A stretch of 64,000 nucleotides of DNA from Ignavibacteriota bacterium (GTDB lineage Bacteria > Bacteroidota > Ignavibacteria > UBA10030), in NCBI GenBank assembly GCA_963727825.1, contig CAVSHO010000011.1, forward strand, positions 384,001 to 448,000, read 5' to 3'. Of this stretch, positions 1-64,000 are shown piece by piece. Both the position numbers and the translations under genes were made by a program. Under the pieces are notes generated by a model, which was not told the DNA's origin, made no database searches, and saw only the letters and a list, made by a program, of their open reading frames with translations. The first letter of the stretch is position 1. Every line of letters starts with the position of its first letter.

Positions 1-1
1 A

Positions 2-691
2 GTGTATTTTGTTCACATCTCGTGCTTGGATTCACTTGAATATATCCGGCAGGCACAATCCAAAGGTCAGCTGGTTTATGCGGAAACATGCCCGCAATAT
101 CTTTTCACATCGATAGAGGATTTAGACAGACCGAATTTTGAAGGTGCAAAATATGTTTTCACTCCGCCGCCAAGAGAAAAATGGGATCAGGAAAAACTTT
201 GGGATGGATTGCAAAACAATTCATTGCAAGTCGTTTCAACCGATCATTGTCCATTTAACTTTCGAGGAGATAAAGAACTGGGACGCAACGATTTTACAAA
301 AATCCCAAATGGCGCTCCGGGAATCGAAAACAGATTACAGCTTCTTTATTATTTCGGCGTGGCAAGTGGGAAGATTTCAATAAATCGTTGGGTCGAAATT
401 GTATCAACAGCGCCCGCAAAGCTCTTCGGTCTTTATCCTAAAAAAGGAGCCATAGCCATTGGCAGCGATGCGGATATTGTAATTTGGAATCCTCTAACTG
501 AGCACATTATTTCTGCATCAACGCATCATATGAACGTAGATTATTCATTATATGAAGGATGGCAAATGAAAGGCTTGGCAGAATTAGTTATTTCGCGCGG
601 GGATATTATAATTGAAAACGGTAAATGGAATGGAAATCCAAACAGAGGAAAGTTTTGCGCCCGGGAAAAAGTTCGATACGGTTCCTTTTAA
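2..691 (+). CDS. hydA: Dihydropyrimidinase/D-hydantoinase, C-terminal part (runs off window start)
   Basis: Cyclic amidohydrolase motifs YFVHIS, YAETCPQYL, GAKYVFTPP, STDHCPF, KIPNGAPGIE, GSDADIVIW. Confidence 0.85.
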   Translation: MYFVHISCLDSLEYIRQAQSKGQLVYAETCPQYLFTSIEDLDRPNFEGAKYVFTPPPREKWDQEKLWDGLQNNSLQVVSTDHCPFNFRGDKELGRNDFTKIPNGAPGIENRLQLLYYFGVASGKISINRWVEIVSTAPAKLFGLYPKKGAIAIGSDADIVIWNPLTEHIISASTHHMNVDYSLYEGWQMKGLAELVISRGDIIIENGKWNGNPNRGKFCAREKVRYGSF

Positions 692-746
692 AGGAAGGAT
701 AGATCAAGCCTGAGATTTCCTTTATACCTGCCTTTAATCTTTAAAA

Positions 747-2264
747 TTACCGTTGCAAAGTGTCTCTCACCATATCTGTAATACGGCGAAAGTCAATCTT
801 GCCGCTGCCCATCTTAGGCAATTCATCGAAGACTACAAAATTTTTCGGCAAGGCAATATTCGGCAATTGCTCTGCCATCTTTTTTAGAATTGCTTTCTCA
901 TCAATTTTCCGTGTAATAGCGACAACAATTTTAGCCCCACGTACAGAGTCCGGAACTTCAACTACACAGCATGCAACATCATCAGGAAGTAAATGCTCCA
1001 GTACATTTTCCACACGAATGAGTGAAACCATTTCACCGCCAATTTTCATAAACCGTTTTAATCTCCCAACATGCCAGAGATATCCATCTGCATCATGATA
1101 ACCCATATCGCCTGTGTCATACCAGCCATGTCGGATGCTCAGCGCTGTAGCTTCAAAATCATCAAAATAACCCTTCATAATGCTATCACCTTTTACAAGG
1201 ATTTTACCAATTTCGCCGATAGCACATTCCTCGCCGGTTTCATAATTCTCAACACGGACTTTCACATTAGGCAATGGCAATCCGACGCTTCCAGGCCGAT
1301 TTGCCGTTGGTGTATTGACACTGATTGCAGGACTCGTCTCTGTACAACCATACCCTTCTAGTAGATTGATATTATGCTTGTGAAGGAATTCCTGACGCAA
1401 AGAATCCGGCGTTTTATCAGCGCCAGCCAACATAATACGACACGATGCAAAATCGCCCGGTTCAGACTTGCGCAGATATCCCCACATGAAAATTGGCGTG
1501 CCGACCACAAAAGTAATTTTCTCTTCGCGTATTATATTGCAAATAACTTTAAAATCAAGCGGGTTGGCATAGGTGACAATTGTCATTCCATAATACAGTG
1601 GGAGCCATAAATTTGCCGTCTGTCCAAACACATGGAAAAGTGGTAAATTGGCAAGGAATATATCATCAGAAGTAAATTCAAAGACTTTGATGAGTCCATC
1701 GACATTAGCAGCAATATTTCGATGCGTTAGTTGAACTGCTTTGGGATCTTTCTCGCTTCCGCTTGTGAAGAGAATAACAGCGTTATCATCCTCATCACCG
1801 GGACAAATTTTTCTCAGCAGGCGTTCAATGGGGAGCTTTGCCCTCAATGCTGCTTTGATCTTATCAAGGATTGAAATATGCACCATAATATCCTCTATGA
1901 AGATCATTCCCTGCACGCGCGGACAATTAATCTTTTCGACGAGCGCTTTTGAAGCAATGATAGTTTTAAAGGCACATTTTTTCTGAGCATACTCGCAATT
2001 TTGTGCGGCACCGGTGGAATAATTAATCATCACAGGAGTCCGTCCGCTCATCAATGCACCGAGAATAGAAAGAGCGCATCCGGCAGAAGTTGGAATCATA
2101 ATACCGATGAAACCCTCATCGTATTTTTTAAATTTATCTGCTAATATCAACGATGCAATGAGCGCTTTCCCATAGCTGACATTCTGACTAGTTGTGCGGT
2201 CGATAATTGCTATCTTGTTCTCAAATTGTTTAGCGATATGGACGAAGTGATGATGAAGAAGCAT
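747..2264 (-). CDS. AMP-binding enzyme, Aas-like acyl-ACP synthetase domain
   Basis: LFTSGSEKDPKAV, EGYGCTE, WYDTGD, GRLKRFMKIGGEMVSL and GSGKIDF adenylate-forming motifs. Confidence 0.85.
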   Translation of the reverse strand: MLLHHHFVHIAKQFENKIAIIDRTTSQNVSYGKALIASLILADKFKKYDEGFIGIMIPTSAGCALSILGALMSGRTPVMINYSTGAAQNCEYAQKKCAFKTIIASKALVEKINCPRVQGMIFIEDIMVHISILDKIKAALRAKLPIERLLRKICPGDEDDNAVILFTSGSEKDPKAVQLTHRNIAANVDGLIKVFEFTSDDIFLANLPLFHVFGQTANLWLPLYYGMTIVTYANPLDFKVICNIIREEKITFVVGTPIFMWGYLRKSEPGDFASCRIMLAGADKTPDSLRQEFLHKHNINLLEGYGCTETSPAISVNTPTANRPGSVGLPLPNVKVRVENYETGEECAIGEIGKILVKGDSIMKGYFDDFEATALSIRHGWYDTGDMGYHDADGYLWHVGRLKRFMKIGGEMVSLIRVENVLEHLLPDDVACCVVEVPDSVRGAKIVVAITRKIDEKAILKKMAEQLPNIALPKNFVVFDELPKMGSGKIDFRRITDMVRDTLQR

Positions 2265-2331
2265 TTATTTTCCTTTTAGAAGATTTTGTTTTCTTAGGGT
2301 ACTTTGCGAATACTTTTGCTTAGGTACAACT

Positions 2332-3073
2332 TTATACAAGCTTCGCTCGCAGAAATTCTCGATTCAATCGAGCAATATGCATTACTAATATTCCTTTCGG
2401 ACACTCGGCTTCGCAAGCATAATTATTCGAACAATTGCCGAATCCTTCCTTATCCATTTGCATTACCATTTTCTGAACGCGTTCTTTTCTTTCAATCTTG
2501 CCCTTGCGGAAGTAATGCAAATTGTGAAACCTTGGCAGCTACAAAAAGCATTGCAGAAGAATTTGGACACGCTGCAATGCATGCGCCACATCCGATGCAC
2601 GCTGCTGCATCCATCGCTTCTTCCGCATTCGCTTTCGGCACAGGAGTTGAATTCGCATCCGGTGCACCGCCGGTTCTTGCCGAAATAAATCCACCCGCTT
2701 GCATAATTCTATCCAATGCAGTTCGATCGACAACCAAATCTTTAATTACGGGGAACGGCTGCGCACGCCAAGGTTCTACAGTCAGGCTTTGCCCATCATC
2801 GAATGTCCGCATCCGCACATCGCACGTAGCTTGCTTGCGGCCTGGACCATGCGCACGCCCGTTGATCATGAGTCCACAGCTGCCGCATATACCTTCGCGG
2901 CAATCGTGATCGAAGGCAATAGGATCTTTATCTTGAAGTACTAATTGATTGTTCAACACATCCAGCATTTCTAAAAATGATGCATCAGGCGAAATATTCT
3001 CCACTTCGTACTTTTCAAAACGCCCTGCATCCTTTTGATTCTTCTGACGCCATATTTTTAATGTAAAATGCAT
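2332..3073 (-). CDS. sdhB: Succinate dehydrogenase/fumarate reductase Fe-S subunit, split by a +1 indel near 2501-2503 (probable sequencing error)
   Basis: [11 protein letters not shown] and [11 protein letters not shown] in ORF 2492..3088; [17 protein letters not shown] in ORF 2332..2520. Removing one G from a GGG run restores [10 protein letters not shown]. Confidence 0.9.
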
Positions 3074-3151
3074 GTCGTTATTCCTCATCCTTATCTCGAC
3101 AATACCATGGATTACCTTTGAATTCTGTTCTCGTCACCATCTTTTATTTCT

Positions 3152-3180
3152 GTCCCCCTCCAAGGGGGACTACAGGGGGT
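3152..3180. repeat. GC-rich palindrome at the 3' end of the DUF559 gene
   Basis: gtccccct-cca-agggggac (perfect 8-bp stem) followed by tacagggggt. Confidence 0.75.
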
Positions 3181-3562
3181 CCAAAGACTTGCCTGTTCGT
3201 ACTTTCACGTGTTCAAAGATATCCTGCATTACTCCATCTTCATTTTCAAAGATCTCATAATTAGAATATCGAATTACTTCACAACCAATTTTTCGCAAGT
3301 ATTCGTCCCTTTTAATATCACTTTGTGTCCCTCTGTTCGTATAGTGCTGACTTCCATCAAGTTCAATAATCAATTTCGCTTTTGCACAATAAAAGTCGAC
3401 AACATAACAACCGAAAGGAACTTGGCGACGAAATTTTACATCAAGTTGATGTCCTCTTAACAGAGACCATAATTTTCTTTCAGCATCAATCATTTGTTTT
3501 CGAAGCACTCTTGCAATTGGTACTAACGACTTAGAATATTGTGCAAGATGTTTCTTCATCAA
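3170..3562 (-). CDS. DUF559 / Vsr-like endonuclease domain protein
   Basis: ARVLRK..AERKLWSLLR, KFRRQ, YVVDFYC..KLIIELDGSQH, RDEYL..G..VIR motifs. Confidence 0.85.
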   Translation of the reverse strand: MMKKHLAQYSKSLVPIARVLRKQMIDAERKLWSLLRGHQLDVKFRRQVPFGCYVVDFYCAKAKLIIELDGSQHYTNRGTQSDIKRDEYLRKIGCEVIRYSNYEIFENEDGVMQDIFEHVKVRTGKSLDPL

Positions 3563-3568
3563 TTACGA

Positions 3569-3601
3569 CCTCACCCTATCCCTCTCCTTAGAGGAGAGGG
3601 A
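3569..3601. repeat. GC-rich palindrome at the 5' end of the DUF559 gene
   Basis: cctcacccta then tccctctcct-tag-aggagaggga (perfect 10-bp stem). Confidence 0.8.
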
Positions 3602-3625
3602 ATTGGATTTCAATATTTTAAATCC

Positions 3626-5545
3626 TCATTTATAACTCCGTTCAGAGGGTTTCACATATTCAAACGTGAGCGGTTCTTTATTGAGCTTAGGTTTCTTGTC
3701 AGCACCGGTATATTCCCACGCCGCCACATATGTAAATTTTTTATCATTGCGTAATGCTTCGCCTTCAGGTGTTTGATATTCTTCACGAAAGTGACCGCCG
3801 CATGATTCTTCCCGGTGTAGTGCGTCGAATGCCAGCAATTCTGCAAGTTCTAAAAAATCTGCAATACGCCCGGCCTTTTCTAATTCGATGTTAATATTAT
3901 CAGTCTCGCCGACAACTTTTGCATCACTCCAAAATTCTTTCCGTATTTCCGGAATTAGCTTTAACGCTTTCTTCAATCCTTTTTCGTTGCGTTCCATCCC
4001 GACAAAATCCCACATTACTTTGCCGAGTTTTTTATGAATTTCGCTCACAGGTTGTTTGCCATTGATAGCAAGAAGTTTACTCACTCTTTCAGCAACATCC
4101 ATCGTCACTTGCTTAAATTCCGGATGATCGGTTGCAAGAGAATTAAATTTCGTCTTTGCGAGATAATCTCCAATCGTGTACGGAAGGATGAAATAACCAT
4201 CGGCTAATCCTTGCATTAACGCACTGGCTCCAAGCCGGTTCGCGCCGTGATCAGAGAAGTTCGCTTCACCGATAACAAATAATCCTGGAATCGAGCTCAT
4301 CAAATTGTAGTCAACCCACAATCCGCCCATCGTATAGTGAACAGCGGGATAGATACGCATAGGGACAGCATAAGGATCTTCGTCAGTGATTTCGTGATAC
4401 ATATCAAAAAGGTTGCCGTATTTTTCTTCAATCCATTGTTTGCCATTTCGATTAATTGCTTCAGTGAAATCAAGATATACCGCCATCTTCGTTTTACCCA
4501 CGCCAAGACCTTTATCACATATTTCTTTTGCACGGCGCGAGGCTACGTCCCGCGGAACCAAATTGCCAAATGATGGATAGAGACGTTCGAGGTAATAGTC
4601 ACGTTCATTTTCCGGAATTTGAGATGGTATGCGCACATCACCTGATTTCTTCGGAACCCAAATGCGTCCATCATTGCGCAGGCTTTCGCTCATAAGCGTT
4701 AATTTGGATTGATAATCGCCGCTTACTGGAATGCAAGTCGGATGAATTTGTGTAAAGCAAGGATTTGCGAAGAGTGCGCCCTTCTTGTATGCTCGCCAGA
4801 TTGCAGTAGCATTACTCGCTTTTGCCATTGTCGAAAGATAAAAAGTGTTGCCATAACCGCCTGTCGCAAGCACAACTGCATCTGCAACGTAAGATTCGAT
4901 TGCACCTGTCTTTAAATTTCGACATACGATGCCGCGTGCCATTCCATCTACCACTACCAAATCCAACATCTCGCGCCGATCATAAAACTTTACACTACCC
5001 GCACTAATTTGACGGCTCAATGCAGAATATGCGCCAAGTAAAAGCTGCTGTCCGGTTTGGCCGCGAGCATAAAATGTTCTTGATACTTGAGCGCCGCCGA
5101 ATGAACGCGTGTCCAAATAACCTGCATAGTCACGGGCAAACGGAACACCTTGGGCAACGCATTGGTCTATAATACTGCCGCTCACCTCAGCGAGCCGGTA
5201 TACATTTGCTTCACGCGATCTGTAATCGCCGCCCTTTAATGTATCATAGAATAAACGATAGACACTGTCGCCATCGTTCGCATAATTCTTCGGTGCATTG
5301 ATGCCGCCTTGCGCTGCAATGCTGTGTGCCCGTCGTGGTGATTCGTGATATGAGAAAGTAAGCACTTGATAACCAAGCTCGGCAAGTGAAGCCGCCGCTG
5401 AAGCACCTGCCAAACCAGTTCCTACCACAATGATAGAATATTTTCGCCTGTTCGACGGATTAACCAGCTTCATATTGAAGCGATGATTGGACCATTTCTT
5501 TTCAATCGACCCGCTGGGAATTTTGGAATCAAGTGTCATAGTCAA
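3626..5545 (-). CDS. sdhA: Succinate dehydrogenase/fumarate reductase flavoprotein subunit (Bacteroidota-type)
   Basis: [59 protein letters not shown]. Confidence 0.95.
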
Positions 5546-6255
5546 TGAACTCCCATTATCACGGTAGATACAGCTTGATGATAAAAAAAGAAATAAACAG
5601 GAATTATCGCATAGCCTAACGGAATCAGGAACCAGAATATGAATGCCAGCATATCAAGAAACGGAGCATAGGTTTTATTCCGAAGCCCCAGCGTTTGAAA
5701 TGCCGATTGAAATCCATGCCGCAGATGATAACCGAGCACTAGCAAAGCAACAAGATAAAATGCATCGTACCAAGGATTTGAAAACGCTTGCACAACTAAT
5801 TCATAATTCGAGACTTTCCCTGAACCAAATCGAGAGGGGATAAAAAATGATTTCAGATGGATGTAGAGAAAAATGGCGATTATACTTCCCGTCCAGATTG
5901 TTATTCGGGATGCAAACGTTGCGTTATCTTTCAATCGGAAAAATTTATATTTGATAGGCCGCGTCATCCGGTTTTTAAACCAAAGAATAACACCAAGGAT
6001 AGCATGGCCGAACACACCAAGGAAGAGAAATATTTCTATGAAACGAATGACAGGATTGGAAACGAGAAAATCACCGTACGCTTCATACATTTTTCCGCCA
6101 TCATTCACAAACAGAAGAAGATTGCCGACGAGGTGCTCCACGAGAAAGACAATGAGAAACAATCCTGTAAGACTCATCAAAACTTTCTTGCCGATAGACG
6201 AGTAATAGAATTCAAGGACACTGTTCATAGATGGTGGCTCTGTGTGATTAGACAA
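5542..6255 (-). CDS. sdhC: Succinate dehydrogenase cytochrome b subunit
   Basis: [13 protein letters not shown], several TM helices, [14 protein letters not shown]; 4-nt overlap with sdhA. Confidence 0.9.
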
Positions 6256-6316
6256 CAGTTACATTGAGCAAGTTATTAATTCATATTTGCCTATTGAGAA
6301 TAAATCGACTCTTGTG

Positions 6317-6345
6317 AGTGTAGGGAAGATTTTTGGAAAATGCAA
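6317..6345 (-). promoter_or_regulatory. Putative sigma70 promoter of sdhCAB
   Basis: Minus strand TTGCAT-N17-TACACT. Confidence 0.5.
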
Positions 6346-6497
6346 CGGAATGGAAATGAATAGTGATCACTTCATACTTATCGACAAATTGATAAATTGC
6401 TGCATCTATTTGTCTATTTATAATGGCAAACGAATACGGCAAATTTGCCATTTATTCTGATGTATTGTCGCGCACTATCTCCGAAATGATGATCGAC

Positions 6498-6800
6498 ATT
6501 GTCGGAAAACCATCGGACATTGATGCGAAGTTGTTGGACATTGACCCAGAGTCACCAGACATCGATGCGAAGCTACCTGACGATGCTGCGGAGTAGTTTG
6601 ACAACCACGCGGAGTACTATGACAAAGAAGGAATGTCAGGTGAAAATGACGCGAAGTCAGTTTGGCTTGTCGCGGAGTAGTCTAACGATGTCGCGAAGCA
6701 GTTTGACGATCATGCGAAGCAGTTCGTCGCTATCGCGGAATAGTTTGGCAATACTGCGGAGTTGTTTGACGATGTTGCGGAGCAATTCGACGAGAAAGAA
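6498..6800. repeat. Degenerate 21-nt tandem repeat (about 14 units); open only in frame 6499..6843 (RSSLTML-like heptads)
   Basis: Recurring GCG(G/A)AG(T/C)AGTTTGAC core at 21-nt spacing. Confidence 0.75.
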
Positions 6801-6880
6801 ATGCCGAATACAGCAAGAAAACGGCTATTTACGTAATCAGTAAAGATTTTTCTCTTTAAGAATATTCAATTGAGCATCAC

Positions 6881-6957
6881 TCCCGCTTGAAGAACAGCGG
6901 GATTTCTCCGCTACAAAAATGGCGGACAAGTACTCAAATGACTTCGTCATTTGAGTA
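6881..6957. terminator. Three adjacent hairpins at the 3' end of the minus-strand operon
   Basis: tcccgct-N8-agcggga (6881-6902), tccgcta-N6-tggcgga (6907-6926), and perfect 12-bp stem tactcaaatgac-ttc-gtcatttgagta (6931-6957) overlapping the stop codon. Confidence 0.55.
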
Positions 6958-7597
6958 TCACCATTTTCTTCTGGAAGACGTTGTGATTGTTTTGATCATC
7001 CGTAGCTATGAGCCGGTAGATGTACATTCCACTTGCTAATCGTCCTGCGTTGAACGTCTTTTGATAGTAACCAGCAGGCTGAGATTCATCGGCAAGCGTC
7101 ATCACTTCACGACCCAGAATATCATAGATCTTCAAACTCACACGGCTATCTTTAGCTAACTCGTAGCTAATAATGGTAGTAGGATTGAACGGATTTGGAT
7201 AATTCTGATATAATGTATATGTTTGCGGTGCTGCAACTTTGATCGTGATATTCTTCGTCCACGTTTGCCCGTTAGCAGTGATTGAAAATGCGAGCGTCTG
7301 TGCTTTTCCTACCGGTGCTGATTTATCGACAGCAAAGGAAAACGTCGTCGCTTGTTCTGCATTTGCTGTGAGACTCTTGATCGTTTGTTGGGTGGTATCG
7401 AACTTCACCCAGCTTGGCGTATTGCCCACGGTAACACTTACAACCTGCGTTGCAATCTTAGATGTATTTGCAACCGTCAGTTCTATAGTATTGCCTTTTG
7501 ATGCAAACGGAATAGTATAAGTGCTATCAGTTTGAGCTGCGGCAATGTTTGCACAAAGGAACAATATTACACATAGTTTTTTCATATTTTTCCCCAT
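6947..7597 (-). CDS. Small T9SS cargo: signal peptide, one Ig-like domain, type A CTD
   Basis: MKKLCVILFLCANIAAAQ signal; LYQNYPNPFNPTT..KIYDILGREV..LASGMYIYRL..KKMVILK. Confidence 0.85.
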   Translation of the reverse strand: MGKNMKKLCVILFLCANIAAAQTDSTYTIPFASKGNTIELTVANTSKIATQVVSVTVGNTPSWVKFDTTQQTIKSLTANAEQATTFSFAVDKSAPVGKAQTLAFSITANGQTWTKNITIKVAAPQTYTLYQNYPNPFNPTTIISYELAKDSRVSLKIYDILGREVMTLADESQPAGYYQKTFNAGRLASGMYIYRLIATDDQNNHNVFQKKMVILK

Positions 7598-7603
7598 TTC
7601 GAT

Positions 7604-9970
7604 TTACTGAACCGGCAGTGTAATTGCTACTAAAGGATTAATGGAAACATCCTGTGTCACTGATTGCTGCTTTGTTCCATACACTGCACGGAACTGTATC
7701 TTTACAGGCAGTAATTCTATTGTCACAATACCGTTTATAGTTATACCTATTACTTTCCATCCACCTGCATTGTAACTTACAGTAGCATTATTCAATGGAC
7801 TACCAGATGAGTTGGTTACACTAACTGTACACAATACCGTTGAAAAGTTAATTGTAGCACTGGAATCCACATTCTGCGCTATACTGACAGAAGAACCATT
7901 ATAGGTCAGCTTGAATGTGTATTTCACAGGAAGTAGTTCTTTTGAAATAACACCATTTAACGTGCTTCCAAAATCTTTCCATCCTCCTGAGTTAAACTGC
8001 ACTATTCCGGTATCAATCGGATTTCCTTTGCTATTGTTGAATTGCACCAACGCTTTCACCGTTTGGAATATGACCGTTGCATTGGAATCGATGCTTTGTG
8101 CTTTACTGACTGTGGCGCCGTCATACGTTACACGGAACGTATACTTAGTTGGAAGCAGTTCTTTTGTTGTAATACCATTCGATGTTGTTCCGAAACTTCT
8201 CCATCCTCCAGAGTTATACTCCACGATTCCCGTGTCCAATAGAGCACCTGTGCTTGTTTGCAGTTGAACAATTGCAGGTATTGTGTGAAATACTACCGTT
8301 AAACTGGAATCAATGCTTTGCGCTTTGCTGATTGTTGCACCATTATACGCTATACGGAATGTATATTTTGTTGGAAGAAGTTCTTTCGTAACAACACCGT
8401 TCAAAGTCGTTCCAAAGTTTTTCCAACCGCCAGCATCAAATTGCACAACACCAGTATCTAAAGGAGTGCCAGTGCTTGTTTGTAGTTGCACATTCGCAGG
8501 AACTGTTTGGAATACAACCGTTGCATTTGAGTCGATGTTCTGCGTTTTGCTGACTGTAGGGCCGTTATATGTCAAGCGAAATGTATATTTTATCGGAAGC
8601 AGTTCTTTTGTCACAACACCATTTAATGTTGTTCCAAAATCTTGCCACCCGCCGGCGTTGTATTGTACAATTCCTGTATCTAATTGATTGCCTTGACTAT
8701 TTTGCAGATTAACAGCGACATTTTTTGTTTGGAAGATAATTGTTGTGTCATTCTTAATCGTGACATTTGATTTTGTTTGTGTTCCGTATGCATACGTCAT
8801 CCGCAGTGAGAGTTTTTTCTTGGTTGTATTGATTGTAAACGTGCCGTCGTTGTTATTAGTGGCGTTTTCCCAAATACTATCGCGATATTGGAGCGTGCCA
8901 GTTGTAAGCAGAGAGCCAATACTCGATAGAAGTTTCACTGTGCAAGTATCGGAACCTAATTGAGAAAGATCAATATTGATGGAACGTTTCTTATATGGCA
9001 AATAGTAGTACATCATATTGGGGTAATTATCGAATATCATAATCTGACCATCTGGAGGCAATGACAACTTACCCACAAGTTTTCCCGTCGTTGCTTGAAA
9101 AATAGAAATTTTACCTCCCAACGTATTCGAAGGATTTCTAAGATTAGGATCTATAAACGGTGGATTTTCATTTATTATCACATATTGTGCATCCCCTGAT
9201 AGAAAAGCTTCAGAAATAATTGGAAAATGAATAGGCGTATAAAACGTATCCTTCATTGCATCGTAGAGAAGATATTGCGTATCTACAGAATCTCCACCAG
9301 ATAAATCATATCCAAAAAGTGCTTTCCCTTTTCTTCGATCATGTATAATTTTTACTTGTGCTGGCGGTCCAATTTGATCAATAAGCTTTCGAGAAATGAT
9401 TTTCTTACTCAACAAAGAGAAACCAGTTAAACTGGATTTGCGAGCAACCGGGTCAGTTTGTCTGCAATAAAGAATGGTACCATCCTCTGAAGAAAATGTG
9501 TTTTCCCAAATTGAATATGTATGAATGTCGAAGCTGTCAATCTTAGATAGTGAAATATCATCATAAACATAAGTATTGCTTTCACTCGAGATATAGACTC
9601 GATGCAATTGAGGACTATACTTTACCCCCGTTGTATATTTCACTTCACATTCGGGGAGTTCTTTCACTAACGAGGGATTATTTGTGTTAATAATGGTAAC
9701 TCGTCCTTCATAAGGATCATTCCCATTCCAATAATACAACCAGGTTTGTGTATTATCCCATTCTAATTTGCTTGTACCCACCTGTGGTGCAGAAAAAAAC
9801 AATTCTTTCGCGCCTGTTAGGAAATTTATACGAAATATATCACCAAGATTAGTTGTGTCATTACGATACCATTGATAATAATAATAAGGCTGTGCATTCA
9901 GAGTCATTCCAAAACAGAAAATTGATATAACTAGAAGTGATAAATAATATTTAAATAATAATTGTTTCAT
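7604..9970 (-). CDS. Secreted protein: N-terminal beta-propeller-like region plus six ~74-aa Ig-like repeats
   Basis: Signal peptide ending LNA-Q; repeats DTGIVQYNAGGWxDFGTTLNGVVTKELLPxKYTFR at 222-nt period (~7610-8950). Confidence 0.75.
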   Translation of the reverse strand: MKQLLFKYYLSLLVISIFCFGMTLNAQPYYYYQWYRNDTTNLGDIFRINFLTGAKELFFSAPQVGTSKLEWDNTQTWLYYWNGNDPYEGRVTIINTNNPSLVKELPECEVKYTTGVKYSPQLHRVYISSESNTYVYDDISLSKIDSFDIHTYSIWENTFSSEDGTILYCRQTDPVARKSSLTGFSLLSKKIISRKLIDQIGPPAQVKIIHDRRKGKALFGYDLSGGDSVDTQYLLYDAMKDTFYTPIHFPIISEAFLSGDAQYVIINENPPFIDPNLRNPSNTLGGKISIFQATTGKLVGKLSLPPDGQIMIFDNYPNMMYYYLPYKKRSINIDLSQLGSDTCTVKLLSSIGSLLTTGTLQYRDSIWENATNNNDGTFTINTTKKKLSLRMTYAYGTQTKSNVTIKNDTTIIFQTKNVAVNLQNSQGNQLDTGIVQYNAGGWQDFGTTLNGVVTKELLPIKYTFRLTYNGPTVSKTQNIDSNATVVFQTVPANVQLQTSTGTPLDTGVVQFDAGGWKNFGTTLNGVVTKELLPTKYTFRIAYNGATISKAQSIDSSLTVVFHTIPAIVQLQTSTGALLDTGIVEYNSGGWRSFGTTSNGITTKELLPTKYTFRVTYDGATVSKAQSIDSNATVIFQTVKALVQFNNSKGNPIDTGIVQFNSGGWKDFGSTLNGVISKELLPVKYTFKLTYNGSSVSIAQNVDSSATINFSTVLCTVSVTNSSGSPLNNATVSYNAGGWKVIGITINGIVTIELLPVKIQFRAVYGTKQQSVTQDVSINPLVAITLPVQ

Positions 9971-9987
9971 AGTTTTACTCCGTTATT

Positions 9988-12882
9988 TTATTCACAGGGT
10001 CCTTGGCCATGGTAATAATCCATACATCGTATCGAATATTCGCCAAATATATTTGTTGTTCTGTCCAATTTGTTTGGATCTTTAATCCATTTCCCGGGAC
10101 CTAATGGTTTGTCTATATAATCTGGCACCCATCTCCAATAGACACCGCCGTTGTATCTTTGAAAGATTTCCTGAATTCTTTGTTCTTCGGTTAATGGTGT
10201 TGGGTTCATTGGTATTTGTGTAACACTGTCTATAGGATCTGCATAATAATATTGAGGGACAGGTTGTGAAGGCCAACAATTTCCATTTTTAATTGCAGTG
10301 ATATATGCTTCAACATATTTTTTCTTGTCACTGAATATTCCAATGCCTCCAGCGATATTCATTTTCCAATTCCAAATTAAATCATCTTTAGCAGGATTGT
10401 GAATTTGCATTATCCCAAAATCATTGGGATCACCTTGATTAGTTTTACTATTCCATCCTTGTAGAGGCATTCCCGAGCTTGTTACAAATTGTTTGAATCC
10501 GCTCTCTAAATAATATGAAAGAATTTGCAACATTTTTATATCGATCGCATCACAATTCGCGCCAGTCGCTGCTACTGATATTTCTGCACAGACATCACTT
10601 TTCTCAGGATTTTTCCCTTTAATTACGAAGGGATTCGTAAGAGTTTTTGGGCCATACGTTTTTCCATCTGCATCCGTTGCTTGCACATCAATCGTCATAT
10701 CGTCACCGCCGCGAATATAGCCGTCGGGTAATGTAAAAGGTATTTCAACTACACCACTGCCGGTATTATTTCCTTCAAAATGTCCTGTTGTTATTCTATG
10801 CGGATCCGGGCCAAGAGCAGTCCATTGTAATTTTGTGAAGGTAACTTTAAAAGAAGCATCTTTATCATAATTTTTAAGCTGTGCTTTTATGATCAAATCA
10901 GGCATTTTTGGGACTGGGTCAATTTGTTTCAATTCTTTTGCATTGTCTTTCGGAGAAATCACTACTAAATCTGGTCCTTCTATCGTCAATGTTGCAGATT
11001 CATTGCATGAAGCACCTTCTGCCAAATCCTGTACCATTGTATACAACTTCTTTGCCAAGACAGCATCGCCTTTCCCTGCCCTCTGTGTTTTAATTCCATC
11101 TGTAATAGCGTTCATCAACGCTTGTTTCTTTGCAACCTTTTGTGCAAATATAATCTTCTCTGCCGCCAGTTTCTTTGTAATAGATTCTTGTGGCGAAACG
11201 AGAACTTTTTTTGTTCCATTTAGGTTTATAATAGGTTTTTTTTCAATTGGCGTTATCTGTTTCTCCAGCATTAATCCTGCATACCTCTTAAGCGTATCTT
11301 TTTCTTGCCCGACATTAATCGAACAGGCAACTCCACTAACTGGAATTACAGTAATATTAACGACAATTGAGTCCACATCTATACTATCGGCAGCTATAAA
11401 CTCAAACGGCTGTGTCCCGGAAATACTTGTCCCTGAACTACCTTTACAGTGCAGTTTTCCATACCGTGCATCGGCATCCATTGAAGCAACAAATATTTGA
11501 CCTGAGGGATATGGAAAAACTCCTTGCTCCGTTTGTGCCATCACACTGATGGTTGTTTTGTTACCTGGAGATATCTCTGATTTCGATAAAGATACAACTA
11601 GACAGGCGGGCTCTACGTCAATATTACACCAACCGTTCCGTTCAGGAAATTCTGTTCGACACACGATTATCTGTGCGTTATTTTCATCGACAAGGTCCAT
11701 TATATCAAGCTTGCTATAGTATTTTACACTACCGCTCTTTGCCTGATTATAGGTAACAGTTACCTGAGTCGGTATTGTATCTGAACCGACAATAAAACTT
11801 CCCGTGTTGGATCCATCGGAAAATGTTATGCTCTTTTCCCCATCCAATGCTACTTCGTTATCATTGATATCTTTGGCAATAGCACGAACGTTCACAGACT
11901 GTCCGGCGTATATCGTGTCTAAGTCCGGTGTTACGGTAAAATGATTAGGAAGAGCTTTTATTAGCTGTATCGTTTTTACTGCCGAAACGCCGTATGCCTC
12001 TGCCCGTATGGATACATTTTCTATCATTTCCGAAGGACCACTCCCATCCCATTCGAAGAAAATACTGGTGGGACCTTCAAGGGGAACCACAATAGAAACG
12101 TCTCCAATAATACTGGATCCATCGGTGTTCCACCCTCTGAGTCTCATACCGCTTGATGGATTTTCAATCGTGAATGTCATCCTCATAGGAGATGTATATT
12201 GCTGATCAATTATAAACGGGTTTCCAGAACCGTTATACAAGAATGCGGTAATGTACGATTGATAGATTTCGTCGTAATCGAAAGATTCTAAAGATGGTGG
12301 AGATGCGATCAAACTACAACTATCGAGTTCATACGCTGACAAGGGTATGACATTGACAGTTGCCGATGCGACAGTTGCTGTTCCTGCAGTCCATGTATAA
12401 TTGACTTGATTATCGGACACTAATCCTACCGACAATGGTGCACTACCACAACCATTAAATAAGTCAACATTAACTAGATAGCCCCCTTGAACTTCAAAGT
12501 TTGCCACTGAGTCGTATATAGAAGTCTTCCAAATCGAATAGAGATTGTGCTCTCACCAGTCATTATTCCAGCCTTCCCCCGATATCGACATCACAGCGTA
12601 ACTTAATCCACCACCAGCCCATTGATAGTTGATGTTGCCAAAAGCATTGATTTGGCATGGACGAGTGGTCCTTATACGAGACCATATGGTATCTATGTAC
12701 AGCAGTGGTATTGTAGAATTTGTCATTGAGTTTAAATTCATTTGTTTCAAAATTTTTGTTCTTGGCGAAATCGAAATCTTTTCATGTATTTTTATCTGTG
12801 CGATAAGCACAGCAATAGAAAGCAGGGAAAGAATTGCAAGAATCGAAAGTCTGCGTAGAATTAAAAAGGTAGTTACTTTCAT
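9988..12882 (-). CDS. Large secreted protein (964 codons) with C-terminal lytic-transglycosylase/lysozyme-like domain; one in-frame TGA at 12553-12555
   Basis: ORFs 12553..12882 and 9988..12507 share a frame (..GWNNDW*EHNLYSIWKTSIYDSVANFEV..). N-terminal signal peptide; C-terminal LES, GIMQI and RYNGG motifs. Confidence 0.7.
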
Positions 12883-12961
12883 ATCGCCTCTCAGTTAAGT
12901 GAAAGCTTGTGGTGCTTATAGTGTAGCTTAATGAAAAACAATAAATCAGAAGTGTGTTTGT

Positions 12962-12990
12962 ATTATACTAAAGTGTTTTAATGCTGTCAA
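12962..12990 (-). promoter_or_regulatory. Consensus sigma70 promoter of the three-gene operon
   Basis: Minus strand TTGACA-N17-TATAAT, about 80 nt upstream of ATG 12882, which has a GAGAGG RBS. Confidence 0.8.
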
Positions 12991-13095
12991 CAATATTTTA
13001 CCGGAAATCAACACATTTTTTGCTACAAGCAACTTGTTAAAATACGACAAGGTTCTCGGGAACTTTTTCAGAAATATGCATCTGCAATTTATCCG

Positions 13096-13419
13096 GTTGC
13101 CAACTCCCGACTAATGCCTCCTGTCATATGTTGACGCGTTTTGGGAGAACATTTATCCGCCGTCTGTGTGGCGGGCTTCTCAGCCGTGTGTGCTTTTTGC
13201 CTGCTCGTAGCAGGCGGGAACTCTGCAACTTTAATTACCATCATTGATTGATACGATGTTGTTCGTGGTACAACTCACTCACAACTGAAAAATGAGCCTT
13301 TAGCTGGGAGGGAGTTGCACTCCCGACCAATAACCTCCCCCCATATGTTGACGCGTTTCGGGAGAATATCTCCCTTACAACAAAGACAACCAGTTGGACA
13401 CACAATTGTGTGTCCCTAC
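13096..13419. repeat. Cluster of REP-like palindromes plus a ~58-nt direct repeat
   Basis: actcccgac..catatgttgacgcgttt(t/c)gggagaa at 13096-13154 and 13314-13370; palindromes ccgcc-N8-ggcgg, gcctgc-N5-gcaggc, gggag-ttgca-ctccc; GTAG-type ggacacacaattgtgtgtccctac ending 13419. Confidence 0.75.
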
Positions 13420-13429
13420 GAATTCATCT

Positions 13430-13458
13430 TTGACTTTGCGCGTATATTTGGATAGATT
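13430..13458 (+). promoter_or_regulatory. Putative sigma70 promoter of hit-icd
   Basis: TTGACT-N17-TAGATT. Confidence 0.5.
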
Positions 13459-13480
13459 TTCTACAAGAGAAAAAAAATCT

Positions 13481-13906
13481 ATGACTGAATGTATTTTCTG
13501 CAAAATTGTTTCCAAAGAAATTCCATCGGAAGTCCTGTATGAGAACGAAGATGTTATTGCTGTTCTCGACATCAATCCAATTCATTTTGGACATGCCCTA
13601 ATTATACCGAAACAGCATTGCGACGATTTTCTAGACCTGCCGGATGGAGCGTATCATTCAATACTTCAAGCAGCTAAAATTGTCACAAAGGCATTGGTTC
13701 AGAGTCTAAAGCTTGAAGGATATAATCTTTTTTCCAATAACGGAAGAATTGCAGGACAATCCGTGTTTCACTTTCACCTCCATATCACACCGCGATATCG
13801 TGATGACAATATTAGATTCCTTCTCAATCTTAAAAAATATTCCGATGGCGAAATGAAAAGGTACGGTACGATGATTCGAAAATTTATCAAACCAACAACA
13901 TTATAG
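13481..13906 (+). CDS. HIT family nucleotide hydrolase
   Basis: CIFCKI..GHALIIPKQH..AGQSVFHFHLHI histidine triad; start set to ATG 13481. Confidence 0.9.
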   Translation: MTECIFCKIVSKEIPSEVLYENEDVIAVLDINPIHFGHALIIPKQHCDDFLDLPDGAYHSILQAAKIVTKALVQSLKLEGYNLFSNNGRIAGQSVFHFHLHITPRYRDDNIRFLLNLKKYSDGEMKRYGTMIRKFIKPTTL

Positions 13907-13922
13907 AAGATTACGAAAATAG

Positions 13923-15170
13923 ATGGCACAATACATTAAGCTAACACCGCCAGCCGCAGGACAACCAATACGATTTGTTAATGGCAAACTCGACGTTCCG
14001 GATTTACCCATCATCCCATTTATTGAAGGCGACGGTACAGGACCGGATATCTGGCACGCATCACAACGTGTATTCGATGCTGCCGTTGCGAAAGCATACA
14101 GCGGGAAGAAAAAGATAATTTGGTTTGAAGTATTCGCCGGCGAAAAAGCGAACGAAGTATATGGCCCAAACACCTGGCTCCATGATGATACACTCGTCGC
14201 CATCAAAGAGTACATTGTTGCAATCAAGGGACCCCTGACAACGCCAATCGGCGGCGGCATTCGTTCTATCAATGTCTCATTGCGGCAAATGCTGGATCTA
14301 TACGTATGTTTGCGGCCTGTTCAATATTTTGCCGGAGTGCCATCGCCGGTGAAACATCCGGAATTAATCGATATGGTCATCTTCCGCGAAAACACAGAAG
14401 ATATTTACGCAGGCATCGAATGGAAAGCCGGAACACCGGAGGCGAAAAAAATCGTGGCATGGCTGCAAAAAGAAATGGGTGTGAAGAAGATTCGATTTCC
14501 CGAAACTTCCAGCATCGGTATTAAACCGGTCTCCGAGGAAGGAACTAAACGGTTAGTTCGCGCAGCGATTCAATATGCCATCACTCATAAGCGTAAATCT
14601 GTGACGTTAGTGCACAAGGGCAATATTATGAAATTCACAGAAGGCAGCTTCCGGGATTGGGGCTATGAACTTGCGCAAAAAGAATTTGGCGGTACGCTCA
14701 TCGATGGCGGTCCATGGGTAAAACTCCCGAACGGAATTATCATTAAGGATGTTATCGCGGATGCATTCCTTCAACAAATTCTCACGCGTCCCAATGAATA
14801 CGATATCATCGCTACACTCAATCTTAATGGCGATTATATTTCTGACGCGCTTGCCGCGCAAGTCGGCGGCATAGGTATTGCACCCGGCGGCAATATCAAT
14901 TATGAAAACGGCTTTGCAGTCTTCGAAGCAACTCATGGAACTGCCCCAAAGTACGCTAACCAGGATAAAGTGAATCCCGGCTCTGTCATTCTCTCCGGCG
15001 AAATGATGCTGCGTTATATGGGTTGGAATGAAGCCGCCGATCTCATCATCAAGGGACTCAATAAAAGCATTCAGGCAAAAACTGTCACGTACGACTTTGC
15101 CCGACTGATGGATGGAGCAAAGGAAGTGAAATGTTCAGAGTTTGGCGATGCTATAATTAGGAATATGTAA
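13923..15170 (+). CDS. icd: NADP-dependent isocitrate dehydrogenase
   Basis: [56 protein letters not shown]. Confidence 0.95.
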
Positions 15171-15182
15171 GCGCAACGAACC

Positions 15183-15219
15183 TTAACCTTGTCAAAGGTT
15201 GGAACTTTGACAAGGTTAA
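15183..15219. repeat. REP-like perfect inverted repeat after icd
   Basis: ttaaccttgtcaaag-gttggaa-ctttgacaaggttaa (15-bp stem). Confidence 0.8.
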
Positions 15220-15230
15220 CAATTCATTCC

Positions 15231-15830
15231 ATGGAAAACATCAATCAGGTCAGCTATATCGTCACTTTGGGCTACGTAATACTTTGCTGGATTGTTTTTG
15301 CCATCAGTTTTCTCTTCCGAGAAAAACCGGAAAAGATGCGGAACATCAAAAGTGGTGAAGCATCCAAGATGGGTATTAGCATGGTAGGAATAGGATTTAT
15401 AATGGTATTTAGTCTCCATCGAACAGCATGCACACCGATTCTTCCTTCGTGGGATATTATAATTACTTTCATCTCATTACTGACCGTAGTAATCAGCACG
15501 TACTCCGTTTGGCTGCTCCTTTCAGGGGTTCGATATCTTGGAAAACAATGGCAAATGAAAGCGGGGATCGTCGAACACCATCAACTGATTACAAGCGGTC
15601 CGTATGCAATCGTTCGACATCCAATTTATACGGGAATGTTGGGAATGTTGATGGCAACAGGTCTGGCAATGACCGCTTTTCAGGTATTTATGTATGCAAG
15701 TATTATTGCTATTATTGGAACATTACTACTAATACAGAAAGAAGAGATTCTTCTCCGTGAGCAATTTGGAGAGAAGTTTGAAAAATATGCTGCCTCCGTT
15801 CCCACCCTTTTTCCCTTTATGAAATGGTGA
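15231..15830 (+). CDS. Isoprenylcysteine carboxyl methyltransferase (ICMT/PEMT) family membrane protein
   Basis: HQLITSGPYAIVRHPIYTG..EEILL..FGEKFEKY. Confidence 0.85.
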   Translation: MENINQVSYIVTLGYVILCWIVFAISFLFREKPEKMRNIKSGEASKMGISMVGIGFIMVFSLHRTACTPILPSWDIIITFISLLTVVISTYSVWLLLSGVRYLGKQWQMKAGIVEHHQLITSGPYAIVRHPIYTGMLGMLMATGLAMTAFQVFMYASIIAIIGTLLLIQKEEILLREQFGEKFEKYAASVPTLFPFMKW

Positions 15831-15852
15831 ATTTGCATCTCAAGCCTGTTTC

Positions 15853-15881
15853 TTGAAAGACTGGGCATTTTTCAGTATTAT
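15853..15881 (+). promoter_or_regulatory. Putative sigma70 promoter of clpS-TA-alaS
   Basis: TTGAAA-N17-TATTAT. Confidence 0.55.
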
Positions 15882-15910
15882 ATATACAAAATTCGTAACA
15901 GAGAATTGCC

Positions 15911-16201
15911 ATGACTCAAGCTCCAATACAAAATCCGACTCTGCAGGAAGAAAAGGATACCGATATACTGATTGAACAACCGGCGAAAGTAATTTTGTTC
16001 AACGATGAGATTCATTCGTTCGACGAAGTAATCGGACAGATTATCAAAGCCACTGGCTGCGATACAGCGAAAGCAGAAGCATTAACGTGGGAAGTTCACA
16101 ACAGCGGCAAAGCGATGGTGTTTGAGGGACAAATGGATAACTGCTTGAAAGTGTCTCATATATTAGAAGAGATCGCCCTTAACACGCAGATTGAAATATG
16201 A
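15911..16201 (+). CDS. clpS: Clp protease adaptor ClpS
   Basis: KVILFNDEIHSFDEV..EVHNSGKAMV. Confidence 0.85.
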   Translation: MTQAPIQNPTLQEEKDTDILIEQPAKVILFNDEIHSFDEVIGQIIKATGCDTAKAEALTWEVHNSGKAMVFEGQMDNCLKVSHILEEIALNTQIEI

Positions 16202-16216
16202 AAGGGGGATATTGCC

Positions 16217-16417
16217 ATGCCGAATATGGTGAAAGAAACTCAAGTTCTTTATAATGCTCACGGTAAAAGGACACATGTGATCTTGCCAATCAAGAGCTAT
16301 GAAGAACTTCTTGCACGTATCGAAGATGCTGATGATATTAAAGCGATAAAAGCTGTGTTCCATGAAAAAACTATACCATGGAGTCAAGTAAAAAAACAAT
16401 TACACAAGAATCGTTAA
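16217..16417 (+). CDS. Putative type II antitoxin
   Basis: 66 aa, G..THVILPIKSYEELL..ED..D..IPWSQVKKQL, directly upstream of a RelE-like toxin. Confidence 0.7.
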   Translation: MPNMVKETQVLYNAHGKRTHVILPIKSYEELLARIEDADDIKAIKAVFHEKTIPWSQVKKQLHKNR

Positions 16418-16672
16418 GTGTACTCCATCGTTTTCACATCTTCTGCGTCCAAGGATATTATTTCTCTTCCAATTATTGTTCAAAGAAGATGCGAAATCTT
16501 AATTGGTCGATTTACATACCACCCTAAACCAGATGGTTGTAAAAAATTAAAGGGGTTGGATAATACATGGAGAATCCGTATTGGAAACTACAGAATTTTA
16601 TACGGCATTGATGACATTTACAAGATACTAACGATTTACAGAATTCTTCACCGTAAAGAAGCATACAGATGA
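16418..16672 (+). CDS. RelE/ParE family toxin
   Basis: [28 protein letters not shown]. Confidence 0.85.
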
Positions 16673-19463
16673 CATCAGCTGAAATCCGAAACAGTTTCTT
16701 AAAATATTTTGAAGAACGCGGTCACACAATTATTCCAAGTTCACCTGTTGTTCCTTATGACGATCCAACACTTCTATTCGCAAATGCTGGAATGAATCAA
16801 TTCAAGGATGTATTCCTTGGCACCGGCAGGCGAACGTACAAACGCGTGGTAAATACACAAAAGTGTATCCGTGTCAGCGGGAAACACAACGACCTTGAAG
16901 AAGTCGGACGCGATACATACCACCACACTTTTTTCGAAATGCTTGGCAACTGGTCGTTCGGCGACTATTATAAAAAGGAAGCTATCACGTGGGCGTGGGA
17001 ATTGTTGACAAAAATCTGGGGACTGCCCAAGAATCGCCTCTGGGCAACAATTTATAAAGATGACGAGGAAGCTGAGCAATTTTGGAAAACTCTCACTGAC
17101 ATAGACCCGAGCCATATTTTACGATTTGGTGAAAAAGATAATTTTTGGGAAATGGGTGAAGCCGGGCCGTGCGGGCCGTGCTCTGAAATACACATTGACC
17201 GCACACAAAACGGAACTGCAACTGCAGAAATGGTGAATGCCGGAATACCGGAAGTGATGGAGATTTGGAATCTCGTCTTTATCCAATACAATCGTGATGA
17301 AACCGGCAAAGCTTACTCCCCTGCCAGCAAAACACGTTGACACCGGAATGGGTTTCGAGCGCGTCTGCGCAGTACTACAAGGAAAGAATTCCAATTACGA
17401 TACCGATGTTTTTACTCCGATCATCAATAAAATTAGTGAGATAACAAAACAGCAATATAGTGGCAATATTCAATCTGCAATCGACAATCGTCCCGACAAA
17501 AAGAGTCGGGATGCACAAAACGCACAATCGGAAATCGATACATCTATGCGCGTCATTGCTGATCACGTGCGCACACTGACTTTCGCGATTGGCGATGGTG
17601 CTCTGCCGAGCAACGAAGGACGCGGATATGTTCTTCGCCGAATTTTACGCCGCGCTGCCCGTTTCGGGCGCAATCTTGACATGCACGAGCCGTTCATTTA
17701 TCAGCTTGTACCTACTCTTGTTGAGACAATGAGTTACATCTTCCCGGAAATCAAAACACAGCAAGAACACATTCAAAAAGTGATCAAAGGTGAAGAAGAA
17801 AGCTTTCAATTCAACATTGGATAATGGATTAAAAATCTTCGAAGAGCTTATTACAAAGCCTGAAACGCAGACTTCAAAAGCAATTTTCGGTGAAGACGCA
17901 TTTCAAGCTCTATGACACATTTGGCTTCCCACTCGACCTCACGGAATTAATGGCAAGCGAGCATGGACTAAAAGTTGACGTGGAGACTTTTAATAAATTG
18001 ATGGAAGAGCAAAAAGAGCGGTCTCGAACAGGTTCGGCAAATTTAAAAATTCCGATGCAAATATTAAGCGCGACTGGAACATATATACCACCTGAGAAGA
18101 CTTTATTCTTAGGATATTCTTGAAACAAAACTCAATTCTACAGTATTAGCTAATGGAGTACTTTCTAATGGTCTTCAGTGGATTGCTCTCCGTAAAACCC
18201 CATTTTATTCGGAAAGTGGTGGACAGGTAGGGGATACTGGATTTAATCATTGCGGATGGAATCCAATATAAAGTGATTGACACAAGAAGAGAACAAGGCA
18301 TTTACGCGCACATAACAAAAGGTAATCTTCTTGACATCAAAAATAAAATCGTTACAGCAGAAATTGATTTGGAACGCCGCCTTTCCATCCAACGCAATCA
18401 CTCAGCTACGCATTTGCTTCACAATGCACTGCGTAGGATTCTTGGAACGCACGTGCATCAAGCCGGATCGCTCGTTGCACCGGATTATTTGCGATTCGAC
18501 TTCGCGCACTTTGCCAAGTTAAGTGATCAGGAACTTGCCGACATTGAAGCGTTAGTAAACGAGAAGATCAAAAAAAATATTCCGCGCACTCCCGGATTAA
18601 ATAATATTCCTTTCGAAGATGCTAAGAAGATGGGCGCATTAATGTTCTTCGGCGATAAATATGGAGAGCGCGTAAATGTGATTCAGTTTGGAGATTTCAG
18701 TACAGAATTTTGCGGTGGCACGCACGTGAACAACACCGGCGAAATCGGCTATTTCAAAATTTGCGAAGAGAGCAGCGTTGCAAGCGGCACAAGGCGTATC
18801 GTTGCGGTAACGGGCTCGTATGCACTTGATTATCTAAACGAACAAGAGCATGATTTCAAATCTGTATATAATTCTGCATTTAACCGCATTGAGGAAATAT
18901 TCAAACCACAAATTAAAGATCTTAAAGAGCTTCCGCCCATTCCGAATCAGGCTTCGCCAGAATTAGCCGGTTATTTTGCTCAGTTATACAAAAACAAAAT
19001 AATTTTAAAAAACGTTATTGAACAAGACAACGAGGAAAAGAAGAAGCTGGAAAAAGAACGTGCGAAATCCCGACTGCAATCGTTTTCCGGTTCAATGGAT
19101 GAATTGATTACATCTGCTGTTTCAATTGGGAACATCAAGATGGTCGCAGCAAAAGTCTCTGCTACTTCGATAGATGAATTAAAAAACCTTGGCGACTCGC
19201 TTCGTGCAAAACTTGGCAGCGGTGTTGGATTGTTAGCTGCCGTTATTGAAGATAAAGTCCAGTTTGTCTGCGTCGTTACAGATGATCTCGTCGCTGCAAA
19301 AAAGATTGAAGCCGGGAAAGTTGTCGGTGCAATCGCTAAATTAGTTGGCGGCGGCGGCGGCGGACGTCCGCACATGGCAACTGCCGGCGGCAAGGATGTA
19401 TTAAAATTAGATGAAGCATTAGCACAAACAAAATCGGTTGTGGAATCTCTTTTACGAAAGTGA
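16669..19463 (+). CDS. alaS: Alanine--tRNA ligase, split by five +1 homopolymer indels (probable sequencing errors)
   Basis: [84 protein letters not shown]. Extra bases near 17309, 17805, 17902, 18121, 18243. Confidence 0.95.
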
Positions 19464-19473
19464 ATAAAATCAG

Positions 19474-20217
19474 ATGACAACCTTCGAACAACTCTTAAAA
19501 ATCAAGCGTGATCGAGGCGCAGGATATTTGCTGCTCATTGATCCGGATAAAATTGAGTCAAAGAAGCTGCCCGCTTTCATCCGCGAAGCAGCCAAAGCAG
19601 GAACAGATGCTTTTCTTGTCGGCGGCAGTTTAATGCTCTCAAATGAATTCGACAAGACTCTGAAAACCATCAAAGAGAATACGAAAGCACCGGTTATTAT
19701 TTTCCCCGGCGGCGTGTCGCAGGTTTCAACTGAGGCTGATGCGATTCTGTTCCTCTTGCTCATCAGCGGACGCAACCCGGATTATCTTATCGGCAATCAA
19801 GTAAATGCCGCTCCGATTATTAAACGGATGAATCTTGAAGCCATCTCGACCGGATATATGTTGATTGAAGGCGGAAATGTTACTTCGGCAGAATTTATGA
19901 GCAATACGAAACCGATTCCGCGTGAGAAGCCGGACATCGCCGTTGCACACGCACTTGCGGCAGAACTTATCGGCTTGAAATTGCTCTATTTAGAAGCAGG
20001 CAGCGGCGCTAAACAATCTGTGCCGGATGCAATGGTAAAGAAAGTAACGAAGTATTGTTCATTGCCGGTCATTGTCGGCGGTGGAATAAGAACACCGGAA
20101 GAAGCAAAAAATAAAGTAAAAGCCGGCGCTTCATTCATAGTAACGGGAACAATCATCGAAGAGAATTCACACAGTTCAATCATTCAAGAGTTTGCAAGTG
20201 CAATCCACACATCATAA
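19474..20217 (+). CDS. pcrB: Geranylgeranylglyceryl/heptaprenylglyceryl phosphate synthase
   Basis: LLIDPDK, FLVGGSL, PVIIFPG, LISGRNPDYLIG, YLEAGSGA, VGGGIR. Confidence 0.88.
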   Translation: MTTFEQLLKIKRDRGAGYLLLIDPDKIESKKLPAFIREAAKAGTDAFLVGGSLMLSNEFDKTLKTIKENTKAPVIIFPGGVSQVSTEADAILFLLLISGRNPDYLIGNQVNAAPIIKRMNLEAISTGYMLIEGGNVTSAEFMSNTKPIPREKPDIAVAHALAAELIGLKLLYLEAGSGAKQSVPDAMVKKVTKYCSLPVIVGGGIRTPEEAKNKVKAGASFIVTGTIIEENSHSSIIQEFASAIHTS

Positions 20218-20227
20218 GCAAAAAAAC

Positions 20228-20857
20228 ATGATCGGGCTTCCAATGAAAACATCCGCAAATAAAAAAATTTCACGCGATAAATTCATCAGCGATTCGCTTA
20301 AAGAAAGCAGCGAGACAAAGCTCCGCATTCTAAAGCAATGTTCGCCGGATATTTCAAAAGCAGTGGATATTATTATTAGCGCATTCAACAATAAGAAGAA
20401 AATTCTACTTTGCGGTAATGGCGGCAGCGCGGCAGATGCACAGCATCTTGCAACAGAATTTGTGATTCGCCTCAGCCCTCACATCAAACGTCCGGGCCTG
20501 CCGGCAATCGCGCTCACCACCAATTCATCTATGCTGACTGCCGGCGCCAACGATCTCGGTTATGATAACGTTTTCACCCGGTCTATTGAAGCGCTGGGCA
20601 ATAAAGGTGACGTGCTTATCGGAATTTCCACAAGCGGCAATTCTCCTAGTGTGAACAATGCATTCCAAAAAGCTCACGAGATGAAATTAGTAACAATTGG
20701 CTTTCTCGGAAAAAGCGGCGGCAAATCGAAGAACCTCGTTGATCTTGCCATCATCGTTCCTTCAGACGATACGCAGCGTATTCAAGAAGGGCATATCACG
20801 ATCGGACATATTATTTTCCAAGAAGTCGAACAGGAAATGTTTGGTGAAGTTGGATAA
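20228..20857 (+). CDS. gmhA: D-sedoheptulose 7-phosphate isomerase (start uncertain)
   Basis: LCGNGGSAADAQH, ISTSGNS, TQRIQEGH. Confidence 0.9.
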   Translation: MIGLPMKTSANKKISRDKFISDSLKESSETKLRILKQCSPDISKAVDIIISAFNNKKKILLCGNGGSAADAQHLATEFVIRLSPHIKRPGLPAIALTTNSSMLTAGANDLGYDNVFTRSIEALGNKGDVLIGISTSGNSPSVNNAFQKAHEMKLVTIGFLGKSGGKSKNLVDLAIIVPSDDTQRIQEGHITIGHIIFQEVEQEMFGEVG

Positions 20858-20901
20858 AATTTTCTGATAAATGATTAGAATCCATCTCAAAAATAGAACC
20901 C

Positions 20902-20967
20902 GTCACATTGAGCCTGTCGAAATGTAATTATCTGGTATATATCAGGCTTCGACTGGCTCAGCCTGAC
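20902..20967. repeat. REP-like inverted pair
   Basis: gtcacattgagcctgtcgaa ... ttcgactggctcagcctgac imperfect inverted repeat. Confidence 0.75.
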
Positions 20968-21002
20968 AGAAATAAATAAGTTCTACTAATAACAGACAAC
21001 TA

Positions 21003-22418
21003 ATGTCACATAAGCGACGACAAGATCTATTAATTCCACTTCTCACCGTCATCTCAGATGCAGTTGCTATAGAAGCGTCGTTTCTTTTCTCGTACTGGCT
21101 CAGATTCTTTTCTATACTCACGCGATACATTCCAATATCGTACGGCCTTCCACCATTAGAAGCATATATTGAAAGTTCCCTTGTTGTTATTCCGGTATGG
21201 TGCTGGTTATTTCATACACGTAATTTGTATCTTCCACGGCGAATTACATCCTTCTCTGACGAATTTTTTGCAATTGTCCGTGTCGTTATACTCGGCATGT
21301 TAGTTGTAATGGCAGGCGCTTTTTTCTACCGCACATTTTCTTATTCGCGCATCGTATTCTGGATCCTCGGTATTTCTGCAGTGACGTTCATCTCAATCGG
21401 ACGATTTATTATTTTGAAGTTTGAACAACTTTGGTATGCGCATGGCAAAGACCTGAGACGAGTGATAATTGTGGGAACAAACCCTGTCGTAAGTAAAATC
21501 TTTCGATCCCTTACCACACGGCAATCACTTGGATACGAAGCTCTCGGCTATTGTTCTGCGGAGGGCAACATGGAAAACACATTGCAAGATATTCCGTACT
21601 TGGGATCAATCGCTTCTGTACCAGATTTAATCAAAACACATAACGTAGATGTTATATTGATTGCATTTAGCGAAACAGAGCATTCACTTCTACACGATCT
21701 CGTACGCGACTGCCAAGGATTAAATGTAGAAATGATGATGGTTCCGGACATCCTTGAGTTAATGACCAGTCAAGTTCAAATCAAGCATATTGAAGGAATT
21801 CCATTCCTCGGCATTAAAAGTCCTACTCTCAGCACATGGAATCTTATCGTCAAGCGAACATTCGACCTACTTTTCGCCTCACTTATCCTCTTGCTCGCAA
21901 GTCCAATTATTCTCTTGATTGCAATTCTCATCAAGCTTGACTCTAAGGAGCCGATCTTTTATTTACAGGAACGTGTAGGTTTGGATGGCGAAGTATTTAA
22001 AGTCATTAAGTTCAGATCGATGCGCACTGATGCAGAGCAAGCGACCGGACCGGTCTGGTCGCGAAAAGATGATCCGAGAACAACGCGGTTGGGTCGATTT
22101 CTTCGCCGCTTCAGTTTAGATGAACTTCCTCAGTTGATTAATGTTCTCAAAGGCGACATGAGCGTTGTTGGTCCACGTCCGGAGCGTCCGTACTTTGTCG
22201 AGAAATTCAAAAATCAGGTGCCGCGATACCTGGAACGGCATCGCGCAAAAACCGGTATGACAGGTTGGGCACAAGTCAACGGACTGCGAGGTAATGTTTC
22301 CATTGCTGAACGAACAAAGTACGACATTTATTACATCGAACATTGGTCGCTCGTATTTGATCTGAAAATTATTCTCAAGACTATTCACGCCGTATTTTTT
22401 GGCAATGATGCATACTAA
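21003..22418 (+). CDS. Undecaprenyl-phosphate glucose phosphotransferase (WcaJ-like)
   Basis: N-terminal TMs; KRTFD, KFRSM, DELPQL, GDMSVVGPRPE, GMTGWAQVNG. Confidence 0.9.
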   Translation: MSHKRRQDLLIPLLTVISDAVAIEASFLFSYWLRFFSILTRYIPISYGLPPLEAYIESSLVVIPVWCWLFHTRNLYLPRRITSFSDEFFAIVRVVILGMLVVMAGAFFYRTFSYSRIVFWILGISAVTFISIGRFIILKFEQLWYAHGKDLRRVIIVGTNPVVSKIFRSLTTRQSLGYEALGYCSAEGNMENTLQDIPYLGSIASVPDLIKTHNVDVILIAFSETEHSLLHDLVRDCQGLNVEMMMVPDILELMTSQVQIKHIEGIPFLGIKSPTLSTWNLIVKRTFDLLFASLILLLASPIILLIAILIKLDSKEPIFYLQERVGLDGEVFKVIKFRSMRTDAEQATGPVWSRKDDPRTTRLGRFLRRFSLDELPQLINVLKGDMSVVGPRPERPYFVEKFKNQVPRYLERHRAKTGMTGWAQVNGLRGNVSIAERTKYDIYYIEHWSLVFDLKIILKTIHAVFFGNDAY

Positions 22419-22480
22419 ATAAATTATCAATGCAAAAGGAATATAATTAACAAGTACAAATACGTTTTAACGTGTTTTCT

Positions 22481-22530
22481 TTTTCATTTTTACTTTTATT
22501 TTTTTTACTTGTGACTTCTAACTTTTGACA
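22481..22530. repeat. Short degenerate heptamer tandem repeat
   Basis: AC(T/A) recurring at 22507, 22514, 22521, 22528 in a T-rich tract. Confidence 0.45.
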
Positions 22531-22537
22531 TAATTCT

Positions 22538-22909
22538 ATGGTTGCTGCATATATTTTCTTTTTACATATTGTACTTGTAGTTTTTGTTTTTATTAAATAT
22601 AGAAAAGAAAGCATTGGTGAAGGGTTTCTTGCAGTAGCATTCGTCGGTATTATTTTTGCTGTCGGCTGGACAATTGGCTCAATACTAACAGACCTCCTCT
22701 TCGCTCCTGAATGGTTTATTAAATGGTATTGGCAACCGCTGGATTCTTGGGTGTGGCAGCGTATCAGAAAAGAAATCAGCCGTGATACGATTTCTCTTTT
22801 AATTCTTACAACCCTTGAAATTATATTTTACTACTTCTACATTCTGACGGAACCGAAGAAGGATAACGAAAAGAAAAAAGAGACAGATCCTCCAACTACT
22901 TCAACTTAA
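22538..22909 (+). CDS. Hypothetical membrane protein
   Basis: Three hydrophobic segments and a charged tail. Confidence 0.65.
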   Translation: MVAAYIFFLHIVLVVFVFIKYRKESIGEGFLAVAFVGIIFAVGWTIGSILTDLLFAPEWFIKWYWQPLDSWVWQRIRKEISRDTISLLILTTLEIIFYYFYILTEPKKDNEKKKETDPPTTST

Positions 22910-23855
22910 AAGAAAATGTGATGATACAGGATTGTTCAATTTGCGGCAGAGACGATCCAAGCGGTTCAAACTTCCAGAAACGAATTGCTTTCATCGCGGC
23001 TTCTTCTAAAAGATGATTCGCCTTTTGTTCCGGTTGAACAGAACGTACAGTTCCATCAGGTAAAACAATCGTAAGAATTCGAACTTGCGCTGAAACATTC
23101 GCCCCTTGTGGATATTTCGGTAATTCTCCGCTAAGCTTATGGCGCGTCATTCCATGAAGCCATTTCATAGAAAATGCTCCGGTTCCTTCTCCATCACCGT
23201 TTTCGCCTGATCCTAAACCATAAGCCGTTGTTCCAGCAGATGGTTTAGAAGAACTTCCGATTCCTGAACGATCAACTCCACTTGGCGGCTCACCGCTTTT
23301 TCCTGGCACAGGGCGTCCGCCTTTTCGCCACGGCTCACGCGATTCTCCGCTGCCCCCTGCAATATCATTATGATCAGCCGGAGCGCTCATATTGCCCATA
23401 TCGTTCGGATAAGTCGACCTGTCATCCGCTTGAATTTTATCTACTCCAATCTGTCCAGGCAAAGAGCTTAAACCTTCGCCAAGCCGCCGTTCTCCCGGAA
23501 TACCTTGTTTTCTAGAATTTGATTTACTCCGAAAAGCTGTTGCCGGGAATGATTCATTAGGCAAAACGGCTTCCGAAGAGATGGATTGATCTTGAAGAAC
23601 AGGATATGCCGACATGCCAATTTCTACATTGCTAAATGAACGTGGAAGTTCAATTTCTGAATACTTGAAAATACGGACAACATGCTGCGGTGGGGGATTG
23701 AAAGTTTCTGGATCTACTATTAGCCGAAGAGAACTAAGAATAGTAAATGTAAATACGACGGCAAGAATAAATGCAAGCGACATTTGTTTTACATAAGCTC
23801 GCTGCAATTCTTTTGCACCGTACGGGACTCTTCCCAAATGCGGCGATACATTCAC
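22896..23855 (-). CDS. TonB family energy transducer
   Basis: YGAKELQRAY plus TM, Gly/Ser/Pro linker, TonB_C-like LPKYP..V..DGTV..AAMKAIRFWKFEP. Confidence 0.75.
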   Translation of the reverse strand: MNVSPHLGRVPYGAKELQRAYVKQMSLAFILAVVFTFTILSSLRLIVDPETFNPPPQHVVRIFKYSEIELPRSFSNVEIGMSAYPVLQDQSISSEAVLPNESFPATAFRSKSNSRKQGIPGERRLGEGLSSLPGQIGVDKIQADDRSTYPNDMGNMSAPADHNDIAGGSGESREPWRKGGRPVPGKSGEPPSGVDRSGIGSSSKPSAGTTAYGLGSGENGDGEGTGAFSMKWLHGMTRHKLSGELPKYPQGANVSAQVRILTIVLPDGTVRSVQPEQKANHLLEEAAMKAIRFWKFEPLGSSLPQIEQSCIITFSFKLK

Positions 23856-23985
23856 ATCTGCTCCTTTACGCCGCGCTTCACACTCATAACCGGCATTACC
23901 TGATTTGCCTCATACTCTCGTTCATTCATCCAGATAACCGTTCCTCGGTAATGTAAAATTGGACGAGAGGAATCTCCAAAAACAT

Positions 23986-24717
23986 TTACTTCGATCGAAC
24001 CTTGTCGATAACGTAATGCGCCTGCAATTGCTCTGCGAACGACTGCACCGCTTTTTTCGCTTCATCACGAGATGCATAGTGTCCGATGCGAACAGTGTAC
24101 CAATCGCCGCCCTTCATCGGAATCTTTTGAACGAACGAAGGATATCCGGAAAACTCTAAATTCTTTGCTGTCTCTTCTGCCCTACTCTTTTCGCGATAAG
24201 CGATAACCTGAACTGTAAATTCACCTTTCATCTCGCTGAGTTTAGAAGTGGATTCGGTCTCTACTACTGCTTCGTTCTTTTTTATTGATTTTGTTTTTTT
24301 CTCAGTCGGTTCTTTTGCCTTTGCCTCTGGCGTCTTTACAGCTTCGGGTTCCTTTACACTTTCAGATTGCTTCCCAGCTTCTGCTTTTTCTTCTACGGAA
24401 GTTGTATCTAGCAATGCAACTTCGTTCGTATCTGCTTGTTTTTGTGCCTGTGCAGATTGAGCTGGGGCTTCCGGTGGGAATTGTTCTTCTTGAACTTGCG
24501 CAATCTGATGATGCTTCTTGCCCCAAAGCTTAATAATCCCACGCTGGTTCAAATAATACACAGCTGCTCCCGCTATACATAAAACAAGCACTAAGATTAC
24601 AATTGTTTTTCCACCTCCGCCACCGCTGCTTTTTACAATCTTTTTTGTTGGTGGGGCAACCGGCGCCTCTGGTACTTCTTCAAGCTCGCCTTCATCAATG
24701 AGATTCAAATCTGGCAT
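23986..24717 (-). CDS. SPOR domain membrane protein
   Basis: Single TM; C-terminal FTVQV.AY..WYTVRIGHY.SR.EA. Confidence 0.85.
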   Translation of the reverse strand: MPDLNLIDEGELEEVPEAPVAPPTKKIVKSSGGGGGKTIVILVLVLCIAGAAVYYLNQRGIIKLWGKKHHQIAQVQEEQFPPEAPAQSAQAQKQADTNEVALLDTTSVEEKAEAGKQSESVKEPEAVKTPEAKAKEPTEKKTKSIKKNEAVVETESTSKLSEMKGEFTVQVIAYREKSRAEETAKNLEFSGYPSFVQKIPMKGGDWYTVRIGHYASRDEAKKAVQSFAEQLQAHYVIDKVRSK

Positions 24718-24771
24718 TGAATAATCCTCCTTGTATGTTTAGTATGTGCTATATTCACGAACATTTATTCT

Positions 24772-26484
24772 TCACCATTTTATTTGTGCATCTACTTGCA
24801 GTGTCAATGGAAATTCTTTGTATCCACGCCATATTTCATACTGTGAATCTGTTAAATTTTTGACACCAACTGCAAGTCTTAAAAAATCAAACGGCGTATA
24901 TTCACCGCTCACATCAATGACAGCATAATTTGAGATTGAAAGCGAATCTGTACCGGCAACATCAGTTGTTCGCTTTCCAACAAACCTTACATCTGCACTT
25001 ACTGCCATCGACGGTCCAAATCTATGAATTGCTGTACACCATGCTTCGATCGTCGGTGCGTAAGGAATTTTCGCGCCAAAAAAAGAATCGTTTGTAGAAC
25101 GAAGCAAAATATTAGAAGCAAAATAATCATTTGAGTTCAACTTTGCAACCATTTCCGCACAGAATGTTACGATTCTTGCCTGTCCTCCGTACGCAAGCAT
25201 CCAGACACCTTGGCGGGAAGAATCGGAAAACATCGGTAAATCGCTGGTAGATTTCACATTTAGTGATACACGGCTCCTTATTGCCTCTGTCCAATTGGAT
25301 TCTATGCCAAGCTCGCCTGCATCTCTAACATATTCATGTTTAACTATTGAAGCGGTAGATAGAAACCGATTCGCGATACTGTTTGATGCCAAAGTCATAG
25401 GAATAAATATTGGTTCATAAGATAAATATACACGATGCTGAGACGTAACTTGATAGCTTGCCATTAACTGCGGACACAGACGTACTAAATTCTGCCCTGC
25501 CATTCCTTTTGCCCAATATAAATGTAACGATCCTTCAAAAAGGATACCGCTATACCAATAGTTTTGCACACCAGCTGACAGATCCATAAACCTCAATCCG
25601 CCTGTGGCTGACATAAAATGGAGCTTTGTTTGAACAGGAAGAGATGCAATCGGGAATGAGGTCTGGTAATTCAAATCGAATCGAGTTTCTGTTGTCGATG
25701 CGGATGAATCCGATATAGAAAAACTTTCTAAAGAAATTCCGGCTGAATAAGGAAGATAATTTAATGTCTGATTCTCTAACTCGGTCTGCAAATGGGAATC
25801 CGAAAGCGTGCGTTGAAGATCCGGTGTCGCAGATCCATAAAAACGAAATGATTCACTTCGATAACCTAAACTGCCATCTAACGCTGCATTCCGAAGTAGC
25901 GGCGTACTGGATGTAAGCGTTGTTCCTCCCAATGCCATTAAACCACCGCTGGATTGATCTGTATTCGATGCGTAACCCTTAGTAAGAAAATAATTACCAG
26001 CTAGAGAATAAAAATATTCGGGGAATGATTGCCCAAATTGAAGTTCCGCTTGCGGCGTGAAGTACGTGCCAATACCAGCTTTTGCAAATCCCGAATACTT
26101 ATTTGTTTGTGTCTGCGAATCTCCTTCCCTGTTCTTCATCTCAAGTTCCAGCGTTTCACGATCTCGCAAAATATTTTCAGAAGATTTCAACATTTGCTGC
26201 GATACAATGGCAGAATCATCAATTATAACTTTTTCTAATTTCGGCAAATCGATTGATGCAACACCGGTAATGACAAATTCGGGCAAATCAATTTTGGGAA
26301 GAAGCCGCTGTGCAGTATTTATCGGCACCTTGTTCGTATCCTGTTGCGGCGCACTGATTCCCATCTGTTGCATAACCGGATTTTTCTTCGCGGGATCTAT
26401 CGGTTCTTCTTGTGCAACTAAAGCCGAAGTCTGCACGATAAGCAGAAGAATCGCCAAATCCCGTAAACGAGACACTACGCGCAC
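24772..26484 (-). CDS. Outer membrane beta-barrel (TonB-dependent-receptor-like C terminus)
   Basis: Signal peptide, beta-rich body, ..GVKNLTDSQY.., terminal W. Confidence 0.65.
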   Translation of the reverse strand: MRVVSRLRDLAILLLIVQTSALVAQEEPIDPAKKNPVMQQMGISAPQQDTNKVPINTAQRLLPKIDLPEFVITGVASIDLPKLEKVIIDDSAIVSQQMLKSSENILRDRETLELEMKNREGDSQTQTNKYSGFAKAGIGTYFTPQAELQFGQSFPEYFYSLAGNYFLTKGYASNTDQSSGGLMALGGTTLTSSTPLLRNAALDGSLGYRSESFRFYGSATPDLQRTLSDSHLQTELENQTLNYLPYSAGISLESFSISDSSASTTETRFDLNYQTSFPIASLPVQTKLHFMSATGGLRFMDLSAGVQNYWYSGILFEGSLHLYWAKGMAGQNLVRLCPQLMASYQVTSQHRVYLSYEPIFIPMTLASNSIANRFLSTASIVKHEYVRDAGELGIESNWTEAIRSRVSLNVKSTSDLPMFSDSSRQGVWMLAYGGQARIVTFCAEMVAKLNSNDYFASNILLRSTNDSFFGAKIPYAPTIEAWCTAIHRFGPSMAVSADVRFVGKRTTDVAGTDSLSISNYAVIDVSGEYTPFDFLRLAVGVKNLTDSQYEIWRGYKEFPLTLQVDAQIKW

Positions 26485-29400
26485 TACTGCTGCTCCATTC
26501 TTTTAAACGACGTTGAGCTTCTTCGATTACCGAGGTGTCCGTCTTTAGTTTCAGAACCGCCAGATAAGATTCGCGCGCATGGCGCACGTCCTTTGTTTGT
26601 TCGTAGGCATCACCCAAACCAAGATATGCCCTTCCGACCCACCGCTCGTACGACGGAAATACATATTTCACTCGAAGCAGAGCAGTGATCACATTGGCCC
26701 AATCTTTCTTCCCCGCAAGCGATGCACCTACAATGTATTGCGCTTCTGCGCCTATTTCATCTTTTCGCGACGTTGCAACCTTTTCGGCAGTAACGTTTGC
26801 CCGATCGTATTCCTTCAATTCAAAATACATCCGGGCTTGCGCTATCCGCGCTTCGTCTGCAATAGGCAAGTCGCCATAATCTTTCGATACCTGTTCGAAT
26901 TGTATGTTCGCTTCTGCATTTTTTCCAAGCGATCGTAATACATCGCCTGTACGCAATTTTGCTTCGGCAATAATCTCTGGATCTTTTACTTTCTGTTGAA
27001 GATTCTGCAAAGTGAGAATTGCTTTATCAGAATTTTGTTGAAGGTTGTAAATCTCCGCCGCTTCCAATAAAGATTCGCCAATTACTTTTTCTGTTGCATT
27101 TGGCACATTAGCGGCTCGCTCAAATGCTAATGCTGCTTCATCGGGACTCCCTTGCACACGGTAACACATCGCTAAAGCATACCGTGCGTTTGCAAGAAGT
27201 TTTGAGTTTGGATACTTATCAGCAAACCCTCGGTAGACAGCCACAGCATCTGAATATTTTTTCTGATTGAAAAGGAGATCGCCCTTCTTTAGCAGAAGTT
27301 CTTCGCCAACCGGTGAAGTCGGGTTTTCTTTTACAAACTCATCTAAAACTTCGACTGCTTCGTTTTCTTTCCCTAATGCTATTAAGCAATACTGAATTCC
27401 GGTGACGGCATCTGCAACATAGGAGCTTTTAGGAAACTGTCTTAGTACTTCACGGTAAGATTTTTCTGACGCTTCATACTGCTGAATATTGTAGTAACTA
27501 TCGCCAAGACTGTAATACGCTCGCGCTGCAAGTTTACTATTAGGATAAGTTTTTATCAGCTTATTGAATTCCTTAATAGCTTCGCCGTATTCTTTCCGCT
27601 GAAAGTTGATCCATCCTAACGCAAACTGCGCTTCAACGGCAAGCGCCGATTGTGGTAATGCTTTTACTAATCCATCAAGAGCTTTGAATGCCTCGGTGTT
27701 GTCGCCGTCCTTTAGATAACACTGGCCCATCTGATAATATGCATAATCGATGGAAGCGCTGTCTGGATACATCCGGATGATTGTGTGAAAAATGCCGGCA
27801 GCTTTTTTATAGTCTTTCTGAAAGAAATTAGCATCGCCAAGACGCAAGCGTGCGTCAAATGCAAATTTGCCTCTCGGATATTCCACCAACAGCTTTTCAA
27901 ATGATTCGATTGCCTCTGGAAATTTTCCCTGCTTGTAAAATGCCCAGGCAATTCCATATAAAGCTTCTTCTTTCTTCACCAATCCCGAACTCTTCGCGGA
28001 TTCCTGATAGAGCTGTGTCGATGTATTATAGTTTCCAAGCCTGTACTCTGCTTCCGCTTGATAGAATTTTGCCTCATCTGCTTTCGGATGTTTTGGATAT
28101 TGCGAAATAAACTCTGCAAACTTTGCCGAAGCGTCTTTAAAATCTTTCAGCTTAAATGCACAAAACGCTGATTGGAAACTTGCTTCAACTTTTACTTCGA
28201 ATGATGCCTCCGGAATCTCCAGAACTTTCTTGAACCATATCTGCGCTTCTTTGAAGTTTCCTTCGATCAATAAACAATCGCCTAACATTTTATATGCGTC
28301 CGGCAGAATATCGCTTTTCGGAAATTCGGTGGCTACATGATGAAAGTACGGCTTCGCACCGCTTGCATTCGTTTCATCAAAGAAAATACTGCCGGCATCG
28401 AACAGCGCATTGTCCGACCACTCGCCCTGCGGTTCGCGTTTGACAACCTCGTCAAATGTTTTTAGCGCTTTCACATTTTGCCCGGCAAGACGCTCCGCAG
28501 TTCCGCGCCGATATAAAGCTGCATATCCGAGTTCATCAGATCGATTTGCCAGCGTATCAAAGACCTGAATCGCCCTTGAATAATTCTTCTGATTGAACAA
28601 ACTCCATGCAAGATTATATGTTACTTCGGGCGCAAGTGTGTTTTTCGGATAATCGAGTAGAAATTTCTCATATTGTTTTTGCGCTTCTGCGAAATTACCA
28701 AGTTTGTAAAATGCCTCGGCAATTAAATAATCGGCGTTTGCCAATTCTTCTTCATCACGAATCTCTGTGCGGGATTTTGTAAGCGCATCGATAGCCCGCT
28801 GATAGTCTTTCGCATAATAGAAACATTCGCCAATGCGAACGCGCGCACCCGGTGTTAAACTGCTTTGCGGGAATTCAGCTATTAGTTTGCCGTACTGCTC
28901 GGCGGCTTTTGCATATTCGGCTCGCTTTTGAAGTGTCCACGCAACGGAATATAAGGCGTAGTCGCGCAGGCGATTCCTTGGAAAATTCTCGTACGCAAGC
29001 GTGTAATATTTAAGCGCGTTTTGGGTATCGTCATTTCGCAAAGACGCTTCACCGATCCAATATGCTGCTTCGCCGGCAGATTCACTTTCGCCGTAATTGT
29101 CCAATACTTTTTTAAATGCGGAAATTGCTTCGCCGTTCTTTTTTAGATTGATAAATGACTGGCCAAGTTTTAGATAAGCTTCCGGCACATATTTGGAGCT
29201 TGGATTATTTTGGACGAATTCATTGTACTTCGTGGCGGCGTTTTGATATTGCGCCGTCTGAAATAAACACTCCGCGCCGAAGAATTCTGCATCCTGTCGT
29301 TTGATGCTCTTTGGATATTTTTGAACGAAAGTTTCAAATTGTTGACCGGCAAGCTGGAAGAGACTGTCGCTGTAAAGTCCGAAAGCAAATGCAAAGTCCT

Positions 29401-29587
29401 GCTCTTCCACTATAGAAGGAGGCGATACAGGTGAAATTTCTTGTGCAGATACTGATAAAAGGAATCCGGATGCTGTTAATAAGAAAAAGAATAGAAATGT
29501 AAGACAGTTCAGATTACTGCCACGCTTTATTTTGTGGTCAGAATAATTATAGAGAGTTATCAATGCGGATTTAAAGTATTGTTTCAA
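26484..29587 (-). CDS. Long periplasmic TPR protein; true stop probably TAG 26486-26484 after a 1-nt deletion error; start uncertain
   Basis: Many YP.S..A.EA.Y.LG TPR units. Adding one A near 26500 ends the protein ..MEQQ* overlapping the next start instead of a ~200-nt overlap. Confidence 0.85.
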
Positions 29588-29760
29588 GTGTTACCGCTAA
29601 TGGTATAATGTAACAGAAAGCCGATTGGAAAGCAAGAACAACCCGACGGGAACTGTTTACGCCTGTACCAACCGGAATTCCGGGGTTATTAAATGAAGTG
29701 CTAATTGGGATGTTAGAAGCGGTTCAGCGACGGTTGAGAGCGTTGATTTGTGTCTCTAAC

Positions 29761-30156
29761 TTACTTATGAGTTCCAACGTTTTTAATCGGAGTTGCACAA
29801 TACTTAGAAATGTCAGATAGCCAATAACCCGGATCACTTTGCCAGGGTTTGAGTTTCATCGCAAGTATTATTCGTTCTACTGCCAGGGCTTTACTTTTCT
29901 CTTCCAGGATAAGACTTTCCACGGCAAAGATTTTTCTTTTAACCGCCAGATCTTTACTTTTCTTTCCCAGGGTTGGACTTTCCGCGGCAAGAGCTGTTCT
30001 TTTCTCTGCCAGAGTTCGCCTTTTTTCCAATAGGATTAGACTTGCCGTGGCCATTGCCATTCTTCTCACTGACAGAGATTCACTTTTCTCCACCTGAGCC
30101 TTTTTTTCCGGGAGTTGTTCAAGAGGTTGTATTATAGGTGCAGAAATAGAACGCAC
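29761..30156 (-). repeat. Degenerate 21-nt tandem repeat, open as a 131-aa heptad ORF (LAEKSKA-like)
   Basis: gccagggctttacttttctct-like units every 21 nt over ~29840-30090. Confidence 0.65.
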
Positions 30157-30288
30157 AGGCGATGCTTTCTATTAGAAAAAACAATTAATGGGGTTTTGAT
30201 TAGAACAAAGATGAAAAATCAGTACGAAAAGCGCAATCACGCAAACGCGTGTTTTTTAAAATATGTAAAGATTACAAGTGAAAGGCTG
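30133..30288 (-). promoter_or_regulatory. Duplicated promoter/leader, copy A
   Basis: Aligns with 30961-31113; CACGC..GCGTG palindrome, TTGCGC-N17-CATCTT, hairpin AATAGAA..TTCTATT. Confidence 0.7.
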
Positions 30289-30368
30289 TGGAAATGGATT
30301 ACAGAAGGAGGCGTTTGTTTTTGAGAATTTGGGAACGAGATGATTGAATATTTTGATGAAAATATATT

Positions 30369-30872
30369 CTAATTATAATTGACCGTTACACTTAAACCGG
30401 AAGTATTTTTGTAAGTATCGGCTGCTGTAGATGCAGGTATATTCAATGTAGCGCCAATATTTACTGTCTGAGTGCCTGCACTCAACTTACCTGTCGAAGC
30501 AGGATTACTAACAAATGCACCTACTGTCACACCATTAGTAGTACCATTAAGTACTATAGGTGAACTTGGTAACGATATAGTATACGTGTAACTTCCTGAG
30601 CCTGTAACAGCAAAAGAAGCGGCTGTAACCGTTCCTGCGGAAGCAGGAAGTGTTACACCACCATTGGGTGTGCGTGTACCATCAGTACTTAGAACGACTG
30701 TGCCTGATGCTGTTGTTGCAGCTATATTGCCAAAAACCATATCAACTGATTTAGTGATGCCTATAGGTGTTACAATAGTAACCGCTATGTTGGCTGTTGC
30801 AATTGCTTGAGCAAAAACATTTGCCGGGAATCCGATCAGTAAGAGAGCAAAATATTTAGTTATGCTTTTCAT
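30369..30872 (-). CDS. DUF4402 family secreted pilin-like protein
   Basis: Signal peptide; IVTPIGIT..MVFGNI..AASFAVTG..IGATLNI..VTVNYN. Confidence 0.75.
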   Translation of the reverse strand: MKSITKYFALLLIGFPANVFAQAIATANIAVTIVTPIGITKSVDMVFGNIAATTASGTVVLSTDGTRTPNGGVTLPASAGTVTAASFAVTGSGSYTYTISLPSSPIVLNGTTNGVTVGAFVSNPASTGKLSAGTQTVNIGATLNIPASTAADTYKNTSGLSVTVNYN

Positions 30873-30960
30873 TTCGCGAACCCATATCATTTAAATTTTA
30901 TTAGAAAAGCCCGACTAACGTGTCAGAGAAAAATCTTTTTATTCTCGTGGATTTGTTCTA

Positions 30961-31113
30961 ATAAGTGTTGTAATAGAATGCACAGGTGATGCTTTCTATT
31001 AAAAAAAATCGAATAGGGTTTTGACTAGTAGGAAGATACAAAATCGGTATGAAAAATGCAATCACGCAAATGCGTGTTTTTAAAAATATGTAAAGATTAT
31101 AAGGAAAAGCTGA
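30961..31113 (-). promoter_or_regulatory. Duplicated promoter/leader, copy B (upstream of DUF4402 gene)
   Basis: CACGCA-N2-TGCGTG at 31063-31076 next to TTGCAT-N17-TATCTT; hairpin at 30972-31000. Confidence 0.7.
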
Positions 31114-31325
31114 AAAAAGAGATCATCGGAGATAGTCTACCTTTTACTTCCTTGTTAGTTGTGATGGTCGTGTTTTTACTTCTCTCCAGTTAATGCCGGA
31201 AAGAATCATTCCCTTGTAGTATCGCTAAGTATGAACTCGTTGACTTTCAAACGGAGAGCTTTCTTTATTCTGTTTATGCAACAACACATTTTTATGTGTG
31301 TCAAGTTAAGTTTCTTGATTCATAA

Positions 31326-34300
31326 TCAGTCGTCCATGAAATCTCTTTTCTTTTCCCACTCCATTTGTCTTCTCAAGCTTGAAATATGTTTTTCAATCAA
31401 CTGTTTGTGTTCAAGAAGATCAGACTTATTGAAAATTAACAAGAGAGATTCAAAATAGTCAATCTCCTCTTTAAGAACGGGGACATGGCTTCCACTCCAT
31501 GACTTGATACTTGGTTCTAACGAAAGTTTCTCGAAATCCTTGAATCTTTTATTGAATGCAACAAAAAGAGTTATGTACCTTTTTCGTCTCTCCGGTTCAA
31601 ATGAGGCAATTACAAGAAAGATCAATTTCATTACTGCAGAATTTTGATTTTGCTTTTCTATAAGGTCTCCAATGAATTTGTCCTGCCTTTCCTTTATCAA
31701 CTCCATATCCCGTGCATCTTGTCGAAGTACAAAAAAAGTTTCTAGATACGAATCGAATATCATTTCCCTTCTTAGCTCAATCGCAAGGACACAATCCACG
31801 ATTCGAGTTATAACCTTTTCAAAGTCGTTTCGTCGCCACAAAAACGAATAATCATGTGAATCATCGTGTTTACTTAAACATTCCTTTTTATTGTACATCC
31901 AGTGTATATAATCAATCATTATACTGGAGTCGACATCAAGAATCTTGTTGATTGTCGTCCCGTTATAATCTGCATCTGGGTCCACTTCAAGCACACAGAA
32001 GAAAGCCTCCTTTAACAGATCAAAGTGATCTTGATATATTTCAATAATTTTCTTGTTGACTTCTAAGTACGAATTAAAGAGAAGAGAGAGACAAAACCCG
32101 AATCGACGATCTTTTCTCGACTTACGAAGTACCACTCTCGTTATGCGGATAAACAAATGCTTATCAAATTCCCAATACTTGAGTAAGTAATCCAAGTGAT
32201 GAGGTGGTTCATCTCGCATCGCTCTTTTGTATAATCGATAGACCTGTTTTGCCCTACTTCTTGTAACTTCGCTAGGAGGGATCGTTTGGTAGTATGCAAA
32301 CAACCACTTGCGTTGAGTTGAATATGGTACTTTTCGACGAATCCAGAGTACTAAAAGTAATGCAAATCTAACAACTGCATTTGCATTACTAATTGGTAAT
32401 CTAAGAATAGCAAGGACACCGGTCGTATCAAGCACTTTGAAAAGTCTATCCACCAAAACAGGTGAATCCAGGGCGAAGGGGTCACCGTTTGTCAGGTAAT
32501 ATTGAATAACATTTTTATATAGTTCCAAATCACGCTCAGCAAAAGAAATGAGAACTTCGGTAACACCTTCTTTAAATTGGAATTCTCTATTGGTCCCCTT
32601 AACTGTAGCCCATATTTGACTACAACTATCAAAGAATTGCTTATAATCGATCATGATAAATTTGCTAAAATGCTCAGCAATTCGATGCAGTTTCAATTTC
32701 TTGTATTCTTCATATTCCAGATTTAGGTTTCTCATCTCGATATGATCGTCGAAGAGGATCTTAGTCAGTTCGTGAGTTTTATTTGTGAATGTAGATCTCA
32801 GCTTCTGATCGAAGGACACTTTATGATTCTCAAAAAGATCAAGTAGATTGTGGACTAACACACAATCCAAATAGTTATCTGGGTTAAGTTTTGAGACCAC
32901 AAATTGAATTATTTCAGTCGAATCCTTTTCGACAATCTCATCGACAGAAATGGAGTACCCCGAAGAGCTATAATGTTTGAGAGTAATAAGGACTTGAGCA
33001 CGAAGTTCAGGAATGTTGTAAAGTTCGAATAAGTTTTTCCAAATTTCACATCTTAATTCATTGAGTGCAGGCGTTAGCGGTAGTTGAAAATCGATGATAT
33101 TGACTGCGTAGCGATCTGTAGACTCTACTGTATGAAATCGTGTTTGAAGATAATTGGTATATAGGAGGAACTGTAGTTTCGTGAGTATTAAATCTGTGCT
33201 TTTATGTGTTCTCTCCCACAAAGTCTCTACGACGGTTCTCTGCATATAGAAATCACGTAAGTACGACTTTTGTTGAAATCCAAATGCCTCGGTTAATATG
33301 TAATATACTTTTGGCAGGTCAGCAGGACGTTTCTGAAGATAGTCGTAGATAAGAGCCAAGGCAACTTTTAGGTTTTCTTCGCCTGACTGGTTGAACTTTT
33401 TTAGAACACTTAATATTGAAGGCGAATGTATATTTGAGTCTGGCTTGATTTCGTCGTCAGATTGCGGTGTTGCGTCTGGCTCTAAGTTTGATATCGATTC
33501 TTTGATGCAAACAAGAACATCCGTTTCTTTTGCAAACCAGAAAGCCTCACAAAGAGATAGAATCAATTCAGTATTCCCGACAGCATAAAAGTTGTCCCAA
33601 ACGCGATCGATATCTTTTCGCACTTTGTTCATAAGTTGATCGCTATAGAATGCATTCAATACGGGATAGAAGGAGTCATAAAGACGTTCTTTGTGCTTAG
33701 GGAAGTAAGTTATTAAGAGGTCTGCGAAACTCAACGCCCTTTGTTTGAAGAAGCAGAGATAGAATATATACGTCGCAAGAACTTGATCGGAGAAGCGAAC
33801 AACTTCGTTCTCCCATAAGTCAAGAATCTCTGTTTCATGAAGTCTCACCGCATAGTTCCAAAAGGAGTCCTTAGAAAAACCAAATGAAGTTTCAATCGAC
33901 TTCATCATTTCTTGATTGGTTTTATCAATAGATCGAAAGAAAGCCACCAATCCTGCTACGCCTACGATTGAACTGTCGCCAAGATCCTCGATGTCCTTTC
34001 GGATAGAACTGAAGTACTCGTCATAGAGACCAGAAACATCCGTGATGCTATCTAGCCTATTCTCATGACTGGCAACTCTGCCAGCCATAATTGCCAATCG
34101 TGGATTTCCTTTAGCTATATTAGCGATTCGATCAAGATATAGATGATTTTTGATGCCGCACTCATCTTCTACTAATTGTTTGATTTGATCCTTTTCAAAG
34201 TTAGGCAATTCTTTGTACTCGCTACAGCCGTAGACTTTAGAAGCATTTCTCACCTTATTTGCGGCATAATCACGTGTTGTCGCAATCAGTTTAATCCTTC

Positions 34301-35156
34301 TATTTTCGTTCTGCTGATGTAGTAATTGAAGTATATAGTCAAACTTATTAATGCGGTTTGCATCATCCACGAAGATTAGGTAGCATCCTGGTTCAGAGAA
34401 ATGGACTTGAAGGTCGGTGAAGAGATCTGGGCCTCGATTGAAGATACAATACGCGTGGAACTCAGATTGTTCTTTTAGAAACTCTCTACAACATTCGATT
34501 GCAAATCGGGATTTACCCACCCCTGCTTTGCCACCAATGATGACAAGATCACTCGATTTGAGGAGTTTAACTGCTTCTTTAAGCTCATTCTGCCGAAAAT
34601 GGAAAGCAGTATCAAGAGGAGTTGCAAGAACGTTTTTGTTATAAGCTGAAACAAACTCATCAAGGTCTACAATCTGACCAGTGTCTACATCGATCTCAAG
34701 AAATTCTTTTGCAAGTCCAGGATACTTGAAAAGAATGTCATATGAGATGCGACTGGTTTCGAACAGATTGAGGTTGACTTGGTTCTTTTGACATTGTTCT
34801 CGTAGACTATCTATTTCCGATGTATTAAGTGGCGCTGTAAAGCAAAAGACTACTTCAGCTATCTTTGAGATGGAGATACCTGTTTTCGCATCATTAAAGC
34901 ACTTTGTTAAATCGTTGTTTAATTTCTCGTAAAGATTGGTCTGTTGTGTTGTATGTTCAGCAAATATATACTTACCGTTCGGGAGGGATATTAATGTGTC
35001 CGGCGTACTTTTTCGAACCTTGTCCGCTCCGATAAAGGAACCGAGAGAATTTAACTGCTCGTACCCTTTTTTGTAAAGATATGCGTCTGCGAACTTCTGG
35101 AAAGCTGCATCGCCTAACTCAAGTAACTTTTTTTGAATCTGGTTGAGTCTTGACAT
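31326..35156 (-). CDS. Putative restriction-endonuclease-fold plus STAND NTPase protein (anti-phage candidate)
   Basis: N-terminal FQKFADAYL..GY..TPD..FAEHT; Walker A GKAGVGKS; Walker B LIFVDD; ATTR; AKGNPRLA (GxP); long helical C terminus. Confidence 0.7.
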   Translation of the reverse strand: MSRLNQIQKKLLELGDAAFQKFADAYLYKKGYEQLNSLGSFIGADKVRKSTPDTLISLPNGKYIFAEHTTQQTNLYEKLNNDLTKCFNDAKTGISISKIAEVVFCFTAPLNTSEIDSLREQCQKNQVNLNLFETSRISYDILFKYPGLAKEFLEIDVDTGQIVDLDEFVSAYNKNVLATPLDTAFHFRQNELKEAVKLLKSSDLVIIGGKAGVGKSRFAIECCREFLKEQSEFHAYCIFNRGPDLFTDLQVHFSEPGCYLIFVDDANRINKFDYILQLLHQQNENRRIKLIATTRDYAANKVRNASKVYGCSEYKELPNFEKDQIKQLVEDECGIKNHLYLDRIANIAKGNPRLAIMAGRVASHENRLDSITDVSGLYDEYFSSIRKDIEDLGDSSIVGVAGLVAFFRSIDKTNQEMMKSIETSFGFSKDSFWNYAVRLHETEILDLWENEVVRFSDQVLATYIFYLCFFKQRALSFADLLITYFPKHKERLYDSFYPVLNAFYSDQLMNKVRKDIDRVWDNFYAVGNTELILSLCEAFWFAKETDVLVCIKESISNLEPDATPQSDDEIKPDSNIHSPSILSVLKKFNQSGEENLKVALALIYDYLQKRPADLPKVYYILTEAFGFQQKSYLRDFYMQRTVVETLWERTHKSTDLILTKLQFLLYTNYLQTRFHTVESTDRYAVNIIDFQLPLTPALNELRCEIWKNLFELYNIPELRAQVLITLKHYSSSGYSISVDEIVEKDSTEIIQFVVSKLNPDNYLDCVLVHNLLDLFENHKVSFDQKLRSTFTNKTHELTKILFDDHIEMRNLNLEYEEYKKLKLHRIAEHFSKFIMIDYKQFFDSCSQIWATVKGTNREFQFKEGVTEVLISFAERDLELYKNVIQYYLTNGDPFALDSPVLVDRLFKVLDTTGVLAILRLPISNANAVVRFALLLVLWIRRKVPYSTQRKWLFAYYQTIPPSEVTRSRAKQVYRLYKRAMRDEPPHHLDYLLKYWEFDKHLFIRITRVVLRKSRKDRRFGFCLSLLFNSYLEVNKKIIEIYQDHFDLLKEAFFCVLEVDPDADYNGTTINKILDVDSSIMIDYIHWMYNKKECLSKHDDSHDYSFLWRRNDFEKVITRIVDCVLAIELRREMIFDSYLETFFVLRQDARDMELIKERQDKFIGDLIEKQNQNSAVMKLIFLVIASFEPERRKRYITLFVAFNKRFKDFEKLSLEPSIKSWSGSHVPVLKEEIDYFESLLLIFNKSDLLEHKQLIEKHISSLRRQMEWEKKRDFMDD

Positions 35157-35226
35157 AATTCAATAATGGAGATTTAGTTTATCCAACATAACGGTAAGGG
35201 AATGACACTTCCAACCAATCGTCTCA

Positions 35227-35515
35227 TTTGGACGGATTCTAGCCCTGTATAAATATTTTTTTGGTACCAACGAATCTGCATTCATCATACCAAACCTGTT
35301 TTGGGAAATTGAGCGTGAACTTTTGAGATATCCCTATATCTTTACATCTTGTTCAGAGGCAGAGTTGCGTAGTTTTTGTAATCCTGCGAGACTCTAAAAT
35401 AGAATCAAGCTTACGCTTGATACATTCTCAGGCCTCCGGCTGGTTTAATAGTACTTAGTTTTAAAGTTATACACAAGAATAAAACCCATTCACATTATCC
35501 AAATGGGCAGGCGCT
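35227..35515 (-). promoter_or_regulatory. Triplicated promoter plus structured leader, copy 1
   Basis: TTGTGT-N17-TACTAT (35476-35448); hairpin 35260-35294 identical to copy 3. Confidence 0.7.
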
Positions 35516-35549
35516 GCAGTGTTGTGTGTATCTAGCGTTTGCGCTACTT

Positions 35550-36872
35550 TTACTCTTTTGGAATTCCTTTTTGTGTCACTAACCTGTTCAACAATGCCGC
35601 GCAGTTGCCACTCTTATCGTGCTGCGAGACATACATTTGGAATTCATCATACGTGAGTATCTTTCCGAGGAAATCTCTGTACAGGTCCTGCAAAAGAGCC
35701 TTCCACTGGTCATCGCCTAATTGAGTATGTAGCTTGCTGATAACAAGCGGGCCTTTGCCATAAAGGATCAGACCCTTTTCTTTAGTGTTCGGGTAATCGA
35801 CATCAATAATTGGAACATCGTTTTCCTTCCCGGCAAACTTTTCATACTGTTTCACCGGTTCATGCAGCGCTTCATTGAATGCCTCTTCGCCCTTCGAGTG
35901 ACGAACATACATAAGACGGAGATAATGCGGCAGAGAAATAGTAAGGAACCAGAAGCCGGGTTGATGGAACTTTGCGAAAACACCTGCACCTATCCACTGC
36001 TCCGCAATTGTGAGACGAAGACCATCAAAATCTCCCTTTCCCATTCCATTAAGCGAGGCTGAGCCGACCATTAACAGGCCGCTTGAAATATCAATCCCAT
36101 CGAAATAGGGAACTTCAACCAGAGTCAGGCGTTCGTGAGGGTATTTTCCAATGACGTTTGTAAAAAAAGTGAATACATTTTTTGCTTCAGTCAAAATAGA
36201 ATCGATAGAGATGGTATCGGTAGCCGAGGAGTAAATAACAATCTTCTTTCGCAGAACTTCACCGGAATCTTTCTTAAGCGAACTTGATTTGAACACCACC
36301 AATGGCAACTTGAAGATAGGTATCCTGGTTTCCCAGACAAATTGAGAAGCGATGCCTGATTCTTTTATTTCAAGCAAATCGCCTGCCGAAAGGACAGTAT
36401 AATCACGCGGGACTTCGCATCTCAGCCGCATTTTAGCTATCTGATCAGAAATGAGTGGATACCAGCGGCTTCCCCTGTCCAAGAGCAATAAGGAATCGCC
36501 GAGTGGGCTGATCGGGAAGGTGTATTTAAACTCAATCGTGAGTGTATCCGCCTGGCGCATTGTTAACGGAAAGTGCAACTGCAAAGTATCCCTGCCGACA
36601 AATTGAAACGGAATTTCTGACCAGCGGCCGTTTGTGAAAGACCGGACAGCCTGCAACCTGGAATCTGAGTTTAGCAATAATACTGACTGTGAGGTTGTAT
36701 CGGTTTTTTGTATAAGACATGTCGCCGTTATATCGACCTTGTCATCATGTACACCAATTATAGCATCAATATCATACGAAATGATATTGATTCCGTGACC
36801 TTGACTCATCGCAAATTGAGCTATAGAAGCAAGGAGTCCAAAGAGCATTAGTATGGTTCTATGATAATGCAT
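35550..36872 (-). CDS. M1 aminopeptidase-fold secreted protein lacking the HEXXH motif
   Basis: M1-like layout (WYP, GKYP..LTLVE, LYGKG) but LTIAEQWIG where HExxHxW.G is expected. Confidence 0.7.
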   Translation of the reverse strand: MHYHRTILMLFGLLASIAQFAMSQGHGINIISYDIDAIIGVHDDKVDITATCLIQKTDTTSQSVLLLNSDSRLQAVRSFTNGRWSEIPFQFVGRDTLQLHFPLTMRQADTLTIEFKYTFPISPLGDSLLLLDRGSRWYPLISDQIAKMRLRCEVPRDYTVLSAGDLLEIKESGIASQFVWETRIPIFKLPLVVFKSSSLKKDSGEVLRKKIVIYSSATDTISIDSILTEAKNVFTFFTNVIGKYPHERLTLVEVPYFDGIDISSGLLMVGSASLNGMGKGDFDGLRLTIAEQWIGAGVFAKFHQPGFWFLTISLPHYLRLMYVRHSKGEEAFNEALHEPVKQYEKFAGKENDVPIIDVDYPNTKEKGLILYGKGPLVISKLHTQLGDDQWKALLQDLYRDFLGKILTYDEFQMYVSQHDKSGNCAALLNRLVTQKGIPKE

Positions 36873-37060
36873 TACGTTTATTGGGCAGACTCCATCCTTA
36901 CGCAAATATTTCTTTGGTACCCACGAATCTGCATCTTACCAAACCTGTTTTGGAAAGATTGTTTTTGTTAACTGAGGACTTCCAATCATGCAGTGTCAGT
37001 GCCTCCGGCGTCTGCATGCTGGCAGTATGGTAATGAGTTTTCCATTTATCCGCAAGTAAT
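36870..37060 (-). promoter_or_regulatory. Triplicated promoter plus structured leader, copy 2
   Basis: TTGCGG-N17-TACCAT (37055-37027); shortened hairpin 36913-36943. Confidence 0.65.
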
Positions 37061-37147
37061 TGGAAGCAAGATAATGTTGCCAATATTTAAAAAATACTTC
37101 ATTTTTCATGTAACTTTTCCTTATATCGAAGATAGTATAGTATAGAT

Positions 37148-37657
37148 ATGAGCATGAATCTTCTCACGTTCAATCAGTTGTATCACACATATGCAAAGGA
37201 TGTGCACCGGTTTGCGTTCTGGCTGTGCGGCGATACGGATGAGGCGAACGATATTACGCTGGAAACGTTCGAGCGTGCATGGCTTACCGATTCCGAAATA
37301 CGCACCGAGACCGTGAAAGCTTACCTATTCACGATTGCGCGGAATCGCTTTCTGTATAAACAGAAGCGGCATAAACGCCACACATCGCTTAACGAGGCAA
37401 TGCCCGATAACGCAATGGCGTTAGAAACAAGAACAGAGCTTCAATCGGAATTGCAATTTACCTTAGAGGCAATGCAGCAATTGCCGGAGATCGATCGGGC
37501 AGTATTGATTCTGCGAGCTGAAGAGGGATTATCATACGAAGAGATTGCACGCACAACCGGCTTAACAGTTGTCGCAGCAAAAGTAAAAGTGTTTCGCGCG
37601 CGCGCAAAATTAGTTTCTCTATTATCTAAAACCACAACAAGGAATTTCCATGAATGA
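37148..37657 (+). CDS. ECF RNA polymerase sigma factor
   Basis: EANDITLETF, YLFTIARN, LSYEEIA..KVKVFRARAKL; upstream TGTAAC motif near 37109. Confidence 0.9.
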   Translation: MSMNLLTFNQLYHTYAKDVHRFAFWLCGDTDEANDITLETFERAWLTDSEIRTETVKAYLFTIARNRFLYKQKRHKRHTSLNEAMPDNAMALETRTELQSELQFTLEAMQQLPEIDRAVLILRAEEGLSYEEIARTTGLTVVAAKVKVFRARAKLVSLLSKTTTRNFHE

Positions 37658-38567
37658 TGATTTGATTACACAAGAAGTGCCTCAATCTTTTTTTCATCGC
37701 GTCTTCATTGGCAAGCAGGGAATTCGTGCCGGTTGGAGCATTGGCATCTTCTTTCTTCTTATGGGGTTGTTTACTGCAGCCTTCTTTATGCCGACCATAA
37801 CTCTTCTTAAACATTACAATATATCACCAGAGGATATACAGCCTTTGTCGGCTTGCGCTACCGAGTTTGCCGCATTCCTCGGGCTGCTGACCGCCACAAT
37901 GGTCATGTCCCGCATCGAACATAAGCCAATTATTTTTTACGGATTGGAAGGAACGCGTCGCTTTGTGCGATTTCTCTATGGATTATTCTGCGGCGTGATC
38001 GCTCTTTCAATCCTGGTAGGCGTGTTGAATCTCAGCGGTTTGCTTATCTTCGATGGCCAGCAATTGTTCGGTAAAGCAGCAGCCGTATACGCAATAGGTT
38101 GGGGCGTTGGATTCTTTTTAGTCGGCCTCTATGAAGAATACTTAATGCGCGGATACATGATGGTTACATTAACGCGCGGCATTGGATTCTGGTGGAGCGC
38201 CCTTGTTTTTTCCATTCTCTTCGGGTGCATTCACCTTCAAAATCCCGGAGAATCATCGGTGGGAATAATTTCCGCTGCACTCGTCGGTTTTGTTTTCTGC
38301 ATCAGTCTCTGGTACTTAAAAAACCTCTGGTGGGCAATAGGTTTCCATGCCTCATGGGATTGGGCGGAATCTTATCTTTGGGGAACGGCGGACAGCGGAA
38401 GAGTTGTACAGGGACATCTGTTTGCCGTACATCCGCAGGGAAATATTCTTTTGAGCGGCGGCGCAACAGGTCCGGAAGGAAGTTTGCTGATTATACCACT
38501 GCTTCTCATTATAGCCGCATTGATGTGGCTGGCATGGGGACGGAATAAAAATGCCGCCGACAAATAA
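37650..38567 (+). CDS. CPBP/CAAX (Abi) intramembrane metalloprotease
   Basis: EEYLMRGY, FGCIH, WAIGFHASWDW, GPEGS. Confidence 0.88.
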   Translation: MNDDLITQEVPQSFFHRVFIGKQGIRAGWSIGIFFLLMGLFTAAFFMPTITLLKHYNISPEDIQPLSACATEFAAFLGLLTATMVMSRIEHKPIIFYGLEGTRRFVRFLYGLFCGVIALSILVGVLNLSGLLIFDGQQLFGKAAAVYAIGWGVGFFLVGLYEEYLMRGYMMVTLTRGIGFWWSALVFSILFGCIHLQNPGESSVGIISAALVGFVFCISLWYLKNLWWAIGFHASWDWAESYLWGTADSGRVVQGHLFAVHPQGNILLSGGATGPEGSLLIIPLLLIIAALMWLAWGRNKNAADK

Positions 38568-38574
38568 TTTCATA

Positions 38575-38673
38575 ATGCGCGCAATTGACGTAACGATGGC
38601 TGTGAACGTAAAAGCGTTTCGTAAACGAGTAAAATTAGTTTCTTTATTTTCGATACAAGGAGAAGTTGTATGA
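38575..38673 (+). pseudogene. 32-aa remnant homologous to the ECF sigma C terminus
   Basis: MRAIDVTMAVNVKAFRKRVKLVSLFS.. versus sigma ARTTGLTVVAAKVKVFRARAKLVSLLS; its TGA overlaps the anti-sigma ATG. Confidence 0.7.
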
Positions 38674-39083
38674 AGATAACTGAAGAAGTGATGAACGATC
38701 TGCTGCCGCTGTATTTTGCAACCGAATGCAGCAGCGATACAAAGAAGTTGGTGGAAGAATATTTTCAGGAACATCCGGAGTTTGAACAACAATCACGACA
38801 GAATTATAAAGATCCGTTTATCGAAAAAGATGTTCCTTCGCTGACGCCTACTGAAGAAGTGAAAGCATTGAAATCCACGCGGCGATGGATAAAGGTGCGG
38901 TCGTTCGTGCTTGCTTTCGCCATTTTCTTTTCGCTGTGCCCGTTTTCATATTATCATACCGACAACGGGTCAGCTTTTCTATTCCTTGAACATCCATCTG
39001 AGGCGTTGATCTATGTACCGTTTGCAGTGGTATTCTGGTGTATTTATTTCGGCATGAAGCGAAGACTGCGAACGGGACAATAG
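38670..39083 (+). CDS. Putative anti-sigma factor (degenerate zf-HC2-like N terminus, 2 TMs)
   Basis: VMNDLLPLYF..CS.DTKKLVEEY. Confidence 0.7.
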   Translation: MKITEEVMNDLLPLYFATECSSDTKKLVEEYFQEHPEFEQQSRQNYKDPFIEKDVPSLTPTEEVKALKSTRRWIKVRSFVLAFAIFFSLCPFSYYHTDNGSAFLFLEHPSEALIYVPFAVVFWCIYFGMKRRLRTGQ

Positions 39084-39171
39084 TTTAGGATTTTTTAAAT
39101 AAGATTTTTTTTAAACGAAATTGCTTTAACTAAGTCGATCTTATCCCTGCTGCCTAGCAGATGGCAACCAA

Positions 39172-39400
39172 TGTCTGTAATAGTGCATTGCATTTATTGG
39201 ACACACTCTAGCCCTGCAAAAATGGTTCTTTGGTACCAACGAATCTGCATTCATCATACCAAACCAGTTCTAGAAAATTAAACTACGAGTTGCTAAGACA
39301 TCCCTGCTATTATGCCTCCGGCTGGTGTTATGGTACTTGGTTTTACAGTTATCTGCAAGAGTAAAATCTATTTGCCAGATCCCAATGAGCTAGCGGCGGC
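39172..39400 (-). promoter_or_regulatory. Triplicated promoter plus structured leader, copy 3 (no intact downstream gene)
   Basis: TTGCAG-N17-TACCAT (39358-39330); hairpin 39229-39263; ends in ATG CAC TAT TAC AGA, matching the start of 36872. Confidence 0.7.
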
Positions 39401-39611
39401 AAGCCATCAATAGTGAGCTGGTTCAAGGATTCATTATAATAGATATTGCATTTCCGAAATATTCAAAGTACACTCATTCAGTTTCAACGATGTGCTCTAC
39501 CTCAGCTCTATCGTTGTAATGGATGGAACACACCAAAAAAAACGTAACCAATTCCAGAGCGGTAAAAAAAACCTTCATTAATACAATATCATCTACCACA
39601 TATCAAGGAGA

Positions 39612-40280
39612 TTGTCAATTATGAATGCATCACTCAAATTGATTCTCTGGCTGCTTGCCGGCATTCTTTTACCGTTTGCTGCATTTTATTTATTGGGCAG
39701 CACGAATGATCACTGGACGTCTCTCAATATTGCAGGCGTTGTCACATTGATATTCCTTTTTGTTTTTCTCTGTTATTGTATGCGCTCCCCTTTCTCCATT
39801 AAGACCCGCATTACAACCTGGACTATATTTGTTCTTGTCGCTGCTGTCGGTGCGATTGGTTGGAGAGGAATGGAAGGTTTATCGAAGTACCAGCGCAGGA
39901 CATTAATGGAAATACATACGATGATCACCAAAGGTATCCTTCAAGAAGAACTCTATACACCACTGCACAAAACGCTCGCTGCTTATTATGGTCAACCAGG
40001 AAAGAAGAAAGAGACACTCGGGCGAGTATTTCAACGATTGTATCCTAATGGAAAAGTTGGTGAAAATATTCATAATGTTCATCAACAAGATCCAAAGGGA
40101 GACGATAGTCTTCGCGTTGTTGTCGCTGCTATTTCTGACAATGAAATTGGGCTTGTTGGGTACCACTATTATTCCAGAGGCATAAATAAAGATTTTAAAA
40201 ATTACAACGGCCGCTTCGGTTTTGTACAATCTATAGCAGTGATGACGGAGAAGGGAGTGCGCTATGAATCAGAAAACTGA
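39612..40280 (+). CDS. Hypothetical membrane protein (3 TMs plus soluble domain)
   Basis: Hydrophobic N-terminal third; AAGGAGA RBS. Confidence 0.65.
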   Translation: MSIMNASLKLILWLLAGILLPFAAFYLLGSTNDHWTSLNIAGVVTLIFLFVFLCYCMRSPFSIKTRITTWTIFVLVAAVGAIGWRGMEGLSKYQRRTLMEIHTMITKGILQEELYTPLHKTLAAYYGQPGKKKETLGRVFQRLYPNGKVGENIHNVHQQDPKGDDSLRVVVAAISDNEIGLVGYHYYSRGINKDFKNYNGRFGFVQSIAVMTEKGVRYESEN

Positions 40281-41034
40281 TCCAAACAATGCATCCACAT
40301 CGGAGTTCTCTCCTAAGTTTTTACGCTGGATCTCAATTACCACTCTTGGCGCACTGTTAATCGTTCTTGTTCCAGTACATCGGATTTATCCATATTCATT
40401 TAATATATTCCACAATCCTGCATTTCAAGCCATGGGAATAACGATCTCGATGGGGCTTAGCGAGTTTTCAGGTCATGTTCCTTGCATCAGCCCAAAAGAG
40501 CTTTTACACTTGATCACTGCCCTTGTACTCCTTTATATCATCGGACCGGTTCTCTGTTTGTACAGCTGGCGGATACTGGAACAGAAAAAAGCTGCGGGTA
40601 CCCCCATTACAAAGATCTTCAACATCTGGCCACTGTTGTTCATCATCGGTGGAGCCTTAATCTTTAGAATGGTTTTTTTTGAAGTAATTATGACTGCGAG
40701 CAATCGGATAGTCTCCGCACATTTGTACAAAGCTCAAGACGTGCAGAGAACCAAAGACCTCCTCATCTACGACCTTAATCAAGCTGCCTTTGAAGCGTAC
40801 GATTACTGGATTCTTCCAAAATCACTTAGCGGCGGCAACGGGTCATATGAAGGATTTTGCCTCTCTCGACAGAGAGCAAAAAATGACAACGGAGAGATAT
40901 TAATTGTCGAAGCGCGCTCCCAGACGATTACATTTCTTGCTGTTTCCTCGAAGAATCTTGTTAACACGATTATGGTCTCTGTCGATTCCATCGGACGAGC
41001 ATCCCGGTGGACATATTCCGGAGACTATAAATAA
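40264..41034 (+). CDS. Membrane protein with a C-terminal pilin-like domain (tentative)
   Basis: TMs then KDLLIYDL..A..Y..P..SGGNGSYEGF, which I recall from Ignavibacteria pilin-like proteins (unverified). Confidence 0.45.
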   Translation: MNQKTDPNNASTSEFSPKFLRWISITTLGALLIVLVPVHRIYPYSFNIFHNPAFQAMGITISMGLSEFSGHVPCISPKELLHLITALVLLYIIGPVLCLYSWRILEQKKAAGTPITKIFNIWPLLFIIGGALIFRMVFFEVIMTASNRIVSAHLYKAQDVQRTKDLLIYDLNQAAFEAYDYWILPKSLSGGNGSYEGFCLSRQRAKNDNGEILIVEARSQTITFLAVSSKNLVNTIMVSVDSIGRASRWTYSGDYK

Positions 41035-41057
41035 TTACTTGAACTACGGAGGATTCT

Positions 41058-41477
41058 ATGAACAACGTACGAGAATCGATAAAAATAAGCCGCACTGTAA
41101 ATTGGCAATGGGTGTGGGTTGGATTTTGTTTACTCGTGACATTCCATCTCGTTCCGACAGTATTTATTTTACATATTTTTAATCTTTGGAATGGATCAAA
41201 CATAATATTACCGCTCTGGATCTTCTTTGGATTGGTGCTTACAAGTATGTATATCAGCTACCGATCAACAGGTGTCACTATTATGGAGCCGATGATCTCT
41301 TCCATTGCCTATCTGTTTGTTCTTGGTATAGCAATGAATACTCAATTTGGAATTCTAAGTAATAGAGAGGATTTCCTCAGAATGTTGGCTTGGATGGCGC
41401 CGGGATTATTCTGTTCGGTTCTCGGCGCTTGGATTGGTGAATTGATACAATTGAAGAAGGAACAACATACTGGATAA
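41058..41477 (+). CDS. 4-TM membrane protein
   Basis: WQWV..GVTIMEP..LGAWIGE; paralog of the next gene. Confidence 0.7.
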   Translation: MNNVRESIKISRTVNWQWVWVGFCLLVTFHLVPTVFILHIFNLWNGSNIILPLWIFFGLVLTSMYISYRSTGVTIMEPMISSIAYLFVLGIAMNTQFGILSNREDFLRMLAWMAPGLFCSVLGAWIGELIQLKKEQHTG

Positions 41478-41533
41478 TTTTCGATAAGAGCGATATTAAA
41501 CGAACCATTCATAAAATATATGGAGAAATCGTC

Positions 41534-41932
41534 ATGGCCGAATCATTAACATCATCCAAAAAATTGGAGTGGAAATGGGTTGGAATTACATTGATTTTGT
41601 ATGCGGTTTTCTATTTACTGCCACTCTTCTTTTTATTTCGAATAGCGGAGTTTCTCGGTGATGCTTGGCTTTTTTCAGGAATCATAATTATTGCTGCGGT
41701 TGCAGCATATTTGTCTAAGGGTATTACTATTTGGGAACCCGCCATCGCGGGTGCAGGATTATTTTTGCTTTTTTTCATCGGCATGATAATATTTTTTCGA
41801 CTTCCACCATTTCGAGCCTATATAGCAATCGTCATTACTATGGCAATTGTCTTTCTAATGTCGCTCTTAGGTGCATGGTTAGGAGAACGCGCGCAAAAAT
41901 TGTGGAAGGCAAAATCTCCCGAATCAACTTAG
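41534..41932 (+). CDS. 4-TM membrane protein
   Basis: WKWV..GITIWEP..LGAWLGE. Confidence 0.7.
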   Translation: MAESLTSSKKLEWKWVGITLILYAVFYLLPLFFLFRIAEFLGDAWLFSGIIIIAAVAAYLSKGITIWEPAIAGAGLFLLFFIGMIIFFRLPPFRAYIAIVITMAIVFLMSLLGAWLGERAQKLWKAKSPEST

Positions 41933-41995
41933 TGCTTGTTATGATGAGGAGAAAAGCGCACACTTGCAATAACAACATCAAGAAGAGGATCCAAT

Positions 41996-44296
41996 ATGCC
42001 TGACATAACAAACCCAGAAAGCCAAAGACACCTTTCTGTCATTATGTTTTCCGACATCGTCGGCTATAGCAAGATGATGCAGGAGGATGAAGATCTCACC
42101 ATGAAGCTTCTTGCCCGTCACATTCAAATCGTGAGAGATGTGCTCGTCAAACACGATGGCAAGGAAATCAAGATGATAGGTGATGCCTTCCTTGTGAGTT
42201 TTACAACAGTTGCTAATGCTGTTAGGTGTGCTATTGATATACAGGAATGTTTCGCTAAATATAACGAGAGCACTGCGGAGAAAGAAAAGATACTTCTTCG
42301 TATTGGTATTCATATGGGCGATATTATCGTCAAAGATGACGATGTGTTTGGCGATGGTGTAAACATCGCTTCTCGTATTGAACCGTTGGCTGAACCCGGG
42401 GGCATTTGTATTTCACAGGAGGTGTATAATTTAGTAAGGCACAAATTAGACCTGCAAGTAGTCTCGCTCGGGCCAAAAGAGCTCAAGAATATCAAAGAGA
42501 AAATTGAGATTTATGAAATTCTTGTCGGTTCCATCACATCCGATGCACACAAAGCGAAGGAGAGGAAAAAGAAAAGAAGAAATTGGATATATGCTTTAGC
42601 AGGATTGTTTTTGGCAACCATTGTTATTTTCATTGCAATTACGCTGTTCAACAAGTCTTCAACCCCAATGGTGACACGGATATTGAAAACAGGGGGCAAT
42701 AATGTTAATGATCCAAACATTTCGCCTGACGGAAACTGGATTGTTTACGTTGCCCTCGATTCCAGAATGCGTCAAAACTTGTATGTTGTTCCCGCTTCAG
42801 GCGGTGAGCCAAGGAAAATTACAAACGACACAACGTCAGTTTATTACAAGTCTCCCTGCTTCTCGCCTGATGCCAGCCAGATTATTTATTTTTATTCCTT
42901 CCCTTCCGCCGAGAATTATAAGAACGAAATAGACATCATCCCAACTCTGGGCGGAACATCTCACAAACTGGTCGGTGATGGTGACCTTCCAGTGTGGTCA
43001 CCAGACGGAAAACATATTGCCTTCTACAGTACCGATGCAAAGGAGCTCTCCATTGTTAACCCTGACGGAACGGAAAGGAAAAAAGTTATTGAGTTCGCAG
43101 AAACCGGGTTCATTAATATCGCATGGTCTCCTGATTCAAAGCGTCTTGCTTTCCTGAGAAATTTTGAAACCAATACAACCAGTCATTACACGGAAATATT
43201 CTCTCGCACATTGGATGATAGCACCGAACATCAGATAACGTTTGACAAAAAGATCATTGATGATTTTTGCTGGACTTCAACTGGAGAGATCGTCTTCAAT
43301 TCAAACCGCGGCGGGGGTGTCGGCTTATGGGTTATACCGGAGGAGGGTGGAACACCGAAGCAGCTCACACTTGGTGCTGGTGCCGACAGGTTCCCACGCA
43401 TATCAAAGGATGCTAAACGCCTTGTCTATTTGAATGAATCTAAACCATCTAATCTCTGGAAAATCGACCTTCAGACAAAGGAACTTCAGCAATTGACATT
43501 CGAGGTAGATGCGCAGATTTGGAGTGTTGCATATTCTCCGGATGGAAGCAAACTCATCTACGGGTTGGAAAACGAATTCGAATCCTCACAAGATGGATTT
43601 GTGATATGCAATAAGGATGGAGGTGGGCCAACCAAAATTACACCGAAAATCGAGAAATACAAATTATCAACGGCCTTCGTGATACGTTGGTCCGCAGATA
43701 TGAAATCGGTTCTTTTCAATGGCTCTCGAAGTGATACAATAAGAAAAAATCCGGATTCCATAGTTGTTATGAGCAGTTTCTTTGAGTATGAGCTTGCCAC
43801 AAATATAACTCGGAAATTAGGAGATGGCAGATTATTTGACATCTCAAGGGACGGAAAGTATCTCTTATATGGACCTGATCTAAATTTTCCCTATCGAGCA
43901 GTTCTTGCGCTTAAATCTGCACCCGCCAAGATGATAAAGGAAATCGCTATAAACGGAGTAATACCGCACTTTTCGTGGGACTCAAAGAATGCAATAATTC
44001 AAGACTCAACGGGTGTATGGTTCGTACCTGTGGATATGGGTAGAAGTAGACAATTTATTAAAACCCCAAAATCTTTTCGGCTCCAGAATTCCATGCCTGA
44101 CGATAAATCAATTCTCGGATTCATTGTGGTTCCAACTTTCCAAAAGGCTACTTTGATAAAACTGTATTGTGCAAACGGCAAGTTTGAAGAGTTAGCACAT
44201 GGGGTCTTCCCAGTAGTTTCTCCTGATGGCAATACAATGGTTTTCATAAGAGGGGAATCCAAGAACAGGGCCATTGTGATAGATAATTTCCGCTGA
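41996..44296 (+). CDS. Class III adenylate cyclase, TM, TolB-like (PD40) beta-propellers
   Basis: MFSDIVGYS, KMIGDA, RIGIHMGD, FGDGVNIASR; many (W/F)SPDG repeats. Confidence 0.88.
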   Translation: MPDITNPESQRHLSVIMFSDIVGYSKMMQEDEDLTMKLLARHIQIVRDVLVKHDGKEIKMIGDAFLVSFTTVANAVRCAIDIQECFAKYNESTAEKEKILLRIGIHMGDIIVKDDDVFGDGVNIASRIEPLAEPGGICISQEVYNLVRHKLDLQVVSLGPKELKNIKEKIEIYEILVGSITSDAHKAKERKKKRRNWIYALAGLFLATIVIFIAITLFNKSSTPMVTRILKTGGNNVNDPNISPDGNWIVYVALDSRMRQNLYVVPASGGEPRKITNDTTSVYYKSPCFSPDASQIIYFYSFPSAENYKNEIDIIPTLGGTSHKLVGDGDLPVWSPDGKHIAFYSTDAKELSIVNPDGTERKKVIEFAETGFINIAWSPDSKRLAFLRNFETNTTSHYTEIFSRTLDDSTEHQITFDKKIIDDFCWTSTGEIVFNSNRGGGVGLWVIPEEGGTPKQLTLGAGADRFPRISKDAKRLVYLNESKPSNLWKIDLQTKELQQLTFEVDAQIWSVAYSPDGSKLIYGLENEFESSQDGFVICNKDGGGPTKITPKIEKYKLSTAFVIRWSADMKSVLFNGSRSDTIRKNPDSIVVMSSFFEYELATNITRKLGDGRLFDISRDGKYLLYGPDLNFPYRAVLALKSAPAKMIKEIAINGVIPHFSWDSKNAIIQDSTGVWFVPVDMGRSRQFIKTPKSFRLQNSMPDDKSILGFIVVPTFQKATLIKLYCANGKFEELAHGVFPVVSPDGNTMVFIRGESKNRAIVIDNFR

Positions 44297-44341
44297 TAGC
44301 TTCCTCCAAACAGCAGGATCATTGGGAATTTGAATTTCACC

Positions 44342-44373
44342 GCCCCAGACATACACCATCTGGGGCTTTTTTT
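44342..44373 (+). terminator. Rho-independent terminator
   Basis: gccccaga-N9-tctggggc followed by T7. Confidence 0.85.
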
Positions 44374-44703
44374 ATTCGAACCAAAAAGTGGTGATGGTTA
44401 TCACTCTTTTATCCTGGAAATAATTTGACATTATGTTTCGATATTACTAATTTCAACCATTCACACATTGACCCCAGCTTACCTTATGGGGACTCCTATG
44501 TGTTGGCAACATTCCGGATAAAAACTTAGAAGCCTCTGTTGGCAAAACTTGTCCCGTCGTTTTGGGACGGGAGCTGGCAGAGGCTTTACTGTTTTAAATC
44601 TTCTTGCAGGTTTTTAGAAATTTAAAATTAAAAATATGCAGGACTGTGGTTTTTGTAACATTAGTTCCGATTGCCTTTCACTATTTCGTAAAAGGAGAAA
44701 CAC

Positions 44704-46829
44704 ATGAAAAACATTCTACGATTTCTCTTTGTGGTGTTTTGCCTCTTCACCGCTACGAATCCCTTGCATGCACAATGGACTCAGACCAATGGACCCTACG
44801 GTGGTTATATTTCGTGTTTTGTCGTCTCCGGCACGAATCTCTTTGCTGGCACTGAAGGCGGTGGCCCTTGGCAAGGTGGCGCCGGCGTTTTTCTTTCCAC
44901 GAACAACGGTACTAGTTGGACTCCAGTCAATACGGGCTTGACGAACACTGCTGTGTCTTCTCTGGCTTTAAGCGGCACGAATCTCTTTGCCGGGACATAT
45001 GGCGGCGGCGTATTTCTATCAACCAACAACGGTACAAGTTGGACTCAAGTCAATTCAGGATTGACTAACACTACTGTCTTGTCTCTTGCTATCTCCGGCA
45101 CAAGTCTTTTTGCAGGTACTGCTGGCGGCGAATTTCTATCAACCAACAGCGGCACAAGTTGGGCTGCTGTTGCCGTCAATACCGGTTTAACGAACATTTC
45201 TAATGCTCTTGTCATTTCGGGCACGAATCTTTTTGCAGGTACTGATAGCGGCGTCTTTCTATCAACCAACAATGGTACAAGCTGGACTGCTGTCAATACC
45301 GGCTTGACGAACACTTCAGTCCAGGCTCTTACCATCTCCGGGACAAATCTCTTTGCCGGGACTTATGGCGGCGGCATATTTCTATCAACCAACAACGGCA
45401 CAAGTTGGACTGTAGTCAATACTGGCTTGACGGGCAATGCTCTTTATGTCGAAGCTTTTGCCATCTCCGGCACGAATCTTTTCGCGGGGACCAGTAGTGG
45501 CGTCTTTCTTTCCACGAACAACGGCACTAGTTGGACTGCCGTCAATACCGGCTTGATGAATACTTATGTCCGAGCTTTTGCCGCCTCCGGCACGAATCTC
45601 TTTGCAGGGACTGATGGCGGTGGTGTCTTTCTTTCCACCAACAACGGCACAAGCTGGACTGCAGTCAATACCGGCTTGACGAATACTTCTGTATATACTC
45701 TTGCCGTCTCCGGCACAAATCTCTTTGCAGGGACTGAGAACGGTGGCGTCTTTCTTTCTACCAACAACGGTACAAGCTGGTCTACAGTCAATACTGGGTT
45801 AACGAACACTACTGTCTATTCTCTTGCTGTCTCCGGCACGAATCTCTTTGCAGGGACCAATGGTGGCGTTTTTCTATCGACGAACAATGGCATAAGTTGG
45901 ATTCAAGTCAATACAGGCTTGACGAATACTTCTGTATATACTCTTGCCGTCTCCGGCACGAATCTCTTTGCCGGGACTCTTGGCGGTGGCGTCTTTCTAT
46001 CCACCAACAACGGCACAAGCTGGACTGCAGTCAATACAGGCTTGACGAACACTACGGTTCAGGCTCTTGCCGTCTCCGGCACGAATCTCTTTGCTGGCAC
46101 TCAGAACGGTGGCGTCTTTCTTTCCACCAACAACGGCACAAATTGGACTGTCGTCAATACGGGCTTGACGAGTACTTATGTCCAGGCTCTTGCCGTCTCT
46201 GGCACGAATCTCTTTGCCGGGACCCAAAGCAATGTCTTTCTCTCCACCAATAATGGCACAAGCTGGACTGTAGTCAAAACCGGCTCGTGTACACTTATTT
46301 TAATACTTTCGTCGTCACAGGTACGAATCTTTTTGCCGGGACTGAGAACGGTGGTGTCTTTCTTTCCACCAACAAAGGCACAAGCTGGAGTGAAGTCGAT
46401 ACTGGTTTGACGAAAGTTTTTATCGGTACTCTTGCCGTCTCTGGCACAAATCTCTTTGTTGGGACTTATTTAGGCGGCGTTTGGAGGCGACCGTTGTCAG
46501 AGATGATCACAGCAGTAGAAAGTCCCTTGACTGATTTGCCGACGCATTTCAATCTCGACCAGAACTTTCCGAACCCGTTCAATCCGTCAACGACTATTTC
46601 CTTTAGCCTTCCATCTCAATCGTTTGTATCACTGAAAGTTTTTGATGCTTTAGGAAGAGAAGTGGCAACGGTTGTCTCTGAAGAAATGTCGGCAGGAAGT
46701 TACAAACGTCAATGGAACGCCGCGACTATGTCGAGCGGAATTTATTTTTATCGTCTACAAGCCCGCCAAACATCCGGCGGGCAAGCTGGCTCATTTACAG
46801 AGACTAAAAAACTTGTTTTAATGAAGTGA
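44704..46829 (+). CDS. T9SS cargo with about 14 Asp-box/BNR-like ~39-aa repeats; 1-nt indel near 46287
   Basis: SGTNLFAGT.GGGVFLSTNNGTSWTAVNTGLTN repeats continue in ORF 46287..46829, which ends in a CTD (NFPNPFNP..KKLVLMK). Confidence 0.85.
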
Positions 46830-46869
46830 TGGGCAACTGCAACTAAAAATTAGCCGAAAGGAAAAGATT

Positions 46870-48093
46870 ATGAAACGTATTTGTCCATTTTTTTTCTTGG
46901 TGCTTGTAATATTCGCCTATACACATTTATTGAACGCCCAATGGGTGCAATCCAATAGCCCCTTTGTCAGCAACGTTGTTAGTTTTGCCGTCATTGGCTC
47001 GAATCTTTTTGCCGGATCTGACAGTAGCGGCGTTTATCTTTCCATTAATAACGGAACAAGCTGGACTGCGGTCAATACAGGCTTGATGAACACTTATGTT
47101 AGTTCTCTTGCCGTCTCTGGAACGAATCTTTTTGCCGGGGCAGGCGGTGCCGTCTTTCTTTCCACGAACAACGGCACGAGTTGGGCTGTGGCCAGTACCG
47201 GGTTATCATCCGGAATCAGTGTTCTTGCCGCCTCAGGCACAAATCTTTTTGCTGGTTCTTCTAATAATGGCGCCGTCTATCTTTCCACCAACAACGGTAC
47301 GAGCTGGACTATAACCAGTAACGGTTCACAGACCAGAGAAATCCTTGCTTTTGCAGTCTCCGGGACGAATCTCTTTGCTGCGACTCTTCACCGTGTCGAT
47401 CTTTCCATTGACAGCGGCAAAAGTTGGACTGATGTCAATTTAGGTTTGACACCTAATCCTGTTTTGTCATTCGCCGTTTCAGATACGAATCTATTTGCAG
47501 GGATTATATCGAGTGGCGTTTACCTTTCTACCAACAACGGTAAGAGCTGGACTGCAGTCAATACGGGCTTGACAAATCGTTCTGTTTTTTCATTAGCCGT
47601 CAGCGGCTCGAATCTTTTTGCCGGGACTGATAGCAGCGGTGTTTATCTTTCCAATAATAATGGCAAGAGCTGGACTGCAGTCAATACAGGCTTGCCAAAT
47701 ATTTATGTTAATGTAAATTCACTTGTCATTTCAGGGACAAATCTCGTTGCCGGGACTACTGGTGGGGTCTGGAGACGGCCGTTGTCGGAGATGATCACAG
47801 CAGTAGAAAGTCCCTTGACTGACTTGCCGACGCATTTTAATCTCGACCAGAACTATCCAAATCCGTTCAATCCAACGACGACTATTTCCTTTAGTCTTTC
47901 ATTTAAATCGTTTGTATCATTGAAAGTATTTAATTTGATTGGAAGAGAGGTAGCAACAATTGTCTCAGAGGAAATGCCGGCAGGAAATTATATAAAGCAA
48001 TGGAATGCAGCGAATATGTCGAGCGGAATTTATTTTTATCGTTTGCAGGTATGTTCATTGACCGAGACAAAGAAAATGATTTTGCTAAAATGA
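46870..48093 (+). CDS. Paralogous T9SS cargo with about 7 Asp-box-like repeats
   Basis: Same repeat; NYPNPFNP..KKMILLK. Confidence 0.88.
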   Translation: MKRICPFFFLVLVIFAYTHLLNAQWVQSNSPFVSNVVSFAVIGSNLFAGSDSSGVYLSINNGTSWTAVNTGLMNTYVSSLAVSGTNLFAGAGGAVFLSTNNGTSWAVASTGLSSGISVLAASGTNLFAGSSNNGAVYLSTNNGTSWTITSNGSQTREILAFAVSGTNLFAATLHRVDLSIDSGKSWTDVNLGLTPNPVLSFAVSDTNLFAGIISSGVYLSTNNGKSWTAVNTGLTNRSVFSLAVSGSNLFAGTDSSGVYLSNNNGKSWTAVNTGLPNIYVNVNSLVISGTNLVAGTTGGVWRRPLSEMITAVESPLTDLPTHFNLDQNYPNPFNPTTTISFSLSFKSFVSLKVFNLIGREVATIVSEEMPAGNYIKQWNAANMSSGIYFYRLQVCSLTETKKMILLK

Positions 48094-48101
48094 GGCATCT
48101 C

Positions 48102-48644
48102 ATGAAATCTCAATACCCATACTTATTAGTATCCCTGATGATTTTCCTGAGTTGCAAATCCAATGATTCACCAACTGGAAATTCCGACAAAGAAACCAAT
48201 TGGATGAGTGCCAAAATCGACGGGGCATCTTGGGTGACTGAAGGCAATAGCAGCTTGGGACGAAAAAATGTCTACGTGTACTACGATTCTTCTTTATCGA
48301 GGTACGTAATCCAAGGGACTACAGATTATTTATATCCAAGAATTGTCATCGAGATCACGACCCTAAGGGTTGGAACATTTCAATTGGGGGATATAGCTAC
48401 TAATAACGCTGAGGCATCGTACTGTCCGAGTACTTTTATTGAGGATTGGTTCTACACTACCAGTCATTTCGTTGATGGTAATGCGTATATGGGTATAGTC
48501 ACTTTGAATAGAGTTGATAAAACCAATAATGTATTATCTGGAACATTCAACTTTAAAGCTGTTCGAGGTGGTGGTTGGATGAAATATGATTCTATGATGG
48601 TGACAGATGGCCAGTTTGAGATGGATTTAAATAGTACAAATTGA
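48102..48644 (+). CDS. Lipoprotein (DUF6252-like)
   Basis: Lipobox FLS-C; MSAKIDG..W; LSGTFNFKA..TDGQF. Confidence 0.7.
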   Translation: MKSQYPYLLVSLMIFLSCKSNDSPTGNSDKETNWMSAKIDGASWVTEGNSSLGRKNVYVYYDSSLSRYVIQGTTDYLYPRIVIEITTLRVGTFQLGDIATNNAEASYCPSTFIEDWFYTTSHFVDGNAYMGIVTLNRVDKTNNVLSGTFNFKAVRGGGWMKYDSMMVTDGQFEMDLNSTN

Positions 48645-48672
48645 TAGAAATTCTATCACAAAGACAAAGGAG

Positions 48673-49179
48673 ATGACAATGAGAATAGGTTTAATAGCTA
48701 TTGTAATATTATTCTCTTTTTGTGCAACGCAATTGTATTGTCAACCCGAGAATTCATTTGCATTTGGATTGCAGGCAGCTCCATTCCCCCTTTTTGGAAT
48801 AAGCGCAAAATGCATTATTAATCCACAAATTTGCGTTGAAATGTTCGGGAGACCACAATTCGCTAACACTGCATTCATTGCTTTACGTGGCCAATATCTT
48901 TTTATACATGATTCTGTTCATAATATACATGCTACGGGCCTCATTGGTTCATTTAAGGATTGCGAGTCAGATTTTCTAACTAACAAAACTGATACAGCTC
49001 CAGGTTATGGGATTGGTATAGGTTATGAGCATATCTTTTCGGGGGTTCCAAATCTTGCTTGGAATGCAGGAATCGATTATATCTATATAAAATGGAACGA
49101 CGTATGGTGGGTCAAGCTCAACAATAAAGACTATTTCTCATTGGTAATGCTTGGCTTTGGATTTCATTATTATTTGTGA
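48673..49179 (+). CDS. Small outer-membrane beta-barrel protein (putative)
   Basis: Signal peptide, amphipathic strands, C-terminal GFHYYL. Confidence 0.6.
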   Translation: MTMRIGLIAIVILFSFCATQLYCQPENSFAFGLQAAPFPLFGISAKCIINPQICVEMFGRPQFANTAFIALRGQYLFIHDSVHNIHATGLIGSFKDCESDFLTNKTDTAPGYGIGIGYEHIFSGVPNLAWNAGIDYIYIKWNDVWWVKLNNKDYFSLVMLGFGFHYYL

Positions 49180-49301
49180 GCTCGGTATATTTTCTTAAGC
49201 AGGCAAATGCATCTATCAATATGCAACAAAGTGTTTACTTACTTGACAGGGCCATATAAATATTATCTCTTATAGCCTCGGTAATTCATCATCTGGGGCT
49301 T

Positions 49302-49547
49302 CCATTTCTGACCTCAACCATCCAATATGGATTACCTGCACGAAGCACTGTACGACTCGTTATCTATAATGTCCTCGGTCAAGTGGTAAAAGAATTAATA
49401 AACACTGAGCAGCAAGCGGGGATTCAATCGGTAGTATGGAATGCGAATATCTCTTCAGGAATATATTTCTATCGGCTCGAAGCCACGTCGAAAGACGATC
49501 CTTCGAAACGGTTTGTTGAAACGAAGAAGATGTTGTTATTAAAATGA
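49302..49547 (+). pseudogene. Orphan T9SS CTD fragment
   Basis: PFLTSTIQYGLPARSTVRLVIYNVLGQVVKEL..SSGIYFYRLEA..ETKKMLLLK*; no start codon or signal peptide, in-frame TAA at 49257. Confidence 0.85.
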
Positions 49548-49665
49548 CTCTTCTAGCCACACTGCCCGTTGATGGAGCTTATAGGAACCATAGCCGTGCA
49601 AACGGTACATAATATTGGTAGCAACATGAACTTCACATTCATACAATGCATATGGAGGTTGTCAT

Positions 49666-50943
49666 ATGATGAAATCTTCCTCTGCCATTTCCCGATCATC
49701 TCTATCATTGGTCGTCTTGCTTCACATACTTCTTGTACAGGATCTGGTTGCCGCACAATATCATGTGAAAAATAATTGCGTGGTAAGCAATACTGATTGT
49801 TCACTTTATAAATTGATTGTGATCTTGCCTCTTGCGCAGACCAATCAATACCAAATTGTAAAGAATGTGAACGTGAATGGCGGTCAAGTGTTGACGATTC
49901 CTGAATCAGATGACAGCTATATCAGGTGGACATATACATCGGGTCTCCCTGCGGCGGGTCAGCCAAAAGAAATTGGATATGAATTCGATGTGGAATTGAA
50001 AAGCGTCGTTTTTGATTTTAATTCAGTTACTACAATTTATCCATATAATACTTCCTCGAATATTTATCAATGGTACACCGGTGCAAGTGGGGTCTATGTC
50101 GATCCTAACAATTCAACCATTCAAACTATCGGCACCACACTTTGGAATCAATCATCAAGTATTGTTGATTATGCCCGGCGGTGTTATTACTATGTGGCAC
50201 AGAACTACCAGTATCTTGATGCCTATACAGGGTTGCACACTCTTTCCGATATTTTGGTATCCGGGGGTGGAGATTGTGGAAATCTAAGTTCAATATATGT
50301 CTCATTGCTTCGATTTAAGGGAATTCCTTCTCGTCATATCGTTACCGTACGTCCCGATGGATCATACCACGTTTGGGCGGAATTTTATCTCGAGACCTAT
50401 GGCTGGATACCCGTGGACGTAACATATAAAAACAGCAATCCTTCAGGTGACTACTTTGGCAAGTATGATGGAAATGGAATCGTGATGACCAAAGAAGTCT
50501 GGCTCTTATTAGACAGAGGCGACGGATACTCATATTACTGCGCTCTTCTTCAGTCTTACAACTGGTTCTATTGGTATTCCAGCGGTGGCGGGCATATAAC
50601 ATCTTCACATTCCGTAGTCTCGACAATAACCGATGTTAAAGAAGAGATATCCTTTCCACATCATTCTATATTGGAACAAAATTATCCCAATCCATTTAAC
50701 CCAACAACAAACATTTCTTTCAATCTTCCAACGCGATCCTTTGTGTCATTGAAAGTATTTGATTTACTTGGAAGAAAAGTCTCAACACTTGTCGATGAAT
50801 CGTTATCAGCAGGTACGTACTCGCGTCAATGGAATGCAGAAAACGTGGCAAGCGGAATGTATATCTACAGGTTGGATGCTGTCTCGTCCGAGAATCCTTC
50901 AAAACGTTATGTCGAAACGAAAAAGATGTTGCTGCTGAAGTAA
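49666..50943 (+). CDS. Transglutaminase-like protein with T9SS CTD
   Basis: GDCGN..GIPSR..HVWAEFY..GWIPVD (Cys-His-Asp); NYPNPFNP..KKMLLLK. Confidence 0.88.
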   Translation: MMKSSSAISRSSLSLVVLLHILLVQDLVAAQYHVKNNCVVSNTDCSLYKLIVILPLAQTNQYQIVKNVNVNGGQVLTIPESDDSYIRWTYTSGLPAAGQPKEIGYEFDVELKSVVFDFNSVTTIYPYNTSSNIYQWYTGASGVYVDPNNSTIQTIGTTLWNQSSSIVDYARRCYYYVAQNYQYLDAYTGLHTLSDILVSGGGDCGNLSSIYVSLLRFKGIPSRHIVTVRPDGSYHVWAEFYLETYGWIPVDVTYKNSNPSGDYFGKYDGNGIVMTKEVWLLLDRGDGYSYYCALLQSYNWFYWYSSGGGHITSSHSVVSTITDVKEEISFPHHSILEQNYPNPFNPTTNISFNLPTRSFVSLKVFDLLGRKVSTLVDESLSAGTYSRQWNAENVASGMYIYRLDAVSSENPSKRYVETKKMLLLK

Positions 50944-50950
50944 GTTTATC

Positions 50951-50980
50951 GCCCCAGACATACATCATCTGGGGCTTTTT
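50951..50980 (+). terminator. Rho-independent terminator, near-identical to 44342-44373
   Basis: gccccagacatacatcatctggggc followed by T5. Confidence 0.85.
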
Positions 50981-51118
50981 ATTTACTTGAGATTCAAATA
51001 AAATAAATGTAGGATTCTGGTGGTCAAATTGAGAGGTGCTCGACCGATGCACCATCGTTTACCGGGGAACACTTCAAGATATTTTTATATTACTAAAGTC
51101 GTTTATTAAATTCCTAAT

Positions 51119-53953
51119 GTGGGAGTTATGACTATGAAGTGTCCTCAATGTTCAACAGAAATTCTTGATTCTACAAAATTCTGTCCCGAATGCGGTAATC
51201 CTCTATCACCTTTGGTGAAGCTTCCTGATCTAAATGTTGATCGCACTAATCTTTTACAAACTTACATTCCGGCGGAACTCGCTAAAAGAATTCTTTCTGC
51301 CGGCAAGCAGATCGAAAGTGAGCGCCGATTGGTCACCGTAGTCTTTGCCGATGTCAGCGGTTTCACTGCAATGTCTGAAAAGCTCGATCCTGAAGAAGTC
51401 TCTTCTGTACTAAATGACTGCTTTAGAGGGCTCATCTCCATCGTCTACAAGTACGAAGGAGTAATCGATAAATTCATCGGTGACGAAATCATGGCCATCT
51501 TCGGAGCTCCTCTGACACACGAGAATGACCCGGAGCGAGCTGTACGCTGCTCAATGGAAATGATGGAATATATGGAACGCTTCAATCAACTCAGTCCTGT
51601 AGCATTACCAGAACCGCTTGGGATACATATTTCGATGAATACCGGTATGGTAGTCGCAGGTAACGTCGGCAGCGATTTAAGGATGAACTACTCTATCATC
51701 GGAGATACGGTTAATCTTGCAAGCAGATTGAAACACTTTGCTGAACGCGGTGAGATTGTTGTCAGTGAGGATACTTATAGAATTGTATCATCTCTTATTT
51801 CAACAGAAGAACCACAACTGGTAGAAATAAAAGGAAAAAGTGAACCGGTGAAGGTCTATAAAATTCTTTCGCTGAAAGGAGGAATAGAACCGGGAACGAG
51901 AGTGACACAAAAGAACCCCATCATTGGTAGAGAACAGGAAATAGAGCAACTTAAAAAAGCTATCCAGCAAGTTCTCCATAAAAAAGAACAGCGGTTGTTC
52001 ATACGCGGTGAAGCTGGTGTGGGAAAAACCCGGTTGAAACTGGAGTTAATCCAGCATGCAAAATCATCTGGTATTACGGCTTATGAAGGAAAATGTTCGA
52101 GCTTTGAGATCAATACTCCATATTACCTATGGACAACATTATTGAAAGACATCCTTCAACTGAAAGCAGATGCCATAGAAAGCGAAACACGCAAGCGACT
52201 TCACGATATGCTTCAGATCCTCTCACTAGAAAAGCAGGAGCCATATCTGGCCACGTTATTGTCTTTGAGATACGAAGAGATACTATTGGAAGAAGATCAA
52301 GGGCGCAAGAAGCGCATATTTGAATCTTTGAAGGAGTTAATCCGAGCGTTAGCTAATAGAAAGCCGTTACTGTTTCTTCTTGAAGACGTTCACTGGATCG
52401 ACCGATTCTCGCAGGATATGCTAAAATATTTATTCACTGAAGAACGGCTTGCACCCGCGATGTTCGTGACGTTATTCAGAGATGAGTATACGCATTCCAA
52501 AGAACTGATTGAAAAAGGTGGCACACTCATAGATCTAAACCGATTAACAAGACCAGATGCGCAGAAACTGATGTGTGCAAGATTAAATGCAGATGAAGTA
52601 CCAAACAATCTTGCCGAACTCATCTACAAACGCTCAGAGGGGAATCCGTTCTTCATCGAAGAGTTAGTAAAGACATTAATAGATAAAAACATTGTTGCCG
52701 TCAAAAAACAGAAACTGGAGATATTGAAATCAGACTTCGAGAGCATACTTCCCGAGACCGTTCAAGGAGTCATTATGGCACGCATTGATCGTCTGGAAGA
52801 GAAACTAAAAGATGTTCTTTACAGTGCATCGGTAATCGGAAGAGAGTTCGATAAATCGCTCCTGAAAGAGATTTTGAAGAAGAAGGAAGCCGTTGATCCG
52901 TCGCTCACCGAATTGCTGTCTCTGGAGTTGATTCTGGAGAAGGAAGAAGCAAAGGAATTAGGGTATCTCTTCAAGCATTACCTGATTCAGGAAGTCGCGT
53001 ACAACACAATCCTGCAAAAAAAGCGTAGAGAACTCCACAAGCTGATCGCACAGGCGATTGAGAAGGTTTATGCCGAGAAGCTGAAAGATTTCTTCGAACT
53101 CCTCTCCTTCCATTACGAAAAGGCGGAAGAGTGGGAGAAAGCTGCCGATTATCTTAGCCGGGCGGGGAGAAAAGTAGGAGAGATTTTTTCAAAGGATGAG
53201 TCAAATGGATTTGTTGAACGTAAAGAAGTCGCCATTAACAGACTATTTGAATCAAAAGGTGAGCGTCGCTTAGGGTGGGTAATCGCCGCGGGGTTGACAG
53301 CTGCTATTGCATTCATATTGGTGGTCCTGACTGTTTTGCCTACGTTATTTGTCTGGGGCATGTTGTACTTTATTATGACGCACATCTATTTTTCATTAGA
53401 ATTTAAAACCATTGTCATTATCATATATGCTTTATTGCTGATGCCCTGGGTCAGTGCAATTTTATTTTTCTATGGAGTTCTTCCAGCAATAAGAAGGCGA
53501 CCAAAAATGATAGAACTTCTTGAGGATTGTATTATTATACGCTTTAAGGGTAACAAAGTCTTCAACATCTTTTTTTCCGAGATCGAGAGTATACGATTGT
53601 TTGACCACACGCAGAAAAGCAAGAGAGCGTTGAAATATCGGTTGCTTGATCCTTTTTACAGAATCGCTGACTATTCGAAATTTAGTATTGTGATGTGGCT
53701 CAATGATGTCGTTCTCGGAATTCTACCTCCCTATTTCTTTGGCTTCGGGTCTAAGAAAGGAGAAGTGCTGATTCGGAGGAAAAAAGGATGGAACAGACTA
53801 AGGTTGTTTATGCCTTGGCTAAATACAAGAAAGAGAAGCCGTACACTTAGTCTAACTCCCTCAGACCCAAAAGAATATTTCCAACAGATGGAATTGGCTT
53901 ATGCAAAATGGAAAAGATTAACTTCATCTGAAAACAATCAGTTAAAGGTGTGA
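51119..53953 (+). CDS. Zinc ribbon, class III cyclase, AAA/STAND ATPase, C-terminal TM region
   Basis: CPQC..CPEC; FADVSGFT, KFIGD, GDTVNLASRL; GEAGVGKT, LLEDVHW, EGNPFF; two long hydrophobic helices near aa 720-790. Confidence 0.85.
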   Translation: MGVMTMKCPQCSTEILDSTKFCPECGNPLSPLVKLPDLNVDRTNLLQTYIPAELAKRILSAGKQIESERRLVTVVFADVSGFTAMSEKLDPEEVSSVLNDCFRGLISIVYKYEGVIDKFIGDEIMAIFGAPLTHENDPERAVRCSMEMMEYMERFNQLSPVALPEPLGIHISMNTGMVVAGNVGSDLRMNYSIIGDTVNLASRLKHFAERGEIVVSEDTYRIVSSLISTEEPQLVEIKGKSEPVKVYKILSLKGGIEPGTRVTQKNPIIGREQEIEQLKKAIQQVLHKKEQRLFIRGEAGVGKTRLKLELIQHAKSSGITAYEGKCSSFEINTPYYLWTTLLKDILQLKADAIESETRKRLHDMLQILSLEKQEPYLATLLSLRYEEILLEEDQGRKKRIFESLKELIRALANRKPLLFLLEDVHWIDRFSQDMLKYLFTEERLAPAMFVTLFRDEYTHSKELIEKGGTLIDLNRLTRPDAQKLMCARLNADEVPNNLAELIYKRSEGNPFFIEELVKTLIDKNIVAVKKQKLEILKSDFESILPETVQGVIMARIDRLEEKLKDVLYSASVIGREFDKSLLKEILKKKEAVDPSLTELLSLELILEKEEAKELGYLFKHYLIQEVAYNTILQKKRRELHKLIAQAIEKVYAEKLKDFFELLSFHYEKAEEWEKAADYLSRAGRKVGEIFSKDESNGFVERKEVAINRLFESKGERRLGWVIAAGLTAAIAFILVVLTVLPTLFVWGMLYFIMTHIYFSLEFKTIVIIIYALLLMPWVSAILFFYGVLPAIRRRPKMIELLEDCIIIRFKGNKVFNIFFSEIESIRLFDHTQKSKRALKYRLLDPFYRIADYSKFSIVMWLNDVVLGILPPYFFGFGSKKGEVLIRRKKGWNRLRLFMPWLNTRKRSRTLSLTPSDPKEYFQQMELAYAKWKRLTSSENNQLKV

Positions 53954-54052
53954 TGATTTCTTTTTAATTGTTACTTCAGCCCTTTATTTGCGAAAGATGC
54001 TATTAGAACAATGACGGTACTAAAATCTAAAATATAATTTGATGGGACATTT

Positions 54053-55159
54053 ATGAGCACGATGAGAACACGAAAAATGTTATTATTATTAGCGATAGTG
54101 CTATTCTGTTTGGGATGCAACAAACAGGATGACTTACTTATACGCACCATTGTAATAGGAGGCGGATTATTCTCAGACGCGAATACTTTCAATATAGGTG
54201 CGTTTATTGTGTTTACACCTGATGGAACGACTATTGTAAATGGTTCTGGTAAGTGGTCATCGAATGACAATGTGATGAAACTGTGGCGCGTGAGCGACGG
54301 AAGTCTCCAATATACAATCCGGATGAATGCCAAAAATGGCAATGTTCCTGCCGTCACTGCAATAACTTTTGATCCTTCCGGGCGACTATTAGCGACTGGG
54401 CACAGCGACAATATTATTAGAATATGGCGACTTAGTGACGGATCATTACTAAAAGCTTTCAAATCACCATACGTGGTTATCACGGGTCTTAGCTATAGTC
54501 CCGATGGAAAAATCCTCGCCGGTTGTCATTCCGTCGGAACCCTTATATTGTGGAATATGGAAAATGATTCAATTATTCGAACCCAATGGCCGTCCAGCAA
54601 GATGGAAGGATCATTCGTCAGAGCAAAATTCAATTCTGACGGTAGTGAGCTTATAACAGGAATGCTCAATGGAGAAATACTAATTCTACGTGTGAAAGAT
54701 GGTGAACTTCTGCGAAAATTTGGTGAAAGTGATATTCCTGGTTATCCGGAAATGATTTCTCTTGTTGTGGCTCGCAGCGAAAATGTCTTAGCGACTATCC
54801 ATACGGACGGCTTCGTTAAAATTTGGCGAATCAGTGATGGTTCTCTTGTGAAAACGATTAAATCAGATCCATCAATCTTCAACCGTGTCGCTCTAAACAC
54901 ACAGGGAAACCTGTTGGCGATTGGTTCCTATTATTCTGAAGCCAGAGAGGCAGGGCCAAGCGATTGGTTTGGTATGATATTTGACAAAAGAAACTATAGT
55001 GTGAAGCTGTACAGGACTTCTGATGGAATTCTTCTTCATTCTTTTAAAGGACACAAATGGGATGTAACTTCAGTGAACTTCAGTCCAGATGATAAACTCC
55101 TGGCGAGTTTCGGAATGGATAGATCTATTAAAATTTGGGATATCAGAGGATTTAAATAA
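54053..55159 (+). CDS. WD40-repeat lipoprotein
   Basis: Lipobox CLG-C; repeated F(S/T)PDG..KLWR.SDG. Confidence 0.85.
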   Translation: MSTMRTRKMLLLLAIVLFCLGCNKQDDLLIRTIVIGGGLFSDANTFNIGAFIVFTPDGTTIVNGSGKWSSNDNVMKLWRVSDGSLQYTIRMNAKNGNVPAVTAITFDPSGRLLATGHSDNIIRIWRLSDGSLLKAFKSPYVVITGLSYSPDGKILAGCHSVGTLILWNMENDSIIRTQWPSSKMEGSFVRAKFNSDGSELITGMLNGEILILRVKDGELLRKFGESDIPGYPEMISLVVARSENVLATIHTDGFVKIWRISDGSLVKTIKSDPSIFNRVALNTQGNLLAIGSYYSEAREAGPSDWFGMIFDKRNYSVKLYRTSDGILLHSFKGHKWDVTSVNFSPDDKLLASFGMDRSIKIWDIRGFK

Positions 55160-55270
55160 GTAAACTGTAAGGTTATAGTGATGAAAGAAGTGCTTACAAG
55201 GACTCTATCTTTTTACAGGGGCACAATTAAAAAAACCTTTTAAACCTTTTAACAGATTTGAAATCGAATT

Positions 55271-55975
55271 ATGAAACTAACCGAATTCAAGAGATATATT
55301 CTCATCGTTTGCCTGGCTGTGTCAGTTTTGGAAAGCTGCGACAGTCAAACATCCACCCGCATCCTGTTCATCGGCAATAGTTACACATTCTTCAACGGCG
55401 GTCTTAACAAACAATTAAAAGGGCTGGCTCCTTCAATTGAAACAGAGTGTATTGCTGTAGGTGGATATACTCTTGAGAAGCATTGGACAGAAGGCAATGC
55501 CGTCCAAATGATTCGTGATGGAAAATGGGACTATGTCATTTTGCAGGAACAAAGCCAGATCCCAGTCATTAATCAGAAAAAGTTCTATGACTTTGCTCGA
55601 AAGTTCGACGAGGAAATCCGACAAAGTGGTGCAAAGACCATACTCTTAATGACGTGGGAACGACCTGACAGTAAACAACTTGGAGTCACAACGGACAACT
55701 TGGCAACCGCTTATACAGCTGTTGGAAAAGAACTGGGCGTCAAGGTAGCCCCAGCGGGACTAGCTTTCGCACGTTCCATTAGTGACAAGCCCGAACTTGC
55801 ATTGTACAATCAGGATGGACATCCGACCGTGGAGGGGACTTACCTGGCAGCATGTGTTCTTTACCAAACAATATTTGAAAACAGTCCTGTTGGAAATCCG
55901 TATTCGGAGGAATCTATTCCCGCTGAAATAAGAGCTTATCTACAAGGAATAGCGGCAGAGAATCCGGGGTTATGA
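55271..55975 (+). CDS. SGNH/GDSL hydrolase (DUF4886-like)
   Basis: ILFIGNSYT, WDYVILQEQS, DGHP..GTYLAA. Confidence 0.82.
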   Translation: MKLTEFKRYILIVCLAVSVLESCDSQTSTRILFIGNSYTFFNGGLNKQLKGLAPSIETECIAVGGYTLEKHWTEGNAVQMIRDGKWDYVILQEQSQIPVINQKKFYDFARKFDEEIRQSGAKTILLMTWERPDSKQLGVTTDNLATAYTAVGKELGVKVAPAGLAFARSISDKPELALYNQDGHPTVEGTYLAACVLYQTIFENSPVGNPYSEESIPAEIRAYLQGIAAENPGL

Positions 55976-56089
55976 CCGAGCAGAGTTTAGACATTGCGAT
56001 TAGATTTAAACTGGTTTTAAATTAATCATTATTTAGTTCTACCTACTTTTATATGTATCTATAAATGCGAGGAAAAAATAGGATAGACA

Positions 56090-57367
56090 ATGTCTCCCAC
56101 AAAGAAAAAATCCGTCTCAGCGCGACCGAATATCCGGAAGCTTGAATCGCTTATTGATGCAGCGAAACAACTCAACACCACATTTGATCTGGATAAACTT
56201 CTCTCCATCATTCTCGACCATGCCACGAAGAATCTCAATGCAGCACGAGGAACGATCTATCTCGTCGATGAACAGACAAAGGAGATTTGGTCGAAAGTGG
56301 TGAAAGGGACCGGGCTTATTGAAATCAGATTACCGATTGGGACTGGCATTTCCGGAACAGTTGCTAAGACAGGAAAAACAATCAATGTGAAAGACGCAAG
56401 CAAAGATAAACGATTCTATTCGGCTATTGACAATAAATCTGGCTTCCATACAAAAACGATGCTTTGCAGGCCAATGAGAAATAGAAATGGAGCCATTATA
56501 GGAGTCTTCCAGATCATCAACAAAAAACGAGGCGTTTTTAATCGTAACGATGAATTATTTCTGGATGCGTTTTCTGAGCATGCGTCACTCGCCCTCGAAA
56601 ATGCGAGACTATATCAAGCTGATCTTGAACATGCGCGAGTGGATAAAGAAATTCAGATCGCCGCTGAAATGCAGCAGCAGCTTTTCCCGAAAGAAATAAT
56701 TCAAATCCCGTCGTATGAACTTTCTGCAACTGTCCAACCGTGTGCATCAATCGGCGGTGATTCGTACGACATCATTCCGCTCAAGGATGGAAAATTTGCT
56801 ATCACTATCGCTAATGTCTCCGGAAAAGGAATCCCAGCCGCTCTTTTAGTATCGACTTTGCATGCTTTATTGCGAGTGTACCTGCAGTATCCAATAGAAT
56901 TGGTCGAGCTGGTTAGGAGATTGCATACTCTCGTTTACGATAATAGTCCGATAGAACGCTTCATCACTTTCTTTATCATGATTTTTGATCCGATCAATCA
57001 TAAGTTCACATATGTGAATGCCGGGCATAACCCGCCATTCCTTTTCCGAAAAAACAGAAATGATATTAACGAACTTATGGCAAGCGGTTTGCCTCTGGGA
57101 ATGATGAAAGAACAGCAGTTTGAAATCCATCAAATAGATCTGGATCATGGCGATGTGTTGGTTTTGTATACTGACGGAGTGACAGAGGCGGCAAATAAAA
57201 AGCTTCAGCAATTTGGTGAAGAGAAATTGCGGAAATGTGTTTTCAAAAACTTAGACATGACAGCCGACACGATTAAAGAATGTGTAGTGAGGGATGTTCG
57301 AGGATTCGTCGGAAATTTTCCGATGTCCGATGATTTAACCTTAATGGTGCTGAAGAGAAACTCGTAG
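56090..57367 (+). CDS. GAF plus PP2C/SpoIIE (RsbU-like) phosphatase
   Basis: GAF with INKKRG.F..D; GGDSYD, IANVSGKG, NAGH, YTDGVTE, DDLT. Confidence 0.88.
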   Translation: MSPTKKKSVSARPNIRKLESLIDAAKQLNTTFDLDKLLSIILDHATKNLNAARGTIYLVDEQTKEIWSKVVKGTGLIEIRLPIGTGISGTVAKTGKTINVKDASKDKRFYSAIDNKSGFHTKTMLCRPMRNRNGAIIGVFQIINKKRGVFNRNDELFLDAFSEHASLALENARLYQADLEHARVDKEIQIAAEMQQQLFPKEIIQIPSYELSATVQPCASIGGDSYDIIPLKDGKFAITIANVSGKGIPAALLVSTLHALLRVYLQYPIELVELVRRLHTLVYDNSPIERFITFFIMIFDPINHKFTYVNAGHNPPFLFRKNRNDINELMASGLPLGMMKEQQFEIHQIDLDHGDVLVLYTDGVTEAANKKLQQFGEEKLRKCVFKNLDMTADTIKECVVRDVRGFVGNFPMSDDLTLMVLKRNS

Positions 57368-57369
57368 GC

Positions 57370-57530
57370 ATTGAGGGAGGTATTAAATTTAGGATACGAG
57401 AGGGTATTATCTAAAGCCAGGGGCATCGCACCCTGTTCCCGATGTATGGGGCAATATTTCTGCAAGGTCATGGGGATTAAGCCGGGCGATGGATTATTTC
57501 GAAACAAATAAAAGCATTGATGCGAAACGT
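57370..57530 (+). pseudogene. Internal fragment of a CE15-like (glucuronoyl/acetylxylan) esterase
   Basis: 57405-57530 translates YYLKPGASHPVPDVWGNISARSWGLSRAMDYFETNKSIDAKR, resembling the WG..AW.WG.SR..DY.E..D.KR segment before the CE15 catalytic Ser. Confidence 0.65.
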
Positions 57531-59173
57531 TATATGCCCGGCTGAATATATCGAACAGGTGCAAAATAAAGCCGCTCATATCTGCGTGGATCATTTTCAA
57601 TTCGCGGTGGTAAATCAAAAATCATTGTTGGTCTGGTTTCTAAATTAAACCGCGGCCACTCGGGAATTGTTTTAATATTAGGATTACCAGTACGCGCAAA
57701 CGCAATCCAGACGTCACTTATTATATCCGCCATCTTCTGTGCATCGGTAGTATTGTTTACCATCGTGGGGCAATATGCAATATTATCGAATGAAAGTGGA
57801 ATATCCAATCCGTGAGGTGATTTCCATTTTCCGCCGTTGACCGGCGTCCGCCAATTAAGCTGATATACGTACGTAGGTGCCGCGTTTTGTATCGCTCTTC
57901 GTTCCGATTCAATTACGAATCCCTTCCACGAACGCGCCGCAGTCGATGCGGCAAAGAAAATATCTGATGGCGAATACTGCGGATACCATTGCCGGTATGC
58001 AGCGATGATATCTTGTGGAGTGAGATCACCGATGAATTGTTTTACGGATTTTTGAATTCGTGCCGGCAATTCTTCCCACGAGAGATCGAACAATGTCGAG
58101 TCGCCGCCGCCGATCAGAATCGTTGTCTCGTCATGTGTATTTCCCATCATCATTGGAATATCGGCAGACAAAGGTGATGCATCGGGATCGAACGGATCGC
58201 GCGGTAACACAAGACTGTCGGTGACCGGTCCGAAATACATATCGCGGGAAGCTTCAATCAAGCGCTCCATTGGAATTGTATCGAGTTCGCTGGAGCGATC
58301 GGGCATTAGCCCCAGGTTCTTCAACACCTGCAATGCCGTTTCTGTAGCATGCTTTTTTGTCCTTCCGGTAAGCTGTTGTCCGCTTTCTGTAATGACGCGT
58401 TGGAATAATCCTTTCGCAGCAGGCATTGCCGTCAGTGTTGCGCATTTTGCGCCGCCACCGGATTGTCCGAATATCGTTACATTCTTCGGATCGCCACCGA
58501 ATTCTGTAATATTATCCCGCACCCATTGCAAGGCGAGGACCAAATCCAGCATACCGGCGTTTCCTGATTCTGCAAATTCTTTTCCGCGTATTTCTGCTAG
58601 ATAAAGATAACCGAAAACATTCAACCGATGATTGACTGTAACAACGACGACATCTCCTCTCTTGCATAAACGAACGCCATCCAGCATATCGAAGTTACTT
58701 GACGAATTATTATATCCTCCGCCATGAATATACACCATCACGGGTCGTTTGTTACCGTCGTGTAATGCCGGAGTCCATACATTTAAATGCAGGCAATCCT
58801 CACTTATCCGGGTTCCTTCCTTAGGCGACGGGAAAAAAATATATCTGCCTGTCATCTGTTGTGGGGCGAACGGCCCAAACTCCTGCGCATCGCGTATGCC
58901 GCTCCATAGCTTTGGTGGAAGAGGCGGTTTAAAACGATGCAGCGCTGTATTGTCGCCGTACGGAATTCCTTTAAAGGCGCAAATACCGTTATCGATATAA
59001 CCGCGAATTATTCCCGCTGTTGTTGTCGCGATGGGTGCATTATCTGCTGCTGAAACTGCGGACAAATGCATGCCAGAAAATAATACCGCAATCATCCAAT
59101 GTTTTAGGCTCAATACCGTGCTGCTGTGTAATGGTTTTATACTGTTCTCATTGAGCAGAAGTAATTGCTTCAA
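57530..59173 (-). CDS. Type B carboxylesterase/lipase
   Basis: FKGIPY, SEDCL.LNVW, IHGGG, FGGDPKNVTIFGQSGGG. Confidence 0.9.
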   Translation of the reverse strand: MKQLLLLNENSIKPLHSSTVLSLKHWMIAVLFSGMHLSAVSAADNAPIATTTAGIIRGYIDNGICAFKGIPYGDNTALHRFKPPLPPKLWSGIRDAQEFGPFAPQQMTGRYIFFPSPKEGTRISEDCLHLNVWTPALHDGNKRPVMVYIHGGGYNNSSSNFDMLDGVRLCKRGDVVVVTVNHRLNVFGYLYLAEIRGKEFAESGNAGMLDLVLALQWVRDNITEFGGDPKNVTIFGQSGGGAKCATLTAMPAAKGLFQRVITESGQQLTGRTKKHATETALQVLKNLGLMPDRSSELDTIPMERLIEASRDMYFGPVTDSLVLPRDPFDPDASPLSADIPMMMGNTHDETTILIGGGDSTLFDLSWEELPARIQKSVKQFIGDLTPQDIIAAYRQWYPQYSPSDIFFAASTAARSWKGFVIESERRAIQNAAPTYVYQLNWRTPVNGGKWKSPHGLDIPLSFDNIAYCPTMVNNTTDAQKMADIISDVWIAFARTGNPNIKTIPEWPRFNLETRPTMIFDLPPRIENDPRRYERLYFAPVRYIQPGI

Positions 59174-59505
59174 TTTACTATCACGGAATAATTCATCTCT
59201 TTTAATTTTTCTGCCGCACGTGCTCGCTGATCACCTTGCAGTTCAATCTTTCCTTCTTTCACAGTGCCGCCGGTTCCGCAAAATTGCTTCAACATTCGCG
59301 CTATATCTTCCATTGTCGCCGGATTATGTCGTAAGCCGTTTATAATCGTTACAATTTTTCCTTTTCTTCCATGTGTATCCAGAGCAAGATGAACTGTTTT
59401 TCCTTTGCCATCGTGCTTTCGCTTTTCAGGAGCAGGAATAGTCATTTGTGGTTCAAGCAGTCGTTCCAAATCCGAAAGAGAATGATATTTTTTTTGACGT
59501 TCCAT
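59170..59505 (-). CDS. yciH: SUI1/YciH translation initiation factor
   Basis: GRKGKIVTII..LKQFCGTGGTVK..IELQGDQR. Confidence 0.85.
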   Translation of the reverse strand: MERQKKYHSLSDLERLLEPQMTIPAPEKRKHDGKGKTVHLALDTHGRKGKIVTIINGLRHNPATMEDIARMLKQFCGTGGTVKEGKIELQGDQRARAAEKLKEMNYSVIVN

Positions 59506-59661
59506 TTTGGGTGCAAGATAAGCAGCATTCAATATAACGGACAGTTAAAGGGGAAGATTAGTAAGTTTTAAAAATTGAAATGATATGCGGTGTATAGAGT
59601 TATTGCACGACACCGTATAAGATATCTTATAATTCCAACAAAATATAATTATCTACGATTC

Positions 59662-59985
59662 CTATTTAATAGATGCTCGTAGCTTAACTTTTAAATCGTG
59701 AATGTGCTGACGGATATCTTTCAGCTGAGCGTAGTCTTTGCTCGCTACAGCTGTAGAGCGTTTCTTCTTCCAATTCCGAATCTCCAACTTCATAGAACTT
59801 TTTCCAGCTATCTTTGCTTGATGATGAACGTGACCTTCGATACCCAGCGCTATACAAAGTGCAGGCACAAGTTTTTCTTTATGCATCGTAATGTGCCCAT
59901 GAACGGCTTCGTGATCGATACCGTCGGCGATCTTCCGCAGTTCGCTTACCGACATCTTGTTGAGTTCTTCATATGTGTATGCCAT
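59662..59985 (-). CDS. Small basic protein with a Rho-N-like N terminus
   Basis: EELNKMSVSELRKIA..HKEKLV; GGAGG RBS. Confidence 0.55.
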   Translation of the reverse strand: MAYTYEELNKMSVSELRKIADGIDHEAVHGHITMHKEKLVPALCIALGIEGHVHHQAKIAGKSSMKLEIRNWKKKRSTAVASKDYAQLKDIRQHIHDLKVKLRASIK

Positions 59986-60051
59986 TGAGCATCCTCCTGT
60001 GTTGTATGATTACCACAATTACATAAGTTGTTTTCGAGAATAAATCTGAAT

Positions 60052-60609
60052 TCAAATCTTTTTAAATACTGCTGAATGACTTTTCCTTATGTTTGGCGAA
60101 TCTAAAAGTTTCATCCCCTTGTTTTGCACAATAGAAAGTGTATTCTGAAATTCTTCTTTTGTAACATGTCCCTGAGGCTCAGAAATTAACAACAATCCGT
60201 CTTTTTTGAGTGATTGAATAATTTCAGAGAACAGCTGCTTTTGATCAGGCACTTCATGCACAACTGCGAATGCTAGCGCGAAATCTACAATACCTGCAAG
60301 ATCATTTATTTGAAGCGAGGATTCGCTGCAAAGACGAATATCAATTCTATCAAGAAGATTCCTTTTTGAAGCGCGGCGTTGAAGACTTTTCAGCATTTTT
60401 TCTTGCATATCAACACAATAAATACGTCCTTTTTCTCCAACAAGTCTCGCCATTGGTATGCTGAAGAATCCCATCCCAGGGCCAACTTCTAAAACCTTCA
60501 TTCCATGTTTTATATATGGACTGAGAATCTTTTCTGGATTCTGAAATAAACGCCGCAAAGGATTTGCTAAGAAATATCCCAAGTACCATGGACATACATG
60601 CGTTCCCAT
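60052..60609 (-). CDS. Class I SAM-dependent methyltransferase
   Basis: VLEVGPGMG, CVDMQEKML, VHEVPD. Confidence 0.85.
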   Translation of the reverse strand: MGTHVCPWYLGYFLANPLRRLFQNPEKILSPYIKHGMKVLEVGPGMGFFSIPMARLVGEKGRIYCVDMQEKMLKSLQRRASKRNLLDRIDIRLCSESSLQINDLAGIVDFALAFAVVHEVPDQKQLFSEIIQSLKKDGLLLISEPQGHVTKEEFQNTLSIVQNKGMKLLDSPNIRKSHSAVFKKI

Positions 60610-60734
60610 ATTATTCTTTCCTTCGCTACAAAATTAATCAGAAATTCTAAACCATAATGGACATTTTCATAGTTAAATATTAGGCCTGAAGCAAATAACT
60701 CGAAATGAAGATGGATGCACAGCGACAGATACGC

Positions 60735-62804
60735 TCAGCATGATCGTAAGCCATCAATACAATAAAAGTCTATCTCATAGTTTTTTCCATCTGATAGAGT
60801 GATATTCGCTCCAAGTACCGAGCCCGATGGCATCACATCGCTTATCTCGATATTTCTAATTGGTGACAACTCTGCTTCACTCCATTCGGAGTCATCTGTC
60901 TTATGAAGCATAACTGTAATCATTAATTCTATCGCAGGATTCTTCGTAGTCCTTTCGCGATTTGTATATATGACCGTGCTTTCTTCTGATTCCGCATTAC
61001 AGCCTTTATGTGTGAAACTCCCCAATGTATCCCAACCTCTGTATGTCAAGAGAGCCAAGCTTCTTCCATGAATCGAAGCTGTGATGACTTTTTTCGTTTT
61101 ATCCTCGAATTGATGAATGATAGGCTTTTTCCCATCGATATGAGGAAGACCGTAATGGCCGAGCGTCAATTCATGTTCGAACGCCAGGCGGCAACGATCG
61201 ATTCTGATTACGCCTCCAGGGATTGTGATTTCAGCAAGATCAATTATATATCCAACACCATTGTTCGGCGGCTTTCGCATTATCAATTGCCGATATAAAA
61301 CATCTTTCCTTACTCCGCCGAAAAGAATGCTTTGAGAGGTCACGAACTCAACATTTTTTTGAGCGTCATTTTTTACGGTTCGCCCTGTAAGATAGAAATT
61401 GACGTCCATGCCTCTTGTGTCTCTCGGGTCAAGACTGCGAAAACAATATTCCATCGCGGTTCCGCCGTTGAGATTATGATCTTCCCATGGAAAATGCGTA
61501 TTGAACGAAAGCTTGGAGTAATTGTGATCGTCATCATAGACCTTGCCTGGAATAATTTCGGATGTGCCAGTTTTTCCATGATCGACCAGAACAATTCCCG
61601 GTTTTTCTAGAATAGTCCTTATCGAAGCGCTTCCTATGCTTTCCCATATCCCTTCGTTTTCTTTCGCAGTCCAAAATGGAGAGTCTTCCGGCAACGCGAG
61701 ACTCAAAAAAGGCATAAACATAATAAAGGGGCTTGCAGAGCAACTATAGTTTTGAAGCATGTACTCCCTGTGTCCATAAAAGCCGAGACTTGGAATATCA
61801 TTTTCAAAAAAATCTTCTCTTGTAACGAATTGCAATAAAGATCCGGAACAAAGCCTTCTTGCCCAGCCGGGATTCAGTGGAGACGACGGTTTCAGCATGA
61901 AGGCAATCGGGAATCCTCCTGAAATCCAGAGCCTGTAGCAAATACTTCGCGCCCACATGTTTATGAAACCATTCCTGGCAAAAAAATTAGAATATGTCTT
62001 CATTAATTCATGCGCACTTTTTTCTAGCGTGCCTGCGATTTCCGGATAATGCTCATCTCCAAATGCCCTGCACCAGACGGTTCCGTATACGATAAACAAG
62101 CTAATAGTATAATAATTATAACTTTGTTCCAGATACCAACCACCTCCTGCGTGATATGAAGCAACCCAGAGAAGATGACTTTTTAAAAGATCATCGTCGA
62201 TATCGTAACCGTTCTTTTTTAGAAAAGAGAGCATTTCGATATTGAAAATTCTCCAATTGTTTTGCGTTGTTCTGTGGTGCGCCCATTTTGAGATTGTTGT
62301 TGCTATTTCGTTTTTTTGGTCCAGCGAAAAATACGGCCATATTACATCCGGCATGAGCAAGAGAAATTTACATAATCCCCCGAACTCGCATGTAAATTGA
62401 TATGTTGCATCTGGTAAATCTTCGGGTAACGGAATTGAATTAGAATGACCTGGAGTCAACGCGTTGTAAATGTGATGGCAATAATATTCTCTCAGATTAA
62501 TTCCATGGATCGCTATCTCCGGCTCGACGTGCATAAGAGGCGCTGCAAGCGATAATGTCCTGATTAAAGCTTCAAATTCAGAAGAACGGTAACGCCATGT
62601 AGGATCATTAGGCTGCGGATATGTTTTACCTGGAACTGTTGGAAATGCGATAGGTGTATCAAATGATTCGACACGTCGAAACGTTCTTTCCAGGATATAT
62701 TTCGCACATTCAATGTAGTGTTTTCTCGTCATTCCAGTATATGGACTGATACCGAAATCTGGGGCTCTAACTATAAACGCATTTTTCAAGCGATTCGCAA
62801 CCAC
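60735..62804 (-). CDS. DUF2264 domain protein
   Basis: SPYTGMTRKHY, NNWRIF, GGGWY, WARSICYR, QNYSC.ASP, LPEDSPFW. Confidence 0.75.
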   Translation of the reverse strand: MVANRLKNAFIVRAPDFGISPYTGMTRKHYIECAKYILERTFRRVESFDTPIAFPTVPGKTYPQPNDPTWRYRSSEFEALIRTLSLAAPLMHVEPEIAIHGINLREYYCHHIYNALTPGHSNSIPLPEDLPDATYQFTCEFGGLCKFLLLMPDVIWPYFSLDQKNEIATTISKWAHHRTTQNNWRIFNIEMLSFLKKNGYDIDDDLLKSHLLWVASYHAGGGWYLEQSYNYYTISLFIVYGTVWCRAFGDEHYPEIAGTLEKSAHELMKTYSNFFARNGFINMWARSICYRLWISGGFPIAFMLKPSSPLNPGWARRLCSGSLLQFVTREDFFENDIPSLGFYGHREYMLQNYSCSASPFIMFMPFLSLALPEDSPFWTAKENEGIWESIGSASIRTILEKPGIVLVDHGKTGTSEIIPGKVYDDDHNYSKLSFNTHFPWEDHNLNGGTAMEYCFRSLDPRDTRGMDVNFYLTGRTVKNDAQKNVEFVTSQSILFGGVRKDVLYRQLIMRKPPNNGVGYIIDLAEITIPGGVIRIDRCRLAFEHELTLGHYGLPHIDGKKPIIHQFEDKTKKVITASIHGRSLALLTYRGWDTLGSFTHKGCNAESEESTVIYTNRERTTKNPAIELMITVMLHKTDDSEWSEAELSPIRNIEISDVMPSGSVLGANITLSDGKNYEIDFYCIDGLRSC

Positions 62805-62936
62805 CCTTCTTACCTAAGCAGTGTTTTGATCTTAACTACCGCAACAGATTTAATTCGTCCGAATAACTCATCGCATACTGAAGACCAGTAATACCTCTTA
62901 CGGCTTTTTTCTTCACTATTTAATTTTAGAATAATT

Positions 62937-64000
62937 TCAGACACTTTCTTTCAAATATTCCTGAATACTTTTCACTGTTAGCCCGCCTTCCTGTTCTTTC
63001 TGAATTGCCTTGACCGCTGTAGCTGCGGCAGAGAGTGTAGTAATGAAAGCAACTTTGTTTTCCAATGCTGCCCAGCCAATGGCGTACTCATCATAGCGGG
63101 AAGTTTCACCGAGTGGTGTGTTGATGACAAGCTGTATCTTCCCGTTCTTAATCAGATCCACAGAATTTGGCCGACTTTCGTTCACTTTAAAAACCCGGTC
63201 GCATGGAATTCCATTTGAGTTAAAAAAGGTCGCAGTTCCTTCCGTTGCAACAAAAGAAAATCCCAGTGCTTGTAGCTCGCGTGCTATATTCAATGTAATT
63301 TCATTCTTATCATTATTATTCACACTGAAAAATACTGTTCCTTCTGTCGGTAAAGTGTTACTTGCGGCAATTTGCGATTTAGCAATGGATGCACCGACAC
63401 TATCGGAAATTCCCATCACCTCGCCGGTAGAACGCATTTCGGGGCCAAGGAACACTCGAGTCTTTGGAAATTTTGCAAACGGGAATACGGCTTCCTTTAC
63501 AGAAATGTGTTTTACTTTCCTGAAATCGAAATCTTTGCAGCCGAGTTCTTCCAACGTTCTTCCTACCATAACTTTTGCAGCAATCTTGGCCAGTGGTAAT
63601 CCTATTGCTTTGCTTACAAATGGTACTGTCCGTGATGCTCGTGGGTTCACTTCCAGCACATAAACAACATCATCTTTCATAGCATACTGAACATTCATCA
63701 ATCCAATAACCTTCAATGCCTTTGCCAATTTCACCGTGATGTTGATCATTTCATTAAGGTTTTTTTCGGAGATCATATACGGTGGAAGCACACAACTGCT
63801 GTCGCCGGAATGAATACCCGCCTCTTCAATGTGTTCCATCACACCGCCAATCATCACATCTTTGCCATCGCATACACAATCAACATCATACTCAAAAGCA
63901 TCTTCAAGAAAACGGTCGATGAGCACAGGATGGTCGGGGGAAACATCTACAGCTTTCCTCATATATTCACGCAATGAATCTTTTGTATAGCAGACTTCCA
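62937..64000 (-). CDS. carB: Carbamoyl-phosphate synthase large subunit, C-terminal part
   Basis: MEHIEEAGIHSGDS, EVNPRASRTVPFVSKA, LGPEMRSTGEVMG, MGS domain ATEGT..VINTP. Confidence 0.95.
   Translation of the reverse strand, partial: EVCYTKDSLREYMRKAVDVSPDHPVLIDRFLEDAFEYDVDCVCDGKDVMIGGVMEHIEEAGIHSGDSSCVLPPYMISEKNLNEMINITVKLAKALKVIGLMNVQYAMKDDVVYVLEVNPRASRTVPFVSKAIGLPLAKIAAKVMVGRTLEELGCKDFDFRKVKHISVKEAVFPFAKFPKTRVFLGPEMRSTGEVMGISDSVGASIAKSQIAASNTLPTEGTVFFSVNNNDKNEITLNIARELQALGFSFVATEGTATFFNSNGIPCDRVFKVNESRPNSVDLIKNGKIQLVINTPLGETSRYDEYAIGWAALENKVAFITTLSAAATAVKAIQKEQEGGLTVKSIQEYLKESV

Follow-up and report, generated by a model that had tools for sequence, protein, structure and literature searches.

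The window analysed here, i.e., the whole stretch of 64,000 nucleotides (64 kb) of DNA, contains a compact block of three genes, designated A, B and C. The main features of the block are as follows:

12962..12990, minus strand: match to a sigma-70-type promoter (TTGACA-17-TATAAT; 12/12 matches), upstream of gene A
12553..12882, minus strand: gene A, N-terminal piece of 109 codons, comprising a signal peptide and, behind it, the conserved strand motif QIKIHEKISISP, with TGA at 12553-12555 as its end
9988..12552, minus strand: gene A, main body, open from TGA to TAA; the listed ORF starts with GTG at 12507 (839 aa)
7604-9970, minus strand: gene B, ORF of 788 aa
6947-7597, minus strand: gene C, ORF of 216 aa
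6855..6946, minus strand: two stem-loops downstream of C (-31.1 kcal/mol, z -3.75)

A gap of 17 nt, with GGAG within it, lies between the stop codon of A and the ATG of B, and only 6 nt lie between the stop codon of B and the ATG of C. Among 33 promoter-like sites found in the scanned region (6200-13450), TTGACA-N17-TATAAT at 12990-12962 is the sole 12/12 match. On one side the block is bordered by sdhC, sdhA, (DUF559) and sdhB, and on the other by HIT-icd; a 21-nt repeat array is located within 6490-6813, and a 36-nt repeat is present in two copies, at 13117 and 13334. A previous sequence-only reading of this DNA had reported three co-oriented genes with 6- and 17-nt gaps, a perfect promoter, terminal hairpins, sdhCAB and hit-icd surroundings, and repeats on both sides, all of which were recovered. 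The hairpins are indeed stable, though they lack a U-tract and do not appear in the terminator scan list, and are thus non-canonical as an intrinsic terminator. No Rfam family was matched over 6200-13500, and no match was obtained in the phage collection.

A search for related loci, seeded with seven aligned sequences, provided three genomic loci (L001-L003). B directly follows A in 3/3 of them, all with lysozyme-like tips, and C follows B in the single locus long enough to be evaluated (L001, 84% identity), so the three-gene order is kept wherever it could be followed. No synteny of the flanks was observed between the window and L001-L003. Since the flanking genes differ in every locus, the A-B-C block appears to move as a unit. 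Between the window and L001, dN is 0.50 for A, 0.51 for B and 0.086 for C, and dS is 1.09, 2.5 and 0.61, respectively; the values of A and B exceed those of C.

Gene A had previously been regarded as a giant protein encoded in one open frame. This frame is interrupted by the TGA at 12553-12555, which had been overlooked; it is in frame with the 839-aa ORF and separates the signal-peptide part of 109 codons from the body of A. Read through this codon, A is a large protein of 964 codons, though not a giant one. The proposal that all three proteins carry Sec-type signal peptides agrees with our inspection by eye of A, B and C, except that the signal peptide of A sits on the separate 109-aa ORF. 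Recoding of TGA was considered and dismissed because TGA is an ordinary stop in the window, ending 21/38 long ORFs.

The TGA after codon 109 reflects an error in the sequence or else a mutation that inactivates A. If it is real, the module in this genome would be a decaying remnant: A would lack its signal peptide or not be produced, and any remaining function would lie with B and C. The codon interrupts a position at which all 10 aligned homologues stay open, it is a normal stop in this window, and no ribosome-binding site can be seen ahead of the GTG at 12507, all of which speak for decay. Against it, no stop or frameshift occurs in the remaining 855 codons of A, and TGA is a single base away from a Ser codon, Ser being the residue that the homologue P0004 has at this position. 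Moreover, alaS is split into at least five frame pieces (16657-19463) and sdhB is frameshifted (2332-3133) in the same window, so the TGA in A may be a sequence error as well: an essential gene such as alaS should not be broken, and its breakage points to errors in the sequence. Decay seems to us somewhat unlikely; it concerns the state of this copy and is compatible with any functional reading.

Further examination of A revealed the following segments:

12757..12798, minus strand: strand motif at the N terminus of A-family proteins (residues 29-42), with a linker rich in Ser and Asn behind it
11203..11982, minus strand: conserved core (residues 301-560), beta-rich with invariant columns, Ig-like by sequence pattern only
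11005..11202, minus strand: helical linker with the junction ...MVQDLAEGASC at its end; the tips diverge from there on
10633..11004, minus strand: pre-tip beta domain (residues 627-750), with NPFVIKGKNP at its end
9991..10632, minus strand: C-terminal GH23-like (SLT/goose-lysozyme-like) domain, with the putative catalytic Glu codon at 10504-10506

The predicted order of A thus begins with a signal peptide whose cleavage leaves Gln first, followed by a short and strictly conserved strand, a hypervariable region and the beta-rich core, and would continue through a Gly-rich and helical linker and a conserved ...EG..C junction to an exchangeable C-terminal enzyme cassette. Neither piece of A matches any Pfam or NCBIfam family (to E 0.1). 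Homologues of the main body numbered 16 in one search and 15 in another. Residues Q29, I32 and I38 of the N-terminal strand are invariant (in alignments of 11 and 16 members), and the motif was found in 16/163 proteins checked, all 16 of which have the A-family N terminus, whatever their tip. The core is 64% identical to P0001, P0003, P0004, P0007 and L001, and the 97% identical stretch of the chimeric protein P0015 maps to 11002-11184, i.e., to the helical linker. The pre-tip beta domain is 85% identical to that of P0002, as against 30-38% to members that share the core of the window, and it is present in 93/146 representatives of the lysozyme-like domain family described below. The relatives of A come from Ignavibacteriota-like MAGs, plus one MAG labelled Bacteroidetes. 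We propose that A belongs to an undescribed family of Sec-exported modular proteins, with members so far from Ignavibacteriota-like MAGs and metagenomes. Within the 64-kb window, neither a second copy of any A segment, nor orphan tip cassettes, nor paralogues of A or B were found.

The last ~210 residues of A probably form a divergent GH23 (SLT/goose-lysozyme-like) domain and are a putative enzyme. This assignment had been proposed from three motifs, LES (Glu codon 10506-10504), GIMQI and RYNGG, and all three are present. In an alignment of 12 tips, E65-S66 (numbering of a 236-aa segment; codons 10506-10501) is invariant in 12/12 and aligns with the ES of EtgA, G95 and Y182-N183 are invariant, and M97 and Q98 are conserved at ≥90%; a pattern search located all three motifs in 100/146 family representatives. 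When the profile of the 12 tips was compared with PDB, 6/6 matches were GH23 proteins (EtgA at 0.027, goose-type lysozymes at 0.035-1.2); a PDB sequence search with the window tip alone gave 0 matches. The structure prediction that had been suggested for these residues yielded an AF2 model with pLDDT of 81.8, and all Foldseek matches listed belong to the lysozyme superfamily, MltF being first with a probability of 0.99, at weak scores (best E-value 0.06, TM-scores 0.26-0.38, none reaching E 1e-3). Invariant motifs, profile matches and model thus agree with the earlier assignment.

In the tip, the motifs ES, GxMQ and YN are the same and follow one another as in GH23 lytic transglycosylases (EtgA, MltF, MltC) and goose-type lysozymes. 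However, every member scanned falls below the Pfam SLT cut-off: the window tip has no SLT match even at E 0.1, and the sub-threshold matches of its relatives (P0001, P0005, P0037, P0050 and P0101) score 15.2-20.3 bits, as against 21.3 bits required for PF01464. The domain also differs from those enzymes in large insertions between the motifs, and conserved WNW..N...G and Y-W-x-W-V segments and the preceding NPF-I-G-NP linker mark it as a separate unannotated family.

Behind the same junction, 8/20 members with a readable tip carry something other than a lysozyme-like domain. The 20 tips comprise 12 lysozyme-like, five HExxH, one C39_2-like (E 0.0035) and two M74/LAS-like (E 0.018 in P0016) domains, the non-lysozyme ones being named from sub-threshold Pfam matches and short motifs only. 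For four members with other tips, PDB sequence searches produced only chance-level antibody or unrelated matches; Pfam and NCBIfam gave nothing for P0180-P0183 and P0015; and in the ESM Atlas the P0007 tip retrieved no more than clusters without a name (0.88) and DUF922 (0.80), which is chance level. P0006 and P0183, with a lysozyme and an HExxH tip, respectively, share 96% identity along 436 residues of the scaffold but show no relationship past that point. The A protein of the window is itself a mosaic, its core being nearest to P0001, P0003, P0004, P0007 and L001 (64%) and its beta and lysozyme cassette to P0002 (85% and 58%) and P0006 (65% and 61%). Judged from these sequences, tip exchange on the A scaffold is real, as the sequence-only reading had anticipated: diverse tips sit on a constant scaffold, even on nearly identical ones.

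The lysozyme-like domain belongs to a family with at least 1602 cluster representatives at E≤1e-3, in which it is almost always C-terminal; 95/100 scanned representatives match no Pfam family at all. On Burkholderia plasmids, a member directly follows a T6SS VgrG gene in 3/3 annotated loci, and its relationship to the A tip family is supported by hhalign (probability 98.7, E 1.9e-16). Muramidases that serve as T6SS cargo effectors and have their genes behind VgrG are known from the Tge/Tse3-type layout. Two of the Burkholderia proteins, WP_230943711 and WP_084910744 (annotated as hypothetical), have the domain at the protein end and share with A a short beta segment and an I-x-G-x-NP linker. 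They are, however, only 331-332 aa long, lack a signal peptide and are VgrG-linked, whereas A is Sec-exported on a scaffold of ~750 residues. The Burkholderia members are then followed by a signal-peptide protein of 178-199 aa, unrelated to B or C and a candidate periplasmic immunity protein, in contrast to the A-B-C block, which contains no small immunity-like gene; this is unusual for a wall hydrolase that transits the periplasm. Nothing was found for the pair in Pfam or NCBIfam, and neither accession is mentioned in the literature searched.

Gene B encodes a protein of a different kind:

9893-9970, minus strand: signal peptide, preceding the propeller
8951..9892, minus strand: N-terminal seven-bladed beta-propeller (residues 27-340; AF2 model)
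7604..8950, minus strand: C-terminal array of ~6-7 repeats of ~72 aa, Ig-like or TIG-like, visible in the translation

The AF2 model of the propeller (pLDDT 82.1, pTM 0.79) best matches 1l0q (6.7e-10), Leptospira Lp49 and E. coli YncE in Foldseek, and the ESM Atlas gave propeller leads that were all below 0.9. Like 1l0q, an archaeal surface-layer fragment composed of a YVTN propeller and PKD, B consists of a propeller and then tandem Ig-like repeats; sequence identity to the three structures is only 12-16% and TM-scores are near 0.5. Function is not transferable, and the repeats of B are not PKD by Pfam. TIG matches occur in 3/19 B-family members. The repeat array is 54-57% identical to those of L001-L003.

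According to the sequence-only reading, B would bind the lysozyme tip and neutralise A in the periplasm of the producer, and C would then provide for the export or display of A. B comes directly after A in all three loci, all four known A-B pairs are lysozyme-tipped, and the signal peptide of B implies that it would meet A in the periplasm. Furthermore, the propeller is the most variable part of B (29-37% identity, as against 54-82% for the repeats), and T6SS and T4SS include immunity proteins of beta-propeller-like form that act against peptidoglycan hydrolases. However, L001 and L002 share 60% identity in the propeller but 36% in the lysozyme tip, the two tips being of different subtypes, and none of the six pairwise comparisons among the four A-B pairs shows co-variation of propeller and tip, although the neutralisation model had led one to expect that the two would vary together. 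A 788-aa protein with a propeller on a repeat stalk resembles the surface-layer protein 1l0q rather than a compact inhibitor, and the VgrG-linked relatives of A are followed by small proteins unrelated to B. We thus consider a neutralising role of B improbable.

Gene C encodes the smallest protein of the block:

6947..7597, minus strand: signal peptide, and a beta domain (residues ~22-125) with a weak NEW3/CARDB-like match
6959-7201, minus strand: T9SS type A C-terminal domain (CTD; residues 133-213; Por_Secre_tail and TIGR04183)

Both models are matched above their curated cut-offs (PF18962, 8.7e-10, 39.2 bits against 27; TIGR04183, 6.9e-10, 38.8 bits against 23), and no CTD was found in A or B by Pfam and NCBIfam scans, in line with the earlier remark that only the smallest protein has one. 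C shares signal peptide and CTD with T9SS type A cargo; it differs from the usual cargo in that its passenger is a single beta domain of ~100 residues rather than an enzyme, and in that the large proteins of the block, A and B, are without a CTD. Only for C can a route through the outer membrane be recognised, and the predicted T9SS link of the block comes solely from this CTD; we infer from adjacency only that A could be exported through C. The 64-kb window contains no T9SS core gene. Further CTD-bearing hydrolase-like proteins are encoded in the window.

Taken as a whole, the block looks like an undescribed bacterial weapon kit. In this proposal, which we hold with confidence and doubt in equal measure, the most likely function of A is that of a polymorphic cell-wall-degrading effector used against other bacteria. 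A, here with a cassette of a beta domain and a divergent GH23 lytic-transglycosylase/lysozyme-like domain and in relatives with HExxH, C39-like or LAS/M74-like tips, would degrade the cell walls of other bacteria, working with B and C, which travel with it. B, with its seven-bladed propeller carried by a stalk of Ig-like repeats, and C would together provide a platform for structure, targeting or display, and would not confer immunity.

Alternatively, the block may be no weapon but an envelope or nutritional complex, with A as a peptidoglycan remodeller or a surface enzyme digesting wall debris, and B and C as its scaffold. EtgA, VirB1 and FlgJ are peptidoglycan enzymes that make room for an envelope structure, and the best PDB profile match of the tip, EtgA, is such a secretion-system-associated lytic transglycosylase. 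The housekeeping neighbours, with no mobile-element genes nearby, the missing immunity-like gene and the other CTD-bearing hydrolase-like proteins of the window are also consistent with this explanation, as is the fact that every recognisable tip is hydrolase-like and none is a nuclease or deaminase. On the other hand, unrelated enzyme classes are swapped on near-identical scaffolds, A is a mosaic with a hypervariable N-terminal region, dN is ~0.5 for A and B as against 0.086 for C, the block occupies a different site in each genome, and relatives of the domain lie behind VgrG genes. Tip swaps, mosaicism, varied sites and VgrG-linked relatives are typical of conflict loci and not of housekeeping enzymes, which makes the non-weapon explanation unlikely in our opinion.

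Compared with known systems, the proposed effector block resembles polymorphic toxin systems, which are characterised by diverse C-terminal domains that join a conserved N-terminal scaffold at a conserved junction, by a cognate immunity gene directly downstream that varies with the tip, and by orphan tip cassettes for recombination (PMC3482391). Scaffold and junction are found here in the same arrangement (8/20 non-lysozyme tips; the P0006/P0183 pair), and the downstream gene is B in all four A-B pairs, all lysozyme-tipped, with a propeller that varies independently of the tip. Among published concepts, the TANFOR polymorphic toxins of Bacteroidetes come nearest; they are described as having a signal peptide, no CTD, tips that include peptidoglycan hydrolases, and an enrichment of CTD genes nearby, with export through the T9SS being only hypothesised (PMC7073777). 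A shares the large Sec-signal-peptide form without a CTD, the exchangeable tips and the neighbouring CTD gene. However, A has neither a TANFOR domain (NCBIfam, 0 families at E 0.1, on the assumption that TIGR02542 is in the library) nor an Fn3 domain. The TANFOR toxins presented in the article mostly carry nuclease tips and are followed by small immunity genes (PMC7073777), whereas A is invariably accompanied by a propeller/repeat protein of 788 aa and a CTD protein of minimal size, its recognisable tips are all hydrolase-like, and its relatives are found in Ignavibacteriota-like MAGs and one MAG labelled Bacteroidetes. No description of the A family or of the three-gene layout was found in the literature searched, i.e., articles without their supplements; the layout, for which the sequence-only reading named no described system, is not entirely without precedent in view of the TANFOR toxins.

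If the effector reading holds, the A family would be a new polymorphic-effector scaffold specialised in cell-wall-degrading tips in a poorly studied phylum (Ignavibacteriota-like MAGs), and it would define a large lysozyme-like domain family that has no Pfam model and is also used behind T6SS VgrG. The block would also offer a compact three-gene test case for the question, raised by the work on TANFOR toxins, of whether CTD-less toxins can be exported by the T9SS and whether this system has a role in interbacterial competition. As one route, the strictly conserved N-terminal strand of A, which would be exposed once the signal peptide is cleaved and has a flexible Ser/Asn linker behind it, might dock into the small, equally conserved beta domain of C, so that the CTD-less A would piggy-back through the T9SS to the surface, with B as stalk and target-binding propeller; we regard this as a long shot. 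If true, T9SS would have a new, adaptor-mediated export route, and contact-dependent antibacterial weapons would gain a new class beyond Bacteroidota proper. Prediction of a three-chain complex (B 27-788 and C 22-130, with A 29-75 as partner), which speaks neither for nor against binding, gave a median score of 0.52, as against 0.00 for two controls with a replaced partner; a control with B replaced likewise gave 0.52, and the prediction thus fell short of the required margin.

The three co-oriented genes of the block, here called A (lysozyme-like-tipped), B (propeller plus repeats) and C (with a T9SS CTD), lie on the minus strand between sdhC (5542-6255) and the HIT-icd pair (13394-15170). 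Their gaps of 17 nt, with a GGAG (A-B), and 6 nt (B-C) agree with the sequence-only reading.

Features of the three-gene block and its flanks
9988-12507, minus strand, gene A main frame, 839 aa, counted from GTG
7604-9970, minus strand, gene B, 788 aa
6947-7597, minus strand, gene C, 216 aa
12990-12962, minus strand, perfect TTGACA-17-TATAAT promoter match
6490-6813, 21-nt direct-repeat array with degenerate copies, between sdhC and gene C
13117-13152 and 13334-13369, 36-nt two-copy repeat, 86% identical, 217 nt apart

The promoter of A, already singled out as perfect, stands alone among the region's 33 promoter-like sites in matching 12/12, and the reported terminal hairpins were recovered downstream of C as two stable stem-loops (-31.1 kcal/mol, z -3.75) with no U-tract. 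Repeat clusters are likewise present on both sides of the block. TRF placed 7 copies of the 21-nt unit at 6646-6793 (67% matches) and a repeat search widened the array to 6490-6813, where no convincing ORF or Rfam match was found; the 36-nt repeat falls within the 400 nt separating the divergent HIT gene from the promoter of A. A second ATG (7585; Met5), at which the orthologue in L001 (a related locus in an Ignavibacteriae MAG) begins, is a possible start of C and would leave 18 nt instead of 6 nt between B and C.

The A protein of the window had no match in Pfam, NCBIfam or a PDB sequence search. Across 12 aligned tips (the C-terminal enzyme domain of A and its relatives), E-S and Y-N never vary, nor does the G of G-I-M-Q, and all six matches of the resulting profile in the PDB belong to GH23 (EtgA, 0.027; goose-type lysozymes, 0.035-1.2), with the ES and GIMQ motifs lined up. 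Sub-threshold Pfam SLT matches were also detected in five relatives. When the AF2 model of the tip (pLDDT 81.8, pTM 0.78) was submitted to Foldseek, the matches listed all belonged to the lysozyme superfamily, with MltF at the top (probability 0.99) and g-type lysozymes, MltC and human lysozyme below it; no match reached E 1e-3, and TM-scores were low. From these motifs, profile matches and structural comparisons, which bear out the lysozyme-like C-terminal domain first proposed, we conclude that the tip is a predicted divergent GH23-like domain that may be either a transglycosylase or a hydrolase.

The A family was assembled from two homologue searches (16 and 15 matches) and three genomic loci (L001 to L003). 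Its members have in common a signal peptide, a Q-[IV]-K-I-K-E-R-V-E-I motif (found in 16 of the 163 proteins examined), a core, and a linker that ends with ...EG..C. Excluding the truncated P0011 and P0181 and the chimeric P0015, tips could be read in 20 members: 12 are lysozyme-like, five contain an HExxH motif (P0004, P0007, P0180, P0182 and P0183), one has a weak Peptidase_C39_2 match (P0009, E 0.0035), and two (P0014 and P0016 (E 0.018)) end in a motif resembling that of LAS/M74 endopeptidases. P0006 and P0183 are 96% identical over the 436 residues before the junction and unrelated beyond it. Moreover, the core of the window's A is nearest to P0001, P0003, P0004, P0007 and L001 (64%), whereas its beta domain and lysozyme cassette is nearest to P0002 (85%/58%), P0006 (65%/61%) and P0012 (54%/51%), with core identities of just 33-50%. 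Therefore, tips are exchanged on a constant scaffold, as had been suspected. The excluded P0015 (metagenome, 527 aa) joins an unrelated N-terminal part of 460 aa to a 61-residue stretch sharing 97% identity with the helical linker of A (window 11002-11184), and terminates right past the ...EGASC junction; it arose either through misassembly or, in a close relative, through recombination at the tip junction.

A had been treated as one open reading frame. The N terminus quoted for it, including the signal peptide, belongs to a separate 109-codon ORF (12553-12882), which ends with a TGA in the same frame as the 839-codon ORF; read through this TGA, A would have 964 codons. TGA is a normal stop in the window, where it closes 21 of the 38 long ORFs. 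None of the 10 aligned homologues has a stop at this position, and P0004, the closest, has Ser there. In addition, pieces of the alanyl-tRNA synthetase gene alaS (16657-19463) fall in five or more reading frames (16657-17340, 17258-17824, 17833-18123, 18113-18271 and 18231-19463), and so many breaks in an essential gene suggest that the sequence contains indel errors or that the genome is decaying. The sdhB gene is also frameshifted, its C-terminal Fe-S part (2332-2538) being read in a different frame from the Fer2_3 part (in 2492-3133), and this again points to an error-prone sequence or genome decay. A in the window may be truly broken, or its stop may be a sequence error. A DUF559 endonuclease-like gene (3170-3562) lies between sdhA and sdhB.

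Each of the three genomic loci belongs to a MAG, of which two carry the label Ignavibacteriae or Ignavibacteriaceae and one Bacteroidetes. B directly follows A in each of them (33-41% identity in B), and C (84% identity) is present at the sole locus that extends past B, the other two contigs stopping within it; the A-B order is thus conserved, with different flanking genes at each locus. The model of the N terminus of B is a propeller with seven blades (pLDDT 82.1), whose best structural matches are an archaeal S-layer YVTN propeller plus PKD fragment, Lp49 and YncE. The remainder consists of about 6-7 repeats of ~72 aa each, and TIG matches were obtained in 3 of 19 B relatives. C comprises a beta domain of ~100 residues and a type A CTD. 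Between the window and L001, dN is about 0.5 for A and B (dS 1.1 and 2.5, respectively) versus 0.086 for C (dS 0.61), so that the A and B alleles are much older, or evolve faster, than C.

An exhaustive profile search for the lysozyme-like domain returned 1602 cluster representatives at E≤1e-3 (515 at E≤1e-10), in which the domain is almost always C-terminal. The beta domain precedes it in 93 of 146 representatives examined and the core of A is found in 24, while 95 of 100 scanned representatives lack any Pfam family. By tblastn against plasmids, relatives of the domain were detected in four Burkholderia records. In all three annotated ones, a hypothetical protein of 331-332 aa (hhalign against the tip profile: probability 98.7, E 1.9e-16) is encoded immediately after a T6SS VgrG gene and is followed by the gene for a signal-peptide protein of 178-199 aa. 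This order is the classical one of VgrG, effector and immunity genes, and the context argues for use of the domain family as an antibacterial effector. The sequence-only reading had B neutralise the tip of A as its immunity protein. When four A-B pairs were compared segment by segment, every segment had its own history: cores group as {window, L001} and {L002, L003}, beta domains as {window, L002}, propellers as {L001, L002} (60%), and the lysozyme tips are all at 29-36%. Propeller and tip thus show no co-variation, although six comparisons constitute a weak test. The candidate immunity proteins of Burkholderia are also unrelated to B or C. A neutralising role for B is improbable.

The analysis shows the modular architecture of A, its GH23-like tip, tip exchange, the conserved A-B(-C) linkage and the CTD of C. 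Most probably, A would be a cell-wall-degrading antibacterial effector and B and C would form a platform for display, targeting or export, with the T9SS involved via C only. Gln follows the predicted cleavage site in A, B and C; PMC5837995 describes such a Gln as the Bacteroidetes Q-rule and notes possible T9SSs in Ignavibacteriae. None of the T9SS core genes was found within the 64-kb window. In L001, the A-B-C block is followed about 2 kb downstream by a gene for a T9SS_plug_1st domain protein (17868-19157), and T9SS parts are therefore present in a carrier genome. The window also contains a cluster of secreted-protein genes (44692-50943). A tblastn search with C revealed four CTD-like stretches (46473-46826, 47827-48090, 49302-49499 and 50644-50940), and Pfam assigned Por_Secre_tail to two further ORFs, one BNR/sortilin-like (46825-48090) and one transglutaminase-like (49630-50940).

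Among published concepts, the TANFOR class (PMC7073777) comes nearest; it has exchangeable tips including peptidoglycan hydrolases, and its export through the T9SS is a hypothesis. As described there, the class resembles A in its signal peptide, lack of a CTD, swappable tips and CTD-gene neighbours, whereas A differs in having no TANFOR domain, other fixed partners and no small immunity gene. Our literature search, which did not extend to the supplementary lists of the TANFOR paper, yielded no description of the A family. Elsewhere in the window, 31329-35159, 41948-44293 and 51110-53950 encode an nSTAND3 NTPase of 1277 aa and two fusion proteins with an adenylate/guanylate cyclase, one bearing PD40 propeller repeats and the other an AAA_16 ATPase; these genes may serve signalling or defence and have no relation to the A-B-C block.
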